This document shows positions 1 through 64,000 of a stretch of DNA of 64,000 nucleotides, piece by piece (the stretch's first letter is position 1; each line of letters opens with the position of its first letter). Both the position numbers and the translations under genes were made by a program. The DNA lies in contig MCFH01000015.1 of assembly GCA_002104945.1 (NCBI GenBank), positions 124,001 through 188,000 of the forward strand. The letters run 5' to 3'. Under the pieces are notes generated by a model. The model did not search any database and was not told the origin of the DNA. It saw only the letters and a list, made by a program, of their open reading frames with translations. This stretch comes from Piromyces finnis finn (lineage: Eukaryota; Fungi; Neocallimastigomycota).

Positions 1-3000
1 AATACAATTTGAGTTTTTCCATTTGTTAAAACATCTAACCTGAGCTAACGCACATTTGGCTGACAATGGAGGAATATTCAAATCTTTTGAAATAGAGTAT
101 AAAGATATAAACGATACAGCTTTATGAACTCCGGCAACCCATCGTATTCCTTTGTTAACATGCTTCTGAGCAATTCTAGACCTAGCTTTGTTGGATCCAA
201 GTAATGGTGCAAAGTATGAAACTCTGCTAATCACTTGTGAGTTAAGTACTAGTTTTTTGAAAGGAATAGGAATATTAGGATTTCTTAAGAATTTACTGAC
301 TGAGAAAAGCCCTTTCAAAACCTTGTTATTAAGAGCTTTAATTACTGGTTTAAGGGACAGATTCTTATCAAATGGAACACCAAGATAAGTATAGCAATCA
401 GTAGTTGGAATGGGTTGTCCTGCTAAGTAAAATGTTGGATCTCTCTTGTTCTGATTTTCTATTGATTCAGGACGAATCACCATCGTTGAACATTTCTGGA
501 TACCAAATTCCATTTCATTATACAAGGCCCATTCATTAACTCTTCTAAGCATCTTTTTTAAGCATCCTCTTGTTGGAGCACAAATAACTATATCATCTGC
601 AAAAAGTCCACCACAGCATCGAGTGTCACCTAAACTGACTCCTAGATCTTCGCACTCTTTAAATATATCATTAATAAAGAGATTAAAGAGAATAGGAGAA
701 AGAGGGCATCCTTGACGGACTCCTTTCTTCACATCAAAAGATTTCGAGAATTGTCCATCTAATTTGACATTAGCCTTAGATGTTAAATATAAATTTTTGA
801 TAAATTGTAGACTCTTACCTCGGATTCCTAAACAATCTAATTTATGGAGAATATTACCGATTGGGACTGAATCGTATGCTTTCCTGAGATCTAAAAAGGC
901 CAAATATGTCTCTTTATTATCTAATTGACGTCTACGGCATATTTCTTGGATTGAAATGAAAAGACTGATACTTTCTTCCTTTTTTCGAAAACCAAATTGT
1001 TCAGGTCTAATGAAATTATTCTTTAAACCATATTCTGAGATTCTAGTGGTGACAATTTTGGAAATCAACTTAATACCATTATTGATAAGTGATATACCTC
1101 GATAGTTATCACAATCTGTCAAATCTCCCTTCTTAGGAATAGAAACAATACTGGATTCATTCCATGAGTTGGGGAAATCTCCATCCCAAATACGGTTGAA
1201 TAATTTAAGAATAAAATTTAAACCATGAGCATCATTATCTGAAGTAGTATTACCAGAAGAATTATTACCTGTAGCATTATTAGAATCATTACTTGATGGA
1301 ACTAATGCTTTGTAAAATTCAATTGGAATACCATCCGGACCTGATGCTTTATAATTTGGAGTAGTGAGGATAGCTGACTTGACTTCATCAATACTAATAT
1401 CTTGGTTGATATCCCACTCATCAAGCATAGGAAGTGAAAAACGTTTATTCGTTGGTTCTTCATACCAATGCTCCAAATCAAGACTTACACCACTTGGGTC
1501 TGATGCAAGATTTTCGAAATGATCATGCCACACATCTAGTTGTTCTTCCGTAGCAACAACTAATTCTCCATTTTTATTTTTAATTGGTTGAGCAATAAAG
1601 AAAGAATCTTTTCCAATTTTTGCAGTTTTCTTGATCCATTTCCAGGCCTTCTTAGGATTATGACTCTTCATATACTCACATCCTGTTTTAATCCAATGAA
1701 TATATTCTTGCTTCCTAAATTCATTACATCTTTTGTGGATGTAATCAATGAGTTTACGGTAGATTTTAATTCTTTTAATAAATTCATCTATATCATAAAT
1801 TCTTTCTTTTTTAAATCTCTTATACAACTTCATTTTGATTTTTTGAAGATTAAAAATTTGTTGTGAAATATGAAATGAAGACATTATAACATTATTTGCT
1901 GAAGTAATACTGAGCTCGTCTGCAATTGAAAAAGCAGTTGAAGTAAACTCTTTGGAAAGTTCATCTGTAGAAACATTAGGATCGTTGGATTTTGCTGAAA
2001 GTATTTGGAATTTATTATGACTGAGAATAGATTCCTTTTCCTCAATACATTTTAATCTATTCCATTTCAGAATTTTCTTAGGAACATTAAAGTCATTAGA
2101 AAAATCTTCCATAGGAATAATTTTACCATTAATAAGAAGTGGCTTATGGTCTGATACAGGATAAAAATTATTTATAAATGATCCTGAGTGAATAAGATCT
2201 TTCATCTTCGAATTGATAAGAGCATGGTCAATGTCGGAAGATTGTTCACCTCGAGTCCAAGAGATAGTAGACCCTCTAAGCGGAAGAATTTCCCAATCTC
2301 CTAATCCATTAGTTGATAACCAGTTGGATAATTTTACTTTAGACATATTAAAATCACCAACAAGAATCGATGGATGGGATGAATGAGTTTGTAACCACAA
2401 GCGAACTTCTAACTTTGCATGATCAACATAGATGTTGTGATGACTATGAGGCATATAAACATTACCAATCGAGCATTTGAATCTATTCCAGAGACTAAAA
2501 GTATAAATAGAAATAATATACTTTCCAGAGAAGTTTTCAAGTGAGGCTTGACATGAATTGTGAAAACCTAAATATAAACCTCTCATTCCCGGAACTGATT
2601 CGTCAGCTTTCTTGAAAAAGTGTCTATAGTTTCGCAAAGTAACACGACAAGGATAATCTGTATTCGATCCAGAACCATTACCAGTTTCTTGGAAACATAA
2701 AAATAATGGTTTGAAAATAGCTGTGAAATAGCTAATACTATCTCTCTTTTCGTGATTCCACCCATTGGTGTTCCAACTAAGACAAAAAGAAAAGTTATCA
2801 GGCTTGTTGGATGAGGATGAGGAAGAATCGTTGCTATTATTACTATTATTAAAGTCATCATTATTAATGGATGATGCATCAGAGGAATAAGTAGAACTAT
2901 TACTAGATGGCTGTGAAGCTGAAGAACTATCAGCTATTGAACTGTTATCAGAGTTGATAGAGCTATTAGAATTAATTGTTGAATGTTGAGATTGAAATTG

Positions 3001-3507
3001 TGTTTGCTGTAGATCTGTAATATTTTCATGATTGGAAACTTGTTGAAGATCTTGTTGAAGATCTTGTTGAAGATCGGATTGTTGATGAGATTGTTGAACT
3101 GATTGTTGAAATGATTGTTGAATAGAATGTTGATGTTTATTAGAAACTAAAATTTTACGTTTGAGAGTGGAAAAAGTGTATTTGTGATTCCTTCTACTAC
3201 GAGCTGAAAAGGAAATTGAGGTAACTGAAAGTTTCTTCTTTAACATGTGTAAGATTTTAATACAATCTTTTGATGAACCATGAACCTTGACTAAGAAAAA
3301 GTGATCATTGAAAGTCTGAAAATATTTAACACTAATAACTGAATTAAATTTATCTTCTAGAATAACCTCGAGTTTTTCCCATAGCATATTTACTGACCAT
3401 GATCGAATACCACGGATAAAGAAGGAGCGAATATCATCTAAGGGGATACCATAAGACCGGGTACCACGTCTGATATAATTCTTATCTTTAATATAAAGGA
3501 CTGACAT
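1..3507 (-). CDS. APE endonuclease + reverse transcriptase polyprotein of copy 1 (partial, open to window edge)
   Basis: ATG at 3507, colinear with the 1503-aa ORF of copy 3. The ORF track has no ORF starting at 3507 and ending at a stop, consistent with an open frame running off the edge. It lacks the copy 2 frameshift (caattctaga at 171-180). Confidence 0.8.
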   Translation of the reverse strand, partial: MSVLYIKDKNYIRRGTRSYGIPLDDIRSFFIRGIRSWSVNMLWEKLEVILEDKFNSVISVKYFQTFNDHFFLVKVHGSSKDCIKILHMLKKKLSVTSISFSARSRRNHKYTFSTLKRKILVSNKHQHSIQQSFQQSVQQSHQQSDLQQDLQQDLQQVSNHENITDLQQTQFQSQHSTINSNSSINSDNSSIADSSSASQPSSNSSTYSSDASSINNDDFNNSNNSNDSSSSSSNKPDNFSFCLSWNTNGWNHEKRDSISYFTAIFKPLFLCFQETGNGSGSNTDYPCRVTLRNYRHFFKKADESVPGMRGLYLGFHNSCQASLENFSGKYIISIYTFSLWNRFKCSIGNVYMPHSHHNIYVDHAKLEVRLWLQTHSSHPSILVGDFNMSKVKLSNWLSTNGLGDWEILPLRGSTISWTRGEQSSDIDHALINSKMKDLIHSGSFINNFYPVSDHKPLLINGKIIPMEDFSNDFNVPKKILKWNRLKCIEEKESILSHNKFQILSAKSNDPNVSTDELSKEFTSTAFSIADELSITSANNVIMSSFHISQQIFNLQKIKMKLYKRFKKERIYDIDEFIKRIKIYRKLIDYIHKRCNEFRKQEYIHWIKTGCEYMKSHNPKKAWKWIKKTAKIGKDSFFIAQPIKNKNGELVVATEEQLDVWHDHFENLASDPSGVSLDLEHWYEEPTNKRFSLPMLDEWDINQDISIDEVKSAILTTPNYKASGPDGIPIEFYKALVPSSNDSNNATGNNSSGNTTSDNDAHGLNFILKLFNRIWDGDFPNSWNESSIVSIPKKGDLTDCDNYRGISLINNGIKLISKIVTTRISEYGLKNNFIRPEQFGFRKKEESISLFISIQEICRRRQLDNKETYLAFLDLRKAYDSVPIGNILHKLDCLGIRGKSLQFIKNLYLTSKANVKLDGQFSKSFDVKKGVRQGCPLSPILFNLFINDIFKECEDLGVSLGDTRCCGGLFADDIVICAPTRGCLKKMLRRVNEWALYNEMEFGIQKCSTMVIRPESIENQNKRDPTFYLAGQPIPTTDCYTYLGVPFDKNLSLKPVIKALNNKVLKGLFSVSKFLRNPNIPIPFKKLVLNSQVISRVSYFAPLLGSNKARSRIAQKHVNKGIRWVAGVHKAVSFISLYSISKDLNIPPLSAKCALAQVRCFNKWKNSNCI

Positions 3508-3703
3508 GATAATTAATTCTAATTAAAAAATATTGAATATAAAATAAATACTAATAAAAATTATAAATATAACGTATATGGAAAAAATCTGTCTCTCTCT
3601 CTCTTCTTAAAAGTACTGGATAGTACAAAAATTGTTACGATACTTTGTTTAAAGTTTAAAGTTTCTTTTTTTGAATTCTAGTTGTTAACTTTTTTTAAAA
3701 ATT

Positions 3704-4043
3704 CTAGTTTTGGTTTGTTGTTAGTAAATTCGAATCGCTTTTTGACACTAAACTTGTTTGACTTACTTTTCATTAAATATTTAAATTGGTAAAAAATTTG
3801 AATCAAGAATGTCGACACCAGAAAGCTTGTGAATAGTATTTTTACATGATGTAGAGTGAATCAGTCTCTTACAAGAAACAATACAACAATAGCTACATGA
3901 ATATAAAAGTACAATGCAAATGCTAAAGTTGACTACATTGGATTCTTACAAGAGAAGAGTAGTACTACATGAATACATGAATAAAAGAAAAAATACAGCA
4001 ACAAAATGTATTACTCTTCTAATTAAATACTATACAAACTTAC
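3704..4043 (-). other. Candidate spliceosomal intron in family A 5' UTR (also 9412-9752 and 52075-52414)
   Basis: Sense strand has CAG|GTAAGT donor (4043), TACTAAC branch point (3726-3720) and TAG acceptor (3704). All three signals are conserved in all three copies. Confidence 0.5.
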
Positions 4044-4155
4044 CTGAAAATCAAACATTCACTTATTCATCAAATACTTAAATTTGATGAATAAAATGTT
4101 TTTTAATCGCTCAGTACCATGAGCTTAGTCCTAATAATTTTCCCTTGAAGACTAA

Positions 4156-4401
4156 CCAAGCATCCATTGCGCAATGCTTGGATTTAATTCTTTCTACTCT
4201 CTCAGTACCATGAGCATGAGTAGACCCCCTTGAGAAATTACATTTATTAAATAAATGAAGGCACATTCCTAAGAGGGCACCAAGCATCCATTGCGCAATA
4301 CTTGGATTTAATTCTTTCTACTCTCTCAGTACCATGAGCATGAGTAGACCCCCTTGAGAAACTACATTTATTAAATAAATGAAGGCACGTTCCCAAGAGG
4401 G
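4156..4401 (-). repeat. Two tandem 124-bp 5' monomers of copy 1 (unit a 4401-4278, unit b 4277-4156)
   Basis: Direct repeat with period 124 bp (catccattgc at 4161 and 4285). Each unit has three inverted-repeat stems. Confidence 0.95.
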
Positions 4402-4404
4402 TAA

Positions 4405-4409
<5 letters not shown>
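4396..4409. repeat. 14-bp target-site duplication of copy 2 (agagggtaaatgat; partner 10301-10314)
   Basis: Identical 14-mer abuts the poly(A) tail at 4410 and the 5' end at 10300. Confidence 0.9.
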
Positions 4410-4445
<36 letters not shown>

Positions 4446-4680
4446 GGCATCAAATATTTTAAACTTTATTATTAATTTAATTAAAATTATAATACATGAA
4501 ATATAAAAATTAAAATAAAATAAAAATAAAAAAAATATGTTTAAATAAACACAAATGAATAAAAATTGGGTATAATGTATTCTAGTAATTTTAATTAAAG
4601 TAAGAAAGCCACTATCATACTAAAGTATAATAATTGTATTTGACTTCCAATGGGACACCGAGCCAAAGATCAAAATTTTA

Positions 4681-7600
4681 TCATGGGACAAAATTATGAT
4701 CTCCATTGGTTGCGCTGGCCCTCCTGGCCTGTCTTACTGTTTCTTCAGCATTGACGCTCTTGGATGTTGCTTCAAACCTTTTGAACATTGACCATTGCTG
4801 GCCAATAGCAAAAGGCATGATTTTGGTTAGAAGTTCCGCGGTTACCGTCAAGAATGGTGTTCCTTCATTAGTACCAGATTGAATCTGACGCTTACAAAGT
4901 TCTTTCCATTCCCTTGAATTGTAATTGATATTGTTAAAACTTCTTCCCCCAAGAAGGAATTTAAATATTTTACTGCACACACTAGAATAATCATACACAT
5001 TAATATTCACCGGATTATTAGAACTATTACTATCATTAACTAAATTACTATCTAAATTAGAATTATTATCTTCACTATTGCTATCATTACTAATATTATT
5101 ATTTCTATTACTACTATTGTTATTATTACTATTGTTACTATTACTATTGTTATTATTACTATTGCTATTACTACTATTGTTACTATTACTATTAATGTTA
5201 TTACTATCTCTACTGATATTATCAATTTCATTATTATTGATAGGACTATTGGAATTACGTTGACTGAAAAAATTTAATAGCTGGACTATGGAATCATAAT
5301 GTTTAATACGGATATCTCTAAATGTTGGACAATCTAATAACCAATGTTTAATACTTTGATCTCCACACTTGCAACATGGACAGTAGTTAGGACAAACTGG
5401 ATCAACAAATTTGGCAGCTTTGGCAACTCTAGCATCCAACTTGTATCCGCTTCTTGCTTTCAATAGCCAGTAGAAGCCATAGGCAAACTCTGGGTACTCA
5501 TAACATAATTTAATAAAATCTTTAGTTTCAATAAACTTATTATCATCATAATATTGCGCTTTGATTGAATTCCCTTTGAGATCTTTCCAATAAAAGTTTT
5601 TAACTGCTTTAACATCTCCATGTTTCTTTAGTTTTTTATCAAGTGTCCTACTTGATTTGCACCACGTGTATTTTCTAAATTTAGGAATGTAATTGACAAG
5701 GTATGAGATAATACAATTTGAGTTTTTCCATTTGTTAAAACATCTAACCTGAGCTAATGCACATTTGGCTGACAATGGAGGAATATTCAAATCTTTTGAA
5801 ATAGAGTATAAAGATATAAACGATACAGCTTTATGAACTCCGGCAACCCATCGTATTCCTTTGTTAACATGCTTCTGTGCAATCTAGACCTGGCTTTGTT
5901 GGATCCAAGTAATGGTGCAAAGTATGAAACTCTGCTAATCACTTGTGAGTTAAGTACTAGCTTTTTGAAGGGAATAGGAATATTAGGATTTCTTAAGAAT
6001 TTACTGACTGAAAAAAGCCCTTTCAAAACCTTGTTATTAAGAGCTTTAATAACTGGTTTAAGGGACAGATTCTTATCAAATGGAACACCAAGATAAGTAT
6101 AACAATCAGTAGTTGGAATGGGTTGTCCTGCTAAGTAAAATGTTGGATCTCTCTTGTTCTGATTTTCTATTGATTCAGGACGAATCACCATCGTTGAACA
6201 CTTCTGGATACCAAATTCCATTTCATTATACAAGGCCCATTCATTAACTCTTCTAAGCATCTTTTTTAAGCATCCTCTTGTTGGAGCACAAATAACTATA
6301 TCATCTGCAAAAAGTCCACCACAGCATCGAGTGTCACCTAAACTGACTCCGAGATCTTCACACTCTTTAAATATATCATTAATAAAGAGATTAAAGAGAA
6401 TAGGAGAAAGAGGGCATCCTTGACGGACTCCTTTCTTCACATCAAAAGATTTCGAGAATTGTCCATCTAATTTGACATTAGCCTTAGATGTTAAATATAA
6501 ATTTTTGATAAATTGTAAACTCTTACCTCGGATTCCTAAACAATCTAATTTATGGAGAATATTACCGATTGGGACTGAATCGTATGCTTTCCTGAGATCT
6601 AAAAAGGCCAAATATGTCTCTTTATTATCTAATTGACGTCTACGGCATATTTCTTGGATTGAAATGAAAAGACTAATACTTTCTTCCTTTTTTCGAAAAC
6701 CAAATTGTTCAGGTCTAATGAAATTATTCTTTAAACCATATTCTGAGATTCTAGTGGTGACAATTTTGGAAATCAACTTAATACCATTATTGATAAGTGA
6801 TATACCTCGATAGTTATCACAATCTGTCAAATCTCCCTTCTTAGGAATAGAAACAATACTGGATTCATTCCATGAGTTGGGGAAGTCTCCATCCCAAATA
6901 CGGTTGAATAATTTAAGAATAAAATTTAAACCATAAGCATCATTATCTGAAGTGGTATTACCGGAAGAATTATTATCTGTAGCATTATTAGAATCATTAC
7001 TTGATGGAATTAATGCTTTGTAAAATTCAATTGGAATACCATCCGGACCTGATGCTTTATAATTCGGAGTAGAGAGGATAGCTGACTTGACTTCATCAAT
7101 ACTAATATCTTGGTTGATATCCCATTCATCAAGCATAGGGAGTGAAAAACGTTTATTCGTTGGTTCTTCATACCAATGCTCCAAATCAAGACTTACACCA
7201 CTTGGATCTGATGCAAGCTTTTCGAAATGATCATGCCACACATCTAGTTGTTCTTCCGTAGCAACAACTAATTCTCCATTTTTGTTTTTAATTGGTTGAG
7301 CAATAAAGAAAGAATCTTTTCCAATTTTTGCAGTTTTCTTGATCCATTTCCAGGCCTTCTTAGGATTATGACTCTTCATATACTCACATCCTGTTTTAAT
7401 CCAATGAAGATATTCTTGTTTCCTAAATTCATTACATCTTTTGTGGATGTAATCAATGAGCTTACGGTAGATTTTAATTCTTTTAATAAATTCATCTATA
7501 TCATAAATTCTTTCTTTTTTAAATCTCTTATACAACTTCATTTTGATTTTTTGGAGATTAAAAATTTGTTGTGAAATATGAAATGAAGACTTTATAACAT

Positions 7601-9221
7601 TATTTGCTGAGGTAATACTGAGCTCGTCTGCAATTGAAAAAGCAGTTGAAGTAAACTCTTTGGAAAGTTCATCTGTAGAAACATTAGGATCGTTGAATTT
7701 TGCTGAAAGTATTTGGAATTTATTATGACTGAGAATAGATTCCTTTTCCTCAATACATTTTAATCTATTCCATTTCAGAATTTTCTTAGGAACATTAAAG
7801 TCATTAGAAAAATCTTCCATAGGAATAATTTTACCATTAATAAGAAGTGGCTTATGGTCTGATACAGGATAAAAATTATTTATAAATGATCCTGAGTGAA
7901 TAAGATCTTTCATCTTCGAATTGATAAGAGCATGGTCAATGTCGGAAGATTGATCACCTCGAGTCCAAGAGATAGTAGACCCTCTAAGCGGAAGAATTTC
8001 CCAATCTCCTAATCCATTAGTTGATAACCAGTTGGATAATTTTACTTTAGACATATTAAAATCACCAACAAGAATCGATGGATGGGATGAATGAGTTTGT
8101 AACCACAAGCGAACTTCTAACTTTGCATGATCAACATAGATGTTGTGATGACTATGAGGCATATAAACATTTCCAATCGAGCATTTGAATCTATTCCAGA
8201 GACTAAAAGTATAAATAGAAATAATATACTTTCCAGAGAAGTTTTCAAGTGAGGCTTGACACGAATTGTGAAAACCTAAATATAAACCTCTCATTCCCGG
8301 AACTGATTCGTCAGCTTTCTTGAAAAAGTGTCTATAGTTTCGCAAAGTAACACGACAAGGATAATCTGTATTCGATCCAGAACCATTACCAGTTTCTTGG
8401 AAACATAAGAATAATGGTTTGAAAATAGCTGTGAAATAGCTAATACTATCTCTCTTTTCATGATTCCACCCATTGGTGTTCCAACTAAGACAAAAAGAAA
8501 AGTTATCAGGCTTGTTGGATGAGGAAGAATCGTTGCTATTATTATTATTATTAAAGTCATCGTTATTAATGGATGATGCATCAGAGGAATAAGTAGAACT
8601 ATTACTAGATGGCTGTGAAACTGAAGAACTATCAACTATTGAACTGTTATCAGAGTTGATAGAACTATTAGAATTAATTGTTGAATGTTGAGATTGAAAT
8701 TGTGTTTGCTGTAGATCTGGAATATTTTCATGATGGGAAACTTGTTGAAGATCCTGTTGAAGATCTTGTTGAAGATCGGATTGTTGATGAGATTGTTGAA
8801 CTGATTGTTGAACTGATTGTTGAAATGATTGTTGAATAGAATGTTGATGTTTATTAGAAACTAAAATTTTACGTTTGAGAGTGGAAAAAGTGTATTTGTG
8901 ATTCCTTCTACTACGAGCTGAAAAGGAAATTGAGGTAACTGAAAGTTTCTTCTTTAACATGTGTAAGATTTTAATACAATCTTTTGATGAACCATGAACC
9001 TTGACTAAGAAAAAGTGATCATTGAAAGTCTGAAAATATTTAACACTAATAACTGAATTAAATTTATCTTCTAGAATAACCTCGAGTTTTTCCCATAGCA
9101 TATTTACTGACCATGATCGAATACCACGGATAAAGAAGGAGCGAATATCATCTAAGGGGATACCATAAGACCGGGTACCACGTCTGATATAATTCTTATC
9201 TTTAATATAAAGGACTGACAT
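4681..9221 (-). pseudogene. APE-RT-CCHC polyprotein of copy 2, split by a 1-bp deletion at ~5883
   Basis: ORFs 5787-9221 and 4681-5790 together match the 1503-aa copy 3 protein. Copy 2 reads gcaatctaga where copies 1 and 3 read gcaattctaga. Confidence 0.85.
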
Positions 9222-9865
9222 GATAATAAATTCTAATTAAAAAATATTGAATATAAAATAAATACTAATAAAAATTACAAATATAACGTATATGGAAAAA
9301 AATCTGTCTCTCTCTCTCTTCTTAAAAGTACTGGATAGTACAAAAATTGTTACGATGCTTTGTTTAAAGTTTCTTTTTTTGAATTCTAGTTGTAAATTTT
9401 CTTTAAAAATTCTAGTTTTGGTTTGTTGTTAGTAAATTCGATTCGCTTTTTGACACTAAACTTGTTTGACTTTACTTTTCATTAAATATTTAAATTGGTA
9501 AAAAATTTGAATCAAGAATGTCGACACCAGAAAGCTTGTGAATAGTATTTTTACATGATGTAGAGTGAATCAGTCTCTTACAAGAAACAATACAACAATA
9601 GCTACATGAATATAAAAGTACAATGCAAATGCTAAAGTTGACTACATTGGATTCTTACAAGAGAAGAGTAGTACTACATGAATACATGAATAAAAGAAAA
9701 AATACAGCAACAAAATGTATTACTCTTCTAATTAAATACTATACAAACTTACCTGAAAAATCAAACATTCACTTATTCATCAAATACTTAAATTTGATGA
9801 ATAAAATGTTTTTTAATCGCTCAGTACCATGAGCTTAGTCCTAATAATTTTCCCTTGAAGACTAA

Positions 9866-10300
9866 CCAAGCATCCATTGCGCAATGCTTGGATTTAATTC
9901 TTTCTACTCTCTCAGTACCATGAGCATGAGTAGACCCCCTTGAGAAATTACATTTATTAAATAAATGAAGGCACATTCCTAAGAGGGCACCAAGCATCCA
10001 TTGCGCAATACTTGGATTTAATTCTTTCTACTCTCTCAGTACCATGAGCATGAGTAGACCCCCTTGAGAAACTACATTTATTAAATAAATGAAGGCACGT
10101 TCCCAAGAGGGAGCATGAGTAGACCCCCTTGAGAAATTACATTTATTAAATAAATGAAGGCACATTCCTAAGAGGGCACCAAGCATCCATTGCGCAATAC
10201 TTGGATTTAATTCTTTCTACTCTCTCAGTACCATGAGCATGAGTAGACCCCCTTGAGAAACTACATTTATTAAATAAATGAAGGCACGTTCCCAAGAGGG
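9866..10300 (-). repeat. 5' monomer array of copy 2: a(10300-10177), truncated b(10176-10112), a(10111-9988), b(9987-9866)
   Basis: Direct alignment of the units. The truncated unit stops at ...GGGGGTCTACTCATGCT and rejoins CCCTCTTGGG. Confidence 0.9.
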
Positions 10301-10306
10301 AGAGGG

Positions 10307-10476
10307 TAAATGATCCTGAGTGAATAAGATCTTTCATCTTCGAATTGATAAGAGCATGGTCAATGTCGGAAGATTGATCACCTCGAGTCCAAGAGATAGT
10401 AGACCCTCTAAGCGGAAGAATTTCCCAATCTCCTAATCCATTAGTTGATAACCAGTTGGATAATTTTACTTTAGAC
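10307..10476 (-). mobile_element. 170-bp internal fragment of family A endonuclease region
   Basis: Matches 7883-8052 of copy 2 (SKVKLSNWL...HSGSF). Confidence 0.95.
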
Positions 10477-10500
10477 GCTCTACCACTAAGCCAAACAGGC
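10474..10500 (-). tRNA. 5' fragment (27 nt) of a tRNA gene: acceptor 5' strand + D arm; isotype not assignable
   Basis: Minus strand GCCTGTT-TG-GCTT-AGTGGTA-GAGC-G-TC gives a 7-nt acceptor strand, a D-stem GCTT/GAGC and a perfect A-box TGGCTTAGTGG. No anticodon or T arm follows. Confidence 0.7.
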
Positions 10501-10929
10501 ATATCATTGATAATAAAAGACTATGCACCAACGTATTATTTGATAACAACTTTTTTTTCAAAATAATAACCTTTAAAAATCATTTAATAATTTATACACT
10601 TTAAATTCAACAATAAAACCTTTACACAACTAATAAGTATATTTTTTATATATTTTGCTTTAATTTTTTATTTAATTTTTAACGTTTCTTTTTTTCTTTC
10701 TAGTACGAAATGTATTAATTTTTATACATTTTAAAATCTTTTTAGTAGATTTTATTTTTCTTTAAATTTATTCTCATTATTTATATTTTCATTGAATTAT
10801 TTCAAAGCATAGAATTTATTATAAAAATTCTAATGATAGGTTTTCTTTTTATTTTCAAATAATATTACACTATACATTGTAAAGTGTTACATCATTTTAC
10901 AGGCGTGATTTAACGGTATCTGGAGTACT

Positions 10930-11757
10930 TTATAAGACATTAACGTTGTTAAGAGTTTCACAAGCTTCTTGGACACGCTTGATCATAGTCTTTTCAGATT
11001 CACGAACCCAAGTACGTGGATCGTAGAACTTCTTGTTTGGCTTGTCTTCACCATCTGGGTTACCGATTTGAGCTTGGAGGTATCCCTTCTTGGCTTCGTA
11101 GAAGTCACGGAGACCAACCCAGTAGGCCCATTGAGTATCGGTATCAATGTTCATCTTAACAACACCGTTAGCAAGAGCGGTCTTGATTTCATCAACAGTA
11201 GAACCAGAACCACCGTGGAAGACGAAGTTAACTGGCTTTTCTTCAGCACAGTTAAGTTGCTTGCGGACGTATTCTTGGTGCTTACCGAGAATTTCTGGGG
11301 CAAGAACGACATTACCTGGCTTGTAGACACCATGAACGTTACCGAAAGCGGCAGCGATGGTGAACATGTCAGTAACTTCAGAGAAAGCCTTGTAGACATC
11401 CCAGATATCTTCTGGTTGAGTGTAAAGCTTGTTGTTGTCAACACCAGAGTTATCAACACCATCTTCTTCACCACCAGTGATACCGATTTCCATTTCTAAG
11501 AGTTGACCCATCTTGGCCATACGCTTAAGGTAACTGACACAGATAGCAATGTTTTCTTCCTTTGGTTCTTCGGAAAGATCTAACATGTGAGAAGAGAAGA
11601 GTGGTTCACCTATTTTATTTAATTATTAAATAATATTAAAAAATCAATATAAATTATAAACCTTTTTCATTTCGTTTTATTATACTAATTATTGTTTTAA
11701 TATTTACCGTGAACAGCGAAGTATTCTTCATCAGCCTTAAGCATACCATCGAACCAT

Positions 11758-11789
<32 letters not shown>

Positions 11790-12104
11790 AAGAATAACTG
11801 GAATACCGTAAGCCTTAGCGACTTGACGGACGTGGAGAGCACCAGCAACGGCACCAAGAATAGAAGCTTCTTGGTTCTTGTTAGAGATACCCTTACCAGC
11901 GTAGAAAGCAGAACCACCGTTAGAGAATTGAATGATGACTGGAGCCTTAATGTCACGAGCAGCTTCAATAACAGCGTTAACAGTAGAGGAAGAAGTACAG
12001 TTAACGGCTGGGATAGCGAACTTGTGGTCCTTAGCGTACTTGAAAAGCTTTCTAAGGTTGTCGCCAGTAACAACACCTGGTGGAACAATATCGAGAATAC
12101 CCAT
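10930..12104 (-). CDS. FBA1: Fructose-bisphosphate aldolase class II, 2 exons (12104-11708, 11609-10930; 358 aa)
   Basis: Motifs AIPAVN, LHSDHCAK, HGEPLFSSHMLDLSEE, EMEIGITGGEEDG, FGNVHGVY, VFHGGSG, KMNIDTD, YDPR. A GT-AG intron at 11707-11610 restores the frame. Confidence 0.97.
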
Positions 12105-12585
12105 TTTAATTAAAATTTAATAATAAATAATTATTATAAAGTTTTGTGAAGAAAAAAAGTAAAAAAAAAGGTAAAATTTATTTTATATAAACTGTAAAAT
12201 TTTTTTCATTATTCATTTTCCAATATATTCGTAATATATTAAATATATATTATTTGATTAAATTATTCTAGGAAGATTGGTGGCTTATTACAATATATTA
12301 TAATATAAATAATATGTATAATAGAATAAATTGATGTATTATATATGATTGGTTTATGTAACGAGTATTTCATCAATACTTTCTATTATATTTCTATTAT
12401 AATTGAATAATTAAATATATTATATATCAAATATATTTTTTATTTTTTAATTTATTAAAATAAATATATAAAAGGTTAGAATAGAATTAAATAGAATTAA
12501 AACAACTTTAAGTAAAAAAAAATGCTAAATTTTATAATTGAATGGTAGATTTTACCGAAATTATCGTATTTTTTTTACATTAATG

Positions 12586-12617
<32 letters not shown>

Positions 12618-12630
12618 TAGAGTAATAATC

Positions 12631-12665
<35 letters not shown>
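12586..12665. repeat. Interrupted (TAA)n microsatellite
   Basis: Visible taa runs. Confidence 0.8.
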
Positions 12666-12666
<1 letters not shown>

Positions 12667-13948
12667 AGTAATATATATTATTAAAACAAATGTTAATAAT
12701 AGTTTTCTATCTTAATAAGAAAGAAACCATTATAAATTATTTTAATAAGAAGTTTGATAATTAATGTTTTATAGATAAAAATAATATTTAATCTAAAAAA
12801 TTATGTATAATTTTAATTTGTATTATTCTTTACTTAAATGAAAAAGGTATAAACTCTTTTTTTTTTATTTAATATATTATATTGGAAATAACCAATAAAG
12901 CTATTGGGGTATCTTAAAGTTTAGTTACATTTTTTGAAACATTTTCAGGGTATCAGGGATGATAATAATTATTACAAGAGATAATATAAATTATTATTTT
13001 TAAAAGGAATGCATAATTATTTTTTATTACTTTTAGATTGAGTTGTGCAATGTGTAGTGGTGGTGTTATCATAAATTTTGTTTTTTTACTAAGGAATATG
13101 CCATGTCATTATTCTGAATTATATTTTATAGCAAAATATTAAATATATACTATGTAATATCTAATGTTTCTTTTATTTGTTACATTAGTATTCCTTACTC
13201 TTCATTCTTCTTGTAATACCAATTCTACTACTACATTTACATTTACTGAAAAAGCTTTTAAAACTTTAAATGGATTATATTTTAATATTTTCGTATATTC
13301 ATATTTAATATAAATTAATATATATTAAATAGCATTTTAATATATATTAATTTATATATTGCAAAGTTCAATTTTAATTTAAATTGTATCTTTAAAAAAA
13401 AAATTTTCAAGATTATAGGAATTTTAAAATTTTCATGTTTTAGTATTTAAAAAAAAAAAGATTAAATGCAGGTTAAAATAAAAATATATCTATAATGTAG
13501 ATGTAAAGAGAAAGTAAAAAAAATATTGACTTGGAATTAACATATAAATATTTAAAATATAGTATGTTTTATAAATATATTTATTTTGTATTTACATATC
13601 TCATAAATATTCATCAATAATTTAACTAGTAAATAATTATTGTTTCAATTCTCCTTTTTTTTTTTTTTTTTAAAAAAAAAAGGAGAATGATTTAATTTAG
13701 ATCAAAAAAAAAAAAAAAAAAAAAAAAAAGAATGAAAATTTTAAAATATACAGAAAAACAAATTAATAACAAAAAAAAAAAGTTGAAATTTTCATTTCTC
13801 AAAAATAAAAAATGTATTTAAAACTTGTTAATAAAGATAATATTATTGATGCACTTTTAACTTTAATAATATATGTAAAAGTATGAAAAGTGATATTATA
13901 ATTCATTTTATTATTAATAATAATAATAATAATGAAATAATATTTAAA

Positions 13949-18140
<4,192 letters not shown>

Positions 18141-19762
18141 ATTAAGAATAATAAAGGAATTGAAAATATTTAGTATATATGAAAATGAAATTGAATTTTA
18201 ATAAAAAAAAAGTATATTTTATATTATTATATATTATAAATCACTACTTTTATTAATAAAAATATTTACCATTAGTATATTTATTTTTTATCATTTTTAT
18301 TTTTCTAGGAATGTATAATTAAATATTTCATAGTTTTCACCTTTTTTTTCTATTACTATACAATATGATAATTCATTAATTTAAAATGTATATATATATA
18401 AATTATATAAATTTTAATATAAACATAAACAATTTTAAACTTTAAATTTTCAATCAAAAATAAAAAATTTGTATAAGACCTAATCCTATTGTAATAAAAA
18501 TTCATATAATTTTCACACAGAAACATTAAAAAAAAAGATTAGGGTAAAATCTATTAAAAAAATATTCTTTTTTGTTAATTCATCTTTCTTCAAGAAATAC
18601 TAATTTTTTACTGTTCAAAATTAAAGTTTATAACATAAACAGAAAGAATAAAAAAGAACTTATAATTATTTATTATTTAAATATTTATTGTTACAAGTCA
18701 GTATACAAAATTTTTTAATAGGCGGTGTAGTTTTTTTTTGAAAAAAAAAAAGACATTTTATATAATAATATAAAATATAAAATATATTATTTAATATTTT
18801 ATTATAAACGCTTGTTTAAATTCAAAACATAATGATCCTTCCTTTAAAGTTTTACCTTTTTCTTTTGAATATTTGAAATGTTTTTATTTGTTTTGTTTGT
18901 TTGAGTGGAATTTAAAGGATTTTATTATTAATCATAGTGGAAAAGTTTTCCAGGGATAATTGTATAAAGTAAATGAATAAATATATAATAATCAAATAAT
19001 TTATATATTTTTTTTTAAATTTAGTAAATGAATAAATAATTAAATTGTAAAGATTAATTTATTATTAATAACAAAAAGATGGTGGTTATGTTTAATTAAT
19101 ATATTATGTAATATATTATATTATATACCAATATATTGTATATATAAAATTAGATTAAAAAAAAAAAAAAAAAAAGAATATAAAATTAAAGGAATTTTGA
19201 TTAAAAAAAAATACTCTTTTTAAATTTCAAATTTTACATAATTTAATTTAGAAATTCTATTGAAGAGGAATGAATTGATGGTTAAATAATAAAAGGGTAA
19301 TAGAATATTAATATAAAGTGATTTATTTTTTTTATAATAAAATCTAATTTAATTAAAACAATTGATAAAAAAACTATTATAACGAAATTTAAAAAAATAA
19401 ATTATTAAAAATATTTTAATTTTCCAATTTTTAGAAATCTATTAAATTGAAAAAAAAAAAAAAAAATTAAAAAATCATTAAAAACAACAACAATAACAAC
19501 ATAATATTATTAAATTAAGTAACTTTTTTTTTTTGAAAAATAAAAATACAAGAATAATATATATATATATTAGAATATTAAGCAAATTTTAATAAAAATT
19601 TTTAAATCAGAAATTCAATTATAGAAATAAATTAATTTATAGTTTTAATAATCTAATAGAATTTTAATAAGTTACAAAAAATAAAATTATATACATATAT
19701 AAAAGAAAAAAGAAAAAAAAAGAAAAGAAAATATATTTAAAAAAATAAAATAATTATAGAAA

Positions 19763-22700
19763 ATGTTTTTTAAGAAAAAACAAATTCCAATTCCAGAACA
19801 ACCACAACAATCACCTTATGAAAAGGCAAATTTTTTTTCAAAATTAACTTTTTCATGGGAAAATCCAATTTTCTATGTAGGTTATAATAGACCTTTAGAA
19901 AAGAATGATTTATATTTATTACCGAATAATCTTCAGGAAAATTATAATGAAAAAAAATTTTATTCACATTGGAATAAAGCTATAGAAAAGGATGGTCAAG
20001 CAAATGTTACAAGAACTTTAATTAAAGTATATGGTCCAAAGTGGTTTCCGGCTGGTATTTTTAAGTTATTATCAGATATTTGTAACTTGATTTCACCAGT
20101 TATATTAGAATTATTATTAAATCATTTAGATAATAAGAATGCTAGAAATAATGAAACTTATAAGGGTTGGATTTATATTGTTTTAATTTTTGTTCTTCAA
20201 ATCTTAGCCACTCTTTTCATTAATACTTATTTTAAAAACACAATGGAAGTTGGTTTATCAGTTAGAGCAACAATTATTGGTATCATTTACAGAAAAACAC
20301 TAAAACTTTCTAATAAAGCTAAACAAACTATCGGTGATGGTCAAATTATTAATTTGGTTTCTACTGATTCTGCTAGAATTCAATTTCTATTAGGTAATTT
20401 ACATTACATCTGGAGTGGTCCATTCCAATTAGTTGTTATTCTTGTTCTTTTAATCCGTTCTTTAGGAGCATGGTCTTTAATTGGATTTACTATTTTCCTT
20501 GTTGTTATTCCACTTCAAGGTTATATTATGAAATTATTAGCTAGACTTAGAAAACAAACTGCAATATTAACTGATCAACGTGTTAAGAGAACTCAAGAAA
20601 TTATTGGTAGTATGAGAGTTATTAAATTCTTTGGTTGGGAAAAGAGTTTCCTTGATATTTTAACTTTCCTTCGTAAGAAGGAATTAAAACGTACTAAAAA
20701 GAGTGTTATCTTAAGTGCTGAAACTTCTGCTATTTTCAATGTTATTCCATTCTTTTCTTGTGCTCTTACTTTCATTGCTTATTCTGCTGCAGGTAATCGT
20801 TTGACTGCTGCTAAAGTATTCTCATCACTTGCTTTCTTTAATATGCTTCGTTTCCCATTAGCTATTTTACCAAATGTTTTTAGTAACCTTATGGATGCTA
20901 AAGTAGCTATGAAACGTTTATCAAATCTTTTAAACGCAAAAGAATTAGATGATTTACCAGAAATTGATGTCACTTCTGATAACGCAATTTCTATTAAAGA
21001 TGGTCAATTCAACTGGGAAAGTGTAAAATCAGATGTTAACAATAAGAATAGTAAATCTAAGGATAAAATAAGTAAAGAAAAGAATAAGAAAGCTAAAACT
21101 AATCAAGGTTCTTCAAGTGCCAGTGCATTAATCAATAACAAATCTACTGAGGATATTACTAATGCTAATCTTAAAAAGAATGTACAGGAAACTGATAGTG
21201 AAGAAGAAAATTCTGCTGATTCCTTCAAGCTTCATGATATTAACATAAAAATTAAAAAGAATTCCTTAACTGCTATTGTTGGTACTGTCGGAAGTGGTAA
21301 ATCTTCTTTAATTAATGCTATTATTGGTGAAATGAAACGTGAAGAAGGTAAAATTACTCTCGGTGGTACTATCAGTTACTGTTCACAACAAGCTTGGATT
21401 CAAAATGCTACTGTTAGAGAAAATATTTTATTTGGTAAGGAATACAATGAAGAATTTTATAACAAGGTAATTGATATTTGTGCTCTTACTCATGATCTTG
21501 AAATTTTCCCAGATGGTGATATGACAGAAATTGGTGAACGTGGTATTAATTTATCTGGTGGTCAAAAACAAAGAGTTAATTTGGCAAGAGCTGTCTATTT
21601 CAATAGTGATATCATTTTAATGGATGATCCATTATCAGCAGTAGATGCTCATGTTAGTCGTGCTCTTTTTGATAATTGTATTCTTGGAGCTTTATCCAAT
21701 AAGACACGTGTTTTAGTTACACACCAACTTCATGTTTTACCAAAGGTTGATTACATCATTGTTATGAATAATGGTCGTATTGAAGAACAAGGTGAATATG
21801 AAGAATTAATGCAAAAAGAAGGAGAATTTGCTAGATTAATGCATACCTATGGTGGTATAGATGAAAATGAAGAAGAAAGCACTGAAAGTATTCCAGAAGA
21901 AACTAAAAAAGAAAAAGAAACTATTAAAAATAAAGAAGTGAAAAAGGAAGAAAAAAAAACAGGTAAAGCTTTAATGACAAAAGAAGAAAGAGCAACTGGT
22001 TCAGTTAAACTTTCTGTTTATAAATCATATGCTAAAGCTGCTGGTGGTGTTATTTGTGCATTCATTATTATTTTCATAGTAATTCTTATTCAATTGGCAA
22101 AACTTGGTAACGATGTTTGGTTGGTAAAATGGACTGAAGGTTATAAGGATTTAAAGACTTCCACTTATATTTTAGTTTACTTACTTTGGAATATTGGTCA
22201 AACTCTTTTAACTCTTCTCTATTCCATTTATTTGGCCTTTGTTGGTATTAAGGCTGCTAGTAGGGTTCATAAAGACGCTATCAGTCGTGTTATTATGGCT
22301 CCAATTAGTTTCTTTGATACAACTCCTTTAGGTAGAATTATTAATCGTTTTTCAAAGGATCAAGATTCTTTGGATAATTCACTTTTTGTTACCATGCAAA
22401 TGTTATTCACCAATCTTGGTAATACTGTTACCACTTTAGTTTTTATGCTTTATGTTGCACCAATCTTTGGTGTAGCCCTCGTACCATTATTATTAATTTA
22501 CTATTTTGTCCAACAATTCTATCGTAGTACCTCACGTGAATTAAAGCGTATTGATTCAATCACTAGATCTCCACTCTATGCAAACCTCACAGAAACAATG
22601 CAAGGCTTACCAACTATTCGTGCTTATAGTGAACAAGAACGTTTCATTAAGTATAATCAATTACTTATTGATGAAAATAATCGTCCACAACATTTACAAA

Positions 22701-23800
22701 TTACTGCTCAAAGATGGTTAGGTCTTAGATTAGAAAGTATTGGTGCTTTCCTTGTCTTATTCGATGGTATTTCTGGATTACTTCTTAAAAATAATATTTC
22801 TTCCTCTCTTTTAGGTTTAAGTTTGTCCTATTCTTTACAAGTTACCTCTAGTCTTAACGCTGTTGTTCGTCAATTTAGTGATACTGAAGTTCATATGAAT
22901 GCGGCCGAACGTCTTTTATACTATGCCAATGAAATTGAAGTTGAAAATCAAAAAGGCTTAGATGCTCCAAAAGACTGGCCAAAACAAGGTAAAATTGAAA
23001 TTAAGGATCTTACCATGAAATATGCTCCACACCTTCCACCAGTATTACATCATGTCAGTTTAGATATTCAATCCAACGAAAAGATTGGTGTTGTTGGTCG
23101 TACCGGTGCTGGTAAATCTAGTATTGTCATGACATTATTTAGATTAGTAGAACCAGAAGTTGGTTCATCTCTTAAGATTGATGATATATCTATTATGGAT
23201 CTTAAGTTGAGTGATTTACGTCAAAGAATATCCATTATTCCTCAAGATCCAATTCTTTTCTCTGGTACCATCCGTTTCAACATGGATCCATTTAATGAAC
23301 ATACAGATGAAGAAATATGGGAAGCTCTTGAAAATGCTGGTTTAAAGCCAACCATTAGTGAATTAGAAAATAAATTAGAATCTGACGTTCGTGCTAACGG
23401 AGAAAACTTTAGTGTTGGTCAGAGACAATTATTATGTCTTGCTCGTGCTATGATTAGAAATAGTCCAATTTTAATTATGGATGAAGCTACAGCTTCAGTT
23501 GATATTGAAACGGATGCCATTATTCAAAAAGCCTTGAGAACCAAATTCAGTAATGTTACTGTTTTAACGATTGCTCACCGTCTTAATACCATTATTGATT
23601 ATGATAAAATTTTAGTTTTAAGTAAAGGAGAAGTTTTAGAATTTGATTCACCAAAGAATTTACTTTTTGAAACTAATGAGAATGGAGAATTAGTACCATG
23701 TACATCCACCGAATTTTCCAAATTAGTTGATGAAACAGGACCAGTTAATGCTGCTTTGTTACGTCAATTAGCTTTTGAAAGTGAAAATAAAAACATTTAA
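19763..23800 (+). CDS. ABCC/MRP-type (YOR1-like) full ABC transporter, 1345 aa, intronless
   Basis: TMD1-NBD1-TMD2-NBD2 with no TMD0. Walker A GTVGSGKSS and GRTGAGKSS; signatures LSGGQKQR and FSVGQRQL; Walker B ILMDD and LIMDE; TTPLGRIINRFSKD. Confidence 0.95.
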   Translation: MFFKKKQIPIPEQPQQSPYEKANFFSKLTFSWENPIFYVGYNRPLEKNDLYLLPNNLQENYNEKKFYSHWNKAIEKDGQANVTRTLIKVYGPKWFPAGIFKLLSDICNLISPVILELLLNHLDNKNARNNETYKGWIYIVLIFVLQILATLFINTYFKNTMEVGLSVRATIIGIIYRKTLKLSNKAKQTIGDGQIINLVSTDSARIQFLLGNLHYIWSGPFQLVVILVLLIRSLGAWSLIGFTIFLVVIPLQGYIMKLLARLRKQTAILTDQRVKRTQEIIGSMRVIKFFGWEKSFLDILTFLRKKELKRTKKSVILSAETSAIFNVIPFFSCALTFIAYSAAGNRLTAAKVFSSLAFFNMLRFPLAILPNVFSNLMDAKVAMKRLSNLLNAKELDDLPEIDVTSDNAISIKDGQFNWESVKSDVNNKNSKSKDKISKEKNKKAKTNQGSSSASALINNKSTEDITNANLKKNVQETDSEEENSADSFKLHDINIKIKKNSLTAIVGTVGSGKSSLINAIIGEMKREEGKITLGGTISYCSQQAWIQNATVRENILFGKEYNEEFYNKVIDICALTHDLEIFPDGDMTEIGERGINLSGGQKQRVNLARAVYFNSDIILMDDPLSAVDAHVSRALFDNCILGALSNKTRVLVTHQLHVLPKVDYIIVMNNGRIEEQGEYEELMQKEGEFARLMHTYGGIDENEEESTESIPEETKKEKETIKNKEVKKEEKKTGKALMTKEERATGSVKLSVYKSYAKAAGGVICAFIIIFIVILIQLAKLGNDVWLVKWTEGYKDLKTSTYILVYLLWNIGQTLLTLLYSIYLAFVGIKAASRVHKDAISRVIMAPISFFDTTPLGRIINRFSKDQDSLDNSLFVTMQMLFTNLGNTVTTLVFMLYVAPIFGVALVPLLLIYYFVQQFYRSTSRELKRIDSITRSPLYANLTETMQGLPTIRAYSEQERFIKYNQLLIDENNRPQHLQITAQRWLGLRLESIGAFLVLFDGISGLLLKNNISSSLLGLSLSYSLQVTSSLNAVVRQFSDTEVHMNAAERLLYYANEIEVENQKGLDAPKDWPKQGKIEIKDLTMKYAPHLPPVLHHVSLDIQSNEKIGVVGRTGAGKSSIVMTLFRLVEPEVGSSLKIDDISIMDLKLSDLRQRISIIPQDPILFSGTIRFNMDPFNEHTDEEIWEALENAGLKPTISELENKLESDVRANGENFSVGQRQLLCLARAMIRNSPILIMDEATASVDIETDAIIQKALRTKFSNVTVLTIAHRLNTIIDYDKILVLSKGEVLEFDSPKNLLFETNENGELVPCTSTEFSKLVDETGPVNAALLRQLAFESENKNI

Positions 23801-24389
23801 ACCAATTCAACTCTAAAATAGCTGATAATTGGACTATTTAAATGTAATAGAATTTGTGATGCTAATAACAACCATTTTAGTATCTAAATTAATAATTATA
23901 TAGAGTAAAAAAACATTAAGTATTTTTTTTTTTTTTTTTAGATATTAAGAATAAATAAACAAATAGATAAAAAGATAAACGGGAAAAGATTAAAAACAAA
24001 CAAACAAACAAACAAAAAACAATATATTTAGATATTTAATATTTATTTTAAAAATAAAAGTAAATGAATACTTTTAATTTTTAAACATTTTTGTTAAAAA
24101 AAAAAAAAATCTATCCAATATTTATTTATAAAGATATAAAAAGTCACTATTTATTAACTATTAAAAATATATAAAGTTTATTTCTATTTATTTAAAAAAT
24201 AAAGATAAAATAAAATAAAATAACAATTTTTTTCTATTTTATATTTTATAATGTATGATATCAATATCGTTTATTTTTAATTCTATTATTATTCTATATA
24301 AAATTCAAGATGATTAAAAAAAATATTTTTACTATGTATTATCTTTCTTGTATATTATATCTATAATATTAGATGAATAATAGTAATAT

Positions 24390-24391
24390 TA

Positions 24392-24434
<43 letters not shown>

Positions 24435-24512
24435 TAATTATTATTATTATTATTATTCTAATTATTATTATTATTATTATTATTCTAATTATTATTATTA
24501 TTATTATTATTA
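24390..24512. repeat. Compound (TAT)n / TATTCTAAT microsatellite
   Basis: Visible repeat. Confidence 0.8.
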
Positions 24513-24804
24513 CTTTTTTGTTATATAAATTAAAGAAAAATAGATCTAACTCATTCTATATAATAAAAAAAAAACATCTTATATTTTTGTAAATATTAAA
24601 CATAAAAATACATTAATTTGTTTTTTTTATTAAAAAAAAAAAAAAAAGAAAAAAAACTAATATTTCTATTTGTAAATAAATAGATAATAGATACAGAAAA
24701 AGTTAGATATATTATAAAGATAAGTAATTCATAAAAAACTTACTTTAATATTAATAATGGGTAATAAATCTATTATTTTCATAAAGTTTAAATTTTAATG
24801 GTGC

Positions 24805-24835
<31 letters not shown>

Positions 24836-26042
24836 TAATAGAATGTGTAGAATTATTCCAAAACTTTATTTAATAATAAGTTGTTCATATTTCTACTATA
24901 AAAATACTATCAAATAAAAGTTACAATTAACTATAAAGATATTCATTTTTCTTTTTATAATTCAATTAGTAATAAGTAAAAAATTGAATTTGATACTAAA
25001 TTAAATTTTGTATAGCCATAACATAGTGTATTATTAAATAAGTTAATGAATAAATATATAATAATTAAATAAATTCATTTGACATAATTTTAAACAATTT
25101 AAAATGTGGATTTTTTCTTTGATTCCAAAAACTTTATTTTATAATAAAATGCAAACATTATTTATATATACACAAAATATAATTTAGATGAATTTATATT
25201 AAATCTACAATTTTTTGATTCGTCATTAGAAATAAATTAGTAATTGACAGTATATTAAAAAAATTAAACATTTTGCATAGCCATAACACATTAGTAATTT
25301 ATAAATTAATGAATAAATAATTAATAATTAAATAAATTATTAGGATTTGAATAGGTGAATATGAATAAATATTATTTTTAATACAAAATTATCAAAATTA
25401 TTATTTAAATATAAGATATAATGAATTCTAAAGTACTTACTTTATTTACTATTATTAATTATTAATTACTTTTTATGTTATTAATAATTCAATCCATTTA
25501 AAATTTAATTAAATGCATAAATCATTATTATTTAAATAAATAATAGAATTTTCAAAATTATAATTAAAATTTTAAAATTAATTTTATTAGATCTAAGAAT
25601 TAATATATTCATAGTATATATAATATTATATATTATATGGAATATTATTAATAAAAATTTGAAAATGAATATAAATACCAAAATTTTCCTTTTCGCTTTT
25701 TTTATTTTGTTGGATAAGTTTAATTAAAAAAACATTTTTAAAAGTAATGCTTAATTAAAATTTTAATCTTTTTTTTTTTTTTTATAATTAATAAGTTTAA
25801 AATATTTAAGAATACAAATAATAATAATAATAAAAAAGAAATACATAATAAGCAATAGTTTAAACTATCTTATATATTAAAAAGTATTTCTAGTTCTAAT
25901 AATAATAGCATAAAAAAAAAGATAATAAAATAAAAATAATTATTTTTTATTTTATAGAGTAAGAAACAGCAGGAAAACAAGTAAAAAAAAAAAGTTAATT
26001 AGAATATATTTATTTTTCTTTTTACTATTCTTATATAATAGA

Positions 26043-29000
26043 ATGGTTTTCAAAAAGAGTAAAAAGGAATATCCAATTCCAGATGAACCTCAACCATCTC
26101 CATATACTAAAGCTAATTTATTTTCAAAAATAACGTATTCATGGGAACAACCACTTTTTAAAGTTGGTTATCATAGACCATTAGAAAAGAATGATTTATA
26201 TTTATTACCACCAAAGTTAACAGAAGAATATAATGAAGAACAATTTTATAGTAGATGGGATAAAACAGAAGCAAAAAAAGGAAAAGGAAAAGCTAGTGTA
26301 TTAAATACTATTATAAAAGTATATGGTGTTAAATGGGCATCTTCCGGTATTTTAAAATTAATATCAGATGCTTGTAATACTGTATCTCCAATATTTTTAG
26401 AATTATTATTAGATCATTTATCGAATAAGGATTCTAAAGCTGATGAAGCCTATAAAGGTTATTTGTATATTGCTTGCATGTTTGCTCTTCAAATTATTTC
26501 AACCTTAATTTCCAATTATTATACAAATATTATGATGGAAGTTGGTGTTTCAATTCGTGCAACTGTCATAGGCATTATATACAGAAAAACTTTAAAACTT
26601 TCAAATAAAGCAAGACAAACAATTGGCGATGGAAAAATTATTAATTTGGTATCTTCAGATTCTGCAAGACTTCGTCGTCTTACAGGTAGTATTCATTATT
26701 TATGGAGTGCTCCTATCCAATTAATTGCCATTCTTTTCCTCTTAATTCGTTCCTTAGGAGTTTGGTCATTAATCGGTTTTACTGTTTTTGTTGCAGTAGT
26801 TCCGCTTCAAGGTGTAATTATGAAATATTTAATGAAATTTAGAAGACAAACAGCTATTTTTGTTGATAATCGTGTAAAGAAAACTCAAGAAGTTATTGGC
26901 AGTATGAGAGTCATAAAATTTTTCGGTTGGGAACAAAGTTTCTTAAATATTTTACAAGAACTTCGTAAAAAAGAAATTAATCGTAGTAAAAAAGGAATTA
27001 TTCTTGGCTCCTTTACTCATGCTATTTTTGGTTCTATTCCATTCGTTTCAAGTGCTTTAACATTTATTGCTTATTCTGCTGCCGGTAATAAATTAACTGC
27101 AGCAAAGGTTTTTTCTTCTCTTGCATACTTTAATATGCTTCGTGCTCCATTGGCTATTTTACCAGGTACTATTAATCAATTAGCTGATGCTTCTGTTTCT
27201 ATAAAGCGTATATCCACTCTTTTAAATGCTATGGAATTAGATGATTTACCAGAAGTTGATCCAAATAATGAATATGCAGTTTCTATTAAAGATGGTCAAT
27301 TTAATTGGGAAGTTGTCAAACAAGATGATGTAGATAATAAGAAAGGTAAAAAAGGAAAAAAGAATCAAAAGGATAAAAAGATTAAAAAGAATGACAAGGA
27401 TAGTATTAATAGCTCTAACACCTTCACCAATAATAATAACAACACAACTGGTGATATTGTAGATGAGATTAAAAAGAAAAATAATGATGATACTAGTAGT
27501 ACCAGTTCAAGTGAAGTAATGGAATCCTTCCGTTTACATGATATTAATATAAAAATCAAAAAAAATTCCTTAACTGCTATTGTTGGTACTGTTGGAAGTG
27601 GTAAATCTTCTTTAATTAATGCTATTATTGGTGAAATGAAACGTGAGAAAGGTAAGATTATTCATGGTGGTACTATCAGTTACTGTTCACAACAAGCTTG
27701 GATTCAAAATGCTACTGTTAGAGATAACATCTTATTCGGTAAGGAATACAATGAAGAACTCTACCGTAAAGTTATTGAATATTGTGCTCTTACTCATGAT
27801 CTTGAAATTTTCCCAGATGGTGATATGACAGAAATTGGTGAACGTGGTATTAATTTATCTGGTGGTCAAAAACAAAGAATTAATTTGGCAAGAGCTGTCT
27901 ATTTCAATAGTGATATCATTTTAATGGATGATCCATTATCAGCAGTAGATGCTCATGTTAGTCGTGCTCTTTTTGATAATTGTATTCTTGGAGCTTTATC
28001 CAATAAGACACGTGTTTTAGTTACACACCAACTTCATGTTTTACCAAAGGTTGATTACATCATTGTTATGAATAATGGTCGTATTGAAGAACAAGGTGAA
28101 TATGAAGAATTAATGCAAAAAGAAGGAGAGTTTGCTAGATTAATGCATATTTATGGTGGTATTAATGATAGTGAAGACGATATTACCGATAAATCTAGTG
28201 ATGATGATGACAAGAACGAAAATAATAAAGAAATAGAAATTGAAGAAATTCCAATGGAAAAGGCAACATTTAATGGTATAAATAAGAAACAAGGAAAAGC
28301 TTTAATGACGAAAGAAGAAAGAGCCACAGGTTCTGTTGATATTAAGGTGTATAAAGATTATTTAAAAGCAGCTGGAGGTATTACCATTGGTATTTTAATT
28401 TTAATTGCGGTTATTGTACTTCAAATTTCCAAATTTGGTAATGATATTTGGTTAGTTTACTGGACAGATGATACCTTTAAGTGGGCCACTATTTCTTATA
28501 TTATTGTATATATGATTTGGAACATTTCTCAAATTATCATGAATTTATTCTATTCTGTATTTATGTCTTTCAATGGTTTTAGAGCTTCCAAAAAAATTCA
28601 TAGAGATGCCATTAGTCGTGTTATCATGGCTCCAATTTCCTTTTTCGATACAACTCCTTTAGGAAGAATTATCAATAGATTCTCAAAAGACCAAGATTCT
28701 CTTGATGGTATGCTATTTATGGCTATTCAAGGTTTTATTTCCAGTATTGCATCAACCATTACCACCATCATTTTTATGATTTATGCTGCACCAATCTTTG
28801 GTATCGCTCTCGTTCCCTTATTAATTCTTTACTATTTTGTACAAAAATATTATATTAGTACTAGTCGTGAAATTAAGAGGTTAGAATCTCTTTCTGTATC
28901 TCCTCTTTTTGCTAATTTCACCGAATCCTTACAAGGTTTACCAATTATTCGTGCTTATAGTGAGCAAAATCGTTTTATAAAGCATAATCAACATTTAATT

Positions 29001-30137
29001 GATGACAACAATCGTCCATTCCATTTACAAGTTACTGCTCAAAGATGGTTAGGTGTTCGATTAGAATGTATTGGTGCTTTTCTTGTATTATTTGACGGTA
29101 TTGCCGGATTATTTTTAAAAGATAAGCTTTCAGCATCTCTTTTAGGTTTAAGTTTGTCCTATGCATTACAAGTTACTGGAAGTCTTAATGGTATTATTCG
29201 ATCATTAAATGATCTTGAAATTAATATGAATTCTGCTGAACGTCTATTATACTATGCCAATGAAATTGAAGTTGAAAATCAAAAAGGCTTAGATGCTCCA
29301 AAAGACTGGCCAAAACAAGGTAAAATTGAAATTAAGGATCTTACCATGAAATATGCTCCACACCTTCCACCAGTATTACATCATGTCAATTTAAATGTAA
29401 ATGCTAATGAAAAAGTTGGTGTTGTTGGTCGTACCGGTGCTGGTAAATCTAGTATTGTCATGACATTATTTAGATTAGTAGAACCAGAAGTTGGTTCATC
29501 TATTAAGATTGATGATATGTCCATTATGGATCTTAAGTTGAGTGATTTACGTAAGAAGATTTCTATTATTCCTCAAGATCCAATTCTTTTCTCTGGTACC
29601 ATCCGTTTCAACATGGATCCATTTAATGAACATACAGATGAAGAAATATGGGAAGCTCTTGAAAATGCTGGTTTAAAACCAACCATTAGTGAATTAGAAA
29701 ATAAATTAGAATCTGACGTTCGTGCTAACGGAGAAAACTTTAGTGTTGGTCAGAGACAATTATTATGTCTTGCTCGTGCTATGATTAGAAATAGTCCAAT
29801 TTTAATTATGGATGAAGCTACAGCTTCAGTTGATATTGAAACGGATGCCATTATTCAAAAAGCCTTGAGAACCAAATTCAGTAATGTTACTGTTTTAACG
29901 ATTGCTCACCGTCTTAATACCATTATTGATTATGATAAAATTTTAGTTTTAAGTAAAGGAGAAGTTTTAGAATTTGATTCACCAAAGAATTTACTTTTTG
30001 AAACTAATGAGAATGGAGAATTAGTACCATGTACATCCACCGAATTTTCCAAATTAGTTGATGAAACAGGACCAGTTAATGCTGCTATGTTACGTCAAAT
30101 AGCATTAGAAAAAGAAACGAGCACTCATCAATCATAA
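26043..30137 (+). CDS. ABCC/MRP-type (YOR1-like) ABC transporter, 1364 aa, intronless tandem paralog
   Basis: Same architecture and motifs as 19763-23800. Confidence 0.95.
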   Translation: MVFKKSKKEYPIPDEPQPSPYTKANLFSKITYSWEQPLFKVGYHRPLEKNDLYLLPPKLTEEYNEEQFYSRWDKTEAKKGKGKASVLNTIIKVYGVKWASSGILKLISDACNTVSPIFLELLLDHLSNKDSKADEAYKGYLYIACMFALQIISTLISNYYTNIMMEVGVSIRATVIGIIYRKTLKLSNKARQTIGDGKIINLVSSDSARLRRLTGSIHYLWSAPIQLIAILFLLIRSLGVWSLIGFTVFVAVVPLQGVIMKYLMKFRRQTAIFVDNRVKKTQEVIGSMRVIKFFGWEQSFLNILQELRKKEINRSKKGIILGSFTHAIFGSIPFVSSALTFIAYSAAGNKLTAAKVFSSLAYFNMLRAPLAILPGTINQLADASVSIKRISTLLNAMELDDLPEVDPNNEYAVSIKDGQFNWEVVKQDDVDNKKGKKGKKNQKDKKIKKNDKDSINSSNTFTNNNNNTTGDIVDEIKKKNNDDTSSTSSSEVMESFRLHDINIKIKKNSLTAIVGTVGSGKSSLINAIIGEMKREKGKIIHGGTISYCSQQAWIQNATVRDNILFGKEYNEELYRKVIEYCALTHDLEIFPDGDMTEIGERGINLSGGQKQRINLARAVYFNSDIILMDDPLSAVDAHVSRALFDNCILGALSNKTRVLVTHQLHVLPKVDYIIVMNNGRIEEQGEYEELMQKEGEFARLMHIYGGINDSEDDITDKSSDDDDKNENNKEIEIEEIPMEKATFNGINKKQGKALMTKEERATGSVDIKVYKDYLKAAGGITIGILILIAVIVLQISKFGNDIWLVYWTDDTFKWATISYIIVYMIWNISQIIMNLFYSVFMSFNGFRASKKIHRDAISRVIMAPISFFDTTPLGRIINRFSKDQDSLDGMLFMAIQGFISSIASTITTIIFMIYAAPIFGIALVPLLILYYFVQKYYISTSREIKRLESLSVSPLFANFTESLQGLPIIRAYSEQNRFIKHNQHLIDDNNRPFHLQVTAQRWLGVRLECIGAFLVLFDGIAGLFLKDKLSASLLGLSLSYALQVTGSLNGIIRSLNDLEINMNSAERLLYYANEIEVENQKGLDAPKDWPKQGKIEIKDLTMKYAPHLPPVLHHVNLNVNANEKVGVVGRTGAGKSSIVMTLFRLVEPEVGSSIKIDDMSIMDLKLSDLRKKISIIPQDPILFSGTIRFNMDPFNEHTDEEIWEALENAGLKPTISELENKLESDVRANGENFSVGQRQLLCLARAMIRNSPILIMDEATASVDIETDAIIQKALRTKFSNVTVLTIAHRLNTIIDYDKILVLSKGEVLEFDSPKNLLFETNENGELVPCTSTEFSKLVDETGPVNAAMLRQIALEKETSTHQS

Positions 30138-31568
30138 ATTTATAAAAGTAAGAAAACAAAAACAAACAAACAAACAAAAACAAACATAAAATCCAATTTT
30201 TGCAAAAAAAAAAAAAAAAAAAAAAAAAATCAATATTAGCAATTAAATACTATCAAAAATTAATTTTTAATAAACAATTTTCAATTAAATTATTACTTAT
30301 TATTTATAATTGTAAAAAATAGAGTTAATTTTATTTATTACCATCGATATATAATATTAAATATTTTTATATACCAAGAGAAAAAAAAAAAAAAAGAAAA
30401 AGTATTTAATATATTATCTTTTAGAAATATTTTTAGTATTAGTAAAAAATGTATATGTATTTTTAAAATTATTGATTTATATTTAAATATCCATATTTGT
30501 TTATATAAAATTATTCAAGTGCAAAAAAAAATTGTATATAATTCATAAAAATATAAATATATAAAATAAAAAAATCATAAACTAACGAATTCAATTTTAA
30601 ATAAAAAAGAAAATTTTTGATTATTAACATACATTCTAATATAGAAAAAAAAAAAAAAATTATTATAATTTATCATTACTGATTCATTCTTTCAATTTTT
30701 AAGTAATTTTTTTTTATGTCATAATTTCACATTTTTTTTTAAGAGTTTTTATTTTAAAGGTGATAAACTTAATTCTGAATACTACTGATTATTATAATTA
30801 TTTTAATGTAAAAAAAATCCATTTCAATTTTTTTTATAAAGTTTTGGAGAAATATTCATGCATAAAAAATAACTATATTTAGGATTGATGTCATTCATTC
30901 TAACGATAGTGTTAATAGAGCTAAAAAAATTTTATTTTTCTCTTTAAATTAGTTTATTAAAGCTCTTAATAACAATTACTAATAATGATGATAATAATAA
31001 AGATGAAAAATATTAATATGAAAATGAAAAAAATTTTTTTTTCATTAACAAGATTTATAGGAAACTCAAATATTCTTATTCTATCTTAAAAAAAAAGAAA
31101 AAATAGTACTTAAATTTACAAGAATAAAGTATAATATTAAGTTTCCGTTATTTTAATTTAATAAAGCCGGGTCTAGGATTGATCAGGAACATATTAGTAT
31201 TTACAAAGATGTGATATGATATTCTAGAATTAAATATTATATTTTTTGATTATTTAAAAAAAAAAAAGACTTTTCATTTATTATCATTTGATAGTGTAAA
31301 AGGATTATTAATATATATGATTGTCTTATATTTCTTACAAAATAAAAATACTTTTCTTGATAGTATATTTTTATACTGTTTAAAAAATTTATTATAGTTT
31401 AGTAAATATTAAATTTAAAATGACTTAAAATATATTAAAACGAATGGTATATGTGATCCACAAATATTATAAAATAGATATAAAAAATATTATAAATATT
31501 ATATAAATAATATTGTTTTAAAAAAATTATTATATATAAATAGTGTGAGTTTCAATTACAAATGCAAG

Positions 31569-31640
<72 letters not shown>

Positions 31641-31650
31641 AAATAAATAA

Positions 31651-31706
<56 letters not shown>

Positions 31707-31720
31707 AAATAAATAAATAA
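31569..31720. repeat. (TAAA)n microsatellite
   Basis: ~150 bp of taaa repeats with two slips. Confidence 0.95.
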
Positions 31721-32111
31721 ATTAAAGTATAATTATTTTTTTAACAATATTTCTTTTTTTTTTTTTTCTTTTTTTTTTAAATAAATTTATTAAATTTTAT
31801 TAATACCTTAAAATTTTAAATAAAAATAAATTATATTTCATAAAAGATAAAATATATTTTATATTTAATTTTATTGAATAGTATTGAATAGTATTGAATA
31901 GCATTGAATATAAAATAAATGGTATTGTTTAAATATTTCAGATGGTTTAGGTGTATAATAAGCTATAATTTTATAATATAAATATGTATGTCAATTTATT
32001 ATAAATTACAAGTAAAAATCAAATAAAATTTTAAAAGAAAAATTTTTTTTAATATAAATATATATTTAATTGAATATCTATTTTTTCTTTCAATGACATT
32101 GAAAAAGCGTA

Positions 32112-32680
32112 TTATAAAAATGAATCATCTATATCAGGAATGCTTGTAGAAAAAGGATAATAATATATTTCATCATTATTATAATCAAGTATAATGCCTT
32201 CTTTATCGGTAATAAGATCTTCCATACTTTTGGCAAGTTCTCTTTGCATATAGCCTGTAGAAGAAGTATTGAGAGAAGTTGAGATAATTCCAGCACGTCC
32301 TGATTTAGAACGTATAAATGGTTCTTTTGCTGTAAATCCTTCGGAACATGAACTTTTAATATAACAACTTTACTGACATTAAAATTTGAATCACATTATT
32401 AATTTTCCCTTTCGAACTAACTATTGACAATGTTGGGTTAAATTGTTATTAATTGATAAATATTCTAATAGTGGATAATTTTTTAAATAATACCTTCTTA
32501 TTTCTTTTATTTCTTTACTGTCTTTGTCTTGAGAAAGAATTGAGAAATATAATTTTGGTAGGGGTTCGACAACATGTTGATCATTCGTCATATTATATAA
32601 GCCAGTAAAGGTATCTTGAATAAATTTAATCATAAGTGATCCATCCTTGAATGAACAAATGTTATTTAAAATTTTAATTA
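32112..32680 (-). pseudogene. Frameshifted fragment of a divergent, compact multisubunit RNA polymerase largest-subunit (beta'/RPB1-like) gene
   Basis: Three frames give NICSFKDGSLMIKFIQDTFTGLYNMT; NPTLSIVSSKGKINNVIQILMSV; CYIKSSCSEGFTAKEPFIRSKSGRAGIISTSLNTSSTGYMQRELAKSMEDL...DDSFL*. These are colinear with RPB1 motifs IVQD, GSKG..NIAQ and GFV.NSY..GLT...GGREGLIDTAVKTA.TGY.QRRL.K..ED. Confidence 0.85.
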
Positions 32681-33438
32681 TTTATAAATTTTAAAAATTT
32701 TTATGGATATTTATATATATAAAAAGTATATAAAAATATATAAAAAGGGATAAATGTATATATTTGTATATTTGTAGCCCTTGAATAATTATTCTATAAT
32801 AGGCAAAATTTAATATACTTTATATTAATGTTAATAAAAACAAAATAAACAAAAACAGTATTATTAAATAATTTATTTCAAAAAAAAAAAAAAAAAATAT
32901 GCTTTTTTTATTTATACTTGAAGCACTCTGTATATTATTTAAATCATAATTATTTTATTATTTTATTATAAAAAGATTATTAAAAGTATTTTAATATATG
33001 TATATTTACAATTGGAATATATATATATAAATATTTAAAATTATTATATAATAAAAAATAAAATAGTATAATACATTTATTTTTTGTATATATTAAATTA
33101 TTATAAGATGTAAAACGTATTATTTTTTTTTTATAAAAAAAAATAAAAAAAATATAAAATAGAATATTATATTATTTAATCACACTGTATATTGTCTAAT
33201 TGAAAAGCAATAATATTAATAATAATAATGATTGTATATTATGATGACGTATACATATTTTGATTTTGTATTCATTTTTATACTTAATCATATTTTTGAC
33301 TAATAGTGAAAATAAAAATAAAAAATTGTAAAAAATTGTTTCGTAGTTATTAAAATTAATAGTTATAAAAATATATGTATTATCGTATTAAAAATATTAT
33401 TAATAATATAAAGTTAGATTAATACTTTTTTTAAAAAA

Positions 33439-36400
33439 TTATTCATTAAGGATGTAATTTAGTTTTGTACGATCATCAGATGCCACTGGAAGACTATTTA
33501 TATCATTCACGATATAGGATGGTTTAGTTAATGCTGTTTGATTTCCATTTATATAAGTCATATTTGTTGTTTGAGTTACCACATAGCTTTGAGTATTGAT
33601 AGACGGATTTTGATTTTGAGCATTCATGTTAATACCAATTGGGGAAACATTATTAGGAATAATATATTGCTGTTGCTGTGGTTGCTGCTGTGGAATAGAA
33701 TTGTTTTGATTTTGCCCTTGTGTAGTATAGGATACAGAAGTATTTACATTATAAATTGGATTTTGATTAGGTTGTTGAGTATATTGATTTTGAGAATATT
33801 GATTTTGTACATTCTGTACATTTTGAACGCTTTGAACATTTTGTACACCTTGGACATTTTGTACATTTTGTACATTTTGAACATTTTGAACATTTTGTAC
33901 ATTTTGAACATTTTGAACATTTTGTACATTATGAACGTTTTGAACATTTTGAACATTTTGAACACCTTGAACATTTTGAACATTTTGAACATTTTGTACA
34001 TTTTGTACATTGGAAGAAGTATATACATATTGTTGTCCTTGTGATGGATTTTGATTTGTTTGATTTGAAGTATAAATTATAGTTTGTTGTGAATTAACTT
34101 GGTTATTATTTAAAGATGTACTATTATTTTGGACATTAGTTGTGGTATACACAATCTGTTGATTTTGAATAGATTGATGAGGTTGCTGAGAAATAGAGTA
34201 TACTTGAAAAGTATTCATTTGTGGTTGTTGAAGTGGTTGAGATTGTTGTTTTGGTTGAACCCGAGTACTTTGATTAGAATAATATGTTTGTGAGGTATTT
34301 CCATAATCTTGAATATAATTTATACCACCGTTTTGTGGTTTTGAATCAACATTTTGAGATTGAGGTGGTGTTGGTTGTTGTTGTACCTGACTAAAGTTAT
34401 TTTGAGAATAAGATACCCAACCTTGGCTTGGTTCTTGAATATTATTATTATTTACCATAGAAGGTGATTGAATTGGTGTAATTTGTTGAGATGGAGTTTG
34501 TGTTATCATTATGGAGGAATATTGACCTTGTTGCTGTTGATTAATGATAGGCTGAGATGGTTGCTGAGGCATGGACTGAACTTGCGTATGTTGATTATAA
34601 TTATTACTATTATTAACAACAAAATTTGATGAAGGCTGTTGTGATGGTTGAGGATTTACTGTTGTTTGACTATTTATCATTGTTGGGGATTGGTTATTTT
34701 GTGAATTTATGATAATTGAATTTTGGTTAGTTTGTAATTGAACTTGTACTGGTTGAGGTGAGATTACATTAGGACTATTTATAATTTGAGGTGGTTGTGG
34801 TGTAGCAGCAGGTGTTGGGATTTGTGATGATATAACTGTGATCGTTTTCGATTGAGCAGATGAATATCCTTCATTAAATACAGGAGGTGAAGGTATAGTT
34901 ATTTGGGTATTATAGTTATTTGGTATATTCTTAATTTGGGTATTTTGTTGTTGAACTTGTTGTGTTGGTGGTGGTGTATTTGTTAAAGATGGATTAGAAG
35001 CATAACTTGGGAACATCTGAATAGTGTTTTGACTCATAGTGGTATAGGTTCCTGGTTGAAGTGCATAAGGAGAGGTAATGGTAGGATTTGGTGATGGATT
35101 GTTACCATTAGGTCTAACATTTATTGAGTTATTTGTGTATTGATTTTGTTGATTTATTTGTTGTTGAATCATTGGGGATTGAGATGGTGGTGTAAGAGGG
35201 GGAACAGTTGAACTATAAGTTTGATTTGAAGTGTTTTGCTTCTCAATTGTTGGACTTGGGGTAGTGATACCTGTATCTTGTGATACGTTTTGTAAATTAT
35301 TTTGTTGAACAGTCATCTGAATATTAGCTATCGGTTGTTGCGTCACAGATGAAGTAAAAATATAAGTATTATTATTTGTATTACCAGAATTAACGGTAGT
35401 AATACTTTGTTTTTGCATTGTCATCGATGGAGAAGGTTGTGGACTATAATTTGTATTATTATTATTACTATTATTATTATTTGATTCATTTATTGTATTT
35501 GAAATTAAATTCACTTTACTTGTATATGGAACAACATTAACTTTTTGGTTCTGATCATAATTTGGAGATTTACTTGATTGATCACTATCAGGAGAAGAAT
35601 TTGTGTTAATATTTTTTTTCCCAGTTTTAGTCTTTTGAATTTTGTTAGGTTGCTTACTTTTATTTACAATTGCTTTTCTTTTTCTCTTTGAAGCTACAGC
35701 AGCCTCAACATCCTTCATAGATATTACACCTTTACTTAACATTTCGTTCCAAACATTAGCAACTAAAGCACTATTTATACTTGTTAATCTATCACCAGCA
35801 CTTTCAAGGACTTTTGACCAAAGCAATTTCATATGTTCAGGTATTTTAGCATGTTGTTTTAAAGTTCTACATAATCTATAAGGTGAAAATAATTTAATAT
35901 TTAATTTAATATTTATTAATATTAATTAATTCAGCAATAAGTTTTTATTAATAATTATATTTTACCTTTCATGCGAAGGTTGATACTTAAAATCTTCTAA
36001 TTGCTTTAATACAGAGGCTATAAATATATTTATTATTATATATTATTAATTATTGCTTAATATTTAAAAATAAAAAAATTATTTACAGGTATTAATAATA
36101 TTTACCAGCATCTAAAAAACGATACACCTCTATTTTTTTATTAATAGGATATTTATTATACAAAAAATATAATTATTTTTATTTATATTAGAATTTGAAA
36201 TTTTTTTATTAATATTTAAGATTGATATCTATTATATACATACGAGCTCTATAATTTTATATAAATAAATAAAAGTCAATAATGTTTTTCTTAATAATAA
36301 TTCAAAATATATAATAAGTTTAATATATTACCTTGATATTTTCCACTTTCTTCTAAAATAATCTTCCAAAGTCGCATCTGTTGCTTTATACAATTTTTTA

Positions 36401-36656
36401 CTACATATGTCATACGCACCCATGACTGTACGTTTAAATTTTTCTTGTTTTTTAATATATTCTTCTCTTTATTATGTTTTATAAATATCATAAAAAGGTG
36501 TTAGTGAAAACAATTTTTTTTTAAATTTATTTTGAAAAACTCATAAAAGAAAAAAAAAACATACTGGTTAACGGTATTAATGGCTTCAGTGGATAGATCC
36601 ATTGAGGATTCTGCTATTTTTAAATTATATGCAATATTTACTTTATCCATTGTCAT
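33439..36656 (-). CDS. Q/N-rich low-complexity protein with ~150-aa conserved N-terminal helical domain; 6 exons (36656-36565, 36466-36332, 36248-36244, 36129-36106, 36017-35966, 35875-33439)
   Basis: All introns are GT-AG and the phases are consistent. The spliced N-terminus reads MTMDKV...KKLYKATDATLEDYFRRKWKISRAQVYRFLDAASVLKQLEDFKYQPSHERLCRTLK... into the 797-aa ORF. Confidence 0.85.
33803..34011 (-). repeat. Coding 9-bp tandem repeat (AATGTT/ACAA; NVQ x ~23)
   Basis: Visible in DNA and in the ORF translation. Confidence 0.95.
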
Positions 36657-37398
36657 TTATTTTATTTATGTTATTTGATTAAAATTAATTTATTTTTTTT
36701 AATAAGTTTATATTAAATTTTTATCATATTATAAAAATATTTATGTATTATCAATTGATATCTAATTTTAACTTTTAATATAAAAACAAGTTGAAGGTCT
36801 TTTTTAAATTTTATTGTATATTAATTTATTTACAATATATATGCAAAAGAAACTTGATAGTAATTACTTTGATATGATTTTTAGCTTTTTTTTCTTTTCT
36901 TTTTGATATATATTTTTTTATTTATAGAAAATATTTATATATTAAAATTAAATATTTTATTATTAAATTAATAATGATAATTATAACAAATTTAATAATA
37001 AAATAAATTGCTTAATAACAATTAATATGCTCTATTATATTAATTAATTTTAATGCAATGGGTTATATATAGATTCTTAATAAAATTAATTTTATATTAT
37101 TTATTAATTATATATATATATTTAATTCATTCAATAAAGTTATAAAGAATGAATTAAGCTATCTTAAAATAAAAAGATTATAATAATATTAATATAATAG
37201 TTATTTTTATTTATCGTATTATAATTATCATATTAATATTATTATTTTAAGTAATTTCAAGGGAGAAAAAATCATATATTTTAAAGCAACGTTGGCTAAA
37301 ACTTTTTTATAAAAATAAAATAGAAAGAAAAAAATAAATCGACTTTAACTATCAATATAATTAAAGTAAAATAATTATTATATATTAAGATTAAAAAG

Positions 37399-37429
<31 letters not shown>

Positions 37430-40400
37430 TGAATAAATTTAATTATTTATATACAAAAAAAACTGTAAAAAATTTAATATAATTATGAATGATTTATATT
37501 ATATTATTTCATTTATATATTATAATATTATATTGATATACAACAAATTTAATTTATATAAAAGTAAATTAAAATTTTTTAATAAAAATATAATATACAA
37601 TATATTGTATAGAATTAATAATATATACACTATTATATTAAAAATTAATTGATATTTAAAATATAAACCAGATTTATGTATATCGAATTGTATTATAATA
37701 TATAGTGAAAACCTTTTTTTTTTTTACTACAAAAATCTAACTAGTAATTTTTATATAATATTTAAAGCTTATATAGTCATAAATTGAATAGTGAATAGTG
37801 GGGAATTTCTCTTAATAATACTAACCCTATTCAATTTCGCATCATCACCATCATCATTAGCAATAGTAATTAAAATCTTTGTTTTTCATTTCTAATAATT
37901 TAAGAAAGCTATTTGAAACGTTTGTTATTATAAAATCACTTAAAAATAAACTTTTTAAAAATAATATAAATAATAAAAATACTAATAATTTATAATACCA
38001 ATAAAAATTCAAATGTTCTATGCATGTAAATATTAACAATAAAAACTAAAAAAAAAAAAAAAGAAATATAATAATATGTAAATATTAATTATTAAAAATT
38101 ATAATAGCTAATTAATAAATCGATTGTTAATGATGATAAATTAAAAAAAAAAAACTTTATAACATTTTAAAATGTGGTGGTTTATGGGCTGGTCTTTATT
38201 TGCTTGGATAATGGAAGAAGAAGAAAAATAAATTAATTCATGTTTCATATATCAATATAAGAAAATTGACCGTCATTTCCTTATATTCAAGGGTCATTGT
38301 TATAGAAACATGCTGTGTCACATCATACAATCCCTCCTACATAAACTTTAATTCTAATGGATGAAATTTGATAGTTTATTTTCTTGGGAACATTTATATT
38401 CATTTTTATAATAAATAAACTTTTTAGTTTAATTGATTAATATTATAAAATATTAATGGTCACAATCATTTGTTTTAAATTATTATATAAACTTTTTAAG
38501 AAAATGGATTTAATTTAATTAATAATATATTTTCAATGTATTTTTATTATAAAAATCTTAATAATAATATAATAAATACAATATATTATATTATTTACAT
38601 TATTTTAATCTACTTTATTTAAAAAGTTTAATAAATTAAAATTTTTTTAAATATATATTAATTTCATTATTGGATACTATACTTAATATATTTAATAAAT
38701 AGATTATCTATCACTGTAAATAATTAAAAAATTAATTGTGCAAATAGACCAATAAAAAATGGAATAGTGATTGAATAAATAATAAACCGAAAGAATGTAT
38801 ATTAGAACAACGATAGTAATTTTTATATAAATTTAGTGGTTAAAAAAGTATATACTATAGAATTAAATAACAAAAAAAATTATTGGACCAAATTCTTTAT
38901 ATTAAAAAATAGAAATGAATTAAAATTTTAATATTTAAAAAAAAAAGCTATTTTAATAGAGTTAAAATGCTTCTCTAGAACTACCCAGATTTTATTAGGA
39001 ACAAAGAAGATATATATTTTTAATGATTAATGTTTAACTAGGCTATCTTTAATTATAAAATAACAAATTAATACAGTCTTTTTTTAATTGTTACTTTTTC
39101 ATGATTTTTAAAGATCCTTTTTTTTTAATATAAAGTTAAAAGATATTATTATGGAAATAGTAATAAATAAAAACATAATAGAAATTCTTTTTTTTTTTTT
39201 AATATTAATTATAATTTTTATTTACTATGATTAATTAATAGGTATTAAGCTTTATGAAAACTTAAAAATAATATAGTTATATATAATAATATATTAGATA
39301 ATATCTCATACTATTCAAAAAATCTTGGTATTACAATGTAGTGTATATTATGAATATATTTTCAGTATATTTTAAATATTCATATTAATTAATAAATTTT
39401 GATTTTTTTAAAAAAATAAGCCGTAAAATCATTCAATTTTTGGTAATATGAATTATTAATATATTAAGTGGACCAATAATAATGTTATTTAATTTATAAA
39501 GTTACACACCTTGTCTAATTAAAAAATATGAAATTCATAATAAATTAATTTTATTTGGATAAAAATGGGGAAATTCTTATTATAAAATACAATAATAATA
39601 ATAAAATAAAATAATTATTATTATCACAATTATTAAGTTATGATAATATGCAATTATAAAATTTATAAAATATTAAATGTAAATAATGATTATTACTGCT
39701 GTTATTGCTATTACTATTATTACTATTATTATTTTCATAATTATAATTATTTTACTATTATTATTATTGTGAAATAGTGTTTCTAATTTAGTTAGTCCAT
39801 TGATTACCAACAGATTAAATTAAATGATGCATTATTCAAACTATGACAATGATTAAACTATTTATTTTAAGTTTAATTAAAAAGTTGTATACAAAAGTTA
39901 ATTATATGTGCTTTATTCAAAAACTTATATACCTTTTTAATATAAAAAAAAGATAGATAGATCGAAAATCATTAATAAAAAATAGGCTAATTTAATATAA
40001 TACTCTATTTAAACTCTAGTAATTACTAAATATAATGTTATCCATCTTAATAATATTCTAATCATCCTAATAAAAATAATAACTCTAATATATAAGTTAG
40101 TCATAGTATTTTTTATTTTTTCTACTGATGATAATACCTTTTTTTTTCAATTGTTTTCTTTTAAAGTAATATTAACATCTACATTTAATTTTAAAATTAT
40201 GGTTATATTAAAATTTTTGTTGAAATTATCCTATATAATAATTTTATTGATAAAATCTTTTTTCAATTGAAAATTCAATTATATATATAGTTATCAAAAT
40301 AATCTATATATTTAAATAATGTATTTTAATATATTAAATAATAATACCATATATTTTATTTTATTTATCTATTTAATTTCCATCGATTGGAGATATTACT

Positions 40401-43400
40401 ATAATTTCATTACATTTTTTTTACATTTATAGAGTTTTTAATTTTTGTAATTAAATTACATTTAATTAATATCTTATTTATGATTATTAAATCTTTGTTT
40501 GTTCTAAAGTAAAAAAAGATAAAGTTATATTTATTAATAATTAAGGTTTGTCATTTAGATTTTATCTTTTTTAATAATTATTTTAATTTATATGAATATT
40601 AAATTAAAATGCTTTTTATTGGTTCTTTCAAAATTCATAAATTTAGATTAATTATAAACATTCATTGGGTATGTTTCAGAAAACAATAGAACAAGTTTTT
40701 TAATTAATTTTTTAATTAAGACAGTTTACTTTATTAGGAAATGTATAATCTATTTCCTCTAGTTTTTTGGATTGAATGATTGCCTATGTGTTTTTTGGCA
40801 TGACCATTTAATAATAATATTCATTAAAACTATTAAATAAATATTTTATTGAATATATAATATTTATTTTATATTATAATAAAAGACTAATATTATTATA
40901 ATGCTTATATAATAAAAGAATGCTATTATTATGCTAATTTATAATAGTAATTATTATCACTATTATATTATTTATTATTTTATATAAATTTAATTCATTA
41001 TTAAATAACGTGAAAGAAATGTAATTAATGCAATCTATTCTTTTATGATCTTTTATAATATAAATATAAATTGTTGATTTATCTATATGGATAATATATT
41101 ATCAATACAAAAGTAATAGTAGATAGATTAACTTTTTATAATAAAAAAGTATTTTTCTTTATACTACAATATATTATATATTATAAATCTTTTTTTAATT
41201 TTATCAGGAATAATCTTATTGGATAATAAAAAATCATATAACTTTATTAACTTTAATTTTTCCATAAAAAGCGATAAAAAATTTGTGTAACAAAAATTAT
41301 AAACTTTATTTTTATTATTTTTTTGCATGCGATCTTCAAACATTTTTTTCCCTTTTTTTTAGTAAAAACGTTTTTTTTTTATATATAGTTTAAATTTTTT
41401 TGTTTCCCTTTAATTTATATATAATAATTATAAAATAGACAATTTTTAAAAGAAAAGATAAAATCTTTGAATCTTTCTTTTTTTACTTTTAAAATGATTA
41501 AATGTTTCAAAATTTCATTATGATTCATTTTTTTTTATTTTTGTATTACAAAGTTAAAAAATTAACGAAAAATTTTTTTTATATTTTCCATTTTCACCTA
41601 AATAATTTTTATTTTTCTCCTAAAACAATGAATTTGTACTACAAAAAAAAATTTTTTTTTTTTTTTTGGAAAATTTTGAAAGTCGCAACATTCGAGAACT
41701 CTATCCGTCACAGTTGATAAAAAGAAATTAGAATAGGCTTAATCGTCTTTTATAATGGTAATAATTAAAATAATAATAGTCTTTATTAAATGTAAAAATG
41801 TTGATTAAAAAAAAAAAGTAAAGTTAAATATTCATATAAGCAACTTAAGAAAATATGATACTATTTATCAAAATCTATAATATATGTTTTTTTTTTTAAA
41901 AAAAAAGAAATAATGCACTTTTCATTTATATATATGCTATTTAAATGTTATACTTTATCTATTTCATAGAAACTACAATTCCTTTTTTATAAATATAAAA
42001 AAAACTTATTATTTGAAACAAAAAAAAAAAAAAAACAATAATTATTTATATTATTTATTTTGTAATAAATTGTATTATAAGACAGTAACATTACGATATA
42101 AATATTAAACTCATTATAGTATAATTATTATAAAATTTTTTAATAAAAACCTCTTATTTATAAAACTTCTTTTTGTATTTCAAATCATTTTTTTTTCCTC
42201 TGTTGTGTATGGGTTACATTTTCCATTTTTATTTGTTTTATGGGAAATTTTTAAGATTTTTATTCCATGTACATATAAAAATAAATAAACAAATAAATAT
42301 GATATTTAAAATATTGAATATTTTAATATTTGAACTTGTACACCATTCATTTACTTTTAAAATAACAAATAAATTATTTGTGAATGCTTCAACTTTAACT
42401 AAAGTAACAACAAAAAAAAAAAAGCTATAAAACTATAAAATATTGAAAATCTTTCTCTTAATTCGTTTGATATAATATATTTGAGTTTACAATAAAAATT
42501 ATAAAGTTATTATATCATAATATATAATATCGGAATGTTTTACCAAAAGTATAATTAATAGGATAAATTATAAAAAATATATATTAACCTCATTTACCTA
42601 CCATTTTTAAAATAAATGGAAAAAAAATAAAATCATATAAATACATAATATTATCATATTAACTTTATTATTATTTAAAGTTTACTATTATATTGTACTA
42701 AATTATTTTATGAATTAATTTAGAGTTTAATAATTAATAAACTTTTTCAATTAATAAAATAAATTAAAATTTTATTATTTTATATAAAAACTATCGATTA
42801 ATTTTATTTAAAAAAATGTAAACTTTTGGTTTGACAATATAACCTTATTTAATAATAAAAAAGTTTAATTTATAATAAATTAGTTTGAAATTAAACATTT
42901 CCCTACAATTATATATATTAAAATAATAATTAAAGATACATTTCCATATTTGTAATTCATCATTTTATTATTCATTTTCTTTTTTAATTTAAATTTAAAT
43001 TATTTTATTAAAATAAAAACTATAATGGAAGTTAAAAGTCACCTTTTTCATTAGTTAATACTTAAACATGAAATATTTGAAAAAAAAATTTTACACTAAA
43101 CCAACTTTATCATCAAAATAATTTTATTAGAAAGTTATTATCAATATAATAATATATAATTTTTCTTTTCAAATACCATAAATCTTTCCATATAGCAAAA
43201 AATATTTATATAATATAATATATTATTTATATACAACAAAATATTTGGCCTTTTTTATATTTGGAAAGATGTTTAATAGAAATAATAAAAATTTTATATA
43301 TATATTAAAACATTATATAATATATTAAATGATAATATAATTATAAAAAAGTTCTAATGACCGTTATTCCTTTTATATTCAAGTCTTACCTTAAAAATAA

Positions 43401-44761
43401 TATCAACTATTAACATCATGATTAAAAGTTGTCCTTTAAAAAAAATTCTTTCTTTTTTTTCTGATAATCAAGATTACAGTGGTAATAATGATAAATTTTG
43501 AAATGAGACACTTTATTATTATTGATACAATATATAAATAAAATAAAAACATTTAATATGAAATATATTCTAATAATATTTCATTATTTCATTTCTTTTC
43601 GTCTTCTTTTGTGGTTTATCATTTTAATTTTAATAATAATTAAATATTACTTTGTTTATTTTTAATTTAAAAACATTGTTTAAATTATATTAAAAAATAA
43701 AATTTCAGAAAATGAAATTTTGACATTATAATTAAAAAAAATTTTTTTTTTCCGCCGTTAATATAGCTTTAAAAATATAGACATATATGGTTCATTTTTA
43801 ATATTTATTCATTAATTTGGTATTCTTATTATTATACAATTATTTTCCTATTATTCTTATTTAAATTATAAATATCAATAATTATAAATGGAATAATGGA
43901 GATTTTTAAATATGTGTATATTGTTTTAATAAAATTAAAAATATAACATTAAAATAATATAAATATTGTACTATAAAAAATATGAAATATGAAAACAATA
44001 GCATAAAAGAAATAATATAAATATTGTTTCCTTTATAGAACTTTTATATTTAAAAAAGTTTGATTATATTCTTAACAATATAAATAAAAATAAAAAGTTA
44101 TTTTATTAATACATTATATTACGAAATATATCAGTCATAACAAAATAGAAAAAAAAAAGGATATTTATTGAATTTATTTAATATTTTTAATAAAGAAATA
44201 TAACCAACTTTTTATATACATGAAATTACAATATTGTTAAGTAATAAATAAATAAATATATCTTCATTAATATTTAAGAAAAATTATATTTATATTGAAA
44301 TATGTATAATAAAGGTTAACAAAAAAAATTTTTTTTTTTTAAGATAGAGTACTATTTAAAGTATAATAATTGTTATTATCTATCTATAATATAATAGTAA
44401 TTATTTTTATCATGATGCATACAACTGCTTGAAAATCTACTGAATTTCATTATCCTATCTAATTATTTTTTTTTTTCCTTTTTAAGTGAAGTTCGTTAAA
44501 AATCAGTAAGAATGAGTACAATTCAGTTTGAGTTATGAAATTTGTTGTTAGTATAATTGTGTAACTAAAAGGATCTGAAATATTATCTCCATAATTAAAA
44601 TTACTATTTTTTTTAATAGTATTCTTAAATTCTTTAGTATTTTTAATATTATTTTTAATTAGTTTCTTATGTGACAAACGACCGAGATTCATTAACACAC
44701 CCACCAAAGAGTAATAAGATATAAAAAATCTAAAAAGAATACAACAGGCAATATCTTAAAC

Positions 44762-44886
44762 TTTATTTCTTTTTTTTCAATTACAAACATTTTACTTGTT
44801 GAGTAACACAGATACTTTCAATAGTACAGCTTTATTTCTATTTTTATTTACAAAACATTTGTTGAGTAACACAAATACTTTCAATA
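44762..44886. repeat. Two-copy imperfect tandem duplication (~63 bp; core ttgttgagtaacacaRatactttcaata)
   Basis: Core at 44796-44823 and 44859-44886. Confidence 0.75.
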
Positions 44887-45059
44887 TGAAGTATTATATA
44901 TAATTTCTCATGTTAGCATAATCAGAAAAAAAGATTTAATATTCTTAAAAAATCAAATATTTTCATGGGATAGATTTTTGATGTATTGAGAGCAATAGAA
45001 TGAATGGTCTTTTCAATCTTTAGAAATTTGTGATATTACATAATATTAGGTGATAATAC

Positions 45060-47087
45060 ATATTGATATAATAAATAAAAAATAAAAATAATAAAATATA
45101 TATAAATAAAAATATAAATATAAAATAATATAAAATAATTATTTAAGTTGCATAAAAGTTCAATGAACTCTGCAATTTGTACTGTGTGGGATTGGTCCCT
45201 ACCTAATAAATTAAATGAAATAAAAAAAAAGAAGTAACATCAGGTATGATAGTGTGGTGTCCACTAAACTCTCCCATGAGCTCATAATGTTTTCATTCGA
45301 AGAAATACTAACATTGAACCCTGTGTACCGAATATTAGGAATGTTCCTTTGCCATATCGGTACGACGTCGACACTCTTGATTACGTTAGGTGTCTTACTA
45401 AACCTATCGAAAAGTAGCTTCATAGAGCTATTAATGATAGGGATTGTTTTAGTAAGAAAAGCCGCGAGACCCTCTACCTATGGAACATGAGACCCCAATG
45501 AACTGTAAAGCTGTTCATTCAAATGTCTTTGTTCCGCCTTATCGATTTGTAGCTCATCATAAGCTAAAGTTCCACCAAGAAGGAACGTAAAAATATAGTT
45601 ATAAATTGTTTTTCTTACTTCCATTTCGGAGAGTAAGTATATGATGAATTGATTCTTATATTTATTGTAAAAAAGGGTAAGAAGATCGTCAAGAAAGCTA
45701 AGTGAAGAAGTTCTGTATTCAGAGAATGCAGAATATTCTAATATCCAATGGTAAAAAGATTGTTCGTCATATCCACAACATGGACAGACACGAGGGCAGT
45801 CAGGAGTAACTCTATTTCTGGCAATAGCAATTCGGGTAGTGTATTCATAACCTCATCGAATACGAATAATCCAGGTAATTCCTAAATTTAAGTGAGGTTT
45901 GTTGAGACCGATATGCATTAGGCGATTTGAATTAAGGAATTTGTTGTTAGTATATCTGAGGGCTTTACTTCCATTATTTAGGCTACTATTATTCCAATAA
46001 TATTCTCTAATATCTTTAGTACTTTTAATATTTATTTTCATAAGCTTCTTATGAAGTGAACAAGATCCTTTGGCCCAAGAGTAATGAGACATGGGAGGAA
46101 TAGATCGGACGAGATCTTTAATAATACAATTTGATTTTCTCCATTTAACAAAGCATTTCACTTGTTGCGCAGTACAAATACCTGAAAGGGTAGGAATCTT
46201 CATATCTCTTGTAAGAGCATACAGACTAATAATGAATTTCGTTCAAAAACAAAATCTTTGTTATTAAGACTTTTATTGTGAAAGCTATTGACACTCCATA
46301 AAACAGTAGTATTGATAAGAGATTGGACTCTTCTACTTCTATTTTTGTTGGAACCAAGTAAAGGAGCATAATAAGAGACTTTGCTTAAAATATAGGAATG
46401 AATTACTATATTTTTTAAGCCAATAGGAACACAATTGTTAGTGAGGAAGCTCTTAAAAGAGAATAAAGATTTCTGAACTTTTTTGTACATATTAAACAGA
46501 ATAGGAGTCAGAGAAAGATCTTCGCCGAATGGGATTCCAAGATAAGTATAGCAAGAAACCTTTGGAATCGAGTACATACAGATGTAAAATGTTAGATCAA
46601 TATAACTAGGGGATCTATTAAAGTTGATAGGTTTAACAACAATAGTTGCACATTTATTTATTCCAAAAGACATTTCATTTAAATTAGCCCAATCAAGGAC
46701 TAGATTGAGCATCTTTTGAAGGTTCTTCTTGCTAGGAGCAATCAGAACAATGTCATCCGCGAAAAGGCCACCACAGCAACGTTTATTTCTTAAACTAACA
46801 CCAAGCCTTTCACATTTATTTAAAATATCATTGATAAAGAGATTAAATAGAATAGGAGAAAGAGGACATCTTGTCTTACACCACGGTTGATAGGGAATTC
46901 ATTAGAAAGTATATCCAAGAAGCGTACACGAGCTTTTGAGGTAGAGTAGATTATTAAGAAAATCAAAACACTTACCACGTATACCTAATTTATATAGCTT
47001 TGTAAGGATATTAAAAATAAGAACTGAGTCATATGCTTTTTTAAGGTCAAGAAAAGCAACATAAGTGGCTTTTCCTTTAAATTTTCT
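45060..47087 (-). mobile_element. Degenerate non-LTR retrotransposon family B, 3' part (RT C-terminal half + CCHC region); left boundary approximate
   Basis: Broken frames encode RRKFKGKATYVAFLDLKKAYDSV, CPLSPILFNLFIND, GGLFADDIV, YAPLLGSNKNR and CPRVCPCCG. Homologous to family A but clearly diverged, with frameshifts. Confidence 0.9.
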
Positions 47088-47094
47088 TCTTTGA

Positions 47095-47100
<6 letters not shown>
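47088..47100. repeat. 13-bp target-site duplication of copy 3 (tctttgacagatt; partner 52652-52664)
   Basis: Identical 13-mer on both flanks. Removing the insert plus one copy restores family B frame ...ISIRGICQRRKFKGK... Confidence 0.95.
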
Positions 47101-47131
<31 letters not shown>

Positions 47132-50100
47132 GGCATCAAATATTTTAAACTTTATTATTAATTTAATTAAAATTATAATACATGTAATATAAAAATTAAA
47201 ATAAAATAAAAATAAAAAAAAATATGTTTAAATAAACACAAATGAATAAAAATTGGGTATAATGTATTCTAGTAATTTTAATTAAAGTAAGAAAGCCACT
47301 ATCATACTAAAGTATAATAATTGTATTTGACTTCCAATGGGACACCGAGCCAAAGATCAAAATTTTGTCATGGAACAAAATTATGATCTCCATTGGTTGC
47401 GCTGGCCCTCCTGGCCTGTCTTACTGTTTCTTCAACATTGACGCTCTTGGATGTTGCTTCAAACCTTTTGAACATTGACCATTGCTGGCCAATAGCAAAA
47501 GGCATGATTTTGGTTAGAAGTTCCGCGGTTACCGTCAAGAATGGTGTTCCTTCGTTAGTACCAGATTGAATCTGACGCTTACAAAGTTCTTTCCATTCCC
47601 TTGAATTGTAATTAATATTGTTAAAACTTCTTCCCCCAAGAAGGAATTTAAATATTTTACTGCACACACTAGAATAATCATACACATTAATATTCACCGG
47701 ATTATTAGAACTATTACTATCATTAACTAAATTACTATCTAAATTAGAATTATTATCTTCACTATTGTTATCATTACTAATATTATTATTTCTATTACTA
47801 CTATTGTTATTATTACTATTTCTATTACTACTATTGTTACTATTACTATTGTTACTATTATTACTACTATTGTTACTATTACTATTAATGTTATTGCTAT
47901 CTCTACTGATATTAACATTTTCATTATTATTGATAGGACTATTGGAATTACGTTGACTGAAAAAATTTAGTAGCTGGACTATGGAATCATAATGTTTAAT
48001 ACGGATATCTCTAAATGTTGGACAATCTAATAACCAATGTTTAATACTTTGATCTCCACACTTGCAACATGGACAGTAGTTAGGACAAACTGGATCAACA
48101 AATTTAGCAGCTTTGGCAACTCTAGCATCCAACTTGTATCCGCTTCTTGCTTTCAAGAGCCAGTAGAAGCCATAGGCAAACTCTGGGTACTCATAACATA
48201 ATTTAATAAAATTTTTAGTTTCAATAAATTTATTATCATCATAATATTGCGCTTTGATTGAATTCCCTTTGAGATCTTTCCGATAAAAGTTTTTAATTGC
48301 TTTAATATCTCCATGCTTCTTTAGTTTTTTATCAAGTGTCCTACTTGATTTGCACCACGTGTATTTTCTAAATTTAGGAATGTAATTGACAAGGTATGAG
48401 ATAATACAATTTGAGTTTTTCCATTTGTTAAAACATCTAACCTGAGCTAACGCACATTTGGCTGACAATGGAGGAATATTCAAATCTTTTGAGATAGAGT
48501 ATAAAGATATAAACGATACAGCTTTATGAACTCCGGCAACCCATCGTATTCCTTTGTTAACATGCTTCTGAGCAATTCTAGACCTGGCTTTGTTGGATCC
48601 AAGTAATGGTGCAAAGTATGAAACTCTGCTAATCACTTGTGAGTTAAGTACTAGCTTTTTGAAGGGAATAGGAATATTAGGATTTCTTAAGAATTTACTG
48701 ACTGAAAAAAGTCCTTTCAAAACCTTGTTATTAAGAGCTTTAATTACTGGTTTAAGGGACAAATTCTTATCAAATGGAACACCAAGATAAGTATAGCAAT
48801 CAGTAGTTGGAATGGGTTGTCCTGCTAAGTAAAATGTTGGATCTCTCTTGTTCTGATTTTCTATTGATTCAGGACGAATCACCATCGTTGAACATTTCTG
48901 GATACCAAATTCCATTTCATTATACAATGCCCATTCATTAACTCTTCTAAGCATCTTTTTTAAGCATCCTCTTGTTGGAGCACAAATAACTATATCATCT
49001 GCAAAAAGTCCACCACAGCATCGAGTGTCACCTAAACTGACTCCAAGATCTTCGCACTCTCTAAATATATCATTAATAAAGAGATTAAAGAGAATAGGAG
49101 AAAGAGGGCATCCTTGACGGACTCCTTTCTTCACATCAAAAGATTTCGAGAATTGTCCATCTAATTTGACATTAGCCTTAGATGTTAAATATAAATTTTT
49201 GATAAATTGTAAACTCTTACCTCGGATTCCTAAACAATCTAATTTATGGAGAATATTACCGATTGGGACTGAATCGTATGCTTTCCTGAGATCTAAAAAG
49301 GCCAAATATGTCTCTTTATTATCTAATTGACGTCTACGGCATATTTCTTGGATTGAAATGAAAAGACTGATACTTTCTTCCTTATTTCGAAAACCAAATT
49401 GTTCAGGTCTAATGAAATTATTCTTTAGACCATATTCTGAGATTCTAGTGGTGACAATTTTGGAAATCAACTTAATGCCATTATTGATAAGTGATATACC
49501 TCGATAGTTATCACAATCTGTCAAATCTCCCTTCTTAGGAATAGAAACAATACTGGATTCATTCCATGAGTTGGGGAAGTCTCCATCCCAAATACGGTTG
49601 AATAATTTAAGAATAAAATTTAAACCATGAGCATCATTATCTGAAGTGGTATTACCGGAAGAATTATTATCTGTAGCATTATTAGAATCATTACTTGATG
49701 GGATTAATGCTTTGTAAAATTCAATTGGAATACCATCCGGACCTGATGCTTTATAATTTGGAGTAGTGAGGATAGCTGACTTGACTTCATCAATACTAAT
49801 ATCTTGGTTGATATCCCACTCATCAAGCATAGGAAGTGAAAAACGTTTATTCATTGGTTCTTCATACCAATGCTCCAAATCAAGACTTACACCACTTAGA
49901 TCTGATGCAAGGTTTTCGAAATGATCATGCCACACTTCTAGTTGTTCTTCCGTAGCAACAACTAATTCTCCATTTTTATTTTTAATTGGTTGAGCAATAA
50001 AGAAAGAATCTTTTCCAATTTTTGCAGTTTTCTTGATCCATTTCCAGGCCTTCTTAGGATTATGACTCTTCATATACTCACATCCTGTTTTAATCCAATG

Positions 50101-52651
50101 AAGATATTCTTGTTTCCTAAATTCATTACATCTTTTGTGGATGTAATCAATGAGCTTACGGTAGATTTTAATTCTTTTAATAAATTCATCTATATCATAA
50201 ATTCTTTCTTTTTTAAATCTCTTATACAACTTCATTTTGATTTTTTGAAGATTAAAAATTTGTTGTGAAATATGAAATGAAGACTTTATAACATTATTTG
50301 CTGAAGTAATACTGAGCTCGTCTGCAATTGAAAAAGCAGTTGAAGTAAACTCTTTGGAAAGTTCATCTGTAGAAACATTAGGATCGTTGAATTTTGCTGA
50401 AAGTATTTGGAATTTATTATGACTGAGAATAGATTTCTTTTCCTCAATACATTTTAATCTATTCCATTTCAGAATTTTCTTAGGAACATTAAAGTCATTA
50501 GAAAAATCTTCCATAGGAATAATTTTACCATTAATAAGAAGTGGCTTATGGTCTGATACAGGATAAAAAATATTTATAAATGATCCTGAGTGAATAAAAT
50601 CTTTCATCTTCGAATTGATAAGAGCATGGTCAATGTCGGAAGATTGATCACCTCGAGTCCAAGAGATAGTAGACCCTCTAAGCGGAAGAATTTCCCAATC
50701 TCCTAATCCATTAGTTGATAACCAGTTGGATAATTTTACTTTAGACATATTAAAATCACCAACAAGAATCGATGGATGGGATGAATGAGTTTGTAACCAC
50801 AAGCGAACTTCTAACTTTGCATGATCAACATAGATGTTGTGATGACTATGAGGCATATAAACATTTCCAATCGAGCATTTGAATCTATTCCAGAGACTAA
50901 AAGTATAAATAGAAATAATATACTTTCCAGAGAAGTTTTCAAGTGAGGCTTGACACGAATTGTGAAAACCTAAATATAAACCTCTCATTCCCGGAACTGA
51001 TTCATCAGCTTTCTTGAAAAAGTGTCTATAGTTTCGCAAAGTAACACGACAAGGATAATCTGTATTCGATCCAGAACCATTACCAGTTTCTTGGAAACAT
51101 AAAAATAATGGTTTGAAAATAGCTGTGAAATAGCTAATACTATCTCTCTTTTCGTGATTCCACCCATTGGTGTTCCAACTAAGACAAAAAGAAAAGTTAT
51201 CAGGCTTGTTGGATGAGGAAGAATCGTTGCTATTATTATTATTATTAAAGTCATCGTTATTAATGGATGATGCATCAGAGGAATAAGTAGAACTATTACT
51301 AGATGGCTGTGAAACTGAAGAACTATCAACTATTGAACTGTTATCAGAGTTGATAGAGCTATTAGAATTAATTATTGAATGTTGAGATTGAAATTGTGTT
51401 TGCTGTAGATCTGGAATATTTTCATGATGGGAAACTTGTTGAAGATCGGATTGTTGATGAGATTGTTGAACTGATTGTTGAAATGATTGTTGAATAGAAT
51501 GTTGATGTTTATTAGAAACTAAAATTTTACGTTTGAGTGTGGAAAAAGTGTATTTGTGATTCCTTCTACTACGAGCTGAAAAGGAAATTGAGGTAACTGA
51601 AAGTTTCTTCTTTAACATGTGTAAGATTTTAATACAATCTTTTGTTGAACCATGAACCTTGACTAAGAAAAAGTGATCATTGAAAGTCTGAAAATATTTA
51701 ACACTAATAACTGAATTAAATTTATCTTCTAGAATAACCTCGAGTTTTTCCCATAGCATATTTACTGACCATGATCGAATACCACGGATAAAGAAGGAGC
51801 GAATATCATCTAAGGGGATACCATAAGACCGGGTACCACGTCTGATATAATTCTTATCTTTAATATAAAGGACTGACATGATAATTAATTCTAATTAAAA
51901 AATATTGAATATAAAATAAATACTAATAAAAATTATAAATATAACGTATATGGAAAAAAAATCTGTCTCTCTCTCTCTTCTTAAAAGTACTGGATAGTAC
52001 AAAAATTGTTACGATGCTTTGTTTAAAGTTTTTTTTTTTTTTTGAATTCTAGTTGTTAACTTTTTTTAAAAATTCTAGTTTTGGTTTGTTGTTAGTAAAT
52101 TCGATTCGCTTCTGACACTAAAATTGTTTGACTTTACTTTTCATTAAATATTTAAATTGGTAAAAAATTTGAATCAAGAATATCGACACCAGAAAGCTTG
52201 TGAATAGTATTTTTACATGATGTAGAGTGAATCAGTCTCTTACAAGAAACAATACAACAATAGCTACATGAATATAAAAATACAATGCAAATGCTAAAGT
52301 TGACTACATTGGATTCTTACAAGAGAAGAGTAGTACTACATGAATACATGAATAAAAGAAAAAATACAGCAACAAAATGTATTACTCTTCTAATTAAATA
52401 CTATACAAACTTACCTGAATATCAAACATTCAACTTATTCATCAAATACTTAAATTCGATGAATAAAATGTTTTTTAATCGCTCAGTACCATGAGCTTGG
52501 TCCTAATAATTTTCCCTTAAAGACTAACCAAGCATCCATTGCGCAATACTCGGATTTAATTCTTTCTACTCTCTCAGTACCATGAGCATAAGTAGACCCC
52601 CTTGAGAAACTACATTTATTAAATAAATGAAGGCACGTTTCCAAGAGGGCA
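47101..52651 (-). mobile_element. Non-LTR retrotransposon family A, copy 3 (full length, intact)
   Basis: Poly(A) tail, 3' UTR, uninterrupted ORF, 5' UTR, one 5' monomer, 13-bp TSD. Confidence 0.97.
47368..51879 (-). CDS. 1503-aa single-ORF polyprotein: N-terminal domain, Q/S/N linker, APE endonuclease, RT, CCHC zinc knuckle
   Basis: APE motifs SWNTNG, FQET, NVYMP, GDFN, DIDH, SDH. RT motifs YRGISL, FLDLRKAYDSV, GVRQGCPLSPILFN, FADD. C-terminal CPCC...HWLLDC. Confidence 0.97.
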   Translation of the reverse strand: MSVLYIKDKNYIRRGTRSYGIPLDDIRSFFIRGIRSWSVNMLWEKLEVILEDKFNSVISVKYFQTFNDHFFLVKVHGSTKDCIKILHMLKKKLSVTSISFSARSRRNHKYTFSTLKRKILVSNKHQHSIQQSFQQSVQQSHQQSDLQQVSHHENIPDLQQTQFQSQHSIINSNSSINSDNSSIVDSSSVSQPSSNSSTYSSDASSINNDDFNNNNNSNDSSSSNKPDNFSFCLSWNTNGWNHEKRDSISYFTAIFKPLFLCFQETGNGSGSNTDYPCRVTLRNYRHFFKKADESVPGMRGLYLGFHNSCQASLENFSGKYIISIYTFSLWNRFKCSIGNVYMPHSHHNIYVDHAKLEVRLWLQTHSSHPSILVGDFNMSKVKLSNWLSTNGLGDWEILPLRGSTISWTRGDQSSDIDHALINSKMKDFIHSGSFINIFYPVSDHKPLLINGKIIPMEDFSNDFNVPKKILKWNRLKCIEEKKSILSHNKFQILSAKFNDPNVSTDELSKEFTSTAFSIADELSITSANNVIKSSFHISQQIFNLQKIKMKLYKRFKKERIYDIDEFIKRIKIYRKLIDYIHKRCNEFRKQEYLHWIKTGCEYMKSHNPKKAWKWIKKTAKIGKDSFFIAQPIKNKNGELVVATEEQLEVWHDHFENLASDLSGVSLDLEHWYEEPMNKRFSLPMLDEWDINQDISIDEVKSAILTTPNYKASGPDGIPIEFYKALIPSSNDSNNATDNNSSGNTTSDNDAHGLNFILKLFNRIWDGDFPNSWNESSIVSIPKKGDLTDCDNYRGISLINNGIKLISKIVTTRISEYGLKNNFIRPEQFGFRNKEESISLFISIQEICRRRQLDNKETYLAFLDLRKAYDSVPIGNILHKLDCLGIRGKSLQFIKNLYLTSKANVKLDGQFSKSFDVKKGVRQGCPLSPILFNLFINDIFRECEDLGVSLGDTRCCGGLFADDIVICAPTRGCLKKMLRRVNEWALYNEMEFGIQKCSTMVIRPESIENQNKRDPTFYLAGQPIPTTDCYTYLGVPFDKNLSLKPVIKALNNKVLKGLFSVSKFLRNPNIPIPFKKLVLNSQVISRVSYFAPLLGSNKARSRIAQKHVNKGIRWVAGVHKAVSFISLYSISKDLNIPPLSAKCALAQVRCFNKWKNSNCIISYLVNYIPKFRKYTWCKSSRTLDKKLKKHGDIKAIKNFYRKDLKGNSIKAQYYDDNKFIETKNFIKLCYEYPEFAYGFYWLLKARSGYKLDARVAKAAKFVDPVCPNYCPCCKCGDQSIKHWLLDCPTFRDIRIKHYDSIVQLLNFFSQRNSNSPINNNENVNISRDSNNINSNSNNSSNNSNNSNSNNSSNRNSNNNNSSNRNNNISNDNNSEDNNSNLDSNLVNDSNSSNNPVNINVYDYSSVCSKIFKFLLGGRSFNNINYNSREWKELCKRQIQSGTNEGTPFLTVTAELLTKIMPFAIGQQWSMFKRFEATSKSVNVEETVRQARRASATNGDHNFVP

Positions 52652-52664
52652 TCTTTGACAGATT

Positions 52665-52930
52665 CCTCTAATGGAAATAAATAAGCTAATGCATTCTTCT
52701 TTATTGCGAAAACCAAATTGCTCAGGTCTTATAAAATTATGAGAAAGAGCATACTTTGAAATTCTATTAGTTACAATTTTTGAAATGATTTTAAGACCTA
52801 CGTTGATGAGAGAAATACCACGATAATTATTGCAATCTGAAAGATCGCCTTTCTTTGGAATAGAAACAATGGAAGCAGAGTTCCATTTCAAAGGAAAGGA
52901 TCCATTCCAGATTTTATTAAAAATTAATTT
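52665..52930 (-). mobile_element. Family B retrotransposon, 5'-truncated RT fragment upstream of the copy 3 insertion
   Basis: LIFNKIWNGSFPLKWNSASIVSIPKKGDLSDCNNYRGISL...RPEQFGFRNKEEC continues in frame at 47087 across the TSD. Confidence 0.9.
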
Positions 52931-53162
52931 AAGACAATTTCCAGCAGAAAAAAAAATATATTTTTTTATAAAAGTATTTAAAAGTATTTATACAATATAT
53001 TGTTATATGTATCATAGGTTCGGTATTATGAGTGGATATAGTTTTTTTTTTTTTTTTATATATTTATTTACTAATTTTTTTTTAATATTTTTAAAATTTT
53101 TTTAACTATAAATAATACAGGATAGTATGCAAATAAATAGATTATGAATATATTACAATTAT

Positions 53163-54178
53163 TTATATGGTAAAGTTTTCAATTAAATTATCTTTTTTTA
53201 AAGCATTATTTTTTGAAAATAAAGAATTTTGAGTTCCGCAATTTTTTAAATTACTTTTGAAATATATAGTATAGAATTTCTGAATGTACAAATAATGTAA
53301 AATAACAGCAGAATAGATAATCATAGAAACACATCTGAAAGAATCTTTAAATACTATTGATAAATCATCTATATTTTCAACTAATTCTGAAAAGAATGTA
53401 GAAAAAGAATATATATATAATGGGATAGTAAGATTCTAAGAAGAAAAAGAAAAAAAACAATATTAAATTTTAAAAATTAATATCTTGAAAATAATAAAAT
53501 ATTTTAAAATTATTATCTAAAGAATACTAGAGGGAAAAGGTTTACCTCTTTAAAGTTTTCATTAACATAACGTATAGAATAAGCCAACCATATACCAACT
53601 AATAATACACTATAATTAAATAAAATACTAATAATATTGATAATAATAATAATAACATCAGTATCGTGTATTAAAAATTTTTCAAATATATTTTTATTAT
53701 GCTATATTTATATTATAGATATAATGAATGATTAATAAAAATTACCTAAATACTTTGGTTTTACCATAAACGCATTCCTTATATTCTTTATTAAGTTTGT
53801 TATACTGAACGCTACATGATAGCCCATCATACTTCATCCACAATATTACTAATATTGAATGATAGAGAATAAATGAACAAATAATTAAATGCATCTTGTA
53901 AGCTTGAAGAACAGTTGCATGTCTTATATACTTAAAACTTTTTTTTGTATTATAAAATTAAAATATAGAATTAGTAAATTAAAAATAAATTTTAATTAAT
54001 TAATTATTTATGGTTGTTTAGTTATTTTGATAAAATAATAAAATTCTTAATAATATTTACATTATATGAATTCTTAATGTTTTTACTAAAATTGATCCAA
54101 AAATAAGAGAAAATGCCTGTAATGTAAATATAAATTTCAAAAAAAAATAATAATAATGAATAAAAAAGTTATTATTAA

Positions 54179-54232
<54 letters not shown>

Positions 54233-57200
54233 AAATAAGTATTATAATTAAGAAAATAAAAATTGAAGGATTATTCTAATTTATATAATTTATCCTAATA
54301 AATAAAGTATTTTACATACTAAATTTTTAGTAATATAAAGAGAAAAGCATCTTGTCTTTGTTCTTTCATGTGTTAATGAGTTAATATAATAAGCATTGAA
54401 ATACATGCCAACAAGTATGAGAATTAAAAACTCATAACCCCCTATGTATAATATTTATTATTTAATATTATAATTTTTATTTCATTATAAAGAAACTTGT
54501 ATTCATAGTGATATATGTGTATATATGGATTTTGATATACTTGCCTCCTTTTATGATGGAAACATTTCTATTGATAAAAACAGCAATAATCAAAATTGTA
54601 GAAATTAAATACAAAATATGGGAAATAATTCTATATAATATATCCTTTGCATGACTTCTTGCAACTTTATAATGCTCATTACAATATAAACCGGTATATG
54701 TAGTGGATGAACAATCACATACATTATCATTGATACATCTTCCAGAATTACAAGATGGGTCGCATTTTGGTTTATAACTATAAAGAAAATAAGAATAAAA
54801 AATACAAGAATAAATTTAGCTTATTTATTTCCTAAAATATCAATGATACAAAAATATATATTTTTTATTTATAAATAAAAAAAAATACCATGATTTTAAA
54901 AACTTATGTTCTTTTACTTGATATATATTTTCTGTTTCATTACATTCGATAATTTTAAAATCCATCGATATTTTATTATTTGAAAATTTTGAATAAACAC
55001 CTATAATAATAAAATTAATAAATTAATATACAATATATATATATAATAATATATGTAAGTTAATTTAAAGTTAGAAAGAAATAATTACCAAAGGTTAATA
55101 ATTCAAAAGTGAATTTATATTCTCCTGGAAACCCTACAACTAATTGAATTGCAATTTTTTTTTTTTTTATTATCAATTATTATAATTATATTGATTACAT
55201 AAATATAATTAATATAATAAATATAATATATGTATATTAATGTATATTATTAATAATATAATTCTATATAACTCTATATACTTTGAATGTTATTAATATA
55301 GCATTTATCTTCCCAACAATAACCATGACTTTGTCCTACAATATCAGCATTACCACTATTTCCATATTTATCTGTAACTTTAACTTCAAAATAAGCTAAA
55401 TCATCCATTATTAATTCATCAATACTACTACCAAAAGATAATTCTTTTGCAATAAAATAATTAAAATAATTTGGTAAATAAATTTATTTTATTAACAACG
55501 TTATTAATCAATTTATAATAAACTTACGGTTGTTATAATCATCATATATATTAACTTTTTAGTTCATTACAAAAAATATATAATTTTTTAAATGTTAGTA
55601 TATATAGCCTACATTCAGTCATTATAAATAATGATAACAATATTTTTTTATCCAAAATAAAAAATAATTACTTATAATAAATTGAATAATTAATGTTCCT
55701 GATACTATTTCATTTATTATATAAGAATCATCATGAAATGCAAGACGTGTTGGATTTGTTGAAAATGTATTTGGGATAGCTTTATATTGTTGTAATATAA
55801 AATAACCTTCATTGAAATGAAATAAAGGTTCCGATACTTTATTTAATGAATAGGCAATATGACCTAGATAAAAAGAAGAATAATTAAATATGTTTTATAT
55901 ATATATTAAATATATTAAATACATTTCTCCAATTTAATATACTAGTTATCATTATTATCATTATTTAAATATATAAAATTAGGATACTATTAAGATATAT
56001 AAAATAATATTCTTTTTTTTTTTACCAAAACTTGATGTATTATTAAAGAATTCACAATTAGTAAAATTAACATTTTTACTTGTAGATTCTTCAATAGAAT
56101 ATATAATACCACCATATTTTAATGAATGATTATTTTGAAACTTTGAATTTCTAAAAAATATTCCATAATTTCCACTATTAGTTTTCAATATATTCAAAAT
56201 ACTTCCTTTAACACTTTCTACATTATTAAATAATGAGTTGTCTATCTCGAAAAAACCATAAGCATTATTATCATTACTAAAACTAAAAATTCCATTTTCC
56301 AAAAATGAGTTTTCTACTGTTAAATTTTTTATTGTTGAATGTACTTTAGAATAATTACTAAATCCTCTAACTAAAAAAAAAAATATTTAAAAATAAAATA
56401 GATAGAAATTTTGTAGAAAATCGAAAAAACATCACCTTAATATAAATATTGATATTATGAATAGTATAGTATAATATTTACAATAATAATAATAATAATA
56501 ATGTTATTTTTATATATTTACTTCCATATAAGTTACTGATAGTTATATTTTCAAAAAGCAATGTTGACTCCCCAACAAGATTTCCAATGGAGGAATCTCT
56601 CATTCCTATATTTGATTGACCCTTTTCACATCCTTTTAGTGAATTTCTGAAACATGAATGAATATTATCAAACTAATTTTATTTTATACAGTTTATATGA
56701 TATTATTATGTATCAGTAATAAGGCATAGATATTTATATTTCAAATATTATCTTGAATAAAATAAATATTTATATATTTATATATATGTAAAATGATATA
56801 TAATTACATTTGAATTTGTAATTTCAACTTTTGAGCCTAACATATATATTATTGCTAAAAAAAATAGAAAATAGAAATTTTTAATATATACTATTTTCAT
56901 CTATTTTAAGTTAAAGAAAAAAAATAGAATTATCAATAAAAAATACCTCCAAGAGAATAAACATTTTTAATATTTGCATTATTTATTTTTAATGTAACTA
57001 TCAAAATTGTAAATAAAAATTATTAATTTTATTGTATTCTTCAAAACTTGTTATTATTATCAATTGATTATTGTTAATGATATCTATTAAATAAAAAAAA
57101 ATACCTGAATCTTTTTCCATTACTTCATTATCAAAAAATGCTGAAGGGATTTTGGAATTAAAACCATCAACATATAAATTATTAATTTCTAAATTTGTTA

Positions 57201-58125
57201 GGTCAAATTGAGTAAGAAAACTATTTTTTTTAATTATAAAAGTGTTATTAACAAAGTATTTAGGAAAAAAAATAATAATTATTTATATAATATAATTATT
57301 TTTTCTAAAAATATTAAACTATACCTAACGTAATATCCTCCAGAATTAATAACCTTAACACTAACGGAATAAAAGAAAAGTATAATAAAATAGAATTATT
57401 GTTATATTATTATTTTTAATTTGAATAATAAGGAATCATTTTCTATTTTTATATAAACAGTTTATATTGTACTTTGAAAGTTTCATATGAACACCAGAAC
57501 TTAACCATAATAAAATGGAAGAACTTCGAATAGATGCTTGATATGAATCCTTTATAACGACTGTATCAATTGTAACAACGAGATTATTATTATTAACACA
57601 ATTGAAGAATAATGCACCAATTCCATTACCATAAATATTACTTAAATTGATATTTCTATGTAGAATATTATTTAAATTAATTTAATTTTTATTATTTTTT
57701 TTATGATTTTAAACTAATATTAATAGTAACTTATTTATACTTCATTGATATTTTTGAATCTTCGTTAATGAAAAATAAACTACCGTCTGTTATATAAGAA
57801 TTAATATTTTCACAATATATATCTTCAATGGTTATATCAATATATCCTAAAAGACTAAATACATTTATTTTACCTTATTATTATTATTATTAAAAATAAA
57901 TAGTAAATCATATTATTACTACTTACCCTAAAAAATGACCTCTACTAAGCTGATTCTTTCTAGCATATACATTTTTTAATGTATTGTTTTTAATAAATGA
58001 TATACTATTATCAATTTTTTCTGAATATATATACATGGCACTTCCCTTTTTATAAATAAAAATAATAATAATAACAAATTTATATATCACCATTAAATAA
58101 GTAATTTATTTATATATAATAATAT

Positions 58126-58165
<40 letters not shown>

Positions 58166-59221
58166 GAAATATTTACAGATCCTTCGGCGGTTGTATTTAC
58201 AAATAATAAATTTTCTAGAAAGGATCTTCTAGCTCTATATAAACTTATAGAACCACCAATTTCAGTTGTATAATTATCAAGGAAAATTGTATTTTTAACA
58301 GATACTTTATCACAGAAATAACAATTAAAACTTCCATCCCTTTTTTTTTAAATATTATATAATAAAAAACTATTATTATAAAAATTAAAATGATTCTATT
58401 TATAATTACTTGTCTTTTTTTTTTAATATATGAAAAGATTTTGAAAAAAAAAACTAAACAATATGATCATACCTCACATTATTATAACAATCTTTTATTT
58501 CTGAATTCTTAATATTTATTTCAGAAACAAAATAGGCAATAATACCTCTACTTGTATAACCCCCCTTAAATATTGAGTTTTTTATGTCAATTATTCCGTA
58601 TTCATCCCTATCATTTGTTACATATATCTCACCATTTTCTTTATTTGATATATACAAACAACTAATTAATAAATTTTGGCTACCATTAAACTTACTATCA
58701 GTTATTTGTAAATTTATTGAATCAGCTCTTAAAAGATAATTTATAGGTGAATTTGGAGTATTAAAATTTGAATTGGTAATTGTAAATACATTCTTTGTTA
58801 TAGAATTCATATTTACTTCAACAAATCCTGTCATATTCACATTATATAGATTAACTTGTTGATTATTATCAAAATAAAATACAGATCCATCGGATTCAAT
58901 TGTTATATCCATTATTTCAATATTATTAACATGTTTACCAAAAAATATACCACTATTTTTCGAATTAAATATTATTTTAGAATTTATAGTCACACCTGTG
59001 ATTGCTATTTTTGATATGGTATCACCAACCCTTATAAAATCAGAATCATTCAATTCTATTTCATTCACAACATTTATTATAATATCATTGTCATCATTAT
59101 CACTGTGTTGGTCTCGAAATATATCTTTAAATTCGGATGCATTGTTTATTTCTATAGTTTTAGTAAATACTTTTAAAAAATTACATAATAAAAGTACATA
59201 CGATATATATAAAATATTCAT
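53163..59221 (-). CDS. Multi-exon membrane receptor: signal peptide, pectin-lyase-like/Pmp-type beta-helix repeats, EGF-like domain, class C-like 7TM
   Basis: N-terminal hydrophobic signal. GG(S/I)I repeats (EIGGSISLY, LKYGGIIYS). CDPSCNSGRCINDNVCDCSSTTYTGLYC. TM3-like FSLIFGSILVKTLRI. Last exon ...IENFTI* at 53163. Exact exon chain not fully resolved. Confidence 0.75.
54176..54230. repeat. (TTA)n microsatellite in intron
   Basis: Visible repeat. Confidence 0.85.
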
Positions 59222-59904
59222 GTCTTGTTTTTAAATAGTTATTATTGTATAAGGTTTCTTCTCTTTATATAAATATATATATTACTTTCTCTTCATTTAT
59301 TTTTTATTGTTTAAAATATATTTTGTTGTTAATTTATTAAAATTATTAACATTCCATTTAAATACTATTTATCTGAAAAAAGAATTTCTAAATATAAACT
59401 TTGCATTTTTTTTGGTATAAATCCCTTTAATTAATTATACTTTTTAAAATTATTTAGATTTATTAATTGTTATATACTTTTCATTAATATTTAAAATTCA
59501 GAAAAAAAATTTTTTTTAAACTTTGATATTATTGAAATGCCAACAGCATTAATTCAATCTTTAAATATTTATTTATATTTATAATTGTAAAGTTTTTATT
59601 ATTATTATTATTTTTTTTATTATTATGCTTATTTTAAGGTAATCTAGATTGGATAAGAATTAATTTAAAAAAGCGAAATACATTTTTATTTCATAATAAT
59701 AAAAATGATATTTGATTATTTTTAATAAGATATTAGAGATAGCATACAGTTCTCTATTTTCAAACAATAATAATATTTAAAAAATAAAAAAGACAATACA
59801 TATAATAAAAAACTGAACATTATATTATTAAATTAAGGAAAATAAAATATTATAAATTATTTAATTTCTATTTATATTGAGTTTTGTTTTGTTTTGTTTT
59901 TAAC

Positions 59905-62900
59905 TCAATCCACTTCTTCTTGGGTATTGTTTAACAAATACTGATCCAATATTTCTACTTCTTTCTCTTTTATTTTGATGTGCCACTGCATAAAACTTTT
60001 GAATATATAGGAAATATAATACAACTAATGAAGATAAAGATGTAACTAAAACCCCTACTGAATCTTTAAAAAATAGAGTAAGATCATCGATATGATCAAC
60101 AATTTCTGAAAATAGCGAAAGTACAGTGTAGATATAAACTGGTACAGCAAGTTGCTAATTAAAGCATTAATAAAAAAATATTATTATTATTAGTATTATT
60201 AGTATTAATAGTAGTAGTATTAGTAATATTAGTAGTAGTATATATATTATAAATATTAATTATATACCTCTTTAAAATTGTCATTAACATATCTAATAGA
60301 GTATGCTAATATTACTCCAACAATTAAAATACTAGTATTAAATACAAAACTATAGTTAAAAAATGTTTAAATATTTGATTTGTTAATATATATCCTTCTT
60401 TTATCATATAAAACATAGCTATTAGTTTATATAATTTTTTTTTTTTTCATTTTATAAATATACCTAAATATTTTTGTATTTGGAAATTGACAATCATAAA
60501 ATTCTTTTTCATCTTTAGTATATTGAGCATTACAAGAAATTTTATCGAAACATATCCAGAGGAATAATAACATTACATGGAATAAAAATATTGATGCAAT
60601 AATTAAATACATTTTATATAGTTTAAAGCTTGTTGAATGCCTAACATGTTTAAATCTGTATTATAATAACAAATATATATATTTATTTATTTATTAGAGT
60701 ATATTTTAAATAGTTTTGTTGCTATTTGTAGTAATTGTTAATAGTAAACGCTAAATTTTATATTAACTTTTATTATATTTACATGATATAAATTCTAAGA
60801 GTTTTTACTAAGATTGAACCAAAAACCAGTGCAAAACCCTAATATTATACGTTTAAGTATATTATTTGAATGTGTATTTTTTATTATTGAAATAATGAAT
60901 AATGAATAATTAATAACAATTAGGATGATGATGAAATGCTAATAATTACAGTAATAATAATAACTGTAATAGTAGTAATATATATTACCATATTTCTCAT
61001 AGCATACATTAAAACACAACGTTTTACATTCAATCTCTCTTTTGATAAAAATATAATATATCCACAATTATAAGTGATTCCAACAAGAATAATAATCAAA
61101 AACTCAAAACCACCTTAAATATATAAATAATAATATTATTAATCATTAATTATTAAAAAAAAAGGATTGTTAATAATAATGTACTATGAATAAATTACCT
61201 CCTTTAATAATTGAAGCATTTTTATATACTAATAATAATGCGAGACATATCATTGTTATTACAAATAATACAATGGCAATGATTTGGTATAGATCATACA
61301 TAAATATGTTTCTCTCCAATTTGTAATATTCATTACAATGCAATCCAGTATATGGAGTATTACTACAATCACATACATTATCATTTATACAATTACCAGA
61401 ATTGCATGAAGGATCACAATGTGGTGTATAACTTTATAATAAATTATTTGAATAATATAATAATAATATGATAATGATAATGATTTATTATTTGCTCGTA
61501 TAAAAAAGAAATTAAAAAAATTATAATTTTTTTTTACATAGAAAATTTCATTAAAAAACTTACCATGATTTTAATACTGAATGATCTTTAGTTTGATAAA
61601 TATATTTAGACTCATCACATTCTTTAATAGTAACATCTAAAGATACTTCATTATCATCAAATTCACTATATGATCCTATTATTTTTAAATTTTTAAATTA
61701 AAATAAAATTTAAAATTACATTAGTAAATATTAAAAAACTTCAAAATAACTATAAAAATTATTTTATATATATTTCTAAAAATTAAAATTTACCATATGT
61801 TAAAAGTTTTAACTTAAATACATAATTTCCAGGATTACCAACAACTTCAAATTAAAAAAAGAAAAAAATAGTATTATTTAATCATTCTATATTTTTAAAA
61901 CTGGTTATTAAAAAAAGGGTATCTCTATTTATATATATATGATATGTATATACTTTTTATATTATTTATAGAACATGCATCTTCCCAACAGTATTCTTGA
62001 GTTTGCCCAAATAATACAACATTATCCTTTTTTCCTTCTGTATCCTCTATTTCAACTTTAAAGAAAACTAATTCATCAATATTTAATTTATCAACATTAC
62101 TTCCAAATGAGAATTCTATTTAATTGGTAGTTTTTTATGAAATATTCATTTATAGAGAATATATTTATTAATTTAAAATTGATGCTTAGAATATAATATA
62201 TAATAATAATAATAATAATCATGGCAACTATTTTTTAACTTACTGCTTCCATAATCATCATATATATTGACTAGTAAATACAATAAAATCATATTATTTA
62301 TATAATTTTTATTATTTTTTATTTTATAATTATTATTATTATTTACGGTTGTTGTTGTTATTATTGTTGGTGTTGTTGGTGTTGTTGTTGAGTTAAAATT
62401 ATAATAAATTAATATTCAATTTTATGATTTTTGAAAAATAAAAATTATAAAATGAAAATGTATTTTTAATAGTATGTGTTTTACCAATAATATCATCATG
62501 AATAATATCCCCAGATAATATATCATTAATTTTATTGGAATCTTCATTAATAACAAGTTTTGATGGATTTGTTACAAATGTGTTTTTTATTGATTTTAGT
62601 TGACTTAATTTTGATGTATCATTATAAACAAAAATTGGCTCGGAATCTATGTTTAATGAATATGCCAAATTACCTGAAATAATTATGAAATATATATTAA
62701 TAATTTAAAAAAAAAAAAATAATTAATAGAAAATATTAACAATTCTTTCTTTATATTTTTATTATCGAAAAAAAAAAATCTTTCATTTTTTTTTAATCTT
62801 TGTACTCCTAAACATAATAATTAAAAAAAATTTACCAAATTCAGCAGTATTATTATAAAATTCACAGTTTTCAAAAATAACCCTTTCCTTTACAGAAGAA

Positions 62901-64000
62901 TGAATAGAAAAAATTACACCACCATATAACTCAGCAGCATTATTATAAAAAAATGAATCATAAAATACTATTAAATAGTTAGCATTTTCAACATCCTCGA
63001 CATGTATAACACCTCCTTTTAATGACCTGTTGTTATTAAATGTTGAATTCCTGATATTAAAAGTTCCATAAAAATAATCTTTAGATGAAAATTTAAATAT
63101 TCCACTTTCTTCATAAATATTACTAAAATTTGAATTTTTAATATTTGTTGTCGAATATCTGGAATTATAAAAGCATGTTTCTTTATATATATATATATAT
63201 TAATATATAATATAAAGTAATAATATTATTTAAGTGACCAACAATCAATCAATTTAATATACCTCCATAAACGTTATTAAATAAAACATCTTCCATAATT
63301 AATGTTGAACGACTATAGAGCTGTGCAATAGATGATCGATCAAGTTCTGAAATACTATCCTTATTTACAGCACATTCTTTGTTTTTATAACATAAATGAA
63401 TATTTTCAAACTATGAAAAATATATTTAATATATTTTATATCCATAAAATATTAATTATAGATAAATAATAATAATTATTTTGGTCTTTACTGTTGAATC
63501 TTTAATAAAACATCTCGTTTCTTGCAATAATATTAATGCTAATTATTTTATTTTATATTAATATTTTAAATTAATCTATATAAATAAAATGTTTTTATAC
63601 GTAATACTTATTTTTTACATTATTCTTATAATAGTTACCTCCATTTGAATTAATATTTTTTACAGTACTATTATATATTTCTAATGTATCTATTTATATC
63701 AATTGTTTTATTTTAATTAGGTATGAAGTAATAAAAGATTTTTGTTGCTAATAACATTTATAAAATGAAAATGACTATATACTTTGACTGTTATCATGTC
63801 CATCATTTAAAAAAAAAGGATAGGTAATCTTGGAGTTAAATCCATCAACAATCATATTTTTAAATATCCCTATAGCATTATTTTGTAGAGATATAAAACT
63901 ATTATATATATAATAAATTATTATTTCTAATAAAAAATAGGTTTAATAATTAATATATAATTGATAATTACCTGGTATAATCCCCACCTATATTTTTTAT
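59905..64000 (-). CDS. Second tandem beta-helix/EGF/class C-like GPCR gene (5' part beyond window end)
   Basis: Exons ELYGGVIFS, CDPSCNSGNCINDNVCDCSNTPYTGLHC, YKNASIIKGG, GFALVFGSILVKTLRI. Terminal ...NTQEEVD* at 59905. Paralogous to 53163-59221. Confidence 0.75.

What the first reader, a model, noticed from the sequence alone, without database searches (positions are those of the whole stretch)
32112..32680. Fossil of a minimal, non-host RNA polymerase: probable nuclear capture from a cytoplasmic linear plasmid / virus-like element
Seen: in otherwise featureless AT-rich DNA, ~570 bp encodes, with two frameshifts (~32440 and ~32370), four colinear beta'/RPB1 motifs: IQD, SSKGK..N..Q, YIKSS.SEG, and the bridge helix GRAGIISTSLNTSSTGYMQRELAKSMEDL. 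It is intronless. The spacers are far shorter than in cellular RPB1/RPA1/RPC1: ~65 aa between IQD and SKG versus >200 aa, and almost none between N..Q and YIKSS. The frame stops naturally ~30 aa after the bridge helix, before any trigger loop. Known: yeast cytoplasmic linear plasmids (Kluyveromyces lactis pGKL2 ORF6 type) encode a stripped-down two-part RNAP. As I recall, the large subunit ends near this region and a separate small ORF supplies later beta' segments. Fragments of such plasmids occur in yeast nuclear genomes. Inference: this lineage hosts or hosted an undescribed cytoplasmic DNA element with its own transcription machinery. A divergent large DNA virus is the main alternative source.
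Basis: partly seen in the sequence, partly recalled or inferred. Interest (0 to 1): 0.82.

Follow-up and report, generated by a model that had tools for sequence, protein, structure and literature searches.

The report
Broken giant-virus polymerase in gut fungus
This is a 590-base broken scrap of an RNA polymerase gene whose intact relatives belong to a known family of giant-virus-like elements in gut-fungus genomes; it is likely a dead fossil, and most of its apparent compactness comes from deletions in this one copy rather than from a minimal plasmid enzyme.

Summary
In detail: minus strand 32678-32088 encodes colinear RPB1 pieces with two frameshifts. The gene is non-host but is not a yeast-type plasmid ORF6. 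Its relatives (60-86% identical; Piromyces, Neocallimastix, Anaeromyces) are stand-alone 692-776 aa RPB1 N-halves with clamp zinc site and funnel. Five of them lie on contigs whose lengths match contigs that Gong et al. 2020 (PMC7017919) list as endogenous 'fundsalphavirus', a Pithovirus-related giant-virus lineage. The short IQD-SKG spacer is an in-frame 138-codon deletion in this copy (70 aa versus about 208). The stop at 32114 is a premature TAA. Three reductions are real family traits: the split after the bridge helix (known), a ~26-residue F-loop loss, and a ~59-residue dock loss shared with close relatives. No other viral gene was found in the window (limited search). This scan noted the same family and F-loop loss on other DNA (e1-10290475). 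Verdict: decayed new member of a known endogenous virus family. The open lead is that the intact multicopy element may be a live, capsid-less, plasmid-like giant-virus derivative.

The parts
32562..32678 (-). Remnant of RP1n residues 378-416 (numbering of intact P0071), with the IQD motif; 5' break of the fragment lies near 32672-32680. The catalytic DFDGDE motif and everything upstream are absent.
   Evidence: 77% identity over 39 aa; paralogous contigs run on unlike the window behind 32672 (table 7)
32561..32562 (-). Junction of an in-frame deletion of 138 codons (P0071 residues 417-554), specific to this copy
   Evidence: tblastn HSP boundaries; an X3 contig joint skips 16 and holds 430 letters between, net 414 nt (table 5)
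32439..32561 (-). Remnant of the funnel helices, residues ~555-598; ends in the first frameshift (small net deletion around 32418-32454)
   Evidence: gaps against paralogous contigs (tables 4 and 8)
32371..32436 (-). Second reading frame with SKGK..N..Q (residues 605-619)
   Evidence: 14 of 15 identical to P0071
32370..32370 (-). Second frameshift: 20-nt deletion removing residues 620-626
   Evidence: 20 gaps in X2 record 11 and X6 record 25
32115..32369 (-). Residues 627-711: YIKSS..SEG and the bridge helix GRAGIISTSLNTSSTGYMQREL
   Evidence: 86% identity to P0071; Pfam PF04998 E=2.9e-11; S. pombe Rpb1 805-870 E=4.4e-9
32112..32114 (-). Premature TAA at a position that is Glu in intact relatives
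32088..32111 (-). Last eight homologous codons, matching the natural C-terminus of the split RP1n
   Evidence: tblastn alignment to P0071 residue 720 ends at 32088

Best explanation
The region is a truncated, deleted and frameshifted 590-bp piece of the N-terminal-half RNA polymerase gene (RP1n) of a fundsalphavirus, a giant-virus-related element that is present in many copies in anaerobic gut fungi, and this copy is likely non-functional. Shown: it lacks the catalytic motif and carries a 138-codon deletion, two frameshifts and a nonsense codon. It sits alone between two convergent host genes. Inferred: the host is a neocallimastigomycete. The piece arrived as a small fragment of, or is the last remnant of, one of several related copies in the same genome, and decayed without selection. 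Inferred for intact copies: a ~720-aa RP1n (clamp, active site, funnel, bridge helix) would pair with a separately encoded RP1c (trigger loop) and RPB2 to transcribe the element's own genes. With the F-loop gone, trigger-loop folding is predicted to be slower and less accurate, or to be compensated elsewhere.
For: 25 hits among 57 candidates at 60-86% identity; all named ones are Piromyces, Neocallimastix or Anaeromyces. Contig lengths of P0011, P0024, P0003, P0010 and P0228 (857073, 246453, 168386, 127315, 68043) equal those of fundsalphavirus contigs in Gong et al. Fig. S2, and those contigs appear in their RPB1 tree. Tree of 62 rows, 649 columns, LG+C20: fragment + P0071 SH-aLRT 99; gut-fungal clade 100; 21-row clade of short split RPB1s 98, including Sphagnum and Gaertneriomyces proteins and a viral contig. 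A model of P0071 (pLDDT 88) has Pithovirus LCPAC104 RNAP as top viral-fold hit. Paralogous contigs about 88-90% identical, holding the missing sequence, occur in the same runs. GC is 27% in the fragment against 11-13% in the flanks.
Against: My trees hold no named pithovirus, poxvirus, VLE ORF6 or RPA1 row; most other rows are unnamed and their labels (RPC1-like, viral) are my inference. The gut-fungal branch is long (1.36), so its exact sister (support 89) is uncertain. Fold-search ranks are close (Pithovirus 8.9e-40, next 3.7e-39, cellular RPB1 1.8e-36 in another library). The mixture-model AU test did not finish; the quoted AU values are LG+G4 on 30 of the 62 rows. No DNA context of an intact copy could be fetched, so gene neighbours come from the paper's figure text. 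Two contigs from runs guessed to be RNA match the fragment almost exactly, so low-level transcription is not excluded.
Confidence: 0.9

Rival explanations
1. Nuclear capture from a yeast-type cytoplasmic linear plasmid (VLE) with a pGKL2 ORF6/ORF7-type polymerase.
For: ORF6 and this family both end before the trigger loop (PMC6211774 passage). VLEs occur outside yeasts, with one tentative chytrid contig (PMC13348850 passages). Chitin-binding domains flank the element in Gong Fig. S2.
Against: Intact relatives are not fused to beta, and 48 of 48 keep the zinc-clamp motif; they also keep the funnel domain. ORF6 lacks these parts. In Gong et al. the neighbouring polymerase groups with Pithovirus PolB and sits beside a D5 primase-helicase and UDG, whereas VLEs use protein-primed PolB. 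PMC13348850's main text has 0 hits for Neocallimastig, Piromyces or Anaeromyces.
Confidence: 0.03
2. Pseudogene of a host RPB1, RPC1 or RPA1, compacted by deletions.
For: Best PDB sequence hits are cellular RPB1 and archaeal Rpo1N, and large deletions do occur in this copy.
Against: 86% identity to the viral-type family against about 30% or less to anything else; AU tests reject grouping with RPB1 (p=7.8e-6) and RPC1-like rows (p=1.7e-4); RPA1 scores are lower than RPB1 scores. RPA1 was not in the tree.
Confidence: 0.01
3. The fragment has been kept for a host function, for example as a small RNA or antisense source against the multicopy element, or as part of a neighbouring gene's 3' region.
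For: It lies between two convergent host genes. Near-exact contigs occur in two runs guessed to be RNA (X2, depth 7; X3, depth 4.4).
Against: The lesions look unselected. No RNA holder is on record, which is no evidence either way.
Confidence: 0.06

Closest known systems
Fundsalphavirus endogenous elements of early-diverging fungi (Gong, Zhang and Han 2020, PMC7017919; main text parts 1-2 of 3, supplement parts 1, 2, 4, 6 of 7 and searches read)
   Same: Same protein family: close relatives lie on contigs of the same lengths as those listed there; RPB1 given as separate RP1n and RP1c; multicopy in Neocallimastigomycota; stop codons and frameshifts common.
   Different: This locus has only a 590-bp RP1n piece with no PolB anchor, so their PolB-based screen would miss it. 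In the parts I read they do not describe the F-loop or dock loss.
Pithovirus-like viruses and the moss (Physcomitrella) endogenous 'virus'
   Same: Top viral-fold hit is a 905-aa Pithovirus LCPAC104 subunit. The moss element also has RP1n and RP1c and nests in fundsalphaviruses. A Sphagnum protein is in the sister group in my tree.
   Different: Only about 20-33% identity. The relatives keep most of the F-loop (spacer 59-70 aa against 45).
Yeast VLE RNA polymerase (K. lactis pGKL2 ORF6/ORF7; Sykora et al. 2018, PMC6211774; passages and section 17 read)
   Same: Reduced, virus-derived enzyme with beta' divided between the bridge-helix part and the trigger-loop part.
   Different: ORF6 is a beta-beta' fusion without most of the clamp, lid, rudder and rim helices; this family is unfused and keeps clamp and funnel. 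The replication polymerase type also differs.
Archaeal Rpo1N (A')
   Same: Largest subunit ends shortly after the bridge helix (880-910 aa chains).
   Different: Separate clade in the tree; keeps F-loop and dock. The shared split is likely convergent.

Membership tests
Fundsalphavirus (Gong 2020) | RPB1 belongs to the clade of RP1n proteins found beside fundsalphavirus PolB | tested here: met
   86% identity to P0071/P0002/P0003; five relatives on contigs with lengths equal to listed contigs; clade support 100
Fundsalphavirus (Gong 2020) | RPB1 split into RP1n and RP1c | tested here: met
   48 of 48 full-length members end 56-75 aa after GYxQR; window homology ends at the same place. RP1c itself was not retrieved.
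Fundsalphavirus (Gong 2020) | Pithovirus-related family B DNA polymerase and shared genes (D5, SNF2 helicase, MTase, RPB2) at the locus | tested here: not met
   No other viral gene found in the window: 245 ORFs from 10 viral loci hit only the RNAP piece. The queries were distant relatives, so sensitivity is low. Expected for an isolated fragment: the claim is 'piece of', not 'complete element'.
Yeast-type VLE (pGKL2 ORF6) | beta-beta' fusion in one polypeptide | tested here: not met
   Intact relatives are 692-776 aa with Rpb1 domains only
Yeast-type VLE (pGKL2 ORF6) | Clamp and secondary-channel rim helices missing | tested here: not met
   Zinc motif in 48 of 48; Rpb1_4 funnel hit; helices 533-591 modelled at pLDDT about 81-94
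Yeast-type VLE (pGKL2 ORF6) | beta' divided before the trigger loop | tested here: met
   shared with archaea and fundsalphaviruses, so not diagnostic
Yeast-type VLE (pGKL2 ORF6) | Protein-primed PolB, terminal inverted repeats, linear cytosolic DNA | not testable with these tools
   No genome held; no intact element DNA retrieved
Host RPB1/RPC1/RPA1 | Groups with the cellular paralogue | tested here: not met
   AU rejects RPB1 and RPC1-like groupings; RPA1 not in the tree
Nucleocytoviricota virus able to make virions | Major capsid protein and A32 packaging ATPase | not testable with these tools
   From the paper only: no Neocallimastigomycota label among fungal MCP/A32 hits in the text of Figs S9-S10 (labels glued to other words could be missed), and none in the gut-fungal rows of Fig. 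S2

The most novel reading that the evidence does not exclude
The gut-fungal fundsalphavirus is not just a fossil. It is a still-proliferating, capsid-less unit of roughly 20-40 kb (cap methyltransferase, UDG, RPB2, D5, PolB, RP1c, helicase, RP1n, chitin-binding proteins) derived from a giant virus. It transcribes itself with a split RNA polymerase that has lost the F-loop and dock, so it is a second, independent route from large DNA virus to fungal plasmid-like element, parallel to yeast VLEs. Hints: 13 full-length 719-aa copies are 97.1-99.9% identical (cluster of 75); metagenome contigs carrying the gene reach 18-42 kb; a paralogue has about six times the depth of the locus contig in one DNA run (depth is not a copy number); one contig in Gong Fig. 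S2 reads as a circular permutation of the usual gene order (machine-read figure); no capsid hits in these fungi in that paper.
Probability: 0.3. Interest if true: 0.7.

Novelty: new member of a known kind. Interest (0 to 1): 0.25.

Why it matters
The locus itself matters little: it is one more decayed piece of a described endogenous virus family. It shows that compactness read from a fossil can mislead, since the largest 'reduction' is damage to this copy. The intact family matters more. F-loop deletion slows Thermus aquaticus RNAP about 70-fold and weakens discrimination against dTTP about 70-fold (PMC3874190, abstract and passages). Yet a family of 58-84% identical proteins with intact catalytic motifs has lost this loop. 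That is a natural test of whether the F-loop is dispensable. If the element is alive and capsid-less, it would also be a new kind of selfish DNA in rumen fungi.

Tried and rejected
DNA context of intact copies was not obtained. The window piece and a family-specific pattern in viral and prokaryote contigs found nothing. No whole genome is held, and L001's record is not held, so no capsid search could be run on it. A search for the separate RP1c with a distant query listed no named gut-fungal hit among the best 120 of 1491. The plasmid collection gave only bacterial rpoC, so no ORF6 sequence was available for the tree. The first fold from 11 sequences was poor (pLDDT 45) and was not used. The mixture-model AU test never finished. 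Repeats around the fragment are low-complexity AT matches, with no credible terminal repeat. The sigma-70 scan was at chance (8 against 7.7) and is not relevant to a fungus. In the regex spacer count 190 of 483 sequences were not measurable and one value (4) is an artefact; the alignment-based count is the one relied on. Literature: 'fundsalphavirus' and 'Neocallimastix + NCLDV' each returned only PMC7017919; one search returned none; one search returned four general papers seen only as listings. The Mycodnaviridae paper (PMC13533422, term search only) has no mention of gut fungi or pithoviruses. No search paired F-loop with viruses, and subscription papers are not covered, so 'not in print' is not claimed for the F-loop loss.

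Full report
Observation. The minus strand carries three reading segments, 32681-32424, 32445-32359 and 32369-32115, holding IQD, SSKGK..N..Q, YIKSS..SEG and the bridge helix in order. The last segment matches Pfam Rpb1_5 at E=2.9e-11 and S. pombe Rpb1 805-870 at E=4.4e-9, so it is not chance. The fragment is 27% GC in flanks of 11-13% GC. It lies between an ABC transporter gene (+, ends 30137) and a Q/N-rich gene (-, ends 33439), which converge on it. Contigs of two runs from different studies reproduce it without a difference, one of them possibly the source, so the lesions are real. The window (24% GC, LINE elements, very AT-rich intergenic DNA) and the names of all close relatives point to an anaerobic gut fungus; I did not test the host genes taxonomically.

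Relatives. The last segment finds 25 proteins among 57 candidates at 60-86% identity; the named ones come from Piromyces, Neocallimastix and Anaeromyces, and the rest from metagenome or Logan assemblies. Of 65 stored proteins with the family motif, 48 are 690 aa or longer (692-776). All 48 have DFDGDE and the N-terminal zinc motif, and all end 56-75 aa after GYxQR. Pfam finds Rpb1 domains 1-5 in P0071 and no beta domain. One cluster has 75 members (40 read, 15 listed); its 13 listed 719-aa copies are 97.1-99.9% identical.

What is damage and what is trait. Against the intact 721-aa P0071 the window covers residues 378-416, 555-598, 605-619 and 627-720. Codons 417-554 are missing in frame; a paralogous contig holds a net 414 extra bases at that junction. 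The IQD-to-SKG distance is therefore 70 aa here, 191-234 in 9 of 9 family rows and median 220 in 100 other rows. The second frameshift removes residues 620-626. The stop at 32114-32112 is TAA at a Glu position, and similarity runs on to 32088. Three reductions are family traits. (1) The natural end shortly after the bridge helix. (2) The SKG-to-GRxG spacer is 45 aa in 9 of 9 family rows, 59-70 in 18 of 18 short split relatives and median 71 (minimum 57) in 100 others. S. pombe Rpb1 has 28 residues where P0071 has 4. [quoted passage not shown] (3) The RSVI-to-NRQP spacer is 38 aa against median 97 (n=98), and 35-52 in 15 of 18 close relatives. That this is the dock domain is recalled knowledge.

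Family. Gong et al. 2020 (PMC7017919) describe endogenous 'fundsalphaviruses' in 14 fungal species, including five gut fungi. Their PolB is close to Pithovirus, and they share D5, an SNF2 helicase, a methyltransferase, RPB2, RPB5, RP1n and RP1c. Five of my relatives lie on contigs of 857073, 246453, 168386, 127315 and 68043 bases, the lengths of contigs in their Fig. S2, and those contigs are in their RPB1 tree. P0071 itself lies on a 309320-base contig not found in that supplement. In my tree (62 rows chosen from the 127 plus 7 more; 649 columns) the fragment pairs with P0071 (99) in a gut-fungal clade (100). That clade lies within a 21-row clade of mostly short split RPB1s (98), which includes Sphagnum and Gaertneriomyces proteins and viral contig L001, apart from CTD-bearing RPB1, RPC1-like and archaeal rows (FastTree on 128 rows agrees). 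On 30 rows under LG+G4, AU tests reject grouping with RPB1 (p=7.8e-6) and with RPC1-like rows (p=1.7e-4). Limits: no RPA1, ORF6, pox or named pithovirus row; long branch; mixture-model AU unfinished. An 85-sequence model of P0071 (pLDDT 88) ranks Pithovirus LCPAC104 first among viral folds, narrowly. L001 carries a D5 protein, a capping enzyme and a similarly split RPB1. A Neocallimastix methyltransferase, P0038, matches that capping enzyme's methyltransferase part (37% over 114 aa, E=5e-23), which fits the 'AdoMet MTase' of Gong's figure being a cap methyltransferase (inference; its locus was not seen).

Why not a yeast-type plasmid. K2ORF6 is a beta-beta' fusion, the fusion appears essential, and most of the clamp, lid, rudder and rim helices are missing (PMC6211774). 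The family fails both defining features. VLEs use protein-primed PolB (PMC13348850 introduction), whereas the neighbours in Gong's figure are an NCLDV-type PolB and D5. Only the split position is shared, and archaea share it too.

How it most likely works. This copy does nothing as a protein: no catalytic motif, four lesions, and no other viral gene detected in the window (low sensitivity). The same runs hold several paralogous contigs about 88-90% identical, one at depth about 823 against 142 for the locus contig (the tool warns that depth is not a copy number). The fragment is therefore best read as debris of a resident multicopy element. Whether it was copied as a small piece or eroded from a full insertion cannot be told. 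For intact copies I infer a multi-subunit enzyme from RP1n, RP1c and RPB2. In Thermus aquaticus RNAP, F-loop deletion lowers the nucleotide-addition rate about 70-fold and acts only through the trigger loop (PMC3874190), so the enzyme is predicted to be slow or compensated; RP1c could not be retrieved to check.

Novelty and score. The lineage, its hosts and the split gene are in print. The F-loop loss was noted earlier in this scan on another piece of the same genome, and I confirmed it. The locus is a new decayed member of a known kind: interest 0.25. The boldest reading not excluded is a live, capsid-less giant-virus derivative behaving like a plasmid or transposon in gut fungi (probability 0.3). 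It rests on near-identical intact copies, a compact and repeated gene order, and no gut-fungal capsid or packaging hits in the text of Gong's Figs S9-S10. The figure text was machine-read, and parts 3, 5 and 7 of that supplement were seen only through searches.

Noticed in passing
window 4681-9236, 47368-51894 and near 1564-2933: Near-identical young non-LTR retrotransposon copies (endonuclease-like N-terminus plus RVT_1); the copy at 47368-51894 has one 1508-aa open frame, the copy at 4681-9236 is split into two frames. An older, decayed relative lies at 45478-46898.
   Followed up: no
window 10930-12116 (-): Class II fructose-bisphosphate aldolase in two frames (probably one intron), at 42% GC against the AT-rich background, with a retrotransposon fragment just downstream at 10146-10520.
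   Followed up: no
window 19760-23800 and 25929-30137 (+): Two tandem ABCC/MRP-type transporter genes, each one long open frame, with nearly identical 3' ends.
   Followed up: no
window 33439-35925 (-): Q/N-rich 828-aa open frame with a tandem NVQ repeat; probable upstream exons at 36294-36656.
   Followed up: no
window 31566-31720: (TAAA)n microsatellite about 370 bases from the fragment's 3' end.
   Followed up: no
L001 1-13345: IMG/VR contig (40 kb record) with D5, capping enzyme, a DUF5757 protein and a 780-aa RPB1 that ends 33 aa after the bridge-helix motif; falls in the same short split clade, so it may be a free-living relative of fundsalphaviruses.
   Followed up: partly
P0086 (Gaertneriomyces) and P0091 (Sphagnum troendelagicum): Proteins annotated as host RPB1 or unnamed fall in the viral short split clade as sister to the gut-fungal family (support 89). 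P0086 has a ~250-aa C-terminal extension with no Pfam hit, which by recall resembles a primase domain.
   Followed up: partly
P0038 (Neocallimastix californiae): 240-aa methyltransferase listed in the RP1n cluster; 37% identical to the methyltransferase part of L001's capping enzyme, so likely the element's cap methyltransferase.
   Followed up: partly
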